Positions 1 to 64,000 of a stretch of DNA of 64,000 nt are shown one piece after another. The position numbers were made by a program, and so were the translations under genes. The stretch covers positions 19,220,001 through 19,284,000 of the forward strand of contig CM060733.1 in NCBI GenBank assembly GCA_030704615.1, in the 5' to 3' direction. Within the stretch, counting starts at the first letter, position 1; each line of letters begins with the position of its first letter. The notes under the pieces were generated by a model. That model was given only the letters and a program-made list of their open reading frames with translations. It was not told the DNA's origin and did no database searches. Origin of the DNA: Takakia lepidozioides (Eukaryota; Plantae; Bryophyta).

Positions 1-728
1 GCTAATTCTTGTGATTAGCAGCAGAACTAATTTTGTAAGCTAAGACTTGAAGCAGTGCCCGCAAGCCCAAAGAAGTTAAGCAACACCCTGCATGAAATGT
101 CTCTGACCGTAAGGATGCCTGTACTCTTTGAGTCCAGTGTTTGCTGCTGCCATATGACAACAGTCCCATGGTGCACTAATGGCTGAGATGACCTTGCAGC
201 AACTTCCATTCCTGACAGAAGTCTATGTTGGGGTACCCTTGCCAAGTTCCCAAAGTCCTTAATGTGGATTCAGAAGAAGAAAACTGGCAAGTGTCACTGA
301 GTGCATTCTTGATCCATTAAGGCTACTATGTCCTTCAGGAGAAGGTGGTTTGAAACAGCCATCTTATAGTTTTTTTTAAGTCTTCCACCAAGAACTCAAA
401 GCCTCCAATGTCGAGGAGGCTCCACCTGCCACTACATTTACCAAATGCTTCCAACGCAGGCCGGAAGTGGATTTGAACCCAACATGACCTTTGGGGGCAA
501 AGTGCCAACCACTGCTGTCTGCTGGAAGATTCAAAACATAACAGAGCGACAGCATAGGTCTGAAGAGAACCAGGCTCAAAATACTTTATATGCTTACTTC
601 ATATCCAATCAGATAGGTCAGAGGGGAAAATAACTCGTCTACTATACATTCCCATGCTGCCAAAGCATTGAACAGAAATATTTACAATTCCTGATTACCA
701 CCCATGAACGAATACAGATCATACCCAC

Positions 729-2417
729 CTGAGCATCTTGCTCACTCTTCAAAAGAGGGTGATCCTCATCTGCTTCAGTATTTCGCATACAATCGCGAAC
801 AGATTTGGCATCCAAAGCTGCAAGCACGTACACTTTTTTAATCTTCATAGTACTAAAAAGAAACCGTGTTAAACTTTGCCAGAATTACACCCTTCTGCAG
901 ATTTATTAACTCTCTCTCTCTTTCTCTCCATGGCCACAAGGCTACGGCACACAACGTCTTATGAGTACATTCTCCATTCTACCCTTTGTGGGCACGGGGT
1001 CAATGGCCACAAGAAACAATGTCTTATGAGTACATTCTCTCCAACTGTTGACTTTGATTCCACAATAACATCTCTCTTCTGCTAAACATCAACCCTCTTT
1101 CAAGCAGGGAGGGAAGTTTACATAGAGACCGGAGAACTTCTTCTGCACACTCCTGGTTGTATTTCTTCTCCTTCATGGGACAACGGATTTGGAAATCGGT
1201 CACATAGTCCCACCATACCCAAGGTCGCTTGATGTCATTGGTAACCTTGAAAACACAAAGCTGCCTCAAATTCTCAATAACCACATCCTTCCCGTCATAG
1301 CCTGTGGTAAAATCCTGCTCTGGGTCAGGGGCACAGTACCGGCCATGATTGATGCACTGCGCTTTACACTGCTTACTAGTAATAAAGGCTTGGGGACAGA
1401 ACCAGGTGATGTAGTGGGGTGTGAAGAGTGTGTAACCCCCTTTCTCCAAAAGCTGGGCAGCGCCCTTGAAATTCTTCACAAAATCAATTTGTGCATCACA
1501 TTTGGACCCGCACTCATCGTTGCTATTGGTCCAAAACTCGTATTCTACACGGTCGTCCGGGTGAGGGAGTGCTTCCCGCCAGTCGAGGTTGATGTTCACC
1601 ATCTCCGACCCAGTTAATGCCTTCTTCAGATCATCGCCAAAGCCCTTCTCAATCAGCGCTGATGGAATTGTGATGTTCGGTAAAAAGTTTGCAAGGGGGT
1701 CCTCACCTGGCGAGTCCATTGTTAACAGTGGCTCCGCCTTGTCATCAGACACCAGCACCGCCGCAGCGCCTGCGTTCTGGGCGTTCCAGACCTTCAATGC
1801 AAAATAGCATTCTGCAAGGAACCAACCCCAACATTTAGTGCTTTTAGTGGCAACCAGATTGATCCTAGCCATGAATGGTGAAAGGCTGGCTTCCACACTG
1901 ATATGTGAGGCACCTGATCACATCCCACACGGAACACACATTGCCGGAGTGATATAAATTTGAAGCACAACATTAAGTTTGCTGTCATGGAAGCCAGTCG
2001 CATCTCCTAGCTGACAGTATTCAATTACCACGCATACTCAAAAGTAAACTCTCTCATAGAAGCCGCATGCGAACTCTTTTGAAGGACAATACCTCCGCGA
2101 TCAAGAAGAGCAAACACTGGACGCCCGCCCCCAGAAGACAGCCCGAATGAGGTATTAGATGAGCTGAACGCCTCACATCCAGTCGCCCCTTGTTTTGGGT
2201 ACACGACAGTCCCGGCCAAGGTGCCCCCATACTGAGGAATGCCAAAGTTGCCAATGGCACAGTCGTGTGTACCCTTCAATGAATCCGGTGAGGTCACAGT
2301 CAAGCTGTTCTTTTCTACTACAAAGCGGCCCCATGCTGGCACTGCCATTGCCATAAGCAGCATTATAATTTCCAGCCCTGTTCTCCATAGATTGGAACAC
2401 TGCCACTTGACCATCAT
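729..2417 (-). CDS. VSR: Vacuolar sorting receptor (BP-80/VSR family), 5' part. Exons 2417-2093, 1811-1122, 817-729; the gene probably continues beyond the window start.
   Basis: Signal peptide followed by [21 protein letters not shown], a PA domain ([20 protein letters not shown]), [21 protein letters not shown] and [20 protein letters not shown] boundaries join the exons in frame. Confidence 0.95.
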
Positions 2418-3536
2418 GGCCCTCCTGCAAGCCCCTGGGATCGTGAACGCTGATCAATGGCAACTAACGCTCCAACCCTTGTCACGAACCTGTATTCAAC
2501 AGCCCAGCCAGATGCAACCTTCAAAAGCGCTGAAATCCTCTGGCTTTCGGTTGCTTTTCCAATGCTTCCCAACTTCAACCTTTCTGCGGTGCTGTCTTCA
2601 GTTCTGCTTGCATTTGGTCTCGTCCAATCCAAGTGCACGTGCTAATCACAGTGACACTCGCACTTTGCGGAGCCCCAATGGAAAAGTTGGTTTTTTAGGA
2701 ATGAACTTGCTGCAGCTATTCAATGCCCACCATCGTGAACACGAACCCAGCACTGCACCATCCTCAACTCGTATGTGAGCCAACCTGTGTAATGTAGATT
2801 TTGTAGTGAGGTGCTGAGCCACTTTTAGGGAGCTTGTAGCTTCAACGTAAATCTCATTAGGAAGAAATCACCAGTTTCGTTTGGCTCCATTTGAAATGAG
2901 GAACCGGCTAATTTTTCACGAAACCGTAACTGGTCCATCCTAACTGCCATTCGATGCAGCACAAAGATCCAAAATGCTTCTCCACTGACAAGCTTTTGAG
3001 CGAATCGTAGTAATCTAGCCTACAAGGTCATGGCGTCATGCCTGAGTGACTAGTTGTCACTATCAATACGGTTTTAGTAGATTCATTGTGGAATCAAACG
3101 GAGCGTGACGTGTCTAGTAGCTTTTTAGTGTGAAGGGGAAGTGACACTTGCTAGAGCTGAGGGTTTTGGGGTTGTTTTTCGAGGAGAGGGAATTACAGGT
3201 AGAGAGGAAAAGACAAAAGTAGGGCTATTGGAGACTTAGGGGAAGAATAAGAAAGAAAGACTGAAGCTTAAGATCTCAAGGAATCGAGTGAGTGTACGTA
3301 AGAGCTTTCAAAGCAGAACCCATCATTGGGCCACAACTCTGTGCTGAGCTCCAGGTGTTGCTGCGTGTGAACTTTTTTTGAAAGACTCCTCCCCTTCTCA
3401 AGTGGGTGTCATCTCTCTCCTTCCTCCACGCGAAGGGCTTGGTCTAGGGATCAGGAGGTGGAGGCAGAGGTGTAAAGTGTAAAATTGGTTAGGGCTGAAG
3501 GCAAGTCCTTTTGCCCTTTTGTCTCCTTGGATCAAT

Positions 3537-4961
3537 ATGGCCCTTCTTAGGCCCGCACAAGCACTAGTCAAAGATCAAGGAGGACTATGCCCTTCCACTT
3601 TCAAACCCGCTGCGCTCTCCCCGTTTGAATTGCCATCGCAACGACCGCGTGTCACAGTTCCACACCGCAGGTGCTGGGGGGATTTATGCAGAGCTCAGGC
3701 AGTGGCAGCCCAAACTACTGCTAAGACTGGGCATTACAGTGGAAAAGAAAGAGTTGATGTCCTAGCAGAGGCGCTACCTTTTATCCAGCGATTCCAGAAT
3801 AAGACCGTAGTGGTGAAGTATGGAGGAGCAGCTATGAAGGATGCGTCTCTCAAGGAAGGAGTGATCAAAGACCTGGTGCTTCTTTCGTGCGTGGGTTTGC
3901 GCCCCGTGCTTGTCCATGGTGGAGGACCTGAGATCAACCTGTGGCTTACCAAGCTTGGCATCGAGCCTCGTTTCAAGAATGGGCTGCGCGTCACCGACGA
4001 AGCCACCATGGAAATTGTTGAGATGGTGCTAGTCGGCAAGGTATTTCGCAAATTCTGTGTAGCTCTTCACTGTATGTTCTCTTGCAGCATTGATAGAAGG
4101 CAACATGCTCGCAGTTACAATGGAGGGATTGCTTGGTGCCTTACTTGGATATATACATCTGACATTTTGCTCTCACATCCTCTGTCAACTAACCGAACTC
4201 CTTTCGATCTACCAGAACTCGCTTCAGTTGTCTTCTACGAGTATGCTCGCAGTTGCAATGTGAGGATATTGAGCTTCCTATTAACTCTCTTCAATCAGAG
4301 CCTACCCTGCCTTTCGATCTACCAGAACTCACATCCTGTATGTCAGCCTCCAATTGTCTGTCTTTTCTGCAACCTTCATGCCATGTGCTTATCATTTGAA
4401 CAACAAGCATCACTGCAGGTGAACAAGTCGCTTGTTTCCCTGATCAATTGTGCTGGTGGCTGCGCTGTCGGCATGTGTGGCAAGGATGGTAACCTCATCA
4501 CAGCAAGGCCTGTAGGTGGGGGGCTAGGATTTGTGGGTGAAATCACCTCTATCAACACGAGCGTTTTGCAAGGGATTGTGCAAAATGGCCACCTCCCAGT
4601 TATTGCCTCAGTGGCCGCCGACAAGTATGGGCAGGCTTATAACATCAATGCCGATACAGCAGCTGGTGAGATTGCTGCATCGTTGGGGGCAGAGAAGCTT
4701 ATACTCATGACAGATGTACCAGGGGTGATGCTGGACCCAAAGAAAGTGGATTCACTGGTGAGAGAGGTAGACATCAGGGGAGTGCGAAAACTGGTGGACG
4801 AGGGTGTGGTATCAGGTGGCATGATTCCTAAGGTGGAGTGCTGTGTACGCTCACTAGCACAGGGTGTCCACGCCGCTCATATTATTGATGGCCGCGCCCC
4901 TCACTCATTGCTTCTAGAAATTCTTACTGATGAAGGGGCTGGCACAATGATCACTGGCTGA
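3537..4961 (+). CDS. NAGK: Acetylglutamate kinase, plastid-targeted. Exons 3537-4040 and 4419-4961.
   Basis: Transit peptide, then [70 protein letters not shown]. Removing intron 4041-4418 (GT..CAG) restores LVGK|VNKSLV. Confidence 0.96.
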
Positions 4962-5812
4962 GTGCATGCTTTCTTTCTGGATGGGGAGAGAGATTAGACA
5001 TTGCCTTGTGGCCATAGATCCCATGATCCGGTGGTGGGGGAGTGGGGGAGAGAGAGAGAGAGAGAGAACTGAGTTTTCATATGTGCACAACCCAGCTGGA
5101 CAAAATACCATGGGTTTTGAGTTCATACTCTCTCCTCGAAAGAGCTCTAATCAACAACAGTCAGCTGGTAGTGTGGAAATAGCAACAAACTACACTAATC
5201 AATTTTGCAATGATCCAGCTCCCTGGGAATCCTATGTCCATGGTTTTGACTCAATTAATGAAGGATGTACTGCAACAAATAGAACAGCAAGATTATTGTT
5301 CAGGAAAGCAAGGCTTGGTACAGCTATTTCTATTGTTGTAGGGCTTTGTAAATCTATCTCAGAACACAATATGCAACACTACACCAACACCTGAGCCAAT
5401 CCTGATCCCCAACATGTCACATGTCAATTACAGTTTGTAGCAAACCAAATGGCCTGCTCTGGCTGATTACAGAGTTGTGTGAGTGGAAGAACACCCTCTT
5501 ACCCTCATGCCTGCCCACCATGCCAGGGCACATGGCACTATGTGCTCTCCCACCTACGAAGTCTCTTTTTGCAAGTTGCATCTGACAGAAAATAGACCAG
5601 GACAATATTGTATCCTCAAACAATGAAGGTAAGAGATTTCGAGATAAAGATTGGCAGACTTAGCTGAGGAGGGCGAGGACTGGGAGAGAGATATACAGAC
5701 CTGCCAAACACCTCACATCAAATTCCATTCAATCTCCAGTTCTGACTCAGCAGTGGGCGGTTGTGACTTGTGACCACAAAATGCAGCCATTTGCTGCGCT
5801 TTCAGCTGAAGT

Positions 5813-7111
5813 TTAAAGTTGGACTGAATGAATCCCTCCAGTTGGGACACTTCTGGACAATTTCGTTTTATTGGCTAGCTCTTCGTCAATGCGCTCCGAC
5901 CAACGTGGCCGAGCTTCCTTCATCTCAGAGATCCAGCTAAGTTGAGTTTTTGGGTCTTTGTACACCAGTAATACTTTTCTAATCATGCTTGCCACGGGAA
6001 GGTGCGGTAAGATGACCCGAAGGAATTTCTTAAGCTCCTCTGCACTGAACCAAAGACGGTAATAACTCACTTCACTAACCTTCCGGTCCTTCCGGACTCG
6101 TCGAACAGGTCCAACATGCGCATACACTTTCCAAACAGTTTCCAAGTACTGAGCTAAGAGTTGGACAGAATCTTTGTCAAAGTCGTCTGTGCTCAACACA
6201 CCTTTGCGGCCATTGGAAATAATTGATCCTTCATCGCACCACCAAATTGCCAAGGATAGCGGTGTCAGATGGTTCAACCATCGCCGGCGGATGAGGAGGT
6301 GATTATGGTCGTGTGTGACGTCATGAATATGCGTCAGGGCATCGAGGTCTCGGCTCTGAAAGAAAAGCTTCTTGTTGTTGCCAAAGTGCACAGAACTTTG
6401 TGCAGAGACTTCATGTAGTGCGCCTACCTTCCACCGAAAATATTCTTCTTGCGTATGGCTATGACGAATAGAGAACCTTGCGTTGTTGTCGCCTTTCAGT
6501 ATTCTCAGTGACCCATGTCCCAGAAGTGATCCTAAAATGATTGATTTCATCGAATCCGGCAAGGCTACTTGACTGAGTCTTTTTAAGTCCAGGTTAGGAG
6601 CTTGATGAACTGTGCCTGATGTGAGGTTGGCCAACCTGTTGCTCTCGTCTCCTACATTCTTCAGCAATGTAATTGCCTGTGTCGTTCTGTCAACCCTGTC
6701 GACTTGTATCTGCGGTGCAACCGTGCAAATCTCTTCCTCCCTCACACCGACTACTTTCGCTGGATCGATCTTCAGACGCCAACCCTGATCTGCAGTCGAG
6801 CTAAACAATGCAGCCGATGGCGCCAAAAGCGACCCCAGCCTCCTCTCAATGCCATTTTCCCCAAAATACCTACACCCTGGAAATGTGTCACTCTCACCGC
6901 CATCACCACTCTTCCATGTATGAAAACCCGAATCTCGTAGTTTCTCGACCCCTCCTGCACATTTGGAAGGCTGAATTCCCGAGTCAAAGAAACCCTGCTG
7001 CCCTGCAGTTGAAGGTTGCCTAAACTGTGTCCAAAACCCTAAACCCTGATTTCGCAACTCAGTCAACCTCAACGCTTGCTTCCTCATCATGGAATGCCGC
7101 GAAAAAAGCAT
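5813..7111 (-). CDS. Intronless double-motif LAGLIDADG (I-SceI-like/LAGLIDADG_2) protein with an N-terminal organellar targeting-like extension
   Basis: Intact 432-aa ORF. Motif 1 is IILGSLLGHGSL and motif 2 is LTPLSLAIWWCDEGS, with the typical intervening HS..QEEYFRWK and C-terminal LPHLPVASMIRKV. The N-terminus is Arg/Ser/Leu-rich. Confidence 0.85.
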   Translation of the reverse strand: MLFSRHSMMRKQALRLTELRNQGLGFWTQFRQPSTAGQQGFFDSGIQPSKCAGGVEKLRDSGFHTWKSGDGGESDTFPGCRYFGENGIERRLGSLLAPSAALFSSTADQGWRLKIDPAKVVGVREEEICTVAPQIQVDRVDRTTQAITLLKNVGDESNRLANLTSGTVHQAPNLDLKRLSQVALPDSMKSIILGSLLGHGSLRILKGDNNARFSIRHSHTQEEYFRWKVGALHEVSAQSSVHFGNNKKLFFQSRDLDALTHIHDVTHDHNHLLIRRRWLNHLTPLSLAIWWCDEGSIISNGRKGVLSTDDFDKDSVQLLAQYLETVWKVYAHVGPVRRVRKDRKVSEVSYYRLWFSAEELKKFLRVILPHLPVASMIRKVLLVYKDPKTQLSWISEMKEARPRWSERIDEELANKTKLSRSVPTGGIHSVQL

Positions 7112-7493
7112 TATACAAAACCACTACCTGTGAGAAAGGTGATTCCCTCCAAAGCGCTCAGAATCAATCGGGCTTTTTCTCTTGACTCATGGCAGGACTC
7201 CATCGGGGCGTGCTGGGGGCTCGGTTAGCGCTCGTTTTTCTCCCGCTGACGGTGAACAGCAAGAAGTTAAGTGGAGACACCGTAGGAGCTTAAGGGCGAG
7301 GCAAAAGCTGTTGGATTCGTAAACTAAAACAAGTCAAGAAACAGAGCACAAGGAGGTTCCTATAAATACTGAGAGGGACCACAGAGCCCAAGGGGCTGGT
7401 CCAAGGGCTTGCCCCCTGAGCTAACAAGTGGGGTCTCACTACCTGATAATGAGCACATCTACACAAAGCAAGAATTACAAGTGTCACTGCTAA

Positions 7494-8253
7494 GGGCCCC
7501 GCCCCATCTGCAGTTAGGCACCCAATAGTTAGTGTCATTTAAGCTAACTATTGGGTTTAGGTGCCAGTTATACTAACTAGCACTCCTAATAGTTAGTGCA
7601 CCTCACTAACTGAGATAGAGTAGTTTGGTGTAAAAGTTAAGGGGTCTGAAATAGGTTCTTTAAGCTAACAAGTGCACACGTCCTCTCCACGGTGGCTTGC
7701 AATCTCCTTGACCATATGAGAGAGTGTGTTTCAAGGATCGTGGAGTATCGCGAGAGTGTACAGTTGCGGAGGAGCGTGGAGTGGAGACTGGCTGGATCGA
7801 GCTTCAGCTACATGCAAGAAGGAGCAGAATGCGCAGTGAAGACAGTGCGCCCTAATCAAAGACCGTGCAAATTTCTCCTCAAATCTGCGTGTGAACCAGT
7901 GAATGCTTAAGGCAATGCAGACAAGGCGGAGGTAGAAAGCTGCAACATAACATAGGATTCAAGGGCCCTGTTGGTTGTCTCGTTGTACTGCATGAAGTCT
8001 ACCTCTACCGTTTGTGGCAACTGCGTAGCACAAGGCTTGCGTGGAAATATTGCTCTACGTGGCTGAGAATCGCCGTACAAACAAGGCACTAATTGAAACC
8101 CCGGTGGGGCACCAGCACACTTAAGTTCTTCAGTTAGTGATTCTCTTATTAGTGTTAACTGTGAGTGGGGCACCAAATTCAGTTAAGACTAACTGAGCAC
8201 CTAATAGTGAGACACTAACTATTGGGTGCCTAACTGCAGGTAGGGCAGGGCCC
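7494..8253. mobile_element. Tourist-like (PIF/Harbinger) MITE inserted in the Copia LTR
   Basis: About 43-bp TIRs GGGCCCCGCCCCATCTGCAGTTAGGCACCCAATAGTTAGTGTC, flanked by TAA and TAT. The other LTR has a single TAA at the empty site (gcTAAtcatg). Confidence 0.9.
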
Positions 8254-8774
8254 TATTCATGATATGAGAAGCTACTCTAAGAACCCAAGCCACACTAAAT
8301 AATAAGTGTTGAAACATTATGAGTGGGCAGTTCCAACACCTCATCTCACCCTCATGTTCTCATAACAGTGTCAGAGAGTCCATTAGCTTAAAGAAAGCGT
8401 ATTTCTTTGGCCATGGTGAGGATGAGAGCATTCTCGGTTCCTTCTTATGCCTCGGTCAAACCGTTCAGCCAATCGATCAGGGAGTCTTCTTCGTGTTTGT
8501 TTGATAGGACCGATGCCTCCTCATGATCGAATCCTATGCTCCTTTCTCATATTCACCCACTTCGGATGCCGCAAACTGGATAGCGAACACACACCTAATC
8601 GTGACCGAAGTTTCTAAAATTTTGTCTTTCCATTGCAGATCTTTGATCGCAACCTCTCGACCACACCAGAGGTTACAAGCCTTGGGGATTTCATCCCACC
8701 ATCTCCAGGGAACTTTAGTTCCTCCTCAAGAAAAGAAGACTACTCCTTAAGGTGACACCTCTCCATATCAACCA

Positions 8775-9415
8775 GTGATTCGTCATACAATCATTGTACA
8801 TGATCCCTTCATAGAGATAGATGGGAGTACACATGAGGAAGGGTCCACTCCGGCCGAGGAAGTAAATCCAACTCAGGAAACTGCAGTAAATATTCCAACT
8901 GATCAGGAGACTGCAATAACTATTCCAATTGATCAGGAGACTGCAGTAAATATTCCAACTGATCAAGAAACTGCGGTGCCAACACCTCAACGATATCCGA
9001 CTCGTGAAAGGCACGTACCTGATTGGCACAATGATTATATAATCTCTGGAATTAGAAAGCCTGCAGCTCATGCAATCACCGTCACCACTTCTGAGGAACC
9101 TGTGACTTTTGAATAAGCATGCAAGGATCCAGCTTGGATCTCTGCTATGATCGAGGAAATGCGCAGTATTGATCGAAACTCTGCATGGGATAGACCTTCC
9201 AAAAGGAACAAAGCCCATTAGTGCAAAATGGGTTTACAAGCTGAAGCATGGCTTAGGTGAAGCTCAATCAGTCTACAAAGCTCGGTTGGTGGCTCGTGGA
9301 TTTGAGCAACGTCAAGGAGTGGACTACGAGGAAACATTCGCCCCAATGGCCAAGTGGAGCACTTTGAGAGCTCTAGTGGCCCTTGCAGCTCAACGGAACT
9401 GGCCCATGTATCACA
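8775..9415 (+). pseudogene. Copia pol fragment (linker plus RT N-terminus) with a stop and a frameshift
   Basis: RYPTRERHVPDW..EEPVTFE*ACKDPAWISAMIEEM, then KWVYKLK, YKARLVARGF and DYEETFAP. Confidence 0.9.
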
Positions 9416-10284
9416 GTCACCTAAAGCAGTTGGTCTACATGCTGCAGCCACTCTCATCAAAGACCACATCTCTGGAGATAACAATTTTTCTCGCTTGCCC
9501 TTGACCCTGAGCTAACAAGTGGGGTCTCACTACCTGATAATGAGCCCATCTACACAAAGCAAGGAATTACAAGTGTCACTGCTAATCATGATAAGAGAAG
9601 CTACACTAAGAACCCAAGCCACACTAAATAATAAGTGCTGAAACGTGATGAGTGGGAAGTTCCAACAAAAGCACCGGTATCCTCTAAGCATAAACGTGAT
9701 AGCTGAACATTACTTCTTCATGTCCTCCTAATTCTTCCTTCTTATTCTGCTGCTCTCTTAGTTTCAAATTTCCTTGTGTAAGTATACGTCTCTAGCTTCG
9801 ACACTCTTCTATCTGCTCTCTCAGTCGCTCGGTTAGTTTCTTTGTTCCCTGTACTTTCTGGTTATTGGGGCGGTGTCCTCTTTGCCAGGTTTGCATTTAC
9901 TAAGCAAGGTCGCATTTACTCTTGATAGAGTAGCAAGGTTCTTGTATTTACTGGCGGTGTGTGTGCCTCATGGTGTAATTCGAGGGTTTTAATTTTTTTC
10001 CCTCCAATAATCCAAAATAAAGTTAATCTCATGACCTCTGTCCCCTCCAACCCCTTGTCAAAAGGGAAACCCGTAAGCCTAGTTATCATTCCTGACGTGA
10101 CGTGCCGCTGACACGTCAGCCGTCACGTCCGACGTGCGTCACGTCACGTCGAATCCGGACGTTTCTCCATGTAATTTTTTTTACATTTGACTTTTACGAT
10201 TTACTTCTACCATTTGTAATGACATGGCAGCCACGGTGTAAAACAGACGTGGCCAATTATTAATATTTATTAATTCTTTTTAAA

Positions 10285-11065
10285 AATACGTCCGCATATA
10301 TTGGTGGTGGCATATAATTTATTATTTTTTAAATGAAGCGACCGCCCATATTGGCAGTCGCTTGTAATTTAATATTTTATTAAATTAAGCGACCGCCTAT
10401 ATTGGCAGTCGCCGGTAATTTATTAATTTTTAAATGAAACGACCGCCCATATTGGCGGTCGCTTGTATTTTAATATATTTTAAAATAAGTGACCACGGTC
10501 GACTGAAGTTTATTATGTTTTAAATTAAGCGACCGCCCAGATTGGCGGTCGCTCGCACTTTATTATATTATTATCATTATATATTTAATATAGCTTGTAA
10601 AAATACAGCGACCGCCACATAGCGGTCGCTTTAGTTTTTTTTTAATTTAACGACCGCCATTTAGCAACGGTCGATTATTTTTATTTTTATTCTTAAATAA
10701 AGCGACCACCGTTGTGGTAGCTTTTTCAGTTAATTTTTGTAAAATGCAGCGACCGCCATTTGGGGGCCGTCGCTATTTTTGTTAATAAACAATACAGCGA
10801 CCGCCATTTGGCGGCGGTTATTTGATTTGATTTTGATTCTTAAATTAAGCGACCGCCGTTTGGCGGTCGCTTACTTAATTTTTTTTTTTAAATGAAGCGA
10901 CCGCCATTTAGCGGCAGTCGTTTATTTTTATTTTGAATCTTGAATTAAGCGACCGCTAGTAGGCGGTCGCTTATTTAATATATTTTTAAAAAATACATCG
11001 ACCGCCATGTTGCGGTCGCTCTTCTTGTTTTTATAAATATAGCGACCGCCATGCGGCGGTCGCGT
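10285..11065. repeat. Array of about 15 GC-rich palindromes (AGCGACCGCC-N4-8-GGCGGTCGCT) at about 50-bp spacing with AT-rich spacers; resembles DNA-transposon subterminal repeats
   Basis: Units read directly at about 10337, 10388, 10438, 10528, 10607, 10649, 10701, 10748, 10796, 10848, 10896, 10948, 10997 and 11041. Confidence 0.9.
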
Positions 11066-11099
11066 GTTTTTTATTCAAAAGGGACGAATTCCCATTCAT

Positions 11100-12460
11100 T
11101 CAATGGGCGATTGAATGGTTGCCCATCCAAATGATTTTCGTTTGATTTCATTCTCTGCCACTATGTTCAACATACCATGTATCAGGTCCCGGACTAATAT
11201 GAGATCAATCGAAATTCATTTGATGGCTCAATGGATGGTTGGCCATCGAAATGATTTTGGTTTGCTTTGAGACTTGGCCAGTATGTTCAATGTACCATGT
11301 AAGAGGGCCTTGAGTAATATGAGATCAATCAAAATTTGTTCAATGGGCCAACGGATGGTTGCCCATCCAAATGATTTTCGTTCGATTTGAGACTTGGCCA
11401 GTGTATTCAATGTACCCTCTGATAGGTCCCAGTGTAATATAAGATCAATCAAAATTTGTTCGATGGGCCAATGAGGCGTTCACTTGTCATCTGGTTTTTG
11501 TTCATTGCGAAAAAAAAAAATCCTGCAATGCGTACACAGCTATTGCACCCATTCAACAGATGTGGTTGAAGCCCTTCTTTTGCCCGCATGTGCTTGAACT
11601 TGTGTGCAACACATGTACAGAGTCACAACAGACGAATAAATCATTTGCCTCTCCATCGACGCGCTCACCCCTCAAGCCATTCCAGAATTTAAATTAATTT
11701 TAAGCCAATAAATAGGTTTGCACTTGGGGTTTTTGGCACGAATCGATTTTGTTTTTGCCTCAATTTTGTTCTGCAGCTTCAAGCATCCCACCGCTACTCC
11801 CCCGCCAAAATTTGGACCAATAAAAAATGTCCCAAAAAAAAAGTGTTATCTTCGTTCACTATTGCAGAACTCTCTATAAATAGTGCAGGAAGTAGAACAC
11901 AAATCAAGTTTGGAGTGCAAAACAGGGAAGAAACTGTGGTTTTGGGTCCAAATGAATTTTGCTCGCTCCCAAATTTGGCACACACATTGCATATGGAGTC
12001 GTTACACGCCCCATTCAAAAACGGATTGAAAAAACATAAATCATGAGCACGCGAAACGCAGTCCAACAGGTCCCAAAGTAATAGCAAATCTAACGAAATA
12101 CATTCAACGGGTGAATGGATGGTTGCCCATCCAAATCATTTTTGTTTGCTTCCAAACTTTGTTAGTACGTTCGAGACACCCTCTCACAGGTCTCGGACTA
12201 ATATGAGATCAATCGAAATTTATTTGATGGCTCAACTGATGGTTGGCCATCGAAATGATTTTGGTTTGCTTTGAGACTTGGCCAGTATGTTCAATGTACC
12301 ATGTAAAAGGCCCCAGAGTAATATGAGATCAATCAAAATTTGTTCAATGGGCCAATGGATGGTTGCCCATCCAAATGATTTTTGTTCGCTTTGAGACTTG
12401 GCCAATGTGTTCAATGTACCCTCTGATAGGTCCTAGTGTAATATGAGATCAATCGAAATT
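11100..12460. repeat. Two blocks of three 120-bp tandem units (about 11100-11465 and 12100-12460)
   Basis: GATGGTTGCCCATCCAAATGATTTT...GAGACTTGGCCAGTATGTTCAATGTACC...GAGATCAATC recurs with a period of 120 bp. Confidence 0.9.
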
Positions 12461-13124
12461 ATTTTGTGCTTCGAGAACTTTGTGGGTATGTTTGTCATAC
12501 ATAGAAAAATCATAGATTTTCCGAAATGATTATGAAATACCCAGGGACCAGGCGAAATACCCACATATACGTCATGACCAAATATGACACCATTGTAAAT
12601 TTGTTTACAGGGTAAACCACTTCTTCCCCATCACACGAGTGTAAATGTGAAGAAAACGTTTCTCATGCAATTGAAATTGGCAGGTGCCGCACATGTGCAT
12701 TGTGTATTAACAAAATTGGTGATATACAAAATTGGCAGAATGTTATCACTGTGTTTTCCAACAATATTCAAGGTACAACAAGAATGCACATTGTCTATGT
12801 ATTACGCTGCTAGTCATTAAAAGCACTGTCCGAGGACAATGAATGTGATGTTGTGGCCTGATTTGCACTGCCAATACGAAGACCTTACGACCGTGATCTC
12901 GTAGTCAATGAGGGGCCCAATGGCACGTGATCAATTCTGGTCTGCATCCGCCTACTTCGCGGCGAAAGTTGACTTTCTTCTTCACTCTCACGACGAGGTG
13001 GATCGACAACAAGTGCTCGGGCTGCATGCAAATCGGCAACGAGGCCGTCCACATTCAGCAATAGAGCCCCCGAAACACGATGATAATGGTCTGTCCATAG
13101 TCGCCTCCATTGCTCTACAACTGC

Positions 13125-14296
13125 CTAGATGATACTTTTGAAACTTTCCAACTGCCTCTCGCGGGCCCTGTCCCTAATCATATTGTCGTTTCGACGATTA
13201 GTCACCTCGTACACCTCATTCATTCGGCATTGACATATTATAGCATCTTTCAGTTTGGACAACAACAAATGTCTCTCAATCGGTTCTCGGTCAAACAATT
13301 CGTTCTCCTCCGGCACCCATAGAACCTGTGGGAGCCGGATAAACCTCGACCTTCTCTGACTCCAATGCCCTCCCAGATTGTGGCAAAACTGCTCTCTCTC
13401 TCTCCCACCAATCAGGAATGCCTCCCGCACGTATGGTTATCTCCCAGTCAGATGTGACCCAGAAATATCGGGGATCTTTGACGTATGCCGGGTTTCCGGC
13501 ATGTTTGCCATGCATCTCTCTGTCTGCGTCCCATACCAAGTTCTTGCCCCAATGCAAAAAATTCAGGAATGTGAATGGTAGCCCATCCAATGGGAGGTTG
13601 TGTCGATTATATTCAAAACCTATGGGTAGCCGATCCTCCAAGCCCACCAGCTCATAGAAACGGCGATGGATTGGTGTACGACATTTTGGGCAAGCGCTTA
13701 TCCGTAAGGCTTGCGGGATAAGACATGTGAGATGGAACATATGTCCACATGATCCAACCGCATGACATCCCTCTGGGCCGTATGGATTCATGCACATCGA
13801 ACAAACTGTGTCATCTGATATCCACGACGGCAAAACGCGTCGTGGTATCTCCTCCCTCTGGGCCGGTTTGATGTGGCTGGTCATCCTTATTGTGGTGTCT
13901 CACTCTTCCTCTATCTCAAATTCCCAGTTTATGCTTCTGTTCGACCCCGAAATTTTGTGCTCACATCGATCGAACATAGAATCCACATCTGCCCAGTTGG
14001 TATACCCAGCGAACACGCTTGATGCGATGCGGAGATCGTTATATCTTTGCATGTTGGCATAAATGCTATCCACGCTACAGTTCGACATGCGTGCGACACG
14101 TTGCAAGTCCATGTCCATGACGTTTGTTCGATCCTCATTGTGGACAACAGTGCCTTCATTGTTTGGAGGCATGTTTTGCAATCTAGCTTCCAACTCGGCT
14201 ATACGCGGTGTTTGTCAGTCTAGTCGGTTCTGCAGGGTCCTAATTCGCTGGTCTCTTTCCGCCAGTTGTTCCTCTAACGTTGCCCCCGGTTGTATT
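13125..14296 (-). pseudogene. Coiled-coil plus RING-H2 protein gene, 3' half; the 5' half lies at about 23688-24150 beyond the retrotransposon
   Basis: RING-H2 CSMC..SCGHMFHLTC..CPKC in ORF 13291-13884. Removing the 14297-23687 insert and one TSD copy restores the frame ..YISDMFGI|QPGATLEEQLAERDQRIRTLQ.. The gene also has internal stops and frameshifts. Confidence 0.75.
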
Positions 14297-14818
14297 TGTC
14301 GTGCGCATACGTATCGCTACACAACTACATCGCTGTCTAAACTACACCACACATATATGGACAATAAAGTAGTCTGCCACAATGATAGAAACTTAGACTC
14401 ACACTGTTGACACAAGAACATGAAATACAACACCATCACTCGTTAAACTAAGAGTCGAGCCAGGGGCACCCCAAGCTATGGGGACTCCACCCCACAACAT
14501 CATATTCTCCCTTCATAAGCACACTCAGATTCTAAGCAGTGAAGGAGCTCGGTCGTGTAGGCTCAACTCGAGAGAGATGAGCCGCACGACTGACGCTCTC
14601 GTGAAGATAAGATGGTTCAGGTGTCAAGCTAAACTTGACACCTGACTTAACACTTGAACTAAATCCAAGTGTTAAATACAAATAACTAGCTTTATTCTAG
14701 TTAGTTTCACACTGTGTTTATTTAACTTGACAGCTGTCGTGCGCATACATCCACTACACAACTACATCGTTGTCCAAACTACACCACACATATATGGACA
14801 ATAAAGTAGTCTGCCACA
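14297..14818 (-). repeat. 3' terminal A-B-A repeat block of copy 1 (A 14735-14818, B 14383-14732, A 14297-14381)
   Basis: The two A copies match directly, and this B matches 23339-23687 with roughly 10 differences in 350 bp. The A/B junction is the palindrome GACAGCTGTC. Confidence 0.95.
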
Positions 14819-15078
14819 ATCGCCCCCCTAGCTGGTGGATAGGTCCCTCTAACTCCAGATAGCTACAAGATATAATAGCCACAGCCGTACTAAGTCCTCT
14901 ATCACTGTCCATATTATACTCAAACTCTATAGACCAAGAGGTTGGGTACAAGAGTAGCCCCATCGTTAGTCGTCGTCTTGCAATCTGTGAACTTGAGTCA
15001 GGATCTCGTGTGTTCAAGATCTCATAGTAGCTTGGCCTTGCATTTCTTGTTAGCCTTCCATGGTTGTATCCACTCCCA

Positions 15079-18000
15079 CTATCCAATGCAATGCGGACAT
15101 AACCAATCCCCATCAGGAACCATCTCAAGAGGTGGAGTCAAACAGCCCATATGCCAACCTCTAGAGCATCGATCACACACCAGCATGGTGGCTGCCCCTC
15201 TAGCAGACCCACACAACATGCACCTCAAACTTGCAGGTACCACTACCAGGTTTGGGTTAATCCTGCCATCGACATTCGGAAGGTGACATAGCGCACAATT
15301 ACGCACATGGTCCTTCCAAGTTATGTCATCCCGACCCTCCAAGATCAAGACGCCTGAAGGCAATACCTCTTGAACCCTCAAAATAACACGTCCTGCAGTC
15401 ACATCCAAGGTCGTAGGAGCAGTCTGCTGCAGATAAACATAGTCACCAGGGTTAAAATCTCCGGATCCCAGGACGATAGCCCCCACCACATATGGTAGCA
15501 TACCTCAACGTATCACGATGTTGTGCAATGGCAAGAGTCTTAAAAGCCATGGGCATGACTTTCTTGAACAACTCTGCACGCTGATCACATGCACGTGCCC
15601 ACACGTCCGGATCATCAAGGTTAAGAACTGTAGCATCTTCTCTACGAATGGATGTAGGCAAATCGGCTCTCGGCCAAAGAGAAGAAAGTATGGTGAGAAG
15701 GAGACAAGTGATGCTTGCTTGCTGAACCTGTAGCCCATGGCTAACCAGGATTACTGAAGGTCCCAATCTCCTAGGTGTCCCTTCTGCAAGCCATACTTGC
15801 GCAAACCCCTCTTTATTGTCTGAACAACCCTCTCTGCCAAGCCATCGGCCTCAGGATGATCCCGAGAAGTGGTGCAGTGGTCTACCAAGGCCTTGTCACA
15901 CAAAGCCTGATACTCCCCCAAGAACTCTCTCCTTTGGTCCGTGAGTACCTCAGCTGGAGCATAGAATCGGCTAAGTACACAATCCAAGAATGCATACGCA
16001 GCTCCTTCACTAGCCTTATCAGGCAATGGAACCAACTCGATCCACTTGGAGAAGTGCTCTACCATCACCAACACGTACTTGTTGTGGCGCATGATCAGTG
16101 GCAATGGCCCTGCGAAGTCAAGACTCCACCTGTAGCCCAATCCCATGATCGGAAGAGGGTGCAATTGTGGAGTAGGGGCGTTGAATGAAGCATGCACCTT
16201 GTCACACACCATGCACCTAGCCACAAATTGTTGCACCTCTGTGTGCATACCACGCCACCAATACTGCCCCTGAAGTAGACTATGAGTGCGTCGCACCCCA
16301 AAATGCCCCAATTCCTCATGGGCATGCCGCACTAACCGTGCCCGCTGTGTTGGGTGAGGCACAATCCTCACTCGACCATCCTCCCACATTCGGAGCAGGT
16401 GTGTCCCCTCCCACTTGAACCTCTTGGCTTGTTATAGGATCCGATCCCTCTCCTTGGCAGTCAGCGTGGTTGCCGTGTCTCCAGTGCGGAGGTAGTCCAA
16501 CACAGCTGAATCCTCATGTATATCTTTGGCGCCACCTTGCTCATTGCTGGCCTCAGGGTCCTCAGACAATATCTACAGTCATCCCTGTTGCTGGTCCAAC
16601 CTGGCCTTCCGCTGCTAAGATACTCAGAAATGCAGATGCATGCCATCCGGGCACCATCTCTTCGTCTGTCTCACCATGCCACCGAGCTCCAATGTCATCA
16701 TGTTGGCTCGTGCATGGATTGCGACTCAACCCATCTGCATCCCGATTGACCAAACCCGGTCGATGCACAACCTGAAAGTCATTCTCTTGAAGGATGAGTG
16801 CCCACCATGCAAGCTTCCCCGTAAGCTTGTCTGACTCCATCAACCACTTGAGTGGTTGGTGATCCATGACAAGGATGAAGAGATTTTCATATAGATAGCA
16901 CCTGAAGTGTGCCACGGCCCATACTGCAGCTAAGCATTCTCCCTCATATGACTTATACTTAGACTCTGCAGTGTTGTTCGAGCGGCTAGCATAAGCCACT
17001 ACAAACTCTCTTCCCTCATCATCCACTTGTGTGAGCACCGCTCCAAGCCCCAGCATGCTCCAATCTGTATGCAGCTGAAAATGACGCCCCCTGATAGATC
17101 GTCTCAAGATGGGCGCCGAGGTCAACCTTGCCTTGAGCTCTTGAAAAGCTTGTTCTTGCTAATCTTCCCACTGCCACTCCTGGTCCACCTTGGTCAGTTT
17201 GGTTAGAGCCTTTGCAATGGCACTAAATCCCTTAACAAACCGTCTATAATAGTTTGCTAACCCCATGAAAGCTCGAACTTGGCTCACATCAATAGGGCGT
17301 GGAATCTGTGCAATAGACTCTACCTTAGTCTACTGTACCCCCAATCCTCCAGGATGTATCATGTGACCCAGATACTCAATTTGGTTGTGGAAAAACTTGC
17401 ACTTCCCCGGATGTAACTTCAATCCGTGCGCCCTCAAGCGCTCAAATATCACCTGAAGATGTCTCTCATGCTCCTCCACTGTAGCACTAAAGACGATGAT
17501 GTCATCTATATAGCACCGAGCAAACTCCACCCCTGCTAGAATCCTGTCCATGACTCTCTGAAACTCTGCCGGAGCGTTCTTAAGCCCAAATGGTAAGAAC
17601 CGCCACTGGTATAGGCAATCCTTCCTGTGCTCATTGATCCCCCATAATGTTGTCTTCTGCTTATCCGCCTCCTTGATCGGCAACTGGTGATATCCGGATC
17701 GTAAATCCAAAGTGCTAAAGACCTTGGCATGCCCAATGGCATCAAAGATCTCCTCTGGTGTCGGCATGGCATACCTATCGGACTTGGTCTGACGATTTAG
17801 AGGCTGGTAATCACCGCACATACGTGTCTCTGTCCAATTGCCATAGACATCCTTCTTGGCTGGCATCACTGTGGCTGAAGCATACTCTCCCCCAGATAGC
17901 TCCACCAAACCAGCCTCCCAAAGGTCCTGAGTTCTTATTTGAATCAAGGACCTCTCCATGTCACTGTATCTATAGGGTCTCCGAAAGATTGGCGTGTCAG

Positions 18001-20222
18001 TAGCCAATTCAATGCAAATCTCTTGACCCTTCAGTGCTCCTAAGTCCTTCAAACAGAAGGCAAAGCAGTTCCTGTAAGCCCTCAAGAACCGCCGTATACG
18101 TCGTCTTTCTCCTCTGGTGACTATAGGTCCAACATCAGGCTCCCAGTTGTCCTCCGTGACTGCAACCTTGAGTCCAGCAGGCTTAGAGGTAGAAGACGCG
18201 TCCCGTGGTTGCTATGCTGCAACCTCTTGAGCAGTGACCACTGCCTCCTCTGTCAGTGACAATGTCTCATCCTGCCCCATCATCCCATCCTTGAGGACCT
18301 CCTCAACCCGAGAAAAATCCCCAACTTCATCCATCACGGCCGCCTTGGCTGCTAACTCCTTTTGAACCTCGAGCACCTCCCACGTGTGCCATGGATGCGG
18401 CCTACACCTTGTGGTCCTCACCTGTTCACCCCCACTCGCTGCCTATACCGTCTCGGTAGGCAGGGAGACCATCAAGGAAAGTGTACTCCGTACTCGGCGC
18501 TGCTCAGCCATAGCCAAGCTGATAATCCAGGTCAAGCAATTGAAATCCATTGCTTGCCCCAACACCTGACGACGTGATGCCTCAGAAAGAGATGGCATCG
18601 CCGTGGTACCAGTGGTAAAACCCATCGCCCGCTCGCGCTCGTCAGCATTGGGCTCCACTAATTGGTGCAACTAGCTAAACCACAAGAGGCCAGGTCCACC
18701 ATCCCGAAAAGCATGGGATCCTAGAAAACTGAGCAGTATAGGCAATGCGGCTCATGGGTGACCCACCTTATTGACCACTGCCAAAGGTGATCGGTCATCG
18801 TGTCTCACACGCTAAGACTGTCTCCCTATGTCCAAAATGCTATCAACCGTCAGGTGTGGTGGCTGCTGCACCCCATCAAATGCACGCTTGAGCAGTGCAG
18901 GTGGCATTAAGTTGGTCCACCATAGTCGTGGGCGATGAGCCCGTGACCCCACTGCTGCTGCATCCAGCAACACTGCTAATCCAAGCCAAGACCGCACTTG
19001 ATGCACACTGGCCATTACCTTGGCCCGAGAATCACCCCTTAATGGCACATTCTCCAAGATATATGCTGGAGAGTCTGTCTGCTGAAGTTGTAAATAACAT
19101 AGGACCCTCAACATTTCCCAAAACAGACGTGACCTTGAGTCGTGTAACCCATTGCCATGCCCGGCTCATGAATGCCCTTGGCAGGGCCAACCTGCCACTA
19201 CCAAGTGAATAGGGTCAACCCGTTCCAAACCATACGCCCCCAGCAAAGAGATGTCTGCTGGCAATGCTTGTTGGTATCCACGAACTGCAGACACTGGCAA
19301 CAAATCAGGGTACTGCTGCACCAATTGAGCAACATGGCGCAGTGAGACGCGTCGTGCAGTCTCATCCCTCTCCACATACAGGTAACGTCGAAGTCATACA
19401 CCTGCCTGCAGCACTGCAGCCAATCAAGTGTTGATTCCGCCAAACAAGTCCAGAAGGCATATGCCTTCATCCGGGCACTACCACACAAGAGGTATGGTGT
19501 CCAATGGCAACAACTAAGGTGGTCCTGGTGCAATCACCGCACTCTCCTCCTCTCCTGACGGTACGAAGGCCTCTATCCAGGCTTGTTGCACATGTCTATC
19601 AACAGCCTGATGCAAATCCTTGCTCGTACCCCACAATGGAGTGTGAGCAACCATGGCAGACAACTCCACCGTACCATGCATGTCATCCTGCTCTGCTAGA
19701 GGCGGCACATCCTCTGCATGGGCATTGCCCTCCAGCAACTCTCCAGGCCAACTAACTTCAGCTGTGAAGGCTGCTAGTGTTGGAATCTTGCCCCGCTGGG
19801 CAGCAGCAACACCCCCAATGAATGTCACAGGGAGTTGTACACGACGACCATCCTCTGACTGCCATCCAGGCCTGTAGGATGCTGACTCCTCCCAAAAATC
19901 CAGGGTGAAGCCCATGGGATATAACACTGCCCCACCAACGAGGACATCATAAGAGACCGCATCTGTCACAATGGCCTTGGCTCGCATCACTGAGCCATCT
20001 ATAGGATGATCCGGCTGTAGTCAAATGACCAACTCACGCCGTGTCATGCCCCAAGCCCGCTCTGATCCTCCCAGAGATGTCTATCTCGAAAGGACAAAGC
20101 TCCATATCTGCCTCCATGAGGCCCAAACTTGCAATAGCAGCTCTGCCCAACATCAATGGCTGAGCTCCGAAGTCCAACAAGACCCGTAGTGGCCAGTACC
20201 TCTTGCCTGCCGGTCCACTCAA
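15079..20222 (-). pseudogene. pol of copy 1: aspartic protease, C5 DNA methyltransferase, RT, RNase H, integrase, PHD
   Basis: Protease VLLDFGA; RT FSTLDLRSGYHQ, LPFGLKNAP, YIDDII; RH LHTDWS, YEGECLA, DHQPL; IN HHCC (HAHEELGHFG..CMVC), SLDFAGP, LTDQ, GLAER; PHD C4HC3. Many premature stops. Confidence 0.95.
18520..19469 (-). pseudogene. DNMT3-like cytosine-5 methyltransferase domain within pol
   Basis: Motif I LLDLFGGINT, II YVERD, III DI, IV VVAGWPCQGHS (catalytic PC at 19181-19186), VI YILENV, VIII AHRPRLWWTN, IX ERERAMGF, X RRQVLGQAM. Confidence 0.92.
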
Positions 20223-20416
20223 AGAGAAAATGCATCAACACCCCCACACCAAAATCCATCTGCAGTGCTGATCCTGCAGAACATCCCAGCCCAAAACCCC
20301 GGACTGACTGGCCTCCACCAAGAGAGGCTTTGGCAACTACAAGTACAAAGTAATGAAAATAGTAAAAAGAGGGAGGGGGAGAATAGAAGCCCGACCAAGC
20401 AAGATCTAATCCTGAT

Positions 20417-21161
20417 CTATGCTATCAACTGCCAGACTTCTCTCAAAGTGCCTCGCTCTGCATGATGGTAAGGTGTAGGAGGTATATCTATGTCTAGAAA
20501 CCTGTTACTAACCTTATCCCAAGCTATAGTAGCTCGCTCTAACCAACCCTCCTCCTCTCTCTGCCAGGTAGAGACAAAACAATATTCCCTTATCTCCCGC
20601 TCACTGAACACTAAAGAAAATAAAGGTAGGGTCTGACAGTCTCTCAACTCGAAAGCTTTGAGACGGTTGCGGGTGTCTGCGAATGATTGCATCTCCTTCA
20701 AGCAAAACAAACTTTTCATTGCTAATGAACCTCCGCTCGTGGTTGCCTCGTGTAGAGCGTGTCCGGTTGCAACCATGTCTGATTGCAAAAACTTGTGTAG
20801 CTCCTGCTCCTCTGCTCTAGTACACCACGGCCTTGTGGTTGAACACCTTGGTCCCCGGGGCTGTCTTTGGCTGTGTTCCAAGCCTAGCTTCCACCCACTT
20901 TGGTATTTCACCTACAGGTGCAGAACTGCTTGCTCCAATAGAGTTCTGACTGTCCAAAGCAATATTGAGGCCCTCAACGCCAACTACTGCAGTTTGTTGT
21001 CTATTGCTAATGTCTGACTCCCAGTATGCAATCAACTCGTCCAACTGCTCTCCACTCAAATCAGTCTGAGTTCCTTGAGAAACATAAATCTTGTCCCCTT
21101 GTGTGCACAGGCTAAGAGAAGAGACTTGCCCTTCAATTACGTCCTCATTTCCCCCAACCAT
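20417..21161 (-). pseudogene. Unidentified accessory ORF (two overlapping frames) in the 5' region of copy 1
   Basis: ORFs 20817-21161 and 20417-20911 overlap and read like a single frameshifted protein. No family recognised. Confidence 0.35.
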
Positions 21162-22290
21162 ACAAGGGGGACATCCCCAAATTTGTCTCTCATGTAGACC
21201 ACAACAGGTTCTAGAAACATAATTGTGGATCTTTCATAGCACACTCACACTCCATAGATTTTTAGCAGAGTCCAAAAAACTAAAACCAGGTCTAGATAAG
21301 TAGATTTCCCCTTTCTGCAGCTATCCCCCCAAAAACTGAGTCAAATGGAGTTCATTTGACAAAGATATGACCAATTAGGCTCCAAATCATTTAAATTAGA
21401 TCAAAAGGGGTTTTTTTTTTTTTTTAAACACCAAAACGTTCTCGCCATTAAAAACTGCTCCCAAGTCATCTACGAGTTCCCAACACGTCCATGTAGTTCT
21501 CACAGATTCCCTGGATTTCACCTACAGGTGTTTCAAACATACACCGGTGAACTGCTATGCTCCAGCCAAGATCTGTAGCTATGCCGACTCTGGGGCTTTG
21601 ATCCTTCGCATCCACTCCATCTAGCACACCCTTCCATGCCACACTTGACGTGCACATGCCTCAGGGAAGCAATCTGAACAACTCCAACTTTGACCACCCA
21701 CAATGAAATCCTTCGCTCTTCATCAGGGCTGCCAAGCTTCTATTGCAAGCACATGTAAATGAATTATGTGGAGCCTAAGTCACACATCTGCCCCTTCAGT
21801 TGATCACTTGTCTATCAAGGCATTTTCCCACACCTAAGTGGGTTATACCCTGTCTTAATCACACTCCCTTAGACCAGATTTCAGCCATGTCATCAGTCGC
21901 TCCAACCTAGCAAACCATCGCAGTTCATCTCTAACAGACCTCAATTACCTCTCCTCATACAATGCAAGGAACTAATCTTCAGAGGAACAAAATCTAACTC
22001 CTACCAACTCATCTAGCTCTACCAAGTTCTGCGCTTTTGCCTCGCCCAATCTGCATCAGCCCCCAGGGTGCAAAACATAGGGCGCACGCTTCTCGCAGAC
22101 TTATTCCAAATGTTGTGCCTCGTAACAATGCACTGCAAAATACCCTCAGATCATGTCATATGACCGAAACACCTCCCAAAGATTGCTGTGTTGCATTCCC
22201 TGAAACACTAGGCACACTAGTGCCCAGCGCAGGAGAGCCTTGGGAAAGTCGGCCATTCCCTGCAACTTACTGCCCGTTCTCCAAAGAGAT

Positions 22291-23013
22291 TCATCCGGTC
22301 CCAAATTTGCTTTCTAAATGCTGGAGACCTGGAGCACCGCCCTGGCCAGTTGTTGTCCCTGGCCGAGCATGGTCTAGAGGTTGCAGAGGTCCTGGTTCTA
22401 ACTTCACGTGTGTTAGCTGCGAGGCTTGCACAGGCAAGAGCTTCTTGTCTCTTTGCTTTCGAAGCTTCTTCTGACTGGAACCTAAGAGCTGAACCTTGGT
22501 CTGCAGGTCCGAAGATTGGTCTGAAGAGAGAGCAAGTGCAGATGGCAGTTGCCCACCAGGTTCTGACAGAGTATCATCAGGGCTTGTCCCTGCATTAGGG
22601 ATGGCTCGAGTGCTTGCATCACGGAAAAGAGAGCCTAAAACTGCACGCATACGTTGATGGTGTCTCAAACAGTACACCTTGGTGGCCATTGGTAAGAGAT
22701 TAACCTCAGTTGTATCATGCAGCTTCCCGCCATACTAAGGGTGATTATTGTTGGCTTTGAACTGCTGCAGCAACACTTCGAATGGTTTCCGCCTTCCTGT
22801 TACTGCCCGTTTGTTTGCTTCAGTGTGCAATTTACAGGTCAAGGATTGGCGACAATAGGCACCAGATTGCCCCGTCACCACCCCACAAAGCACATCTAGC
22901 TCCTCTGTTGTCAACAACTTTGGTTTTTTCCAAGGTGGTGATTTGGTGTCCGCCAGACTTGTGCTTCCTGGCCCCAGCCCTGCTCCATCCTCTCCTGGTC
23001 ATCCTCTCGGCAT
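22291..23013 (-). pseudogene. SCA7 (Sgf73/ataxin-7) zinc-finger cargo ORF inside copy 1
   Basis: LDVLCGVV..GAYCRQSLTCKLHTEANKRAVTGRRKPFEVLL matches the SCA7 pattern (D..CGV..C.RSLTCK.HS..RRAV.GR..FD.LL). One frame runs from ATG 23013 through ORFs 22735-22917 and 22291-22689, with two internal stops. Confidence 0.82.
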
Positions 23014-23326
23014 CCTTGCCAAGCTGACCCATAAGCACGACAACCGCTTCTCATTCGGCCTTCACTACTCGCACACCATACATATGGTCAGAATGAGTCT
23101 GAGTTCCTACTGTCACCACCAACCAAAACCAAGAGGCAGGAGCCCTCCTCTGATTGCTATGCTTCCCATGACCATTTATATACCCAGAAACCAGAGATGA
23201 TCGAAACCTGCATGTTTTTTTTTTTTGTTTTTTTTTTAAGCCTCTCAAACTAAGCACTACTTACACACAGATAATCATACAAGTGCTAACCCTCAACTCC
23301 TACCTTGCACTCACAGGTAAGAGATG

Positions 23327-23338
23327 ATCTCTCTCGAG
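23327..23338 (-). promoter_or_regulatory. Primer-binding site complementary to the element's own LTR (self-priming type)
   Basis: The sense sequence after the LTR end is CTCGAGAGAGAT, with no TGG. Positions 23327-23339 are a perfect 13-nt reverse complement of LTR positions 23521-23533. Confidence 0.8.
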
Positions 23339-23687
23339 TGATAGAAGCTTAGACTCACGCTGTTGACACAAGAACATGAAATACAACACCATTACTCGTT
23401 AAAGTAAGAGTCAAGCCAGGGGCACCCCAAGCTATGGGGACTTCACCCCACAACATCCTATTCTCCTTCATAAGCACACTCAGATTCTAAGCAGTGAAGG
23501 AGCTCGGTCGTGTAGGCTCAACTCGAGAGAGATGAGCCACACGACTGACGCCCTCGTGAAGATAAGATGGTTCAGGTGTCAAGCTAAACTTGACACCTGA
23601 CTTAACACTTGAACTAAATCCAAGTGTTAAATACAAATAACTAGCTTTATTCTAGTTAGTTTCACACTGTGTTTATTTAACTTGACA
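23339..23687 (-). repeat. 5' terminal repeat (B segment only) of copy 1
   Basis: TGTCAAG...CTATCA, 349 bp, matching 14383-14732 and directly abutting the TSD. Confidence 0.95.
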
Positions 23688-26569
23688 TATTCCAAACATG
23701 TCCGAGATGTACTCCAAATCGCATAGCATCCTTTCGTTCCTCCTACTAGCAGTAGTTTGTCAATTCACTGAACGTAAGAGTATGACCTCCACGTACAACA
23801 TGGCTGCCAAGGTGTACGGGATTTGGCCCTTTAAGATAGATTGATCCCACAATGTGCAATGCACCTCATTCGCCCTATGCTGGAAATGCAAGTTCGTGCA
23901 AGATTTGGACTCTGCGTAATTGTTTCGGGTTTGCACGTCATGCCTATCTAAATGCCACAATCGATTGATGTGGTACCACTTCACGAATTTTTTGCATCTC
24001 GCCATCGGCCACCTGAACTCTTCCGGAACATCCTCCCAGCCCTCTTCTGCTATGATGCTAGGGTCACCATATACTTCCTAATTCAAGTCTTGCCTTCACC
24101 ATTTGATTTTCCTAGGGGGCGGTCCATGTTCATTGGGATCATCTCTTCCATGACGCTCATCGTCCTGGCCCTCTGCCATTCTACAACAATTGGAGCAACA
24201 CTAAACGAGGTTACTAATAAGATGTAACTCTAAACCCTTAGCGCACTAAGTGTGAGCAGATTCCACTAATCGTGAGCAGATTCCCTTAAGTGTGAGCAGA
24301 AGTTAAGCGTGAGCAGAAAGTGGAAGTGGAGCGTATAGTCGTGGAAGAAGCATGGCCTATTGTCGTTGACGCAAACTTATGCCTATTGGAGGTTTACATG
24401 CCATGATGGGACCAAAGGCACCGACCTCCATGCCAGAAAATGTGGGATGAATGTGTACGAAGAACTTCTCGATGAACACGGTATTGTTGGCTGAATAATA
24501 CGTCGAGCATGTCACTCAGGTGTACTGTGATAGGGCCTGTTTTTAATGGAGTCCTGAAGTTGAAACTCAAACGCTCCCGCAGTCCCTCCTTTTTAGTGCT
24601 CGGGTTGATTTTTCGTGGTTGCCAATTTTTCCTTGCATGCTTTTGGCTGTTATAACACCATCACTGGGTTCAAGTATGATAAGTTCTATAGCAGAGTTTC
24701 TTCACACTTGAGCATATGTGCGGAGCTGCTTGGATGGTTTTCTTGCAGTATACACCTAGTCCACGACATCTGCTTCGTTGCTAGTATGCCAAAGCTGCAT
24801 CGCAAGGATAATAACCAGTAACTTGTCACTAGGTTGCATGGAAAAGAAAGCTTGTAAATATGGGCTAGATTGTGACTTGGTAATATTCTCATTCTGATCT
24901 GCGGTCTCTTTCGCATCTCTATTGTATTCATGGGCTCAGATGTTGAGCGGTGTTGAATCTAGTGGTGTGAAGGTGGAGGAGTTTGATTACCTGGACGATG
25001 GGAGAGATCAAGGCAACCAGAGTGTGGCCATGGTGGTTGTGGGTCTGATGTTGGCAGCCATGTGCATGATCAGCGGCCATGAGTAGACTTTTACTATTAT
25101 TATAGTGGATGGAATCCCAATTGGACAAGTCAGCCTTAATTCCAATCGAATGGTTCCTTACCCAGCTAATAACTTGACCATCACAATTGAACACTGCTCT
25201 CCAGATCATAGCCAACGCGACGCCAATGGGCTGTGGCGGCTACTTTGTGGCAAACACTTTGTGCATAGACAACCACTTCACACTTGGTGTCTGACACCGA
25301 TACTGTTGAGTGATGAACTAACAATTTGCCGAAGGCAGAAAGATGGGGCAGGCGCTGGTATGGAGATGCCACCAAGTAATGGTGGATGGAGTCATAGCTT
25401 GCATATATGATTCGACATATTGAAACAGAAAATAGCTATCTGGCTCACTTTGAAAGAGGGACCTATACACTGTCAGAGTTCAGATTGCTGAGTGAAGGTG
25501 CTGGAAGGTATGGTGAACTTGGCTTCCTTGAGTCTCAGCCTGCTTGCATTGTGGTGACACTATTAAGTAGCCACTTAATTAATACGTGTTAAAGAATGTA
25601 TAGAGATATGTGCAATCAGCAGATTTGAGCTCTGGGGCAAATTATGAGGCAAAGCTGGTCGATCAGAAGTTGGTTAGAAGCTGATCAGAAGGAGAAGCAT
25701 GAGCTGCGGCATGTTTGACCACCGATAGAGGCATAGCAGATGTGCACAAGGAAGGACCAGCCACGTAGCAATAGCCTGCTCTGTGATCAAGTCTTGCATC
25801 AGGTCTAGGCGATCGCGTTAATGTTGTGAGACATGGTGAATCTCATATAACGTTGCGGGCCTAGTGAAGGAAGACCAGGTTGCTCTTGGGGTATAGGCCA
25901 ATGGTCGATGAAGGTACTAGCACCACCTTGGAAATCACGAATTGAACGTGGAGATGGTCTTATTGTTGTGGCTGATATCTACTGCCCAACAATACGTGAA
26001 TGGTTGCAGAAAGCCATCCTGGTTGTGGTCACTGTGTCATGCAAAAGTCATGCCACAAAGCCGAAATGAAATAGGGGATAAATTGAACCACAGGAAATAG
26101 CGTATCGGATGGAGTTTGGCAGCCCGGCAGGTCATGCAAAGGGACGTTGGTTTGCAACCTGCAGCCACTTAGGTTGTCCAGCCGTAGCTAGCTAGTGATC
26201 CGTATGTGTGCCGTCTAGCATGAGGCTGTTGGGGTACTGGCATTACAAGATGGGATGATCTGTGGCAGGGCAGGAGACGGGGTCCATCTTATACAACAAC
26301 GATAACCTTGCATTGATCGCAACAGCTTGAACAAGGTGTTATCATTCTGGAACTTGGCATACCAATGAAGAGATTACCTTTAGCATGGTAGTTCCAGTCT
26401 GGAGCGATTGAGTTGAAAAATCTAAGATCGTCATATTTCAGATATGAGCCAGGCATGAGTCCAAGGAATTCTTAGGAAACCAGGGAACAGGGAACCAAGA
26501 CAAGTTATTGAAAATAGATTTTCCCCTGTATTTGTTTATTTTTTAAAGGGTGCTATGTTTAAAGAGCCT

Positions 26570-29542
26570 GGTTGGTCATATCTTTGTCAAATGAGCTCCG
26601 TTTGAGGCAGTTTTTGGGGGGATAGCTGCAGAAAGGGGAAATCTACCTACTGGTTTTAGTTTTTTGGACTTGACCAAAAATCTATAGAATTTTTCTAATG
26701 TAAATTAGATCCTCCCCACATGTATTTGAGGTCTATTGAAGAAGCTGTTTCAAGTTAGGGTTGATCACTTAGCTTTCTGTTTATAACACACCTGTCACTC
26801 TTTAACATTAGTGTATGGCTAGAGAGGAAATGGAGAGTGTCGGGATGAGGGCATGCTAGGGTTAGGAATTTCTTTAGTCTCTCCTTCCCATAGCTTCCAC
26901 CCTCTCGGTAGGCCAAAACCTTTCCATAGGTGGAGACAAGAGGCAGTCCGGGTTTTTGGGCTGGGGTATTCTGTAGGAGCAACACCACGAAGGTGTGGGG
27001 GTGTTGATGTTTTGATTTCTTGTGTTTGGATCCCCCCCACACCTGCATGCTTGACTGTGCGCCATGTTGGTTTTGTGTGGGCGTTTGCTTTCATAGGGAT
27101 TAGGCCGGAATTGATCACTGGTCAATCCTAGAGTATGTTGTCGGTGATGAGGCTGGAGTGATGACCAGCAAGACCACTAGTGTTTTTTCTATGGTGAGGC
27201 TGGATTGATGACTTGCCAACCATATGAGTTTTTGCGGTGGATGCAGTTGCAAGTGCCCTTAGCCACTGGGATATGACCCTTGAGCCGCAACAGGTGCCCA
27301 CCCGTGTCATTTTTGAACTTCTTGTAGAGCCTTATAGTGACACACTGGGGGAGGTGTGGGTTGTGAGTGTCATCACGGAGTTACCCAAGGCTTATGAGAG
27401 GAGTGCAGCTACAAGCAATAGAAGTGACAGTGGGTTCACGAGGCGAGGGGTTTAGTTTAGACCACCTTCATCTCCACCCTCAACCGGTGCAGAGTCTAAC
27501 ATAGACTCGGAGGCCTCATCAACAGGTGCGCAGTTTCCTTCGCCATTGTTGTGGGACGACATGGAGGGGATGTATGGAGCTACCAAGGGGCCTTGTTGGT
27601 ACTCTGGGGCTGTGGGCACAATCGAGCTGGATGACTTTATCCAGGAGTTCGATAGCTGATGTGATTTGTAGCAGATGTACAATCCACAGCTGTTTACCCC
27701 ATTCATGGCGTGGAAGGGACTGTTCCAACATTTGGAAGGCCCGCCTATAGATTATTACCACGAGTTTAGGCAAGGACACGAAGCAGAGATTGAGGAATGG
27801 AGAATGTATTGGTCACCTGACTACGTCTCCATTACTCGAGGTACGACGCGACCAGCAGCTGCATCAACACCAACGTCTCCAATTGCAAGCACTAGTAGTA
27901 GGACAAGTGGTACATGAGCTGGGAAATCCACTCAAGCTCCGTTGTAACACCAGCACTCGTTGTTGTCTTCAACCCAGTGGTGGAGTTTTTCCAGGAGTTA
28001 AGGAGGAACTACCAAGGAGTACGGACAAAGAAGCTGCGAAGTTTGCAAGACTTTCAGCACAAATCCAGTGAGAGCTTGCGAGAGGCCTACACTCGTATGA
28101 GGCGCTTGATAAGTGTGACCCAAGGGGTTAATGAAGCTCAGGCAGTCTAGTTCTGGTATGGAATTTTGGACAAGGAGCTCAGGAGAAGGGAGCGGGATGC
28201 AACCCTGTTATAAGCAGCCCAACCCACATTAGCAGATGTATTTCTGCTGGCTGAACGGATTGAGCTCAATATGGTGGAGGAACGAGTTGTTACCATTGGA
28301 TTTGGCAAGGACATGCTTGCACGAGGCGCAGCTACTAGCCAACAGCCTTCGGGACTGCCCAACAGCGTGGTCAGGGGGGCAAGGTTGCCTAACCCAAATT
28401 CCATGGAGCTTATAGGGGACCTCAGGTGTAGAGGCCAGTAGCTTCTTTTGCAGGCAAACAGCAACCAGGGGTGGTGTATTGGACATGTGGAGGACCCCAT
28501 GTCAAGAAGGATTGCCCAGAAAGCGGCAAAGGGCCGGCACAAGCACAGCCTGCACAGTTGCAGTGTGGCCATTGTGGTAAGTATTGGCATGGAGAGACAT
28601 TGTTATGACTTGCACCCTGAGTTGCGGCGAGGCCAGTTCCAAAGGAGCAATGGTGGCCGAGGGCAAAATGGAGATGTGGAGGTTAGGGCATTCACCAAGG
28701 CATGGCCAACCGGCTTCAGTAGCTAGAGCAAAGGCTTGCTGCCATGGCCACAGCTCAGGTGGTACCGGCTCCAAAACCTGAGGGTCCACCTCTTATTCCT
28801 CCTTAGCAGCGTCATCCTGATGGAGGAGACATGGGAGGCATGGGAGGTATGGGATTTATGTGCGGGGTAGTACTCGGAGGACCACTTGTAAAGGTGGATT
28901 CTGCTACAGTTGTGACTTGAGGAGCAGTACGAGTTCATGATCCACGAAGTACAGAGGTGGAGTTAGATCCACAGCATGGGGAGGCAAGCCGTCAGGCCAG
29001 GCTGCCTCAACATTCACATTGGCGGAGACAGTGTCGACGCCATCTATGGCACCTAGTTCTCGCCCGACGGATACCGAGGCGGAGGTTATTGTGCCCTTGG
29101 AGGGAGCCACACGAGTAGCACCAATACCTGCTGCCAAGGCTAGTGCAGCCAGTGTGCTGCTGGGGGTGGCCACATCTGTATGTCAGGCCCCATTGTTCTC
29201 GGCGACCATGATTGGCCTAGAGAATTGCTAGAAGACAATGCTCATGCAGAGGATGTGCCACCTTCAGCAGAACATGATGTATGCATGGTATGGCGGAGTT
29301 GCCTGCCATGGTTGCTCACACTCCATTGTGGGGCACAAGCAAGGATTTGCAGCATGCTGCTGGTAGACTGCAACAAGCCTGTTTAGAGGCATTTCTACCG
29401 TCAGGAGAGGAGGAGAGTGTGGTAATTGCACCAGGACCACCTTAGTTATCACCATTGGACACCACACCTATTGTGTGGCAGTACCCGGATGAAGGCATCT
29501 GCCTTCTAGACTTGTTTGGCGGGATCAGCACTGGTTTGGCTG
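26570..29542 (+). mobile_element. Copy 3 of the DNMT-gypsy family: degraded gag, an internal deletion, and truncation in DNMT motif I; 5' limit uncertain
   Basis: 26570-26690 is the reverse complement of about 21260-21375. The gag matches copy 2 (LFTPFMAWKGLFQHLEGPP) and retains two Zn knuckles (xWTCGGPHVKKDC; CGHCGK..H..CYDLHPE). The homology ends at EGICLLDLFGGISTGLA. Confidence 0.85.
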
Positions 29543-30839
29543 TTGTTACCAGCACGGTTTTTCGGTTAGACCTCAAGACATGGCTACCGTTGCTGATCTT
29601 TACTTCTCTGGATTTGTTTGCTTGCAACTAGACGACCCTTCGAAAATATTTTTATAAAAAGAGGCTTGTTTCGCCAATCAATACATCATCCGGCAGGAAA
29701 AACGTAAAATCCTACAAGGAATATCAAGAATCATCATCGCTATCCTATTTCGTAGCCTACTCTTCCTTCCACATAAATTCGGTAACCTATTTCGCAATCC
29801 GGTTTCGCAGCCTACTCTACCTTCTGTACAAATTCAATATTGGTCATTGTTTCATGCTTGTAACGAAGGAGGGTCTCAGTAATAGTCCTATGAGTCTCAG
29901 GGGAGTAATCTGGAGGGGTATAGCTCAGAGACCCTGGAACGTATTCTACTGAACCGGTGGAGTAGGCAAGAGAGCCAATCATAGTTATATTCAGGGTAGG
30001 GTTCACGAAGAGTCTCTCGAATTGTCCTACCCGTCTCAGGGGGAGAGTCTGCAGGGGTGTATTCTACAGGGCAAGAGGTCAGAGATCTAGGGTAGTATTC
30101 TGGCGACGCAGCCGAATAGCCAGGAGAGCATGAGGTGTGCACAGGGGAGTCTGGAGATGATGCCACATATCTTGATGACCCAGAAGATGTCACTCTGGCA
30201 ATCTGCGTAGACTCGCAACCGCTGATATCCAGATTTTCATGTACAGCTGTCTTGTTTGGGCCCTGCGGATTGTACAGATTTTTCACCCGGCCGGAGTTGT
30301 GACGTAATTCTTGGATTCCTAGAGGACTACAACTCCTGCACCTTTTACAATGCCCCGTCCAAGAATGTCCCGAGCTTGCGCGACCGGTTCCCCACCCATG
30401 CTCCGTGGTTTCATATTGACATCACATGGAAATCACAGGAGGAAACGACGTGCTATAAGGAAGGGTTGAACCTCGCTTTATAAGTGGAGGTTCGTAAACC
30501 GGCTATCCCATTCATCATTAACTTTTGTTACCCAATTTGGTTATAAACTACGAAACGTCACAACTCCTAGTACAACAATGTGGTCGGATATTCTCAATGT
30601 TTTTCATGGGGTCATGGCATGCCCTTTTCCTGCCTGTGGCCGCACACATTTACAGGAACCTCCACTGGACAGTGGAGGTTCCACTTTCTACTTCTAATGA
30701 AGTTTATGTGGCTCTACGAATACTGTCATTGAAAAGATCTACGGTGACCTACGAGTAGAGTAGGCTACGGTGGATCTGGGTTGCAGAAAAAGGCAGTGAA
30801 TATTTGGCAAAACTGGATGACCATTAAAATGAGGAGTAC

Positions 30840-31280
30840 AAAAACTTGCTGAAACCCTAATCCGTCATCTGCAACCGGCCAAAAAAACAAAAACCCGAAA
30901 ACTAGAAAAAACAAAACCAACAGCAGAGAAAACCAAACCCTCAACACAAACAAAACCTACAAAGCGAAACCACCAGCAAACGAGACGACCAACACAAACA
31001 CAACACCGCTAACTGACAAAAACAAATTGAACAGGCCGGCAAACAAACAAGCAGGAAAGCAAGTAAGCAAACAGCAGACCAAACTAATAGCCAAGCAAAC
31101 AAACAGACGGGTAACAGGAAAGAGCAAACAAGACAAAACACACAGAAAAGTAGACCTGCAAACATGAAACAGGAAAGCAAACATGCAAACAACAATCAGG
31201 AAATAGGAAAACAGACATACAAACAGGAAATGAAGCAAACATGTGAAATTGCAGCTATTCTCTTCATGACAGAGCACAAA
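30840..31280. repeat. A/C-rich low-complexity tract (AAAC/AAAACC-like)
   Basis: Directly visible; it generates spurious hydrophobic ORFs on the minus strand. Confidence 0.7.
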
Positions 31281-33200
31281 AAACCAGAAATGGTCCGTGG
31301 AATACTTCACCAAATTGGTAGGATTTGGGACTGCATTTATATGGAAGCACAGAGTGGTTGTGCTCTATCAAATTAGAAACAGGGTCGCGGCATGGAGATT
31401 TTCTGCTGCTAACACAGAGTGGTTTGTCCCTTGTTTGACAAAAACCCACAGTCCTCATCCTATCCTCTCCTCTCCAAAAAGCCACAGAAAACAAATCTAA
31501 TTGACAAAGGGGGTTCTACGCATGCAAGAGTCCAAATCCATGACAAAAAAACTGTAAAAGGAGCTCCCTCCGCTGCCTCTGCTATCCGCTTTCAGTTGTT
31601 ACTGCGCTCCCCACTGCAGTTTCTCTACTCTCCGCTGTCTGTCTGTTGTCTCTCTGCTCTCTGCTTCGCTCACCCACTCTCACTAATCTCCACTGTCCAC
31701 GCTCTGCTCAAAGGTCTCTCCTTTCACGCTCTCTGCAAGGATTTTGGCAGGGCTTCCGCGTACACAAAACATGAGTGAAAGAGTGCAATGAACGCGGGGT
31801 CGGCTTATATGCCATTTTCTCAAAAATGTGAACTGTTCGCATCGATTGAAATCGAACGGCCACCATGGCGGATGGCGCTTCAAATGGATGTTGTGGCACA
31901 TCCATCCAATCAGACGAATGAAATATTGACATTAATGAGAAGGGATGAAAAGGTTTTTTGCTGCAACTCTGCGTAGGATAATAACTCTGTCTCAGCACTT
32001 TCCAAACTCTTCAGCCATCACGTCCCCTTAACGGCGTTTCAATATCATGCCCGTTTTAATTAGTGTGGTGGTGATAAATGCTACCAAACCTCGATCCAGG
32101 AGAAGCATCCTCGATCCACCCACGTCATCTAATACACAAGCACATATACCAGAATTTCAAAAAACGATGGGAATGTTAATGATTGATCCGAAGGCAAAAT
32201 CTATCTTTCGTTATGGAGTGGACCGCCTTCCATAAATACTCCGCCTTGCCTGTTTTACGAGATCAACATCTTTCACGGTGACAGCAATGTCTGCTGCAAG
32301 TCAGAGCCGCACGGCTTTTATGGCACGCATATCAACGGTACCAAACATTCATCTAGCTATATGTCTATTCAATGCTATCTTTTAACTTTGACAAGTACGC
32401 GAGCATTCATGCAGATTTCGGCGGTTATTCTTCTGCCATCATCATTGGGAGATATGGTGCACTCAATTGACGACAACGTTTGCACGAATCCACAAGAACC
32501 GTTAGATTCGCAGACTCTCGCTTATCAACGGTGGCCATCATCGATCTTGGAGACAATGAAACCAAGCTTCCCATTGGACACATTAGGAAACACACATCAG
32601 TATATAAGGTCTTGCTGCACACCATACCCATTTCTCTCCACAGGCCTCTCATTTGCATCTTCTTCTTCCGCTCTGACTCTAGCAGACCTCTCTCCCGATC
32701 GCCCAGGGGTTGTTGCCCTCAATGCACCTCACTGTGTTTTTCCACAGTATCTCTTAAGTACTTGTTTGTTCGTACCCATGTGGGATATGCTGATATTTTA
32801 TTTTCTTACAAATTATATTTCTTTTCATATTTCTTTCATTATCTATTTACAACACATGCTCTGAGCGCCTGTCTCATTATCTTTCCTCTGCAAGACCTCC
32901 ACTGGCCAATCGAGACATTGTCACCCATTCATCCAAAATCACTTTTATCCATCCACAATAGGTGCTTTCATCCACTTTTACTCATCCATTTGCTTCTTTT
33001 TCATCCGGAAATCATCCATTCTTCATCCAACCTCCATTGTTCAGTGGAGGTCAAAGATCTGCTATCCCACCGTCTTCCAGAAATCATATAAGTAGTCTGA
33101 ATTATTTCTTGTGTTCGATTTCGCCATAGTTGTGTCTGAATATTTCTTTCTCCCATTCCAAATTGTGTAACCTTCACTGATCAGTGGAGATTCTTTCATC

Positions 33201-35640
33201 ATGGGGTTCCAGATTGGTCAAAAAGTGGTCCTGTCACTTCCACGGTCTACAGCAGGAGATTGCCTCAATATCTCCGGAGTGGGAACTTGCCATGGACACA
33301 AATTGACGTCCTCTACCATCTCCGTGATCTTAACCTCTTGTGACGACGCAGTCGGATCCAATCGTCTGCCTTATCCACATATGGATGCTGAAACGTTGAA
33401 GGAGGCCATTGGGACACCAGTTGTTTGGGATGTATCAGGTGTTGACCAACAAAAAGATAACGTTGGAGAGTATAGCATGGATAGGGGTACTCCGTCTGTC
33501 ACGCAGGAGAATTGTAGCATTGAAGATTTCCTCCATGACACTGATTTTCCTGGGAACAGAGAAACTTTGGATGATTCCAGTGAAGGATTGGGGAGGAACA
33601 GCTGGAGAAACATGCAGTGTTTGCTCCTTGGTGATGATGGTAACACCCTGTTCGAAGGTCGAATACAAGCTTGCACACCGGACGAAGTAATTCTCAATGA
33701 CAAGCTTGGAGAGGACGATGTTGGGGTTCTTGTGACCAGAATATTATCTGGAGGATCTGGTTGTCTGATGTCACTTGTAGAAAGGGCGTCTGTTGTCTAT
33801 TGATTTGGAGAATTTCATCCAATCTTCTGATGATACTCAACGTGACAATAATGAGACTGGTGTGAGGAAATTGACGTTCATGCATTTCACCAGGAAGAAG
33901 TTGGTTGGCACAACACATGACTCCAAAAAATGCAAGAGAAATGTTACTATGGAGGAAGTCCGATCTGTTAGCAGCAAAAATTGCTGCATACTTCAGTGCT
34001 GGCAATATTTTGATTGGAGGAAAATGTTGGCTATCCGCACTGCATTTTGAGGGTCCACATTTGATGAAAGGAGAGAACATGGACTAAATGTTTCTAAAGG
34101 ACTTCACGTGCTGGAAGGAACGTCACGAAGGGCTTACGTAACCATTGAGGGTGTTGATGTTTGTGAGAAAGCATGGCGGACAATTCATGGTATTGGTAGG
34201 TCCACCTACATGGAGTACAAAAAGTTGAGTAAAGAGGGTTGGCTGTCATCTCTTCATGGGAACCGTGGCTTGAAGCGGCCGCAAGCACAGACCATCCAGG
34301 CAGAGGGGACAATCATGTCCATTATTAACGGGAATTCGGACCTCATGCCTCATAAGACGGTGTGCATTGGGGATGGAAGGCGGGATACTTTGAGGGTCTT
34401 ACCACCGGAAATGAACTGGAAGAGAATACGAGAGGAGTCCAACAAGGTAATCATTCTGCATTGTTTTTTTCCGTCACTCAAATTTGTTTTGTACCTTGAA
34501 CACTTCAAACATTTTCATTTCTTTTTGGCATGTCTGTTTCCCAAACCTCCATTGGCCAGTCGACGTTCATAGTCTGACACTTTGGGGTTCAGACGAACAA
34601 AGTTTTTGAATTGAAACCAATCTCGTAGCCTGCTGTAAGCCTTAACATGAATAGAATATTTCCGAACGTGGAGGTTCGAAAAACTGGAACCACATTTGCA
34701 AAGTGCACGGAATGTGAGATGTTGAAGGACTTGATCAAGAAGTCTATCAAGAGGAGTGCGGAACAGGTCGCACATAAACCAGCGCTTGATAAACATTTGA
34801 GGCACCAGGAGTCATGCGGAAGATTGTACCATAGCTGGAGGAATGAGTCAATTATGATTCCGGAGGAGTTTCTCTGTATTATTCACAATAAGATGGATCA
34901 TAGGAAAACAGCTATTCCGAGGCTACAGACAACCAACAAGATGATCTCGGGATTGGGTCAGTTGCCTATCTTGCTAACGGGAATGGTCACACATGGACAT
35001 GGGGATGGAGCATACGGTCAGTTCTCTCTCGAGTTCTGGAAGGGAAATTCAAACTTTACTATTGGTTCTTTGGCTCATTGTCTTCGCCACTTTGAGAAGC
35101 CAATCTGTCGAGAGTCCATGAGTGCTTTTGAGGAGATCCAGCTGGGGTTTTTCATGGTTAGCCACACTCATGAGAATGTTGACAGTTTCTTTAGCTACCT
35201 ATCGAAGAAGCTAATGGAACGGAACACCTACATTCTTCCAGATTTGATGAGGTCTGCAGTTTATTCCACAACTTATTCAGGAGGTACCCGACTTTAAGAA
35301 GTTTGTCAAAGGCTTTATTCTGGATGGAAATGAAGAGTTGATCGGGACTTCCAAGATGCATGAATTTCGGTTTTTTGTAGATGCGGAGGGGTGGCCGGTA
35401 ATGAAGTACAAGAAGTCTGCCACTGATTCAGATTGGCTTCCAACCAACACTAGCATCAAGATGGAAGTCGAATCCAGATGGGACTCCCAAGCTCCCCGAA
35501 GGAGACCCATTGCCGTTCCACGAACTCATAAATGGGGAACCAAAGACGACTCTTCTGAGAAACAGTCTTTCATAAAAAATGGAATAAAAAAATATAGGGA
35601 TTTTTGGACAAAATGCATGTTACTCGATGAACCTTGTGTT
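33201..35640 (+). mobile_element. Degraded cut-and-paste DNA transposase gene, Sola-like
   Basis: VCEKAWRTIHGIGRS..HGNRG, FAKCTECEML, HLRHQ, LCIIHNKMDHRKT..PRL, GNSNFTI, FFMVSHTHENVDSFFSYLSKKL. Frameshifts, a probable intron at about 34447-34571, and an apparent internal deletion. Confidence 0.6.
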
Positions 35641-36789
35641 TTCATGAGAAGCGGTTCAGCCTGGAGTGCAAGGATCCGTGCATGAGCCTATCCAAAGTGG
35701 ATAGAGTGCAAAGGCGAACAGGTTGCAGGTTTGCAATGGATAGAGAGGCGGGTAGCCTATGTTAAAGAGCGGCGTTGCATAGCTCAACGCTATGGCAACC
35801 AAGTTTGGGCTTCTAGTGTGAAGCGGGGGAGATGCTGGTCTCGAGTGGGCGAACTGGTGGTCGTCTTCTTCAGCTGCAAGCCGAGTTAATGAGCTGCAGC
35901 AATGTGGAGCTGCAAGGGTGTTAGATGTAAGTCACAGTTATCGGGAGCTCCAACTTCAAGCTCATAAGGAGCTATGAGTGAAGAGAGATGGCTGATTTCT
36001 CTTGTATGCAAGCCAATGCATTTGTGGCTATGTTGAGTTGGGGGTTTCAATCTGAAACTCCAGCGGTATGAGGGCTCTTGCCATGGCAAGAGCGGGGCTG
36101 GAACAAGAGCTAAGAGGTGCGGCAAGGCCATGGAATGTGCACCTAGGGTTTCAAAGCTTGGAAGAAAAGCTCTTGCTCTTTAAGATGAGTGTCTTGTGGC
36201 TGGAAATGTAAGCCTTAGGGTTTCAGGAGCTTGGCAAAGGCTGTGGAGTGCTTAGTCTTGTCTTAGAGAGCATCAAGGAGCCAAGGAGCCAAGATAGGGG
36301 GCTGATTCCTCTTGTGTGAAGAGGTTGCATGTGTGGAGCATGCATTCAGCTCATTGAAGCTTCCATCTTCAAGCTTGGAGGGCAAGCAAGGAAGAGGGAA
36401 GGGCTGACTTCCCTTATGTGAGGGCAATGCATGTGTGGAGCATGCTATCAGCCTGGTGAAGGCTTGTACTTTCAGGTGTGGGAGTGCAAGAAAGGAAGGA
36501 AGGGGCTGGTTTCCCCATAGGGCATGTGTGGAGCATGTTTTCAGCCCGCTGAAGCTTGTATTTTCAAGTTGGTAGGTGCAAGAAAGAAAGCAAAGGGGCT
36601 GATTCTCTGGTGGTGAGAGTGGGTCCACACATGCCTTCAGTCCATTGGGCTTTTGTTTTCAAGTTTTAGAGAACTAGAAGAGAAGGTAAGAGGCTGATCT
36701 GCTCTTATGTGACAGTCCGACACTTGTAGAGCGTGTTCTGAGTTGGGGTTTCAACCTCAAGCCTAGATAGAGCATGGCTCTTGAAGTGG

Positions 36790-37420
36790 CGGGCTGTGAC
36801 AGGCTGTGTCCAGTGGCCTGTGGGCTGTGACAGGCTGTGAGGGGCTGTGACAGGCTGTGCCCTGTGGCCTGTGGGGCTGTGACGGGCTATGACAGGCTGT
36901 GCCATGTGGCCTGTGGGGCTGTGATGGGCTGTGACAGGCTGTGTCCAGTGGCCTGTGGGGCTGTGATGGCCTGTGATAGGCTGTGGCGAGCTGTGATGGG
37001 CTGTGAGGGGCTGTGAGGGGCTGTGGCCTGTGGGGCTGTGACGGGCTGTGACAGGCTGTGGCGAGCTGTGACGGACTGTGAGGGGCTGTGACAGGCTGTG
37101 GCGGGTTGTGACAGGCTATGCCCTGTGGCCTGTGGGGCTGTGAGGGGCTGTGATAGGCTGTGGCCTTTGGGGCTGTGACCCTATGGCCTTTGTAGGGCTG
37201 TGACAGGCTGTGCTTGTGGCCTTTGGGGTTGTGATGGGTTGTGATGGGCTGTGACGGGCTGTGACATGTGGCCTTTGGGGCTGTGATAGGCTGCGGCCTG
37301 TGGGGCTGTGTCCCTGTGACCTGTGTAGAGCTGTGACAGGCTGTGGCCTGTGTGGGGTTGTGATGGCTGTGACCAGTGAGCTGTGTAGGCCTGTGCTGGT
37401 CTGTGGTGGCCCGTGTTGAC
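36790..37420. repeat. Degenerate minisatellite of GGCTGTG(A/G)NN units of about 8-10 bp
   Basis: Dozens of GGCTGTGAC/GGGCTGTGA/GGCCTGTG units directly visible. Confidence 0.9.
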
Positions 37421-38290
37421 CTGTGGAGGGCCAGTGCTGACTTGTGGAGGCATTGGTGGACTGCCTAAGGACTGGCATGTGGTCTTGAAGGCCGAATTTT
37501 TGACGCTCGTGGAGGGCGGTTCAAGGAATATCTTCATGATATTCCCATGATTATGCAAGTGAGGGAATAGAGGAGAGGAAGAGTGTTGGGATGAGAGCAT
37601 GCTGGGGTTAGGCATTGCTTTAGCTTCTCTTCCTCGTAGTTTTCCACCCTCTCATTAGGCCAAGACCTTTCCGTAGGTGGAGGCAAGAGTCAGTCCAAGT
37701 TTGGGCTAGGGTGTCCTTTCAAGAGCAACACCGTGGAGTTGTTTTTGGTGTGGGGGAGTTGTCGTTCTGATTTCTTCTGTTTGGATCCCCTCCATACCTG
37801 CATGCTTGATTGTGCACCATGTTAGTTTTGTGTGGGCGCTTGCTTTCATAGGGATTAGGCCGGATTTGATCACCGGTCAATCCTAGAGTTTGTTGTCGGT
37901 GGTGAGGCTGGAGTGATGACTAGTCAGACCATCATTGTTTCTCCTGTGGTGAGGTTGGAGGTGATGACCAGCCAACCATAGGAGTGATTGCGGTGGATGC
38001 AGGTGCAGGTGTAGGCTATGTTAGGAATCTAGTATTCCAAACCATAAGCCGCAACAGGTTTTCTACCCGGTAACCTTGTGGAGAGGGGGTTAGAGACATG
38101 TTCATGATCGGTTGAGTGACAGTTTGTCAACACGGAGGTGCCACTAGTTGCTGGGGACAGTGCCAGTTCGAGCACTAGCAATACTAATGGGTACACGAGA
38201 CGAGGTGTGCGGTTTAGGCCACCTTCACCTCATGTGTCTTCTACGGAAGGTTCTGATTCGGATTGTGAATCAAGATGACTCATACCGGCG

Positions 38291-39060
38291 GTGCAAGTTG
38301 TTTCTTTGCCATTGTTGTGGGACACAATGGAGGAGATGTATGGAGCTACCAAGGGGCCACGAAGGTACTCTGGGGCGGTGGGCACCATCGAATTGGATGA
38401 TTTTATCCAAGAGTTTGATAGTTGGTGTGATTTGCAGCAAATGCGCAATCCACAACTATTTACGCCTTTCATGGCATGGAAGGGGCTGTTTCAGCACCTT
38501 GAGGGGCCGCCTATGGATGATTACCATGAGTTCAGGCAGGGGCATGAGGTTGAGATCGAGGAGTGGAGGATGTACTGGTCACCCGACTATATCTCCATCA
38601 CTAGGGGCACTAGAGCCACAAGGGCAGTGGCTACACCTGCCGCTGCACCGGCAGCTTCAGCAAGTAGTAGAGGGACTAGTGGGACTGGTGGTACAGTAGC
38701 TACGACGTCCACCCAAACCACTACCGCACAAGCACTAGTACCCGTGCCTGCCTTCAACCCTGTTGTGGAGTTCTTCGAAGAGTTGAGAAAGAACTACCAA
38801 GGGGTGAGGACAGAGAAGTTGCGGAGCTTGCAAGAGTTCCAACGGAAGCCGACCGAGAGCTTGAGGGAGGCTTTCACTCGCATGAGGCGCTTGATAAATG
38901 TAACCCAAGGGGTTACGGAAGCTCAGGCAGTCCAATTCTGGTATGGGATATTGGACAAGGAGCTGAGGAGAAGGGTGCGGGATACAACTCTCCTACAAGC
39001 GGCCCAACCCACCTTAGCAAATGTGTCTTTGCTGGCAGAGCGGATAGAGCTCAACATGGT
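38291..39060 (+). pseudogene. gag (capsid-like) of copy 2
   Basis: RYSG..ELDDFIQEFDSW and FQRKPTESLREAFTRMRRL (major-homology-region-like), positioned upstream of pol. Confidence 0.8.
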
Positions 39061-42000
39061 AGTCTCAGCGTGTGAGACACGATGACTGTTCGCCTTTGGC
39101 AGTGGTCAACAAGGTGGGTCAACCACGAGCAGCATTACCTACACTGCTCAGCTTCCCAGGATCGCATGCTTTCCGGGATAGTGGACCTGGCCTCCTGTGG
39201 GATGCTCAGTTGCAGCAGTTAGTGGAGCCTAATGCTGACGAGCGTGAGCGGGCAATGGGTTTTACCACTGGTACCACAACGGTGTCGTCTCTTTCTGAGG
39301 CATCACGTCGTCAAGTGTTGGGGCAAGCAATGGATCTCAATTGCTTGACCTGGATTATCAGCTTGGCTCTGGCTGAGCAACGCAGAGTGCGGAGTACACT
39401 TCCCTTGATGGTCTCTCTGCCTACCGAGACGGTACAAGCAGTGAGTGGGGGCGAGCATGTGAGGACCACGGGGTGCATGCATCCATGGCACACGTGGGAG
39501 GTGCTCGAGGTTCAGAGGGAGTTGGCAGCCAAGGCGGTTGTGATGGATGAGGTTGGGGATTCTTCCCGGGTTGAGGAGGTCCTCAAGGATGAGATGATGG
39601 GGCAGGATGAGGCCTTGTCATTGACTGAGCAGGCAGGGAGTACTGCTCAAGAGGTTGCAACATAGCAACCACTGGACGCGTCCTCTACCTCTAAGCCCAC
39701 TGGACTTAAGGTTGCAGTTACGGAGGACAATTGGGAGCCTGACATTGGACCCATTGTCACCGGAGGAGAGAGACGACGTATACGGCGGTTCCTGAGGGCT
39801 TACAGGAATTGCTTTGCCTTCAGTTTGAAGGACTTGGGAGCACTGAAGGGTCAAGAGATCCGTATTGAGTTGGCCACTGACACGCCAATCTTTCGGAGAC
39901 CCTATAGATACAGTGACATGGAGAGGTCTTTGATTCAGATGAGGACTCAAGATCTCTGGGAGGCAGGTTTGGTGGAGCTCTCTGGTGGAGAGTATGCTTC
40001 AGCCACAGTGATGCCAGCCAAGAAGGATGTCTATGGCAATTGGACGGAGAGACGTATGTGCGGTGATTACCGGCTTGTAAATCGTCAGACCAAGTCCGAT
40101 AAGTATGCCATGCCAACACCAGAGGAGATCTTTGATGCCATCGGGCATGCTAAGGCCTTTAGCACTTTGGATTTACGATCCGGATATCACCAGTTGCCAA
40201 TCAAGGAGGCGGACAAGCAGAAGACGACATTCTGGGGGATCAATGAGCACGGCAAGGATTGCCTATATCAGTGGCGGTTCTTACCATTTGGGCTTAAGAA
40301 TGCTCCTGCAGAGTTTCAGAGAGTCATGGATAGGATTCTAGCAGGGGTGGACTTTGCTCGGTGCTACATAGATGACATCATCATCTTTAGTGTTACGATG
40401 GAGGAGCATGAGAGACATCTTCAAGTGGTATTGGAGCGCTTGAGAGCGCACGGATTGAAGTTGCATCCGGGGAAGTGCAAGTTTTTCCACAACCAGATTG
40501 AGTATCTGGGTCACATGATATATCCTGGAGGATTGGGGGTACAGCAGACTAAAGTAGAGGCCATTGCACAAATTCCACGCCCCACGGATGTGAGCCGAGT
40601 TCGAGCTTTCATGGGGTTGGCAAACTATTATAGACGGTTTGTCAAGGGATTTAGTACCATTGCAAAGGCTCTAACCAAGCTGACCAAGGTGGACCAGGAG
40701 TGGCAGTGGGAAGATGAGCAGGAACGAGCTTTTCAAGAGCTCAAGGTGAGGTTGACCTCGGCGCCTATCCTGAGACGACCTATTAGGGGGCGTCCCTTTC
40801 AGCTGCATACGGATTGGAGCATGCTGGGGCTTGGAGCGGTGCTCACACAGGTGGATGATGAGGGAAGAGAGTTCATAGTGGCTTATGCTAGCCGCTCGAA
40901 CAACGCTGCAGAGGCTAAGTACAGCTCATATGAGGGAGAGTGCTTAGCTGCAGTGTGGGCCGTGGCACACTTCAGATGCTATCTATACGGCAATCTTTCC
41001 ACCCTTGTCACGGATCACCAACCACTCAAGTGGTTGATGGAGTCAGACAAGCTTACGGGGAAGCTTGCACGGTGGGCACTCATACTCCAGGAGTATGACT
41101 TTCAGATTGTGCATCGACCGGGTTTGGTCAATCGGGATGCGGATGGATTGAGTCGCAATCCATGCACGAGCCAACATGATGACACTGGAGCTCGGTGGCA
41201 TGGTGAGATGGACGAGGAGATGGTGTCGGGATGGCACGCATCTGCATTTTTGTGTATCTTGGCATCGGGAGGTCAGGTTGGACCTACTACAGGGATGACT
41301 GTAGACGGAGTGTCTGAGGACCCTGAGGCTAGTGATGAGCCAGGTGGTGCCAGAGATATACATGAGGATTCGGCTGTGTTGGACTACCTCCGCACGGGAG
41401 ACACGGCAGTCACTGTGACTGCCAGGGAGAGGGATCGGATCCTGCAACGAGCCAAGAGGTTCAAGTGGGAGGGGATACACCTACTTCGAGTGTGGGAGGA
41501 TGGTCGGGTGAGGATTGTGCCTCACCCCACACAGCGTGCACGGTTAGTGCGGCATGCCCATGAGGAATTGGGGCATTTTGGAGTGCGACGCACTCACAGT
41601 TTACTGTAGGGGCAGTATTGGTGGCGTGGTATGCATACAGAGGTGCAACAGTTCGTGGCTAGGTGCATGGTGTGTGACAGGGTGCGTGCTTCATTCAACG
41701 CCCCTACACCACAGTTGTATCCTTTACCAATCATGGGATTGGGCTACAGGTGGAGTCTTGACTTCGCAGGACCGTTGCCACTAACTATGCGCCACCACAG
41801 ATATGTGTTGGTGATGGTGGAGCACTTCTCCAAGTGGATTGAGTTGGTTCCATTGCCTGACAAGGCTAGTGAGGGGGCTGCGTATGCATTCTTGGATCGT
41901 GTGCTTAGCCGATTTGGTGCTCCAGCTGAGGTACTCACGGACCAAGGGAGAGAGTTCTTGGGGGAGTTTCAGGCTTTGTGTGATAAAGCCTTGATAGACC

Positions 42001-42800
42001 ACCGCACCACTGCTCGGGATCATCATGAGGCCGATGGCTTGGCAGAGAGAGTTGTTCAGACGGTGAAGAGGGGTTTGTGCAAGTATGGCTTGCAGAAGGG
42101 ACACCTAGGAGATTGGGATCTTCAGGTTCCTTGGTTAACCATGGGCTATAGGTTCAACAAACAAGCATCACTTGCCTCATTCTCACCATATTTCCTTTTC
42201 TTTGGCCGAGAGCCGGATTTGCCTGCAGCCATTCGTAGGGACACTGCTCAAGTCCTTAACCTTGACAATCCGGACATGTGGGTACGTGCATATGATCAGC
42301 GTGCAGAATTATTCAAGAAAGTCATGCCTATGGCTTTTGAGAACCTTGCCATTGCACAGCACCGTGATACGTTGAGGTATGCCACTATACGTGGTGGAGG
42401 ATATCGTCCTGGGGTTCGGAGGTTTAGCCCTGGTGACTATGTTTATTTGCAACAGACTGCTCCTACGACTCTGGATGTTACTGCAGGGCGTGTTATTCTG
42501 AGGGTTCGAGAGGTGTTGCCCTCAGGGGTCCTGATCTTGGAGGGTCGGGATGGCATGACTTGGAAGGACCACGTGCGTAATTGTGCGTCATGTCACCTTC
42601 CCAATGTCGATGGCAGAGTTGACCCAAACTTGGCAGTGGTACCTGCAGGTTTGAGGTGCATGCTCTGTGGGTTTGCCAAAGGGGCAACCACCATGCTGAT
42701 GTGTGATCGATGCTCAAGGGGTTGACATATGGGATGTTTGACACCACCTCTTGAGAAGGTTCCTGACGGAGATTGGTTGTGTCCACACTGCTTGGGATAG
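39061..42800 (+). pseudogene. pol of copy 2 (DNMT C-terminal half, TAG-CAA-CCA, RT, RNase H, integrase, PHD)
   Basis: ORFs at 39072, 39825 and 41631 share one frame. YIDD, the RH motifs, the DDE integrase and CMLC..CDRC..H..C..WLCPHC are present; only three in-frame stops (39663, 41607, 42723). Confidence 0.95.
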
Positions 42801-43060
42801 TGGCAGTGGACATAACTGGAGGCAGCTAACAAGACATGGGAGGCCAAGCTCATAGGAGTCAATACATGAGATCCCAAGCTCAAGTTCACAGGTTGCAAGA
42901 CGGCGACTAATGATGGGGCAACTCTTGCACCGGCCTCTTGATCTATCGAGTTTGAGTGTAGTAGGGATAGTGGTGGAAGACTTAGTGAGGCTATGGTCAC
43001 TATCACATCTTGTGGCTATCTGGACTTAGAGGGACCTAAACACCAGCTAGGGGGGGCGAT

Positions 43061-43743
43061 TGTATGGACTAGTGACTGCCATAGTGGCAGCCTAGTGACT
43101 GACTAGTTGTAGCCTAGTGGTTGGACTAGTGGTTGGATTAGTGGTGGACTAGTGGTATACTAGTGTGTGGTGTGCACATGGGTTGTGTGGTTTTGGACAA
43201 CGATGTAGTTGTGTAGCGATATGTATGCGCACGACAGCTGTCAAGTTATTTTACCACTAGTATGAAACTAGCTAGGAAATAGCTAGCTTTTACATATTGA
43301 CATTTGGGATTGACCCAAGTGTCAATCCAGGGGTCAAGGCAGATTTAGGCCCTGGAGTGGTTATCTTCATGGCAAGCGCGGGAGGCTCATCTTTCTCGAG
43401 TTGAGCCTCACCGCGCCTAGCTATGGCACCGTAGTGTGGATTCCCCATGGCGTGGGGTGCACTTGGCTTGACTTGTATTTGAGTGATAAGGTTATATATG
43501 CATGAGTTTATGCTTCAGCTTTGTGAGCTCGCATGAGCTTGTGCTTGTATTCTTCTTCGTTATCATTGTATGGACTAGTGACTGCCATAGTGGGCAGCAT
43601 AGTGGTAGCCTAGTGACTGACTAGTTGTAGCCTAGTGGTTGGACTAATGGATGGACTAGTGGTGGACCAGTGGTATACTAGTGTGTGGTGTGCACATGTG
43701 TTGTGTGGTTTTGGACAGCGATGTAGTATGTATGCGCACGACA
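43061..43743 (+). repeat. 3' terminal A-B-A repeat block of copy 2
   Basis: TGTATGG..CGACA | GC | TGTCAAG..TTATCA | T | TGTATGG..CGACA. A contains internal (G)ACTAGTGG repeats. Confidence 0.95.
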
Positions 43744-45300
43744 AAACCTTTTAAACCCTTATCCTTCCTTTTACAAATGGGAAGAAAGTATCCATACCAT
43801 ATTATCTACTAATACACAGAAGCGATTGCGAGTCTTCCGTATTTCTTTGTTCGTTTGTGCCTAAAACCCAAACCCTAAACCCAAGCCCTAGACCCTTACC
43901 CTTACCCTTCCCTTTACAAATGAGAATGAAGTATCCATATGCATCTATTGGTATCCATAACCATAACCATTATGGTTAGTCCAATGTCTTCTCCCTTCAT
44001 TTTTGGGCTACTTTTTTCTTTCTTTTGGATTGACACATGCACTTACCTTTTTTATAGTTTGCTTTCTATGTATCTTAATACCAGGTTCCAAGGACAAATC
44101 TCTAATGTAAATACTTGTCCGATGCAATGACTAGACTTCCAAAATATTTGTTTTCTTCATTTTGTTTTTTTTTTTTCTACGTTACTAACAACACTAAGTT
44201 ATAGCAAGTCAAGTCTTCCATATTTATTTGTCCATTTCTACCTTAAACCCAAACCCAAAACCGCTACCTTAAACCCTTACCCTGAAACTGTCATCATTTA
44301 CTCTTAAGCCTTTACCCCTAAACCCTTATCCTTCTCTTTACAAATGGGAACATTGAACTATCCATACCATATTAGCCATACCCATATTAACCATTATGGT
44401 TATCCAAATGTCTTCATTATCCAAATTATTATTTTGTACCCTACTACCACACACTAAGTTCTAGTGAGTTTGAGTGTTCCATGTTTGTTTGAGCATTTGT
44501 ACCTAAAAACCAAACCGTATACCCTTGCTATGAACCCTCACTGTAAACCCTATACCTTTGCCCTCAAGCCATTACCTCCAAACCCTACGCTTCCCAAGTT
44601 CACAAATGGGAAATTTGAAGTATCTATACCATACCCATAATAACCATTATGGTTATCCAAATGTCTTCGACTCCCTTCATTTTCACACTACTTTTTTCTT
44701 TTCTTTTGGATTGATATGCACTTAGTACCTTTGCATAGTTTGCTTTCTATGTATCTTAATAATACCAAGTTCCAAGGACGAGTCTTCAATTTAAATACTT
44801 GTCCGTCTCAATGACTCTTCCATAATATTTGTTTCTCCATTTTTATTTTACTAACATACACCAAGTTCTAGTGATTGCGAGTCTTTCATTTCAGTAAATT
44901 GTCCAAATTTTGTATAACCTTAAACCAAACTTACTAAAAACCCCTACTCTAAACCCTTACCCTTTCATTTACCATTACCCCTAAACCCTTACCGGTCCCT
45001 TTACACTGAATCCCCTTACCCTTACCCTAAACCATTACCCTTACCATAGACCAAAAACCTAAGTGTACTACTCTACTTAGTACACTCCAAAACCTTATTG
45101 TACTACTACGTTACCTCTTTTCAATGTTTGCTCTTTTAATATTTTCTATTCTTGGATAAAGTACCATAGAATGATTAGAGGGATACTAAATTACCCTTAT
45201 ATTTATTAATTTTAGCGAGTGTGAGTCTTTCATATTTGTTTAACATCCCTTTGTATACTAAACCCTAAGTACCCTTACCGTTCTCATCTCACCTTATTAG
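43744..45300 (+). repeat. AT-rich duplicated units containing degenerate telomere-like CCCTAAA/CCCTTA runs
   Basis: ACAAATGGGAA..TATCCATACCAT blocks at about 43773, 43916, 44340 and 44602, each preceded by AAACCCTA/ACCCTTA clusters. Confidence 0.7.
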
Positions 45301-46192
45301 ACTTCTCTCTAGTTATACCCCTGGTACCTCTTCCTAATGCTCAATGCTATTTTATTATTTTACTGCCCTTGTATGTATCCAAAACATCATTCCAATGGCG
45401 TCTCTGAACATTGTGCTTGACATGAAGATTCAATTAATAAAATTAGTAAGTTCTATTGAGTATGGTAGAGTAGGAGTATTTCTTATGTTCGATTGCCACA
45501 CATTTATTTATCGTGATTACATAATGTAATATTATGACATCATTCGACTTCCCAGTGGACGTTCAATGAATTGTTGAGTACTACAACTCCACAAGCACTT
45601 CAATGTCAATTGGACCTCTTATATGACGACCTCTTATATGACACATTTTCAAGCAACTATGACATTGCTTGTAATTTCACAAAGTTCAATCATACATTAC
45701 TGTACCATAATAATATTAATATTTTAGTTAATTTTAATTCAGTAATATATTAAGTTTGGTCCGGATTTAAGCAAAAAGTCCAGAATTAGTTAAAATAGTG
45801 TTGGAATCCCTAAACTTGTTACATGGGGAATGACCTTAAGGACGATCTGAAAGGCCTACCTACCCTCGACACTAGACTTGTGTGAAGCGCTTTCTAGAGG
45901 ATATTTGGAAAACCCGAAACTAATTATGTCAAGATGAGTCATATTACTAGCGTGAGCCCCACAAATGCAATGTCTCTTCCTTCTTGTTTTGCCCAAACTG
46001 GGGGTGTGATTTCTGGCCACAAGGCTACGACAAACAACATAGACTTTGTTTACGTTCTTTGCATCTGATTTGCGTATTGCATTACAAGTTTGCCCTATGT
46101 GATTGTTTTTTCGACCCAATTGTGTACCTAAAGAAAACTAGAATGTCTTTACTACACTGCGATAACATGTTGTTCCACATTTAAAAGAAGTT

Positions 46193-47352
46193 ATGAATTC
46201 AAACGATCCTCGTGTGGTTGATTACTCAATTAGAGAACATACGCATGAATTCTTGCATTCATTGCACCAAGTACATTTAGAAGAAGAATACTTAAACGGA
46301 ATGTCCATTAGTGCTGAACAAGGTGGTATATGGGCTGATTTCAATTTAGTGTTTTGGACTTCTGATTATTTGAAACTTCCAATTTACACGTGGTCTAAAA
46401 GAAATTGCAAAGTTATGATTGAATGTGGTCCCAATTACCTCACAGCAGCACATACTATATACAGAGCACATAGATTGACCATGGATCGTCTCGCATTTGA
46501 CCCAACAAACGTGAACAGACGCGGATTGACATACACATCATATAAGAAAAAGAAAATTTATATCTCCTAGCTCCATTGCAAAACAAAAATTTCATGTGGA
46601 TGATATCGTACGTGAAGAAATAGAGAGACTACAAACAACTACCAGATGGAAACTATCCACACCAAACTTGCAATTACTGTATCGCACGCATGTGATCATT
46701 CAATTGTTAAATGCTCGTTCAATGCACAGTCACTATTGTGATATTATGGGTGACTACAACCTGCGAACATCTTATATATTATGTTTAAATGAAATCCGTT
46801 TGCATCCAAATAATCAAAATTGGTCATTATATGTAACTAGTGATTGCTTCTCAAGACCATCGTGTCATGATGGACACTGAACAACCATTCTATATGATAA
46901 AACCACCTCGCTTCAAAATTACCAAATCCAAACATACAATGATGCAGAATCCATTGCTGCATCTTTCAATCTAAATTCTCGCAGAGCCATGCATGTCATT
47001 GCAATATGTAAACCTCATTTGCTTTTTTCTTCACAATATTTTGTAAAATTTGCAAAGTTTATATGACCAAGCACCGAAAAATTGTCTTTTTATTGGAGAT
47101 GTTAATATCAATCTTAAAAAATCCAACAGAGAATCCGACTCGCTTCACTCATTCATGAAAAACTACAACTTTCATCTTACATTCAATGAACCTACGACAC
47201 ACTATAATTCTCAATTAGATCATATATGGATTTATTCACCTACGCAACTTTCCTTGTCTAGAACAAAAGAAGCATATGGGACCGACCACAAACCCATTTA
47301 CTTAGCATCCAAACTTCCAGATTATGTCAATCATTTCACAACCGATTTGTAA
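46193..47352 (+). mobile_element. Helentron/Helitron2-like coding remnant (OTU-like fragment, SF1 helicase C-terminus, EEP/APE endonuclease)
   Basis: GIWADF..LKLPIYTW (OTU-like) and AHTIYRAHRLTMD..GLTYTS (degenerate helicase motifs V/VI). Endonuclease motifs LLNARS, ILCLNEI, FIGDVNINL, PTT..SQLDHIW and TDHKPI. Confidence 0.72.
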
Positions 47353-47757
47353 CTACAATCTGGCAGGGCTTGCATGTATTCCATGCATTTGTTCATACTT
47401 GCTTTGTTTATAATAGAACGAATAAAAAGTTTTTTTTTAAAAAAATATTAGAGGGATTTGGGATGGCCGATTTTGGATACAACCTAGGAATTTGCCAAAA
47501 CTACCGAAGTTTTGTTGGCAAAACTTTGTCAGGTTTTTTTTGGTGGCATAGTTAGGGCCAAAATACCGAACTTTCGCTAGCGAAACTTAGGGTGTTTTTT
47601 TTTGGTTTTTTTTTAAGGAAACCTGGGAGCGATGGCCCACAATTCAGGACCTTGAGAAGGGGGAAAAATAACCCCCTTTCATTTATGGGCCATGGAGGCA
47701 CACATGACGAACAACATGCAGATAAAATGCCACGAACAATCCACACACGGGGCATGA

Positions 47758-47830
47758 CACATTGGCTTTGAACCCAAAACCACCAAGGTGACACATTGTG
47801 CTCTTACCAGCTGAGCTACTAGCCAATGTG
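47758..47830 (-). other. tRNA-derived (SINE-head-like or pseudo-tRNA) segment
   Basis: A-box TAGCTCAGCTGG, TGTCAC at the anticodon position, and B-box GGTTCAAAGCC, closed by the 9-bp inverted repeat CACATTGGC/GCCAATGTG. Not a clean cloverleaf. Confidence 0.5.
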
Positions 47831-49989
47831 CGTTTTTTTTTTTCGTGTTTGTTATCGTCATTCTTCTTGAATCTGCATGTACTGCCCAAAAAATCCAAAA
47901 ATATTTGTTTTGAGCTGTCTGAAGCTTCTGGAACTGGTTGAACGGATTTTCATGAAGGTGTTGAGGAACAAAAGGAAATAGATGCTACCTTTGTGAGGGG
48001 CTCACTCCAGTAGCTTGACTTACCTTGGTAGAGATAATTAGTCGGGTTTTCGAGATATCCTTTCACACAAACTTCAACTTGCTGTGTGTGAGTTGCCAAG
48101 CAAGTATACTCCAACAAGGCCAGGGCTTTAGGCTCCGCCTCAAGATTCCCATGGTATTTTTTGAATCTGTTTGGGCTTCGAGGTCTCTTTAGTCTGATTC
48201 ATGGGGAAGAAATGTTATTGACAATACACAGAGGTTGATGGAGACCGGGGGTTGGTAGAACATGAGCACACTTGTGATCACGGGAGAATGGAGTCGCGAG
48301 CACAAAATACGGCAATAGGGTACCCATGCTTCCACAGAAATAGAATACACGGGAATAGGGTTCGTATACGCAAAATTGGGGTTTTTGTCCCTATTTCTGT
48401 CCCTAAACCCTAATGCAAAATAGGCACCCCTAATGTGTATCTACAAGCTCCAAGTTCCAAATATTATTTACAACTTTGGTATCCTAAAAAAAAAAACACT
48501 TTAGGGAAAAACAAAGTCACAACAACCAACACCATCCAAAACACACAAATACGAGACAATAATTGAACAATTTAATATAATGAGGCAAACAAGAGGTTTC
48601 GTTAGCGAAATAAATCAAGGTATTAAGTCTCGCTAGCGAAATTAAGTAAAGTATCAAGTTATGCCAGTGAAATTTCAAGGTATCGTTGCATAGGTCATTA
48701 TCCAATGGTTTCGTGGACGAAACAAAATGAATTGTGTTTGGTTTTGCGTATAAGGGACGACGTGAGGTTGTTTTATTTTGCTAACGAATTGTAACGTTCT
48801 TATTGTGGTTGCTTTTGGGCGGAACAAAATGAATTGCGGTTGGTTTCTCATATTAATGATTGCTACGAGCGGACTCAATTGCACATTATTAAATATGCAA
48901 CTATTAATCAATGAAAATTGTTGATGGAGATGACACTAATGGAAAATTCCCTATGCCCCAACTTCTCACGTGAGCAGACTTACATATTTCACATTTTACT
49001 TTCGCTAAAGCATTTTCCAAGACTCTTGGAATATGTGGCATATCCTCTTCTGGCTCCCGTGAGCAGGCGCACAGAGGCGTCAGCCTGCGCATATGCTACC
49101 CAACCTCATGGAGACCCACATGGCTATGCAAATGGGGAGCTTTGGCTGCTAAGATGCTGGGTGCGGAGAAAGATTGTTCGGATCTGATTCAACACCAGTG
49201 GGCTTTGCCCAAGGTAGAGCAACGAGCAGAGCCGATCTTGCGACAACTTCTAACCTAACATTTTTAATTCTTGCACTTGCACTTGCAGGTAGTCCAATGG
49301 TGAGGTATTTGTGCCTTGGATGTGCATAACGTGGGTGATCTTGGGTTCAATCCTTCAACATGTGCCTTGAACTGTCCATTGGCCCCTCATTGGGATGTGT
49401 GTTGAGCAGTAGGCTCAATAAATTCATTGGATGTTAAACCAACTTTACTTACTTATGGTGTAACTTCACCCTGAATTGCTACTGCCTTTTCTTTGGAAGA
49501 TAATCCTTGGATATTGTCGGTCCACCATCTGCACAGTGAGTCTCTCAAATACCGTAGAGACCCCGCTAGGATTTCTTAGTTAGAGAGGATGACACCTTAA
49601 GGGGCGAGATTTCCCCCGCCAAGTGAGGATGGCACCTTAGGCCGTGTTAGGTTCCTCCTCTCGAGGAGAAGAAGCATAAGGTTCTTGCTCTTGTGAGCTG
49701 TCCAATTAAGAGAATCACAACCATCAAAATGCAAAATCCTTGCGAGTTCTTGGATCATGTCTGCGTTCTGGGTGTCTAAGGATCCCTTTGATCCACCTGC
49801 AAACACTGAATGTGCGTCAAAAAGCTGTAGCCCTAAACTACAGATTACATCCTACAGGGAATGTGAACCCACAAACCACCCCGCCACACCCGCCACTGAA
49901 GCTCGAAGTTGAGGGGAGGCACGTTGAGGCGAAGAATCGCGGCCGTTTCCTCGCTTCCGCAACAGCCCCTGCTCGAATTCTTTGACATG

Positions 49990-52900
49990 TAGCTCGATCT
50001 TCAGACCAGCTAAGGGCGACTTTGGGGCTTTTTGAGTCTGACGAGCGTGGACACGAGAAGTACGATGAGCGGGATCGCCGCCAGACCTCGGCGAGGCCTG
50101 TAGCGCCGCCAACTTAGTGGAGGTGTTGGCAGTAGCGACAGCGGTAGCAACGCTAAGCGAGCAAGCGGCTGCTGTGCAACAGTGGGCCCCACGCCGGTCA
50201 GGCGGCCTCGATCGGCTCGTCCCCCAACTCGTTCAGCCCCGACGCTGTACAGGCAGCCAACTCCAGCCCTCACCACAACCCCTTTACTGCCTACTCCACC
50301 ATCCCTGGCAGTTCGCTCCCCAGAGCAACGAGAGGTGTTGAACACAGCCGCAACTGCTCTTACTGGAAGACCTGCTCATCTTGGAAGACCCCAACGCCAA
50401 CGTACCCCTACCCCTAGCTCACATGTTCCTGATGCGCACCAGAGTCCAAGCTCCAGACACCAAGTTCAAGAAGAGTCGTCATCTTCACAACGGTCTTCTC
50501 CACCGCCGATTCCAGGTTCTTCCATTGGCGCCCCACCGACCGAAGAACTCCCATAGTGTCTGTTGAGCCCTCCCCCACTGCGCCTCTTAGGTAGGGTTCG
50601 AGGTCCCACGCCAGTCACTTCTCCTCCAGGTTCTCCATCCCATTCTTGGCAGCGGCTTCAAGGCAGCCCAACTCCTCTTGGTCATGAGCCTCTCCACGTG
50701 CCTTCTTCTCCAGTTGTGCAGCCTGCATTGCCGACCCCATCACTCTTACCCCAACAGCAGGCGCCTCTCCCATCAGACCGTACCCCATGCCCAGCTTGCA
50801 GTCGTCTTTTTGCGCGCATCAGAGGGCTTGCGCGACACCAGCGCACGTGTGCGGCTCTTCATCAGTCCCACACAAATGATACTTCTCCATTTCAGCCCAG
50901 TGTCTTGCATGCGCCACCTCCTGCTCTGCTTGGCATTGGCTTTCAGCGCTAGATGTTCTGGGCGCATTTCAGCTAGGACTGCCAAGGCCTCGTCTTTATA
51001 CAAGAATTCCGGTGGCACTACGTCATGAGGTCCAACTGGCACTCCGTGTACCCTTAGACAGGCTGGCTCGTGATCCTGATGATATACCAGCATGGTATTT
51101 TTTCTTGTTATTTCCTCAGTGGTGTTTGGTTTTGCCCCCTCGTGGCGGTCAGTCAGGGCACAGAGAGACGCGCATCCGTCTTCGCCGTTTTTTATCTGGA
51201 GATTGGGCGAGTCTGCAAGATGAGCATCAATTACGGGCACTAGCCCTTGTGGCATGCGCCTCTCCCGCTTCCTCCACACAGCCACCCTCATCGGCCCACA
51301 GGCGACTTCGTCATAGTCTTATGTTAGGCCGCGTTGGTGAGTACTCACGCGTGGCCAAGGCTTTAGCACCTTCCTCACCAGCGCCTCCATCGCCGGATAC
51401 TGTCACTGCCCTCGAAGCCCTTCACCCATCAGCTCAGGATATTCTGCCGTTTTTTGTTGAGGACTTCGAGCCAGACCAGGATCTCAAGCTAGATCGAGAG
51501 GTCTTCACTCAGGCCTTCACGCGCAGTCCCCATCTTGCAGCGGCAGGTCCTTCCGGTCTCCTGTATGAGCACTTACTCGACTGTTTCTCTCCACAGGACT
51601 CTGCTAGTGGCTTCTCTCAGCTATTTTAGATTTGCTCCTTTATTGCTGCTGGCCGTATCCCTGCCCCAGTGGCCCGTCTCCTTGGGGCCTCCAGATTGTT
51701 GGCCATGAGCAATCATTTTGTCACCCAACTCTCTGCCGTGGGCCTTTCAATGCAACCTCGCAAATGTGCGGTGTGGTCTCCGTCCGGTCTCCCTGTAGAT
51801 TTTGTCCTCCCTGCTCACTTCATTGCTCCGCCCAATGGCATCAGAATCCTAGGAGTCCCTTTTGGCACCACCCAGTTCACAATGTCCTTCTTGGAAGATG
51901 CACTCCACCAGGATGCCACCCACGCCGATCTCCTTCCTAGGCTCGGAGATGTACAGGTAGCATATGGAATCTTGACCAAATGTTTCCTTCAACGTCCCTC
52001 ATATCTCTTGTGCACTGTTCCACCCAGCCCAGATTTCCTACACCTCTTATCTGGGTTTGATACTACCATGATGACTATCTTCGGGAGATTGTTAGGACCA
52101 GGAGCTCTGGAGGGTGCTCAGGGACTTTTGCCACGACAACAAGCCACCTTGCCCATCTCTTCCGGTGGTGTGGGTCTTTTGTTCACGGTCACTACCGCCC
52201 CGTCAGCTTTCCTCGGCAGTTGGGCATTGGTGGTGCCAGCCCTCACTTCACGATTTCTCTGTGACCATCGTCCCATCCTTATGGACGATGTTGCACATGT
52301 CGACAGTGGCATTTTACCCTTCCAGCAGCATCTCCGCTTTGCACGAGATCTTCTTCCGGCACCGGCGCGAGCATGTCTACCACCATTTGAGCAGTTGGTT
52401 GCTCAAGGCCTCGACTATCTTTAGGAGTCCATTTCCGAGCACGTGCACCGTCATTTCTTTTCCAGCATGCTCTCAAGTGCTTCTTCTGAGTTGCATCGAG
52501 CCCGATTTTTATCATGCGCAGGACCCGGAGCAGGGGCATGGTTGACAGCACGACCCACTATCGCACATTTTCGCATCTCATCCCTTATTTTCACTACTGC
52601 GCTCCGCCTTCGACTCGGTTTGCCTCATCCTTCGGCATTGGGCCTTCAGCGCTGCGTCTGTCTTCAGCCCATCGATGACCTTGCCATCCATCTCCTCCGC
52701 TGTCCATGTGGTGGTGAGCGCACTGCGTCTCATGATATGGTTCGCAATGCGGTGGCATCTATTGCTCGGGAGGCATGGTATCATGTACTGCGTGAGCAAC
52801 CACATCTACGACCCACGCTCACGTCCCACTCTACACGCCGCCGTGTTGACATCGTCATATCTAGAGATGGTTTGCGTACCTTAGCAGATGTCGTTCTCGC

Positions 52901-53410
52901 CGACCCCACTCGAGCGGATCTGCTATCTCGCGCAGCTACCACACTAGGCACGGCAGCCACTGTAGCAGTCCAGGCCAAGGAGCGCGACTACAACGATCGT
53001 CACCCCACCGACACATTTCTTCCACTGGCGGTCGAAATAATTGGCTCATTGCACCGGCACTTCGATGATTTCCTGCGGACATGTGCACATCATGCAGCCA
53101 AGAGCGGGTCCACTGGCATCCCACATGCCTCCGTCCTTGTCACCTACTATCGACAACGTGTTTCAGTTGCTTTGCAGAGAGCACAAGCCATCTCTATTTT
53201 GCATCGGGCTGATGTGGCTAGCTCCGCGTCATCTCATCTTCCGCCTCTGCCTGACACTTTGCCTATCTCCTTGCCTGATCTCCTCCAGGCTGTTGGCTGG
53301 GAGGGTCGCTCTGCTTGAGTAGTTTACTATAGCTTCTACGTCGCTGATTGAGTAACTTACTATAGCTTTTGTTTTTTTCTCTAGCTGAGTAGCTTACTAT
53401 AGCCTTTTGT
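49990..53410 (+). mobile_element. CRE-clade-like non-LTR retrotransposon with a restriction-like endonuclease; RT core deleted; 5' limit uncertain
   Basis: C2HC finger CPACSRLF..GLARHQRTC and RT flanks (AAGPSGL, GLSMQPRKC, GIRILGVPFG, QATLPISSGGVG, GAGAWL). C-terminal CVC..HLLRC..SHD..RVDIV..ADV..KERDY..PLAVE..G. The 3' tail has three TGAGTAG(C/T)TTACTATAGC-type repeats. Confidence 0.85.
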
Positions 53411-54168
53411 TTTCTTCTCTTGTTTCTTGTTCCCCCCCCCCCTTTTTTGGAACTTCACATCATATGCACGTTCATCCATTGTACATGTTGTAAATAAAGT
53501 CTTACAGGGTTTCATCACAAACTCTCTACTTCAGTTGTTGTAAAGTGTTAGGGCCATTCCATTGACTTCCTTGTCCCAAATAGTGAGTCAGCTAGTCTAT
53601 GTTGGCTCTGCAAGCAAGGCTTGTTGGGGCTTTCATCCCCTTTCATAACAAAAAAGAAAAAGAAAAAGAAAAAGAAAGGTGTTTAACCTCCAGTCTGATT
53701 TGTAGAGCAAGTGCCAGGGATGCAGCAGCCCTGCAGAAAGTGGGGCAGGTGTCACTGAATCCACACGCCATCTGGATCTGCACAACAGTGCATTTACCAA
53801 TTCCTTGTCGCCCTTGGATCTCATCTCCTTTTGCTAGGAAGCTGTGCATCTGCCAAGTGGTGCAGTCGCCAATTGGGTCTTCTTCAATGTCATGGAAGTG
53901 AGCTGTGCGTTATGTAGCCGATGGGTTGGGCGTGAGAATCTGATTCCTGTGCTGTGTGTTACCTACTTCACAATCAAACGTGCTTTGTTGGAAGGATGGG
54001 TGGAACTCTTTTGCTGTGACATGATCGAAGTATTCCAGTGTTTGAGCACAGTTGCGCCCTAGCATTTCAGAGAATCATCGGAATGCTTGTAAAATTTCCC
54101 ACGCCCGGCTTAACTGGAATGCTTCAGAGCAACTGAGAAGAACTATTTTTACGGGTGCTACTAGGAAG

Positions 54169-57100
54169 ATGGAGGGGCAAACATTACGCACTCTGCTACG
54201 ACTCTCTCACAATGGTGGGACAAGTCTTCGCGCATTCGCATCCAGTCTGATGGGTGCCCACTCTGAATTGGTTTCATCTCCGCTGCAACTCAATTCAGAG
54301 AATTGCGGATGTCGTTCAAGCTGGTTTGGAAATGATCCAGACGAAGGTCATTTATATGCGCGGTCCAGCATGCAGCATCCTCTGTTTGCAGATATGGCCA
54401 CTCATATTGCAAGAGGTTGGAGCAATAAACTCCAAGGGGGTTCACTTGGACAGAGCATCCGGAGCGAACGCCGATGGAACAGCACTGTGGCAGGAGGATT
54501 GAAAGGGGGAGAGGCAGATGTGGTTATCGTGGGAGGTGGTATTGTGGGTCTAGCCACAGCGCGTGAGATTGTAATGCGCTTTCCGCAAGCCACAGTGGTG
54601 GTAGTGGAGAAAGAGAAGGATCTAGTGGCTCATCAGACCTCTCACAATAGGTGGGCCCCCCCTTTTTTCAGCCTTTCTCGATGTGTCCTTGCTGTCCATA
54701 GTGCTCTCTCTTTTATATCTGACAAATATCATTATGCATAGTTTGGGATGGATTAGATGTTGTCTTATGCTATTTGAGTTCTCTAGCTGAGTAGCCATCG
54801 ATATAGGAAGTGAGATACTGCAAAGGATGGTGTGAGAATCTGAATCGACCCAGCGTTATTGGCTCGCACTCTGGTGTGCACACTTTTGCAAGACTTGCAC
54901 ACAACAGCCCTTCATATGCATTAAAGAGTAACTAGACTCCTCGTTGCAGGGAAATTTATTACTGGTGTTTTGTGCTTATGTTCATGTTACTAACATCAGA
55001 GTCTCAGAGATGCACTTCTATATTTTCCGTCAATAACAGGTGAATCTCTCTTTCAGGTACACTCCTCCAGTGGCTCAGGTTCACTGTCTTCCACTGTTTG
55101 ATTGATGCACAGTTAGATAGGTCTGTTTGAAACCACCCAGCAGTTTTATACTCCAGAAGCATTTTCTAGTGTCAGCAGTTCTTAGAACCATCCAACTTCA
55201 AGACTTGAGATGCATGCGAATATAAAATGCATGTCTTGAGGCTGAGACGGATGACAATGGCCAGTGGAGTGATTCATGCAGGCATTTACTATGAGCCAGG
55301 AAGTGCTATGGCAACCCTGTGCGTGGAGGGGGCACGTCGCATGTATGAATACTGTGAGAAGAAGCAATTGCCACACAAGCGAGTGGGAAAGCTCATTGTG
55401 GCAACAAGAGATTCAGAGATACCACTCTTGGATGATTTATACCGGCGAGCCAGTGCTAATGGAGTGCAGGGCCTGGAACTCCTATCACCCAAACAGATTC
55501 AGGACTTGGAGCCCAATGTGCGAGCCCTGAAAGCCTTGCACTCACCAAACACGGGCATTGTCGATTATGCAAAGGTTGGCCGATCCTTTGCCGAAGATTT
55601 CCTTTCAAGTGGCCATGGCCAAATACGGACTGGGTTGGTGGTCTTACTTCCATCATCTTCTGTCACCTACTGTTCTATTGTATGGTGTGTTGGAAGTCTT
55701 GAATTTTACTTGGAACTCAGGGACAACACGAGATTTGCATGTACCGATCTGATGCACATGTGCCACTCTATAGAAGAGGATGCAGATCTTGTATTTTCTC
55801 TCTTTCATGAATCAAGACATGAACAAATGCTGAAATGGAGTATAATTCCGCAAACCTAGCAGATTCTACAGTAGCTATGGAAGTTCTGTTCATGGTTTCA
55901 GGTATCCGGGGAACCTCTTAGTATTACTTCTGTTTTTATCATGAAGGCTCAAGATTAGAATCATTGTGCTCGTATTCCCTGGCCCCTTGTCTCATGCCTT
56001 GTTGGTGCTTCTATAAAGTGGCCAAGTCACAGAACAGCTCTCAAGTGTGTCTGGCTGTTTTCAATGGCATCTGTAGTGTTTGCCACTAGATTGACAAGGC
56101 TCCTTAGACTCGAGGCGTTTTGGAGGAGAGATCATGGTATGCTGTGACAAGACAATTTTGTTGACTGTCAGAATGTTTTAGGCTGCAAATTTGTATTCTG
56201 CTTCTGGGACAGTGGTGTCTGTCGTTCCTTTGCAGCAGCCTTTGGAAATAAATTGCAGTATGTATCTGGTATGTCAGGAAGTGATGTGAGCAGGGATGTA
56301 TGGCAGGTTCAAAGTGACAGATATAGATGTAGACGAGAGCAAAGGAGTGACAGTGAGCAGCGAATCAGGAGAGACAGTGAAGGGAAAGTGGCTTATTACA
56401 TGCGGAGGGCTGCAGGCCGATTACATTGGCCACATGGCTGGCGGTGCCAAGGCCCCTACAGTGTTACCCTTCCGTGGGACATATCATGAGCTCAAGCCTG
56501 AGTTCTGCAACATCATCACACGCAACATCTATCCTGTGCCTGATCCTAAGTTTGTCTCAAACTCTTCCTCACTTTATGTTTGTACACTCAATTCAAAGTG
56601 GTGGCTTCTTATCTTTTAGGGTCATGAGTCATGACATCATATCTTCTCACAAGTTTATAACTTCGGTGACCACTGTGTGAGGTTAGAATACCAAGTGCAT
56701 GGAGGTGTACAGTTGATATACGTTGTGTATGTTGTCTTGGTTATGCACTTTCTGGGAAAATGTGGATGCAAAGATTATGAAACTTGTTCTCTACCTCTCT
56801 CGCATAAGCACTGTTCAGACTTTCCTGGAACTTATTGACACTAGACACGATGAGAACTAGGCTCTCGTGTTGTCTAACTCCGCTCCAAAATTGTTTCATG
56901 ATACCTTGTGAATGTGTGCATACTACCCAGGTGGAACAGCTCTTGGGCTTGCTGAGCTGTAGGAAATCTAACATAAAAGCTGGGGTTGAGAATTGCAGGT
57001 TTCCAATGGTGGGGGTGCACATGACCCCACGTGTGGATGGGCGTGTTCTTATCGGCCCAAATGCAGCACTGGCTTTGTCAAAAGAAGGCTACAAGTTTTG

Positions 57101-57599
57101 GAATCTCAACATCAAGGATTCGCTGTTATTTGCAGTCAACAAAGGACTCTGGAAGCTGGTTTTGGGCAACCTGGGGATAGTGTTTCAGGAGGTGTGGCAT
57201 GACATCAACACTTGGGCTTTTGTTGGTCAAGCTCAGAGGTATCTTGCCATCCTCCCAGGTTCTATAGCGAATTCGGACATTACTAGCTCGTTTCTGTCCC
57301 TTGTGTTTGTTTGAGAGATCAAGGCTGACGGGGTTGGACGGCTTCACAGGTACTGCCCAAGTTTGCGAGTGTCACAGACGACGTCAGGGTGGGCAGGGGT
57401 ACATGCAGTGGCTGTAGACGAGTCAGGCAAGATCATCAGCAACTTTCTGTTTGAAAATGGCAAGGGTGGGTTGGTCCTAAATGTGAGGAATGCGCCATCA
57501 CCCGCATGCACCTCCTCCTTGGCAATTGCAACCACAGTAGTAGACCGCGCCGAGCATGACTTTGATTGGAAGTCCAAAAAACCATTTGTTACCACCTGA
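54169..57599 (+). CDS. L2HGDH: L-2-hydroxyglutarate dehydrogenase/oxidase, mitochondrial. Exons 54169-54650, 55265-55633, 56307-56549, 56999-57238, 57350-57599.
   Basis: FAD motif [76 protein letters not shown] and [14 protein letters not shown]. All GT-AG junctions keep the frame. Confidence 0.93.
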
Positions 57600-60500
57600 A
57601 CATCTTTGCATGGATGGCACCTGACAAGGTCCAAGGGATGGCAGAAACATGAATCATCCCTTCGTTGGAGAGTCAGCTGATTATTGTAAAGCACAAAATA
57701 AGAAATGTGGTCTGCCACACATGGTAGCACTCGTGATAAAAGTAGGAAAACTGTGCACAAGGAGTGTCATCAACTTGGAAAGTTGTGCTCTAGCACTCTC
57801 AATCTATGCAGGAGATTGAAGGCCTTGCAAAGCTGCACAATGGCCCTCAGCAATAAACTTTCCCGCTAAAGAGCTTCAGCACATAGCAGCATCACCAAAC
57901 ATCCTTTATGCAAGAAGCTAACACTTGGTAGTGCATTTCTGCATTATTCACACAACGCAAGCAGTTCTTAACTTTCTAGTGGAGGGCCGATTTGATGTGA
58001 CCACACTAATTGCAAAGTCGAAAGTGTTGGAGGTCGTCTAGTTTGTGGTGGCTATATCAATGGAGCAGTATGTGCATAGAGCAAGGGAAATCAGTAAACA
58101 AGCTCCGATCACTGAGAGATTAGGAAGGGAAAAAAAAAAGCCTAGCAAATCCCTGTTTGATTGTGATAGCCATGTTGAGACTAATCAGGGAATCCGTTTC
58201 AACCACATTCTCAAGCCCATATTGCAAACAGTTGACATGAGTTGAAGCAAGCGGAAATGTAGGCTAACATCACTCGGGCTCTCCTCCGCACACGTACATA
58301 ACTCTATTGTTGCTGGTTTCTTCCCCCTCATCCCTTCACTACTGTGCCCACGAACCTTAGGCTAATAAGTAAGCAAGAGCAAGAGGGTTAAGCAAGAGGG
58401 TTATGTGCAAAACTCGTCTTCCTTGGAGAGCAGGTTTCTCTGGGTTCTGTTGCTCGTGACCCATTTGATGCACATAAGTCACCGCAGGCACGATCATCAC
58501 GTATCATTACTTCTCAAAAGTGACGCCTAGCTCTGCTCCGCCATTTGGGCAGGGCCTTTCTTTCTTGCATAGGTGTGATAGAGAAGGCAATAGAAGATTA
58601 TGATCTTTTCATGAAGGAAAACAAGACAGAAGCATTGTGCTTACTGAAGGCAAACCCTGGTCTCTGAAGAGTTCCGGCGTGTAACGAAAGGAGTGTTTAC
58701 TTTGTCCTCATAAAGTGTACAGCCCTGGTCCTTCGGTGGTGGCAAGGCTAGAAAGGAGTAGCCTGCCATCCATCCATCGATCGCCTCGGCCGCTGTAATA
58801 AAAGGTAACAGACTGATTTATGGGGGGAGTCAATCACACACCAAGCTCATAACTAAACTGCTTCAGCTTCAGCTTTCCCCACCCTGTCTCTGCACTCATG
58901 CCAGGCCATTACACCACGTGGGCTGGATGTTGAGGAATTGAAGTCAAATCACTGGGAAGAGCTCGTATTTCGGATCTCTTTTGCTGTTATCTTCGTCCAT
59001 CTCAAGCTCAAAAAGGAGCGTTAGGATCTTCTTTTGCTGCTTAGTTCTTGCTGCCTCCCTGGTTTTCGCTTGTCCTCACTTCAGTGACTCAGTCCCTGAC
59101 TTTGTTTTGCTGTTGCTCTGTTAAGTCTGTTGGGACAACAGAGTGGTTGTCCCGTCGCTTGTCAAGCATTCATGGCTTCTGGAGGTTATTTTTCCCTCCT
59201 TGTTTCAATCAATTCAGGGCGTTGCCCCTTTCTCCACAAAAAAAGGATCACATGGACCCTCATTCAAACATTTAGGCAAGCTGTTTAGGAGGCAAAACTT
59301 AATGGCGCGTGAAATGAGGTATCTCCTTAAGCCATCTATTTTTCAAGTACCTACCGCGGCATCAGGGAAACACGGCGGGAAACCCATGTTTTCACTGTTC
59401 AGTCAGTGATGTGTGGCTTTGGCAGGTAGGTAGGAATAAGTCTGGCAGCAAAAACGATGGAGTCCCTCTGTTGCTAATGAATGCACGCCGCGCAATGAGG
59501 GAGAGGCTGACCCTACTCTGCGCTGTGCCAGTCCAGAGTATGACTACCTAAGCTGGGTTCAAATGTTCAAATCCACAAAAGCCCAAGAAAGAATGAAAGT
59601 GAACAGGACGACAAATTCGGCCCAAATCTTACAAGAAAAACGATCCGGAGGTCTGGAAGACTCGGATGCTACGACGCTACCCACCGCATTCTTCTCTGTG
59701 AGGCCATAATGCAACTGTTGAAATGCCAGTGTGGAGGTTGGTGATGTGTTGAATACATAATAATTGGGGTGGTGGCTGTGTAGCCATCCGACAGGACGAG
59801 AGCCATGCATGATGCAAGGGACTATTTTATCGCGGAGCTCGCAAATGAGCCATTCTCACGGTTATTGGTTTGGTTTGGTTGGTCGTTCAGGCCTGGATTT
59901 GGAGGGGACAGGGGGCCTTTTATGCTGAGGCAGAGAAGGTGCAAACACAGTGATTATGGCTGCTGCAGAGGTAGTGCTGGGCCCTCCAGACTCCTGTTGG
60001 TATGTAACTTAGTCACCAGTAACTGGTGAAATCAGCAGTCGTCACGTTGTGCAATGTGAACTGCACTGTTCCAAGTTGGGTGTTGTTAGTTATTACTGTC
60101 CTTCCAACAGTGGCGTCATTACTTCCGTCACAGTTGTCCTCATAGCTCCCTCTCTTTGCTCTATGAAGTTTGGTCCAACCAGCAAGCTTTGCGGACGTCC
60201 CTTGCCGCACACCCTGCTTCTACCACTCGCTCACATCTACTACTTGAGGGTCAGCTCAGACCTGGCGAGAGAGGAGAGTTCCCTGCAGTTCATTTGGACC
60301 TGGTGTGTGGAAGGAAGAGAGCAGCAGCAGCAGTATATCACAGAAGTGAACGAGGGACCGAAAACAGGCAGGCGACGCAAAGGAACAGGGCTCAGTAAAC
60401 TGTGGGCAAAGGATTTACGGAGCTATGTCAAAGGAGGCAGGTCAATCTGAACGTATGGAGTTGGGAGGAATAGTCTAAAGGGGAAAATATACCTCTTGAA

Positions 60501-61004
60501 AAGTAGAAAGCATCCAGAACTAGATGTGTAGAAATCAGGAGAACCAAGTATTTTGGAAGACACCCGGTCCAATTTTTCTGCCAGGAAAGCACCAATCTCG
60601 TCACGTGGGGGATCTATTTCTCTTTTGAGGATTGAAGGAGAACTATTGGGTAGCATGGAAGGAGCTACAGCAGTGAGAGTAGGGTCAGCAGCTGCTGCGT
60701 CCACTTCTCATCCATGCACTGCCAACCTCTCCAGTGTTCGTCTCCTTCGAAATGCGCAGCGGGCCAATTTTTGTTCGTGTCCCAGGTGGGTGATCGGGAA
60801 TGTGATCTGAGTATGTCTTTCTTGGCCGTCCACACTACTGTCTGTCGGCCAGGCTTATTTGCAGGGATATCATGTTGGGCATTCACAGATATGAAGGTAC
60901 TTGGGTCTGAAGGTGCATGACTCTTCGATAAAATAATCTGCAACATTGTTACTAATAGATGGAGGGTTTGTAAAGAGCTGCACAGTTTCGTGATGGGTTA
61001 CATC

Positions 61005-61036
<32 letters not shown>

Positions 61037-61132
61037 GCAACCTTCTATCCTACTCGCCGTAGAATTTCAGGTTTTGCATGGCAGGCTTATTGCCAGGTTG
61101 GCACATCTACATCTCGCAAAGTGTCTGCGTTC

Positions 61133-64000
61133 ATGTGCAGGGAGGGTTTCTTTCCACGAGTTAGGCTACATCAGGGTCGTGCCATGAAGAATATTCGGAC
61201 ACGAGCAATTGCTAGGGAGTTCACAAAAGTGAACGGAGTGCGTATAAACGGAACGAAAGTGGAGGGTACAAAATTATCTGGGGGTAAGATAGACGAGATT
61301 AACGAGGCCTCGCTCATCAGTCAGGATAACGGGGTCTCGAGTAGTGTGATTGCGGCCATGGCGGCTGCTATTTTAGCAGTTGACAAACAGAGAAGGGTAG
61401 AAGCAATGACTCACAAAACAACTGTTCCCATTGACTCATTGCGGCGCGGCAAGTTGGTAGAAGGTGATTTCGTCTATCGGCAGACGTTTGTGATTCGATC
61501 TTATGAAGCCGGGTTTGACAAAGTTGCTTCTATTGAGACCATCACAAACCTTTTCCAGGTACTTTGTCCATTGTAAGGGTTGTAGTTGACATCGCAGGGG
61601 TAGTTCTAGCAAGTAGCTCAACTTAATCACTACTGGTTGGGGTTGTCACCCATATGTCGCTCTCCCTTCTAGCTTCACTTTCCAGTCTCCTACTGGTCTA
61701 ATATGCCTCTTCTTAGCATTTGTTGTGAGTCCTAAAAACTTGCAGTTGGTGGGGAAGTATTCTACTAGTCTTCAAATTGAATGCAACCCTCAAACCTGGC
61801 CAGACTAGTCTTGCAATATTCATACTCCTGGGTAGTGTATGCAGGAGACTGCTCTGAACCATGTAGGTATGTCAGATTTTGTGGGAGATGGAATGGGCAG
61901 CACCCATGCTATGATTCGGCACCGCCTTATCTGGGTTGTCACCCGAATGCATGTGGAAGTCGACCGATACCCTGTTTGGTATGTATCTAACACACTTCAG
62001 AACTCTATCCAAGTGTAATAGCACACAAGCTACTCAATCAGGCCATAGCATGGGATTAGTTAGTTACAAGCTCTGTGAAACATAATTACAAAGTTTATGC
62101 GCTTGTGCATGTGAAGACTACTGAGGTGGAGTTTTGTGCTTCATTCTCAATTTCACCATCTATGTTGAAAATGCATTTCTTCTGGATTCCCGTGTCAATT
62201 TTCTTTCAGAGAACATATGATACTCCTTTCTAAGATTGGATTTCACAGCAGATCCCGAGGAGATAGCCAGTCTGGAGTCCCCTGGAATGGATCCTCGTAG
62301 TTTTGTGAGGATCTGGTGAATGCCCCCACTGGATCACTTCTCCGTAGATTATGCTAAGAAAAACCCTCGATATGGGTGTTGCAGGGGGGATGTGGTGGAG
62401 ATAGACTCATGGGTGGCAGCAGAGGGAAAGAATGGAATGCGCCGGGACTTTCTTGTTCGTGACTATACAACGGGCCAGATCATCACCCGAGCTACCAGGT
62501 GTGTTGTGTTTTTTTATTGTGATTTGATAAGCCTAAAATTATCTTCTTCTGGGTTTGGCAATCAAAGAGTCACCCTTCAGTTTTCTCTTGTTGGACGGAG
62601 GCGTATATCAATGAGCCACCTACTGTCAAATAAGAGTAACTTTTTCCAAAGAGGCATGAACTTTGAGAACAATTTTCTGTTTGACACCTAGAGTTCTTTC
62701 TCTCACGCCTCCTGTCTGTTAGTTCAATTTTCACCCACTTGACACTCCCATAAGGGACCTTCTGTCATCCTGCTGCGCTGACCTGTCAAGCATAGGAAAT
62801 GAAAGTGTGCCGCCAAGACTAAGAAGTGATATTTGGTGCAGCACATGGGTGATGATGAATCAGGATACCAGGCGATTGTCCAAGATGCCTGAAGATGTGC
62901 TTGCTGAAATTTCACCCTACTATCTGGATAGAAGTGTCATCAAGGAGGACCCTTGCCAGAAAATAAAGAAGCTGACTAATTCAGCACCTTACATCCGCTC
63001 GGACCTTGTTGTAAGATCTCTGAACCCAACAATCCTGGAGACTAATTTACGGCAGCTATCAAATTCTTGGGTGTGTAATCAAGGTCTGAGGAGAGAGGTT
63101 AGAGTAAATTAGCCAATGCCATATTTGGCTATCAAAGATAGTTGTTTCGTAACAAGTGCTGCAAAATACCAATACCTTTCAACAATTCAAGAGAATTACT
63201 GATAACATTATCTGAGTTCAGTTTTGCTTTTCTTTTCCCCTTTCTCATATTTTGGTTTCAAATGGGCTTATAGATTCGTTTTGCCTAAACACCTTCACAC
63301 CCTTTGGTGATAAAAGAGAGATTTGCTGTGAAAGACACATGCTTGTTTCACCCATGTGACCACATTAACTTTGAATCCCTTCTTCCTAGTTTTTGGTACC
63401 CTGCAAATCTCCACCAATTTGTGATGTCTCCCATGTTTGCTCACTGCGGTAAAGAGAGTATTCTGATGCCATGGGTGAATGAATGGATGTGGCTGAAATA
63501 CTCCCGTGACAGTTCCAAGCCAAGTTGTCAGTAAATATTCTTGTCACATGCCTTAATTTTCAATCATCTCTTTTATCTTCTGCAATATGGGAAAAAACCT
63601 TGTAGATTTTTGACACCTCCAATGTGGTCTCTTGTAAAGGTTTCAATCTGATGAGCTGGAATGAACTTGGAATGAATGCAGCCACGGCTCAATGATATGG
63701 ACATGAACCAGCATGTCAACAATGTCAAGTATATTGGCTGGGTGCTTGAGGTATGGTCACTCTTTGTCATCTTTGCTTGCTTTCCCAAAGAATCCTTTTG
63801 CACAGGTTTTGTTGAGGTCAGTTTGTTAAGCTTCTATTTTGTTGTGGCAGAGTGTGCCACAATCACTTTTGGTTGCACATGAGCTGAGGAGCATGACACT
63901 CGAGTACCGACGAGAGTGCACCCCAGCAGATGTTGTGCAGTCCTTGTCCTGCCCGGATCCTCCCCTACCCATTACATTGCAGCGAAGTGGTGATGGAATG
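61133..64000 (+). CDS. Acyl-ACP thioesterase (FatA/FatB family), running off the window end. Exons about 61133-61558, 61845-61978, 62385-62498, 62842-63010, 63682-63750, 63851 onward; start codon uncertain.
   Basis: YRQTFVIRSYEAG.DK.ASIETITNLFQETALNH, LIWVVTRMHVEVDRYP.WGDVVEI, GKNGMRRD, STWVMMNQDTRRLSK, the catalytic motif DMDMNQHVNNVKYIGW, and LEYRREC. Confidence 0.93.

Follow-up and report, generated by a model that had tools for sequence, protein, structure and literature searches.

The element at the locus

The window, by which we mean the whole 64,000-nucleotide stretch of DNA analyzed, carries on its minus strand a degenerate LTR retrotransposon (copy 1, 14297-23687) whose repeats are split between its two ends. 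Read directly from the sequence together with repeat finding, and given in element orientation (minus strand), copy 1 runs as TSD TATT, B, primer-binding site (PBS), body, polypurine tract (PPT), A, GC, B, A, TATT. Its features are the following:

14293..14296, no strand: TSD TATT on the element's 3' side, identical to 23688-23691
14297..14383, minus: A2, outer copy of segment A, 93.1% identical to A1
14384..14732, minus: B2, inner copy of segment B, starting TGTCAAGTT, 97.1% identical to B1
14566-14578: putative self-primer motif ATCTCTCTCGAGT within B2
14734-14733, minus: GC between A1 and B2
14729..14738, no strand: palindrome GACA-GC-TGTC at the A1/B2 junction, presumed integrase attachment site
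14735..14820, minus: A1, inner copy of segment A, ATTGTGG...CGACA, beginning directly after the PPT
14821..14831, minus: PPT CTAGGGGGGCG
15088..15222, minus: PHD finger, C-terminal end of the pol region (PF00628, E 3.6e-11, ORF 15082-15501)
15754..16389, minus: integrase, H2C2 zinc-binding domain (PF17921, E 1.6e-16) and DDE core (rve; PF00665, E 2.1e-12)
16565..17125, minus: RNase H, Ty3/gypsy type (PF17917, E 5e-32)
17333..18085, minus: reverse transcriptase (PF00078, E 7e-33)
18302..20225, minus: protease and DNMT3-like cytosine methyltransferase region, degenerate, frame broken (tblastn with L066 ORF1)
20226..23326, minus: leader and presumed gag region, degenerate
23327..23339, minus: PBS ACTCGAGAGAGAT, exact complement of a 13-nt motif inside B
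23340..23687, minus: B1, 5'-terminal copy of segment B, TGTCAAGTT...CTATC
23521-23533: putative self-primer motif within B1
23688..23691, no strand: TSD TATT on the element's 5' side

The palindrome at the A/B junction is GACAGCTGTC, and each outer end of copy 1 is formed by one of its halves: B1 starts with TGTCAAGTT, an integrase-type left end, and A2 ends in ...CGCACGACA, an integrase-type right end. The sequence GACAGCTGTCAAGTT has two exact matches in the window and four when two mismatches are allowed, against 0.21 expected. This reading confirms the split-repeat layout with a palindromic A/B junction proposed in the original prediction, with one correction. The extra T placed there between B and A is unneeded, and the 'CA-T-TG' parsing gives way to an exact abutment, CTATC/ATTGTGG, seen when the PBS side (CTATC/ACTCGAG) is compared with the PPT side (GGGCG/ATTGTGG). 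The TATT-flanked sites had been taken as the true insertion ends, in part on the ground that excision restores a reading frame. One plus-strand frame is indeed open across the excised site (~79 + 50 codons), which is weak evidence, and one minus-strand frame is open as well. A firmer basis for the same ends is provided by the related copies, in which perfect 4-bp TSDs flank 8/8 scorable complete full-form copies (TATT, AAGG, TCTC, AATC, AAAG, ACCG, ATTT and AATT; chance 1/256 each).

The domain order protease, RT, RNase H, integrase is that of Ty3/gypsy elements, with the DNMT located between protease and RT. Ty3 Gag-Pol (7q5b, E 4e-98) is the best PDB match, followed by PFV integrase, while the methylase region best matches DNMT3A/3B (E 2e-7). 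A near-intact relative (L066), whose internal region is filled by two ORFs and which matches PF00145 (E 1.8e-13), aligns by tblastn to the degenerate part of copy 1 (ORF1 residues 698-1320 against window 18302-20225, 39% identity, E 4e-109); other relatives carry intact 2350-aa polyproteins. No Pfam match was found in the leader and presumed gag region. Likewise, neither the window ORFs nor the intact relatives L066, P0140 and P0142 match the tyrosine recombinase family PF00589, so that the domain search bears out the expected combination of an encoded DDE integrase and no tyrosine recombinase.

Copy 1 is best explained as a decayed member of the streptophyte 'Gypsy-DNMT3' retrotransposons, within Ty3/gypsy. 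With this superfamily it shares a DDE integrase with an H2C2 zinc domain, a short TSD and TG...CA termini, but two complete identical LTRs around PBS-body-PPT are absent from it (the 5' end has B only, the 3' end A-GC-B-A) and from every copy examined. The split direct repeats A1-body-B1-A2-B2 are a trait of the order DIRS, whose other traits, a tyrosine recombinase and integration without a TSD, are lacking. Two traits described for Gypsy-DNMT3 elements are present, namely a Dnmt3-like C5 methyltransferase inside a Gypsy polyprotein and a DIRS-like repeat arrangement; the window element would encode a presumed gag, a protease, a DNMT3-like methylase, RT, RNase H, a DDE integrase and a PHD finger.

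The permuted layout in other copies and lineages

A diverged second copy has the layout of copy 1 at its 3' end; its 5' end is missing from the window.

43047..43743, plus: 3' end of copy 2, body from ~37569
43047-43058, plus: PPT
43059-43236, plus: first segment A, followed by GC
43239-43564, plus: segment B
43565-43743, plus: second segment A, followed by the flank AAAC

Besides copy 2, the permuted layout is found in L003, in ~13 metagenome loci, in a GC-rich distant lineage (L095) and in 4/4 copies of the Marchantia polymorpha reference genome. Overall, >20 independent loci with different TSDs show it, drawn from several assemblies and at least five diverged lineages. Ordinary AB...AB ends were found in no copy among all those examined, and segment A always adjoins the PPT or B and never stands alone. 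The original prediction had declared itself vulnerable on these points and on misassembly; the copies examined speak against all three, the layout recurring across assemblies that include the Marchantia reference. The permuted layout is a family trait, not a single event.

The palindrome is conserved as ...CA(C/T)GACA-GC-TGTCA(T/A)G... in copy 2 (43233-43242), L003, L095-L102 and L011, and its halves bear TG..CA short inverted termini, as substrates of integrase typically do. The PPT motif of copy 1 recurs immediately before A in copy 2, the L003 family and Marchantia. Across 21 independent 5' ends and ~40 3' ends, the integrated termini are TGTC...GACA without exception, and PPT-side or PBS-side ends are never used, exactly as had been foreseen (TGTC/GACA, never the PPT-side TG or the PBS-side CA). 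The permutations foreseen fared unevenly. B-body-A was seen, with perfect TSDs in L038, L044, L056, L070 and L079, but the mirror form B-A-B-body-A was not, with 0 against 9 complete copies of B-body-A-B-A (binomial p about 0.002) and 0/21 independent 5' ends.

All of the frequent B-body-A copies are from assemblies that are drafts or built on short reads, and some may be artefacts. L060 and L070 have one flank in common, in two states. Circular-looking contigs (1-LTR or 2-LTR; L066, L096, L097, L098) are equally expected from assembly-graph cycles.

Junctions, priming and possible routes to the permuted ends

The repeat defined by reverse transcription can be recognized from its borders as A-GC-B, which starts directly after the conserved PPT and ends directly before a putatively self-priming PBS, in agreement with the earlier view that the real LTR is A+B. 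Integrated copies are circularly permuted relative to this repeat. The PBS is Tf1-like and predicted to be self-priming: three unrelated complementary pairs of PBS and motif, of 13 nt, 10-17 nt and 24 nt, occupy the same positions in three lineages, so that the pair co-varies, and an RNA fold pairs the PBS with the motif inside B (MFE -78.3, z -3.2). The transcription start is placed at the self-primer motif, given that TATAAAG precedes this motif by 31 nt in the L003 family.

The two internal junctions vary in different ways. At B/A, the last base before the PBS abuts the first base after the PPT, exactly so in the window, L003-type, Marchantia, L095, L097 and L098 lineages, with filler in two exceptions (+1 nt and ~17 nt; L025, L027/L032). 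Rare filler is what end joining gives, and the exact abutment fits end-joined cDNA termini. The palindrome, in turn, varies by substitution only, from GC to AC or AT, changes that fit CHG (CAG/CTG) deamination. Comparisons of A1 with A2 and of B1 with B2 reveal copies that are alike within an element, wholly different between lineages and without positional clades, which implies that both are made from one template in each cycle.

The explanation we favor, and consider probable by a modest measure, is that joined-end cDNA is opened by integrase at the PBS-proximal palindrome, giving B-body-A-GC-B-A. B alone would carry the TATA box and the transcription start, so the 5' B could drive RNA through the body, A and GC into the second B, an R-U5...U3-R form; the TSS and poly(A) site are read from sequence only. 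Self-primed reverse transcription would then generate AB-body-AB cDNA, whose U5 and U3 termini would be joined blunt, in a 2-LTR circle or some comparable molecule with joined ends. At the PBS-proximal palindrome, integrase would cut each strand after CA, leaving CA-3'OH ends with 2-nt GC overhangs, and integration of this permuted linear molecule would produce B-body-A-GC-B-A. The choice of the PBS-proximal palindrome would have to be directional, since the mirror form is missing from all nine complete copies and from the 5' ends. Use of the internal palindrome by integrase is well supported by the sequence comparisons, whereas a plain symmetric cut of a 2-LTR circle is not supported, because the PBS-distal palindrome is never used. 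A more far-reaching claim is that the obligatory substrate is cDNA with joined U5-U3 ends, not linear cDNA, the DDE integrase opening an LTR-internal palindromic attachment site; this we put forward tentatively, as possible but somewhat short of probable.

One alternative, which we regard as unlikely, is that the ends are made by the polymerase. Both minus-strand and plus-strand synthesis would stop at the palindrome during the final strand displacement, leaving recessed ...GACA-3'OH ends and giving B-body-A directly, and the extra B-A would arise from a plus strand switching from the right to the left cDNA end and copying A up to the palindrome. Such a process is inherently directional and would account for the sole use of the PBS-proximal palindrome, and it would yield the B-body-A copies with perfect TSDs without a circle. 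These copies, however, may stem from misassembly or from subsequent deletion. Switching of templates end to end tends to leave microhomology or extra bases at the joint, but nearly all copies abut exactly, and the scheme itself is purely inferential.

The literal earlier model, in which host end joining closes AB-body-AB as a covalent 2-LTR circle and integrase cuts either palindrome at random, seems to us rather unlikely. The exact B/A abutment with its rare filler, the palindrome halves serving as element ends, the 4-bp TSDs and the in vitro precedent of integrase cleaving palindromic junctions all agree with it, but two identical palindromes predict B-body-A-B-A and B-A-B-body-A at 1:1, and not 9 to 0 with no 5' end of the mirror type. 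Four young Marchantia copies are included in this count, and loss by decay is unlikely there. What stands of the predicted circle is the B/A junction, similar to a blunt U5-U3 joint with occasional filler; what falls is the symmetric cut, whose expected mirror form is absent.

A DIRS/Ngaro-like scheme without end joining would have the RNA read through B2/A2, the junction and A2 being inherited and A-GC-B serving only as a template for regenerating the termini. The architecture is formally identical to the split direct repeats A1-body-B1-A2-B2 of Ngaro/PAT, A resembles a plant far-upstream polyadenylation element in its UG-richness, and AATAAA motifs are present at the start of B in copy 1. 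Nonetheless, we find this scheme quite improbable: there is no tyrosine recombinase, TSDs are present, A1 and A2 behave as one-template copies, and indel or filler variants occur at B/A, not at A/B. In addition, the sequences joined at B/A are, in every lineage, exactly those next to a PPT and a co-varying PBS, as predicted if the junction is continually re-created. Finally, that the layout is no feature of transposition but a secondary rearrangement, a nested independent element 'A' or a misassembly is barely credible, since the a priori rarity of such layouts is all that speaks for it, against >20 independent loci with different TSDs in at least five lineages, the Marchantia reference genome included, with A solely beside the PPT or B and no canonical copy.

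Known systems and implications

In the textbook view, DDE-integrase retroelements integrate from linear cDNA ends, and split repeats are treated as a hallmark of tyrosine-recombinase elements. TOC1 of Chlamydomonas, the classic retroelement with an LTR split between two ends, is regarded as a non-autonomous DIRS-type element dependent on tyrosine recombinase. The Ngaro/PAT elements (order DIRS) share with the window family the A1-body-B1-A2-B2 arrangement and an internal junction that corresponds to joined termini. They differ in using a tyrosine recombinase, in lacking a TSD and in being thought to integrate a circle by site-specific recombination, whereas the window family has a DDE integrase, 4-bp TSDs, TG..CA ends and a classical PPT and PBS.

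Among the nearest known elements is KnitGypsy-Dnmt3 of Klebsormidium nitens, for which a figure legend describes Gypsy domains combined with repeats in a DIRS-like arrangement (de Mendoza et al. 2018, PMC5890265, Fig. 4c legend). It has a Gypsy pol with integrase, a Dnmt3-type methylase in the polyprotein and repeats arranged as A-coding-B-A-B (PMC5890265). Compared by published description, it differs in host, Klebsormidium as opposed to the window genome, Marchantia and moss-associated metagenomes; our protein searches for relatives matched Marchantia and metagenome proteins only, with no named Klebsormidium protein among them. Unlike the present analysis, that paper reports no TSDs, palindrome, PBS/PPT mapping or mechanism (PMC5890265). 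The suggestion of an undescribed pathway is therefore narrowed, as the layout had appeared in that 2018 legend, where its mechanism is left unexplained. The element is of a known kind, its layout noted once in an alga with the mechanism unexplained, and the window family is a further member.

A parallel to the proposed cut is the retroviral LTR-LTR circle junction, a two-fold symmetric CA...TG in which a cut after CA on each strand yields ends competent for integration, as described for the palindromic junctions cleaved by PFV and HIV-1 integrases (PMC2884000). In their 1984 model, Panganiban and Temin placed such a circle junction inside the SNV genome (PMC11054761). In retroviruses, however, the palindrome forms when the cDNA ends are joined, and the true substrate is linear DNA, whereas in the window family the palindrome is encoded within the LTR and the joined cDNA ends (B/A) are non-palindromic and uncut. 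With Tf1/sushi and the plant Tcn1-clade Ty3/gypsy elements, for the latter of which self-priming was predicted by Neumann et al. 2019 (PMC6317226), the family would share a putatively self-priming PBS, complementary to a motif at the presumed transcript 5' end and not to a tRNA. In Tf1/sushi and Tcn1-clade elements the LTRs are ordinary and a chromodomain is present, in contrast to the permuted LTRs, PHD finger and DNMT found here.

These findings extend Gypsy-DNMT3 elements to land plants, the family being known from liverworts, from a distant GC-rich lineage and, by published account, from a charophyte. Standard LTR finders miss or mis-annotate such permuted elements because they seek two identical flanking LTRs. 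The comparisons suggest that a palindrome inside the repeat can be the stable attachment site of an integrase element, and the directional choice between two identical palindromes poses a concrete mechanistic question. The young Marchantia polymorpha copies offer a tractable system for studying integrase use of joined-end or circular cDNA in vivo. If true, the proposed use of joined-end cDNA would mean that the abandoned Panganiban-Temin 'circle junction' pathway is realized in nature, together with a directional step that selects the PBS-proximal palindrome.

Organization of the copies in the window

Copy 1, which lies on the minus strand at 14293-23691 of the window, was read directly and screened for repeats, with results that agree with the anatomy given in the original prediction. 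In element orientation, with A and B as the repeat segments, its parts are as follows:

Either end of copy 1 (14293-23691): target-site duplication (TSD), TATT
23687..23340, minus strand: B1, starting with TGTCAAGTT
Directly after B1, minus strand: primer-binding site (PBS), then the body of ~8.5 kb
14831..14821, minus strand: polypurine tract (PPT), CTAGGGGGGCG
14820..14735, minus strand: A1, ending in CGACA and followed by GC
14732..14384, minus strand: B2
14383..14297, minus strand: A2, followed by TATT

B1 and B2 are 97.1% identical and A1 and A2 93.1% identical. The junction of A1 with B2 is the palindrome GACAGCTGTC (14729-14738), and the outer ends of the element are exactly its halves. 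The additional T originally placed between B and A proved to be a parsing artefact: when the sequence beside the PBS is compared with that beside the PPT, B and A abut exactly (CTATC/ATTGTGG). Regarding the proposal that removing the element restores a reading frame, one plus-strand and one minus-strand frame are open across the excised site, which, as frame arithmetic only, remains weak evidence. The body is degenerate and its frames are broken, and it still encodes reverse transcriptase (RT), Ty3-type RNase H, an integrase with H2C2 and DDE domains and, C-terminally, a PHD finger.

Copy 2 lies on the plus strand with its body starting at ~37569, and its pol is 89% identical to that of copy 1. 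Its A and B sequences are quite unlike those of copy 1 (A is 178 bp versus 86 bp), and its 3' layout is the same: PPT, A, GACA-GC-TGTC, B, A and flank. The 5' end of copy 2, with B and the PBS, is missing from the window. At 39072-39536 it lacks most of the DNA methyltransferase (DNMT) region, corresponding to residues ~300-1157 of ORF1 in the near-intact relative L066, which points to an internal deletion. A third fragment, akin to the gag region of the family, is found at ~26.5-29.5 kb (37569-39060 versus 26823-28275).

Several other features surround these copies. G-rich tandem repeats with a 10-bp unit, GGGCTGTGAC, and higher-order periods of 42, 75 and 93 bp occupy 36299-37345, just upstream of the start of copy 2 homology, and variants of AAACCCT, resembling plant-type telomere repeats, form a short degenerate stretch (43860-43895) ~120 bp downstream of its 3' end. 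Satellite-like tandem repeats with periods of 50/100/147 bp and 120 bp (10273-12517) are located ~1.8 kb from the copy 1 insertion site, and a RING-finger ORF (13294-13884, minus strand) starts ~410 bp from it. Between the retroelement copies is a DUF7869 ORF (34647-35294, plus strand). A 432-aa ORF at 5816-7111 (minus strand) carries a LAGLIDADG_2 homing-endonuclease domain (E 4e-30) and may be an organelle-derived insert; the surroundings are otherwise nuclear-looking, and its neighbours, an amino-acid kinase (3519-4958, plus strand) and a vacuolar sorting receptor fragment (1027-1896, minus strand), are long and intron-free.

Conservation of the layout across the family

Among named relatives, those nearest to the integrase belong to Marchantia polymorpha; moss-associated metagenomes contribute many further ones. 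We fetched 102 related loci and took reference A and B segments from one of them, L003. With these segments, the 3' architecture PPT-A-(GC/AC/AT)-B-A followed by flank was identified in ~13 independent metagenome loci. A 3' end of the form PPT-A-GC-B-A is also present in a distant GC-rich lineage (L095) and in all four copies from the M. polymorpha reference assembly GCA_003032435.1 (L099-L102). The repeats of the M. polymorpha copies are 93-100% identical. Perfect 4-bp TSDs flank 8/8 scorable complete copies (TATT, AAGG, TCTC, AATC, AAAG, ACCG, ATTT and AATT).

All 21 independent 5' ends read flank/TGTC-B-PBS, none of them carries A-GC-B or B-A-B, and no 3' end falls at the PBS-type end of B, so that the original expectation of ends always at TGTC/GACA was borne out. 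Canonical AB...AB copies and free-standing A segments, which that prediction had named as grounds for abandoning it, were not found in 100 loci, nor were the mirror form B-A-B-body-A or free-standing B-A units. The observation is therefore confirmed and generalized: the layout is a trait of the family. Two Marchantia draft-assembly loci show gaps and decay, one (L001) with the B-A junction after a run of N and the other (L002) ending right after A, and a locus from Astrephomene (L094) lacks recognizable repeats and is uninformative on layout.

Within L095, a young full-form copy (B-body-A-GC-B-A) sits inside an older related element, exactly at the older element's own palindrome (9340-9400 and 18330-18380). 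Its left flank reads ...GACAGCTGTC/TGTCAGG and its right flank is the older B minus the first TGT, which may reflect a preference for the family's own palindrome as target or head-to-tail joining. The Marchantia reference assembly also contains near-exact tandem duplications of 1000-1005 bp (L099 2547-4551 and 15757-17756; L101 13269-15269), one of which includes the PPT-A region of an element; these look like assembly or gap-filling artefacts.

Approximately 22 loci end directly after A1, giving the short form B-body-A, with TSDs that are perfect in five, carry one mismatch in two and are absent in one. This form could be a deletion between A1 and A2 or a direct integration product. All short-form loci come from short-read metagenome or draft assemblies, and the better assemblies (the window, the Marchantia reference genome and draft locus L001) have the full form at 7/7 3' ends. 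The full-form locus L060 (7613-8263) and the short-form locus L070 (12297-12501) have a common 3' flank, 99% identical over 6.9 kb, with bodies only 91% alike, which makes loop-skipping by the assembler a real possibility; the pair reflects a polymorphic deletion or else chimeric assembly. We regard the short-form frequency as unreliable.

Four loci have the appearance of 1-LTR or 2-LTR circles or of tandem arrays. The contig L096 (1-18357), named as circular, contains 2.2 tandem units of 8262 bp with one A-GC-B each, and L066 has one LTR per unit. Similarly, L097 (8281-9315) and L098 (8505-9528) read body-PPT-[A-GC-B][A-GC-B]-PBS-leader, with repeats 100% and 99.8% identical. We rejected them as evidence of extrachromosomal circles, since assembly-graph cycles are expected to give identical paths where B1 equals B2 and A1 equals A2.

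Reverse-transcription signals, junctions and integration

In all lineages the PPT lies immediately upstream of A. The stretch that immediately follows B is perfectly complementary to a motif within B. The two members of this pair co-vary between lineages:

Window, minus strand (PBS 23327-23339, motif 23521-23533): ACTCGAGAGAGAT with ATCTCTCTCGAGT; 13 nt
L003 family: ACTCAAAGAAC... with ...GTTCTTTGAGT; 10-17 nt
L095, 9937-9960: 24 nt, unrelated sequence

When the RNA from motif to PBS is folded, the two are paired (MFE -78.3 kcal/mol, z -3.2). In the L003 family a TATAAAG box lies 31 nt upstream of the self-primer motif, and the PBS sequence also recurs immediately before the motif, with which it forms a hairpin, CTCAAAGAAC-nnn-GTTCTTTGAG. 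Judged from the sequences, this complementarity is the signature of Tf1-type self-priming, a mode of priming predicted for the plant Tcn1 clade by Neumann et al. (PMC6317226), and the repeat that reverse transcription would define is A-GC-B. From the self-priming signature we infer that transcription starts inside B; the predicted start is the self-primer motif, and the predicted poly(A) site falls within B2 rather than A2. In that case the lone 5' B would suffice as promoter, and the downstream A-GC-B would provide the RNA 3' end with its U3 and R.

At the B-A junction, the last base before the PBS abuts the first base after the PPT exactly in every lineage. The exceptions among ~14 loci are two: one additional nucleotide in L025, and ~17 nt of filler, partly repeating nearby B sequence, in L027/L032. 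Exact abutment with rare filler is the pattern given by blunt end joining of complete cDNA termini. The A-B palindrome is free of indels and shows only changes of GC to AC or AT, and a G to A change of like type is seen at the B-A junction (...CAG/TTG). Both are consistent with CHG-site deamination. Within a copy A1 matches A2 and B1 matches B2, and between lineages the segments are unrelated in sequence or length. Positional clades of A1 and A2 copies were not found, and nearest-neighbour analysis of the L003 family was uninformative on pairing, its radiation being old and star-like. Together, the match within copies, the divergence between lineages and the lack of positional clades imply that each transposition makes both copies of a segment anew from a single template.

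Inverted-repeat similarity is lacking between the termini that reverse transcription would define, A(G)TTGTGG...TTTTC. It is present between the two halves of the palindrome, TGTCATG and CA(C/T)GACA, which look like normal integrase ends. Integrase very likely acts at the internal palindrome, and the B-A junction very likely represents joined U5 and U3 ends of the cDNA. If GACA-GC-TGTC were cut after CA on each strand, the products would be two CA-3'OH ends with 2-nt 5' overhangs, equivalent to a processed integrase substrate. Palindromic LTR-LTR junctions are cleaved in vitro by the PFV and HIV-1 integrases (PMC2884000), and an SNV genome with a circle junction put inside it was once used by Panganiban and Temin to argue for the circle-junction route (PMC11054761).

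The original model, a 2-LTR circle opened by integrase at the internal palindrome, is partly supported: use of the palindrome and the joined U5-U3 junction are very likely, but the model is incomplete. Of the two identical palindromes in a closed 2-LTR circle, the PPT-proximal one, if cut, should give the mirror form B-A-GC-B-PBS-body-PPT-A, which is represented by zero versus nine complete full-form copies (p ~0.002) and by 0/21 5' ends. Faster decay of the mirror form is a poor excuse, because it is also absent among the four Marchantia copies, which are young. Its absence implies that something directional is involved. In one candidate scheme, the linear cDNA would be cut at its left-LTR palindrome and its outer ends then joined within the complex; in another, the polymerase would stall, or switch template from end to end, at the strand made last.

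Coding content and relation to known elements

In L066, two ORFs fill the internal region. ORF1 encodes an aspartic protease and a C5 DNA methylase domain (PF00145, E 1.8e-13) whose nearest solved structures are DNMT3A/3B, and ORF2 encodes RT, RNase H, integrase and PHD, with Ty3 Gag-Pol (E 4e-98) and then PFV integrase as nearest solved structures. Copy 1 keeps the homologous protease and DNMT stretch (18302-20225, minus strand). In other relatives a single polyprotein of 2350 aa carries the same domains, in some cases with a CCHC knuckle. Besides the DDE integrase, neither a tyrosine recombinase nor any other integration enzyme was found in the ORFs of the window or in intact relatives. The PHD finger (15088-15222, minus strand) lies at the C-terminus of the integrase, the position of the chromodomain in chromoviruses, and may direct integration, or the DNMT, to specific chromatin.

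Across the family (the window, L066 at 3793-4233 and L099-L102), the DNMT3-like C5 cytosine methyltransferase is placed between protease and RT. The Marchantia polymorpha copies are annotated as ordinary hypothetical proteins (MARPO_0008s0049 and others), and their presence indicates that Gypsy-DNMT3 is not confined to the Klebsormidium lineage, as a 2018 paper had suggested (PMC5890265). That paper, by De Mendoza et al., describes KnitGypsy-Dnmt3 of Klebsormidium nitens, and the wording "streptophytes (Gypsy-DNMT3)" occurs in a 2026 preprint. Compared by description, the window element, with its Gypsy pol, its DNMT3-like domain and its DIRS-like repeats, shows the defining features of this kind. 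In contrast, it lacks the two full LTRs of an ordinary LTR element, and it differs from the DIRS order, which has a tyrosine recombinase and no TSD.

Within the literature searched, permuted or split LTRs in integrase elements appeared only in a figure legend of the 2018 paper (Fig. 4c), which credits KnitGypsy-Dnmt3 with DIRS-like repeats alongside Gypsy domains, the name KnitGypsy was not found in other papers, and neither was an account of how an integrase element acquires a DIRS-like layout. The kind of element is already known, though barely described and mechanistically unexplained. New relative to that literature are its occurrence in liverworts and moss-associated genomes, the 4-bp TSDs with a conserved, presumed palindromic attachment site, the exact U5/U3 junction with a putatively self-priming PBS, and the PHD finger together with the strict one-sidedness of the permutation. 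The family represents a testable natural case, in a model plant, of an integrase acting on an internal attachment site.

Follow-up and report, generated by a model that had tools for sequence, protein, structure and literature searches.

We found that a Ty3/gypsy retrotransposon of bryophytes carries a DNMT3-like cytosine methyltransferase domain (DNMT) at the end of its Gag-protease-DNMT reading frame, which a stop codon conserved across the family separates from the reverse transcriptase (RT). According to the model that we favor, and to which we give somewhat better than even chances, the enzyme would likely be made at Gag-like levels and be packed into particles, it would likely methylate the element's own new cDNA, and this cDNA would likely be integrated through a circular form.

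Results

The domain had been singled out in a first-pass annotation of the window, by which we mean the whole 64-kb stretch of DNA analyzed, and belongs to copy 1, an element on the minus strand at 14297-23687. Its C5-methyltransferase motifs do lie in a single minus-strand frame and in the canonical order given there, from about 19462 down to 18524, and the domain (18524-19462, minus strand) matched PF00145 with 38 bits (E 1.7e-09, cut-off 22) when its six in-frame stops were translated as X. The proposed DNMT3-type, non-permuted nature of the domain was borne out both by solved structures, 29 of the 29 PDB sequence matches being DNMT3A, DNMT3B or DNMT3C, and by a natural homolog (P0169), whose predicted structure (pLDDT 83.9) had DNMT3A as its best fold match (E 1.8e-19). 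Motifs I, IV (PC), VI (ENV), VIII (RxR), IX and X are conserved and kept in this order, unlike in the permuted DRM enzymes. Catalytic positions overall are retained in 88-99% of the homologs covering them, with the catalytic Cys kept in 177 of 183, the ENV Glu in 203 of 212 and the motif VIII Arg residues in 195 of 223 and 196 of 220.

Host plant DNMT3s are described as carrying DUF3444 C-terminal of the methyltransferase domain (PMC6453930). This domain gave no match in P0001, P0003, P0022, P0095 or P0149, and Pfam found no PWWP, ADD or DUF3444 partner domain with the family DNMT. CpG depletion was equal in the domain (0.53) and in the window (0.54) and is therefore uninformative on specificity. 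We regard the family DNMT domain as a putative enzyme.

Copy 1 itself is a dead element, with six stops in the domain (19426, 19396, 19168, 18814, 18754 and 18673), a frameshifted protease and no gag. Among the best 40 of 219 rows of a comparison with related contigs, which comprise many copies in one organism and one 91%-like piece in another, most contigs read another letter at the stops 18445, 18673 and 18754.

The domain had also been described as embedded in a polyprotein and as sharing one frame with the distal protease upstream and with RT and RNase H downstream. The distal protease (from 20080) and RT-RNase H (18145-16658) do lie in the DNMT frame, but the front, catalytic part of the protease lies in a different one, and an in-frame stop stands between DNMT and RT, so that DNMT closes a Gag-protease-DNMT ORF. 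On the minus strand of copy 1 we located the aspartic protease (19850-20231, frameshifted near 20075 and with no gag upstream; tblastn with P0003, P0008 and P0009), RT with RNase H (16700-18030; PF00078, PF17917, PF17919), a frameshifted integrase with H2C2 zinc finger and rve core (15088-16353; PF17921, PF00665) and a PHD finger at the C-terminal side of the integrase (15088-15222; PF00628). Protease, RT, RNase H and DDE integrase thus follow each other in the Ty3/gypsy order (Pfam, tblastn). In the ORFs scanned with Pfam there was no match to a tyrosine recombinase, and the integrase is followed by no chromodomain, only by the PHD finger, which we take to resemble a reader of unmethylated H3K4.

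A fragment of an SCA7 (Sgf73/ataxin-7) zinc finger (22744-22929, minus strand; PF08313, 63 bits) sits in the 5' region of copy 1, between A1, the repeat at its left end, and the 5' leader. Sequence comparison found no counterpart in the two other copies of the window, and the piece is likely a captured host fragment or a nested insert, a passenger of the gag-less copy 1.

Both other copies lie on the plus strand. Copy 2 (38327-43743) consists of the front of gag, a deletion, the C-terminal part of DNMT, the same stop, RT-RNase H-integrase-PHD and the repeats B1-A2-B2, no A1 having been found for it in the window. Copy 3 (27561-29547) has gag, deletions and DNMT motif I, after which it ends abruptly. 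As annotated, copy 2 retains motifs IX-X (39063-39356) and copy 3 motif I (about 29503-29541). The idea that the domain is a family trait also held beyond the window, since DNMT occupies the same position in elements from liverworts, mosses and metagenomes.

Elsewhere in the window, host-type gene pieces lie at 1027-7123, 13294-13899, 54046-55856 and 62320-63109 (vacuolar sorting receptor, amino-acid kinase, LAGLIDADG_2 protein, RING finger, FAD oxidoreductase and acyl-ACP thioesterase). A DUF7869 match (34629-35294, plus strand) falls in a decayed multi-ORF region (32000-35700) that is possibly another mobile element. Tandem arrays occupy 36786-37436, 43800-45060 and 10270-12517; a 10-nt G-rich tandem unit just precedes copy 2, degenerate telomere-like AAACCCT repeats just follow it, and arrays of 50-nt and 120-nt units are also present.

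The named relatives closest to the window element are bryophytes, with best matches of 70-72% identity and others down to 46%: Marchantia polymorpha, M. paleacea, Calypogeia fissa, Riccia sorocarpa and three Sphagnum species. The first-pass annotation had been aware of no well-characterized land-plant case of a retrotransposon-borne DNMT3-type domain, and these relatives establish its occurrence there. Many such ORFs are listed as hypothetical proteins in the annotated Marchantia proteome. Among the matches listed (55; best 120 of 173; 119), most of which bear no species label, none was named as coming from Klebsormidium, a hornwort, a lycophyte, a fern or a seed plant. A contig scan gave 74 metagenome loci of one related subfamily, which are related copies and not independent events.

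A profile search revealed a second layout, RT-RNase H-DNMT-integrase-PHD, in the chlorophytes Monoraphidium, Haematococcus, Cymbomonas and Hariotina, and under one further label that we read as Chromochloris. Among 176 proteins of at least 900 aa with a DNMT domain, many of which are cluster mates, 82 had the order RT-DNMT-integrase and 54 the order (Gag-)protease-DNMT without RT; in two distant relatives (P0054 and P0353), DNMT and RT share one unbroken ORF. Quick trees separated the two layouts with SH-aLRT values of 98 for DNMT (74 chosen rows; a single host-type outgroup, P0380, on a long branch) and 95 for RT (47 chosen rows), and both grouped the window element with bryophyte sequences. 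DNMT and RT therefore co-diverge, the layouts being split alike in both trees. Going by these trees and by the nearest named relatives (70-75% identity), the host of the window is probably a bryophyte.

Several further sequences deserve mention. Two family DNMTs, P0191 and P0312, are labelled as coming from bacterial MAGs, likely owing to eukaryotic contamination of the bins. Four very long metagenome proteins (P0128, P0130, P0132 and P0055) combine RT, a PHD finger, a PCIF1-family domain, a related DNMT and RNase H, with no Pfam match to an integrase; they likely represent LINE-like elements with a DNMT of the same clade and a possible adenine methyltransferase. In P0041 (RT-RNase H-DNMT-integrase), the C-terminal 150 aa after the PHD finger show N6-adenine methyltransferase-like motifs by eye and no Pfam match, and this is possibly a dual-methylation element.

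A dN/dS near 1 would mark the domain as a passenger, and between diverged copies we obtained 0.10 (window against 65 loci, a comparison with dS near saturation, pS 0.72) and 0.22 (copy 1 against copy 2, 95 codons). DNMT is in this respect similar to RT (0.08 against the loci, 0.16 between copies 1 and 2) and RNase H (0.08 and 0.22). Among the metagenome loci the values were 0.63 for DNMT, 0.43 for RT and 0.46 for RNase H, so that DNMT is the less constrained domain there, in pairs that include post-insertion decay. We conclude that purifying selection retains DNMT across the family.

One might still regard the domain as a neutral passenger or as a nested fragment of a host DNMT3 gene, given the six stops in copy 1, the among-loci ratio and the fact that copy 1 already bears one passenger, the SCA7 piece. 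Against this stand the intronless nature of the domain and its lack of DUF3444, the co-divergence of DNMT with RT, and the constant position of the domain in liverwort, moss and metagenome elements. This shared position, the low dN/dS between diverged copies and the kept catalytic residues largely rule out both versions, and we consider them extremely improbable.

The two window copies covering the DNMT-RT junction have an in-frame TAG followed by CAA CCA, a CAR YYA context (18206-18214, minus strand, with the stop itself at 18212-18214 in copy 1; the same at 39663 in copy 2). The matching codon was covered in 54 of the 74 loci and is a stop in 51 of them (38 TAG and 13 TAA, besides 2 TAC and 1 GAG), or in 40 of 43 loci after collapsing at 98% identity, and the codon after it is CAA in 54 of 54. 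The remaining 199 codons had a mean stop rate of 0.6%, with a maximum of 18%. The stop at 18212-18214, which recurs across the family, is not a product of decay. Furthermore, most database ORFs of the Gag-protease-DNMT type end 79-174 residues past the domain.

The dN/dS between copies 1 and 2 was 0.24 before the stop and 0.10 after it, which indicates coding constraint on both sides. No splice-like signals were seen near the stop in copy 1 or copy 2, which, like this constraint, disfavors an intron of the Ogre type at the junction.

The CAR YYA context is reported to direct stop-codon readthrough in plants, where UAG and UAA are then decoded as Tyr (PMC2754532), and TAC, a Tyr codon, is what replaces the stop in 2 of the 54 loci. 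Translation likely passes the stop by readthrough. A real rival is that the element and the role of its DNMT are the same and RT-RNase H-integrase is made separately, by restart or from an internal promoter at an ATG (or near-cognate codon) two codons past the stop. It has to be taken seriously because the metagenome loci have an in-frame ATG at codon 3 past the stop (6 of 6 checked; codon 98-100% conserved in 52 loci) and an imperfect context, CAA CCC, in which the final A of CAR YYA is missing; the strict CARYYA motif occurs in the window copies only and in 0 of 27 loci searched. The 13 loci with TAA instead of TAG point the same way, as does Tca2 of Candida, described as having a weak promoter at the junction and as lacking readthrough directed by sequence (PMC2194720). 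On the other hand, both window copies lack the codon-3 ATG, having none for 84 codons past the stop and the first at codon 85, inside RT. Moreover, CAA is invariant although other Gln codons vary, a sense codon replaces the stop in 3 of the 54 loci, and UAA is also leaky in the CAR YYA context (PMC2754532). We therefore see separate production as possible but rather doubtful, and prefer readthrough. Whether by readthrough or restart, a stop after DNMT places the enzyme in the first, and likely abundant, product.

The ends of the element are unusual as well. Copy 1 has the order A1, body, purine tract, B1, A2, B2, all on the minus strand. A1 (23339-23687), which forms the left end, starts with TGTC and ends with CA, is 97% identical to A2 (14383-14732; 9 of 349 positions mismatched), and B1 (14735-14819), which ends with GACA, is 93% identical to B2 (14297-14382), the right end. 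The polypurine tract (14820-14829) directly precedes B1, and copy 2 and related loci have the same tract ahead of B. The full A1-body-B1-A2-B2 form recurs in L027 and its 3' part in L031, L045 and L048. Two complete terminal LTRs were not seen; the repeats are instead split, as A1...B1-A2-B2 or A...B. Since the element starts with TGTC and finishes with GACA, the B1/A2 junction (14729-14738 in copy 1; also in copy 2, L027, L031 and L048) amounts to both ends abutted, and it reads as the palindromic GACA-GC-TGTC in 5 of 5 cases listed; in L073 it is deleted. Copy 1 is flanked by identical 4-bp target-site duplications (23688-23691 on the left, 14293-14296 on the right, minus strand). Of 9 two-ended elements, 8 have exact duplications of this kind and the ninth has one mismatch, which indicates that a DDE integrase made these insertions.

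Immediately after A1 lies a predicted primer-binding site (23327-23338, minus strand), the exact 12-nt complement of a site within A1 (23522-23533, minus strand) that is predicted to be the 5' end of the RNA and the self-primer; among 1975 random pairs, only 1 gave a match of 12 nt or more. In L027 a 16-nt pairing is kept with different letters, that is, as a covarying complement, and pairing of at least 9 nt was present in 13 of 26 further loci scanned. B1 matches B2 within an element and both differ between subfamilies, from which we infer that both are renewed in each cycle.

Split repeats, palindromic junction and 4-bp duplications fit integration of a circular cDNA by a DDE integrase, and the way the ends are built thus speaks independently for a circle, which the first-pass annotation had guessed as one possible target of the enzyme. 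Fourteen loci have both tract and B: 8 stop at B, 5 run on into A and 1 is truncated where its contig ends; the A-body-B form may equally arise by recombination between B1 and B2 after insertion. A plain two-repeat circle should also yield the mirror form A-B-A-body-B, and 0 of 25 left ends listed are preceded by the junction, so that the model needs an asymmetry that it leaves unexplained.

No such asymmetry would be needed if the split repeats were copied as in DIRS/PAT elements, with an RNA that starts in A1 and reaches into B2, the cDNA ends being bridged by the B1-A2 copy so that no end-joining is required. Copying of this kind would explain A-body-B-A-B without any A-B-A-body-B, as well as the A2/B2 joints, 5 of 6 of which are exact, and the repeat order is that described for DIRS-type elements (PMC5890265). 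Conversely, the primer site after A1 with its covarying complement and the purine tract before B1 argue for canonical LTR priming. Primer-site letters are also kept at one junction: in L004 (5690-5706), identical to L039 (12995-13011), the A2/B2 joint contains a 15-nt insert starting with the primer-site 9-mer, which is what end-joining could leave. We hold DIRS/PAT copying to be unlikely, though still worth considering, and keep circle integration as our working model. In L044 and L064 (about 5660-5900), an inverted tract-and-B end takes the place of A1 right before the 5' leader, a rearranged or auto-integrated product.

Discussion

In the life cycle that we propose, the RNA would begin inside A1 and prime itself on the site after A1. 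Most ribosomes would halt after DNMT, with a minority reading UAG-CAA into RT-RNase H-integrase-PHD. Reverse transcription would then yield linear B-A/body/B-A cDNA, the ends of which join, and integrase would cut the internal GACA-GC-TGTC and insert A1-body-B1-A2-B2, the integrated form corresponding to B-A/body/B-A that was circularized and then opened at one B/A junction. The A-body-B form, which is also seen, would come from a circle with a single repeat. Finally, DNMT may methylate the extrachromosomal DNA, which would thus arrive resembling host DNA. This last step is the least supported one: self-methylation of the cDNA is suggested by the position and conservation of the domain and by analogy with SymbioDIRS-Dnmt3, for which de novo CG methylation in yeast is reported (PMC5890265).

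Alternatively, DNMT might act on chromatin during or after insertion, methylating the insertion site or other copies by way of the integrase PHD finger, or limiting the element's own expression. The chlorophyte layout, in which DNMT directly precedes the integrase, would suit such a role, as would the prevalence of RT-DNMT-integrase among the long proteins (82 of 176) and the PHD finger that follows the integrase in the window element and its algal relatives. In bryophytes, however, DNMT goes with Gag-protease, and the stop separates it from the integrase, as suits an abundant, particle-packed enzyme, and none of the PWWP, ADD or DUF3444 partners was found. Consequently, we believe a chromatin role to be fairly improbable and favor methylation of the cDNA.

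DIRS elements generally have a tyrosine recombinase and make no target duplication. SymbioDIRS-Dnmt3 belongs to this class, whereas the window element instead encodes an rve integrase and is flanked by 4-bp duplications; both bear a retrotransposon-borne Dnmt3-type domain (PMC5890265). A Gypsy-borne Dnmt3 with DIRS-like repeats is known from Klebsormidium, and its domain gave no methylation in yeast, a result called inconclusive there (PMC5890265). Compared by description, this KnitGypsy-Dnmt3 of K. nitens resembles the window element in its Gypsy domain set, its intronless, non-permuted Dnmt3-like domain, purifying selection and DIRS-like repeats. It differs in having one ORF with RT and RNase H in place of the conserved stop after Gag-protease-DNMT, and it is described as an acquisition of the K. 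nitens lineage, whereas here the hosts are bryophytes, and chlorophytes hold relatives; a target duplication, priming site and circle model are absent from the parts of PMC5890265 covered.

Other systems share single traits with the window element. Moss Ty3/gypsy elements of the Tcn1 and Tf1/sushi chromoviruses are likewise predicted to self-prime (PMC6317226, whose parts covered do not mention the word methyltransferase); these and Chlamyvir carry a chromodomain where the window element has a PHD finger, and we set them apart by domain content. TMV has an in-frame stop with a CAA 3' context (PMC2754532), and MuLV, SIRE1 and Tca2 have an in-frame stop between retroelement ORFs (PMC2754532, PMC2194720). 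Unlike in all four, the stop here follows protease and DNMT, which puts a methyltransferase on the abundant side. The integrase of foamy virus, a retroviral enzyme of the DDE type, is reported to be able to cleave the palindromic junction of 2-LTR circles; there the palindrome lies at the LTR-LTR joint (PMC1180852), and here in mid-repeat, permuting the integrated form. EpiLTRs and DAM-LTRs are LTR elements, too, that combine DNA methyltransferases with a chromatin reader, but their DNMT is sister to DNMT4 and their reader is a chromodomain (bioRxiv 10.64898/2026.05.21.726589).

The same preprint treats Gypsy-DNMT3 as a separate streptophyte case, and in the parts covered both it and PMC12344493 cite Klebsormidium as that case and leave bryophytes unnamed, although their trees may include Marchantia copies. 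A full-text literature search, judged mostly by title and start of abstract and leaving aside subscription papers and Repbase, returned no description of the family from bryophytes or chlorophytes. Within this scope, which included the parts covered of PMC10952607, PMC11244446 and PMC11982613, there was also no report of a stop after DNMT or of circle integration for a split-repeat Gypsy element.

More tentatively, the two layouts may belong to one old Gypsy lineage that spans the green plants, primes itself, makes DNMT3 at Gag levels via a leaky stop, methylates its circular cDNA and uses a DDE integrase to cut a palindrome in the middle of its LTR, with DNMT having moved within the lineage. 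We think this wider scenario doubtful as a whole. If true, the choice between the two junctions for cutting could even depend on methylation, and the move of DNMT, which stands before RT in bryophytes and before the integrase in chlorophytes, would mean that the Klebsormidium case was no one-off capture.

Altogether, our findings extend retrotransposon-borne DNMT3 from one alga to land plants, and the split ends suggest an LTR element integrating via a circle with a retroviral-type integrase. Elements without two full terminal repeats likely escape LTR-finding programs. The land plants concerned include the model liverwort Marchantia, whose host methyltransferases number five in one published count (PMC5784723), and the presence of the family in this species makes the use of the enzyme to the element, a question open since 2018, genetically testable.
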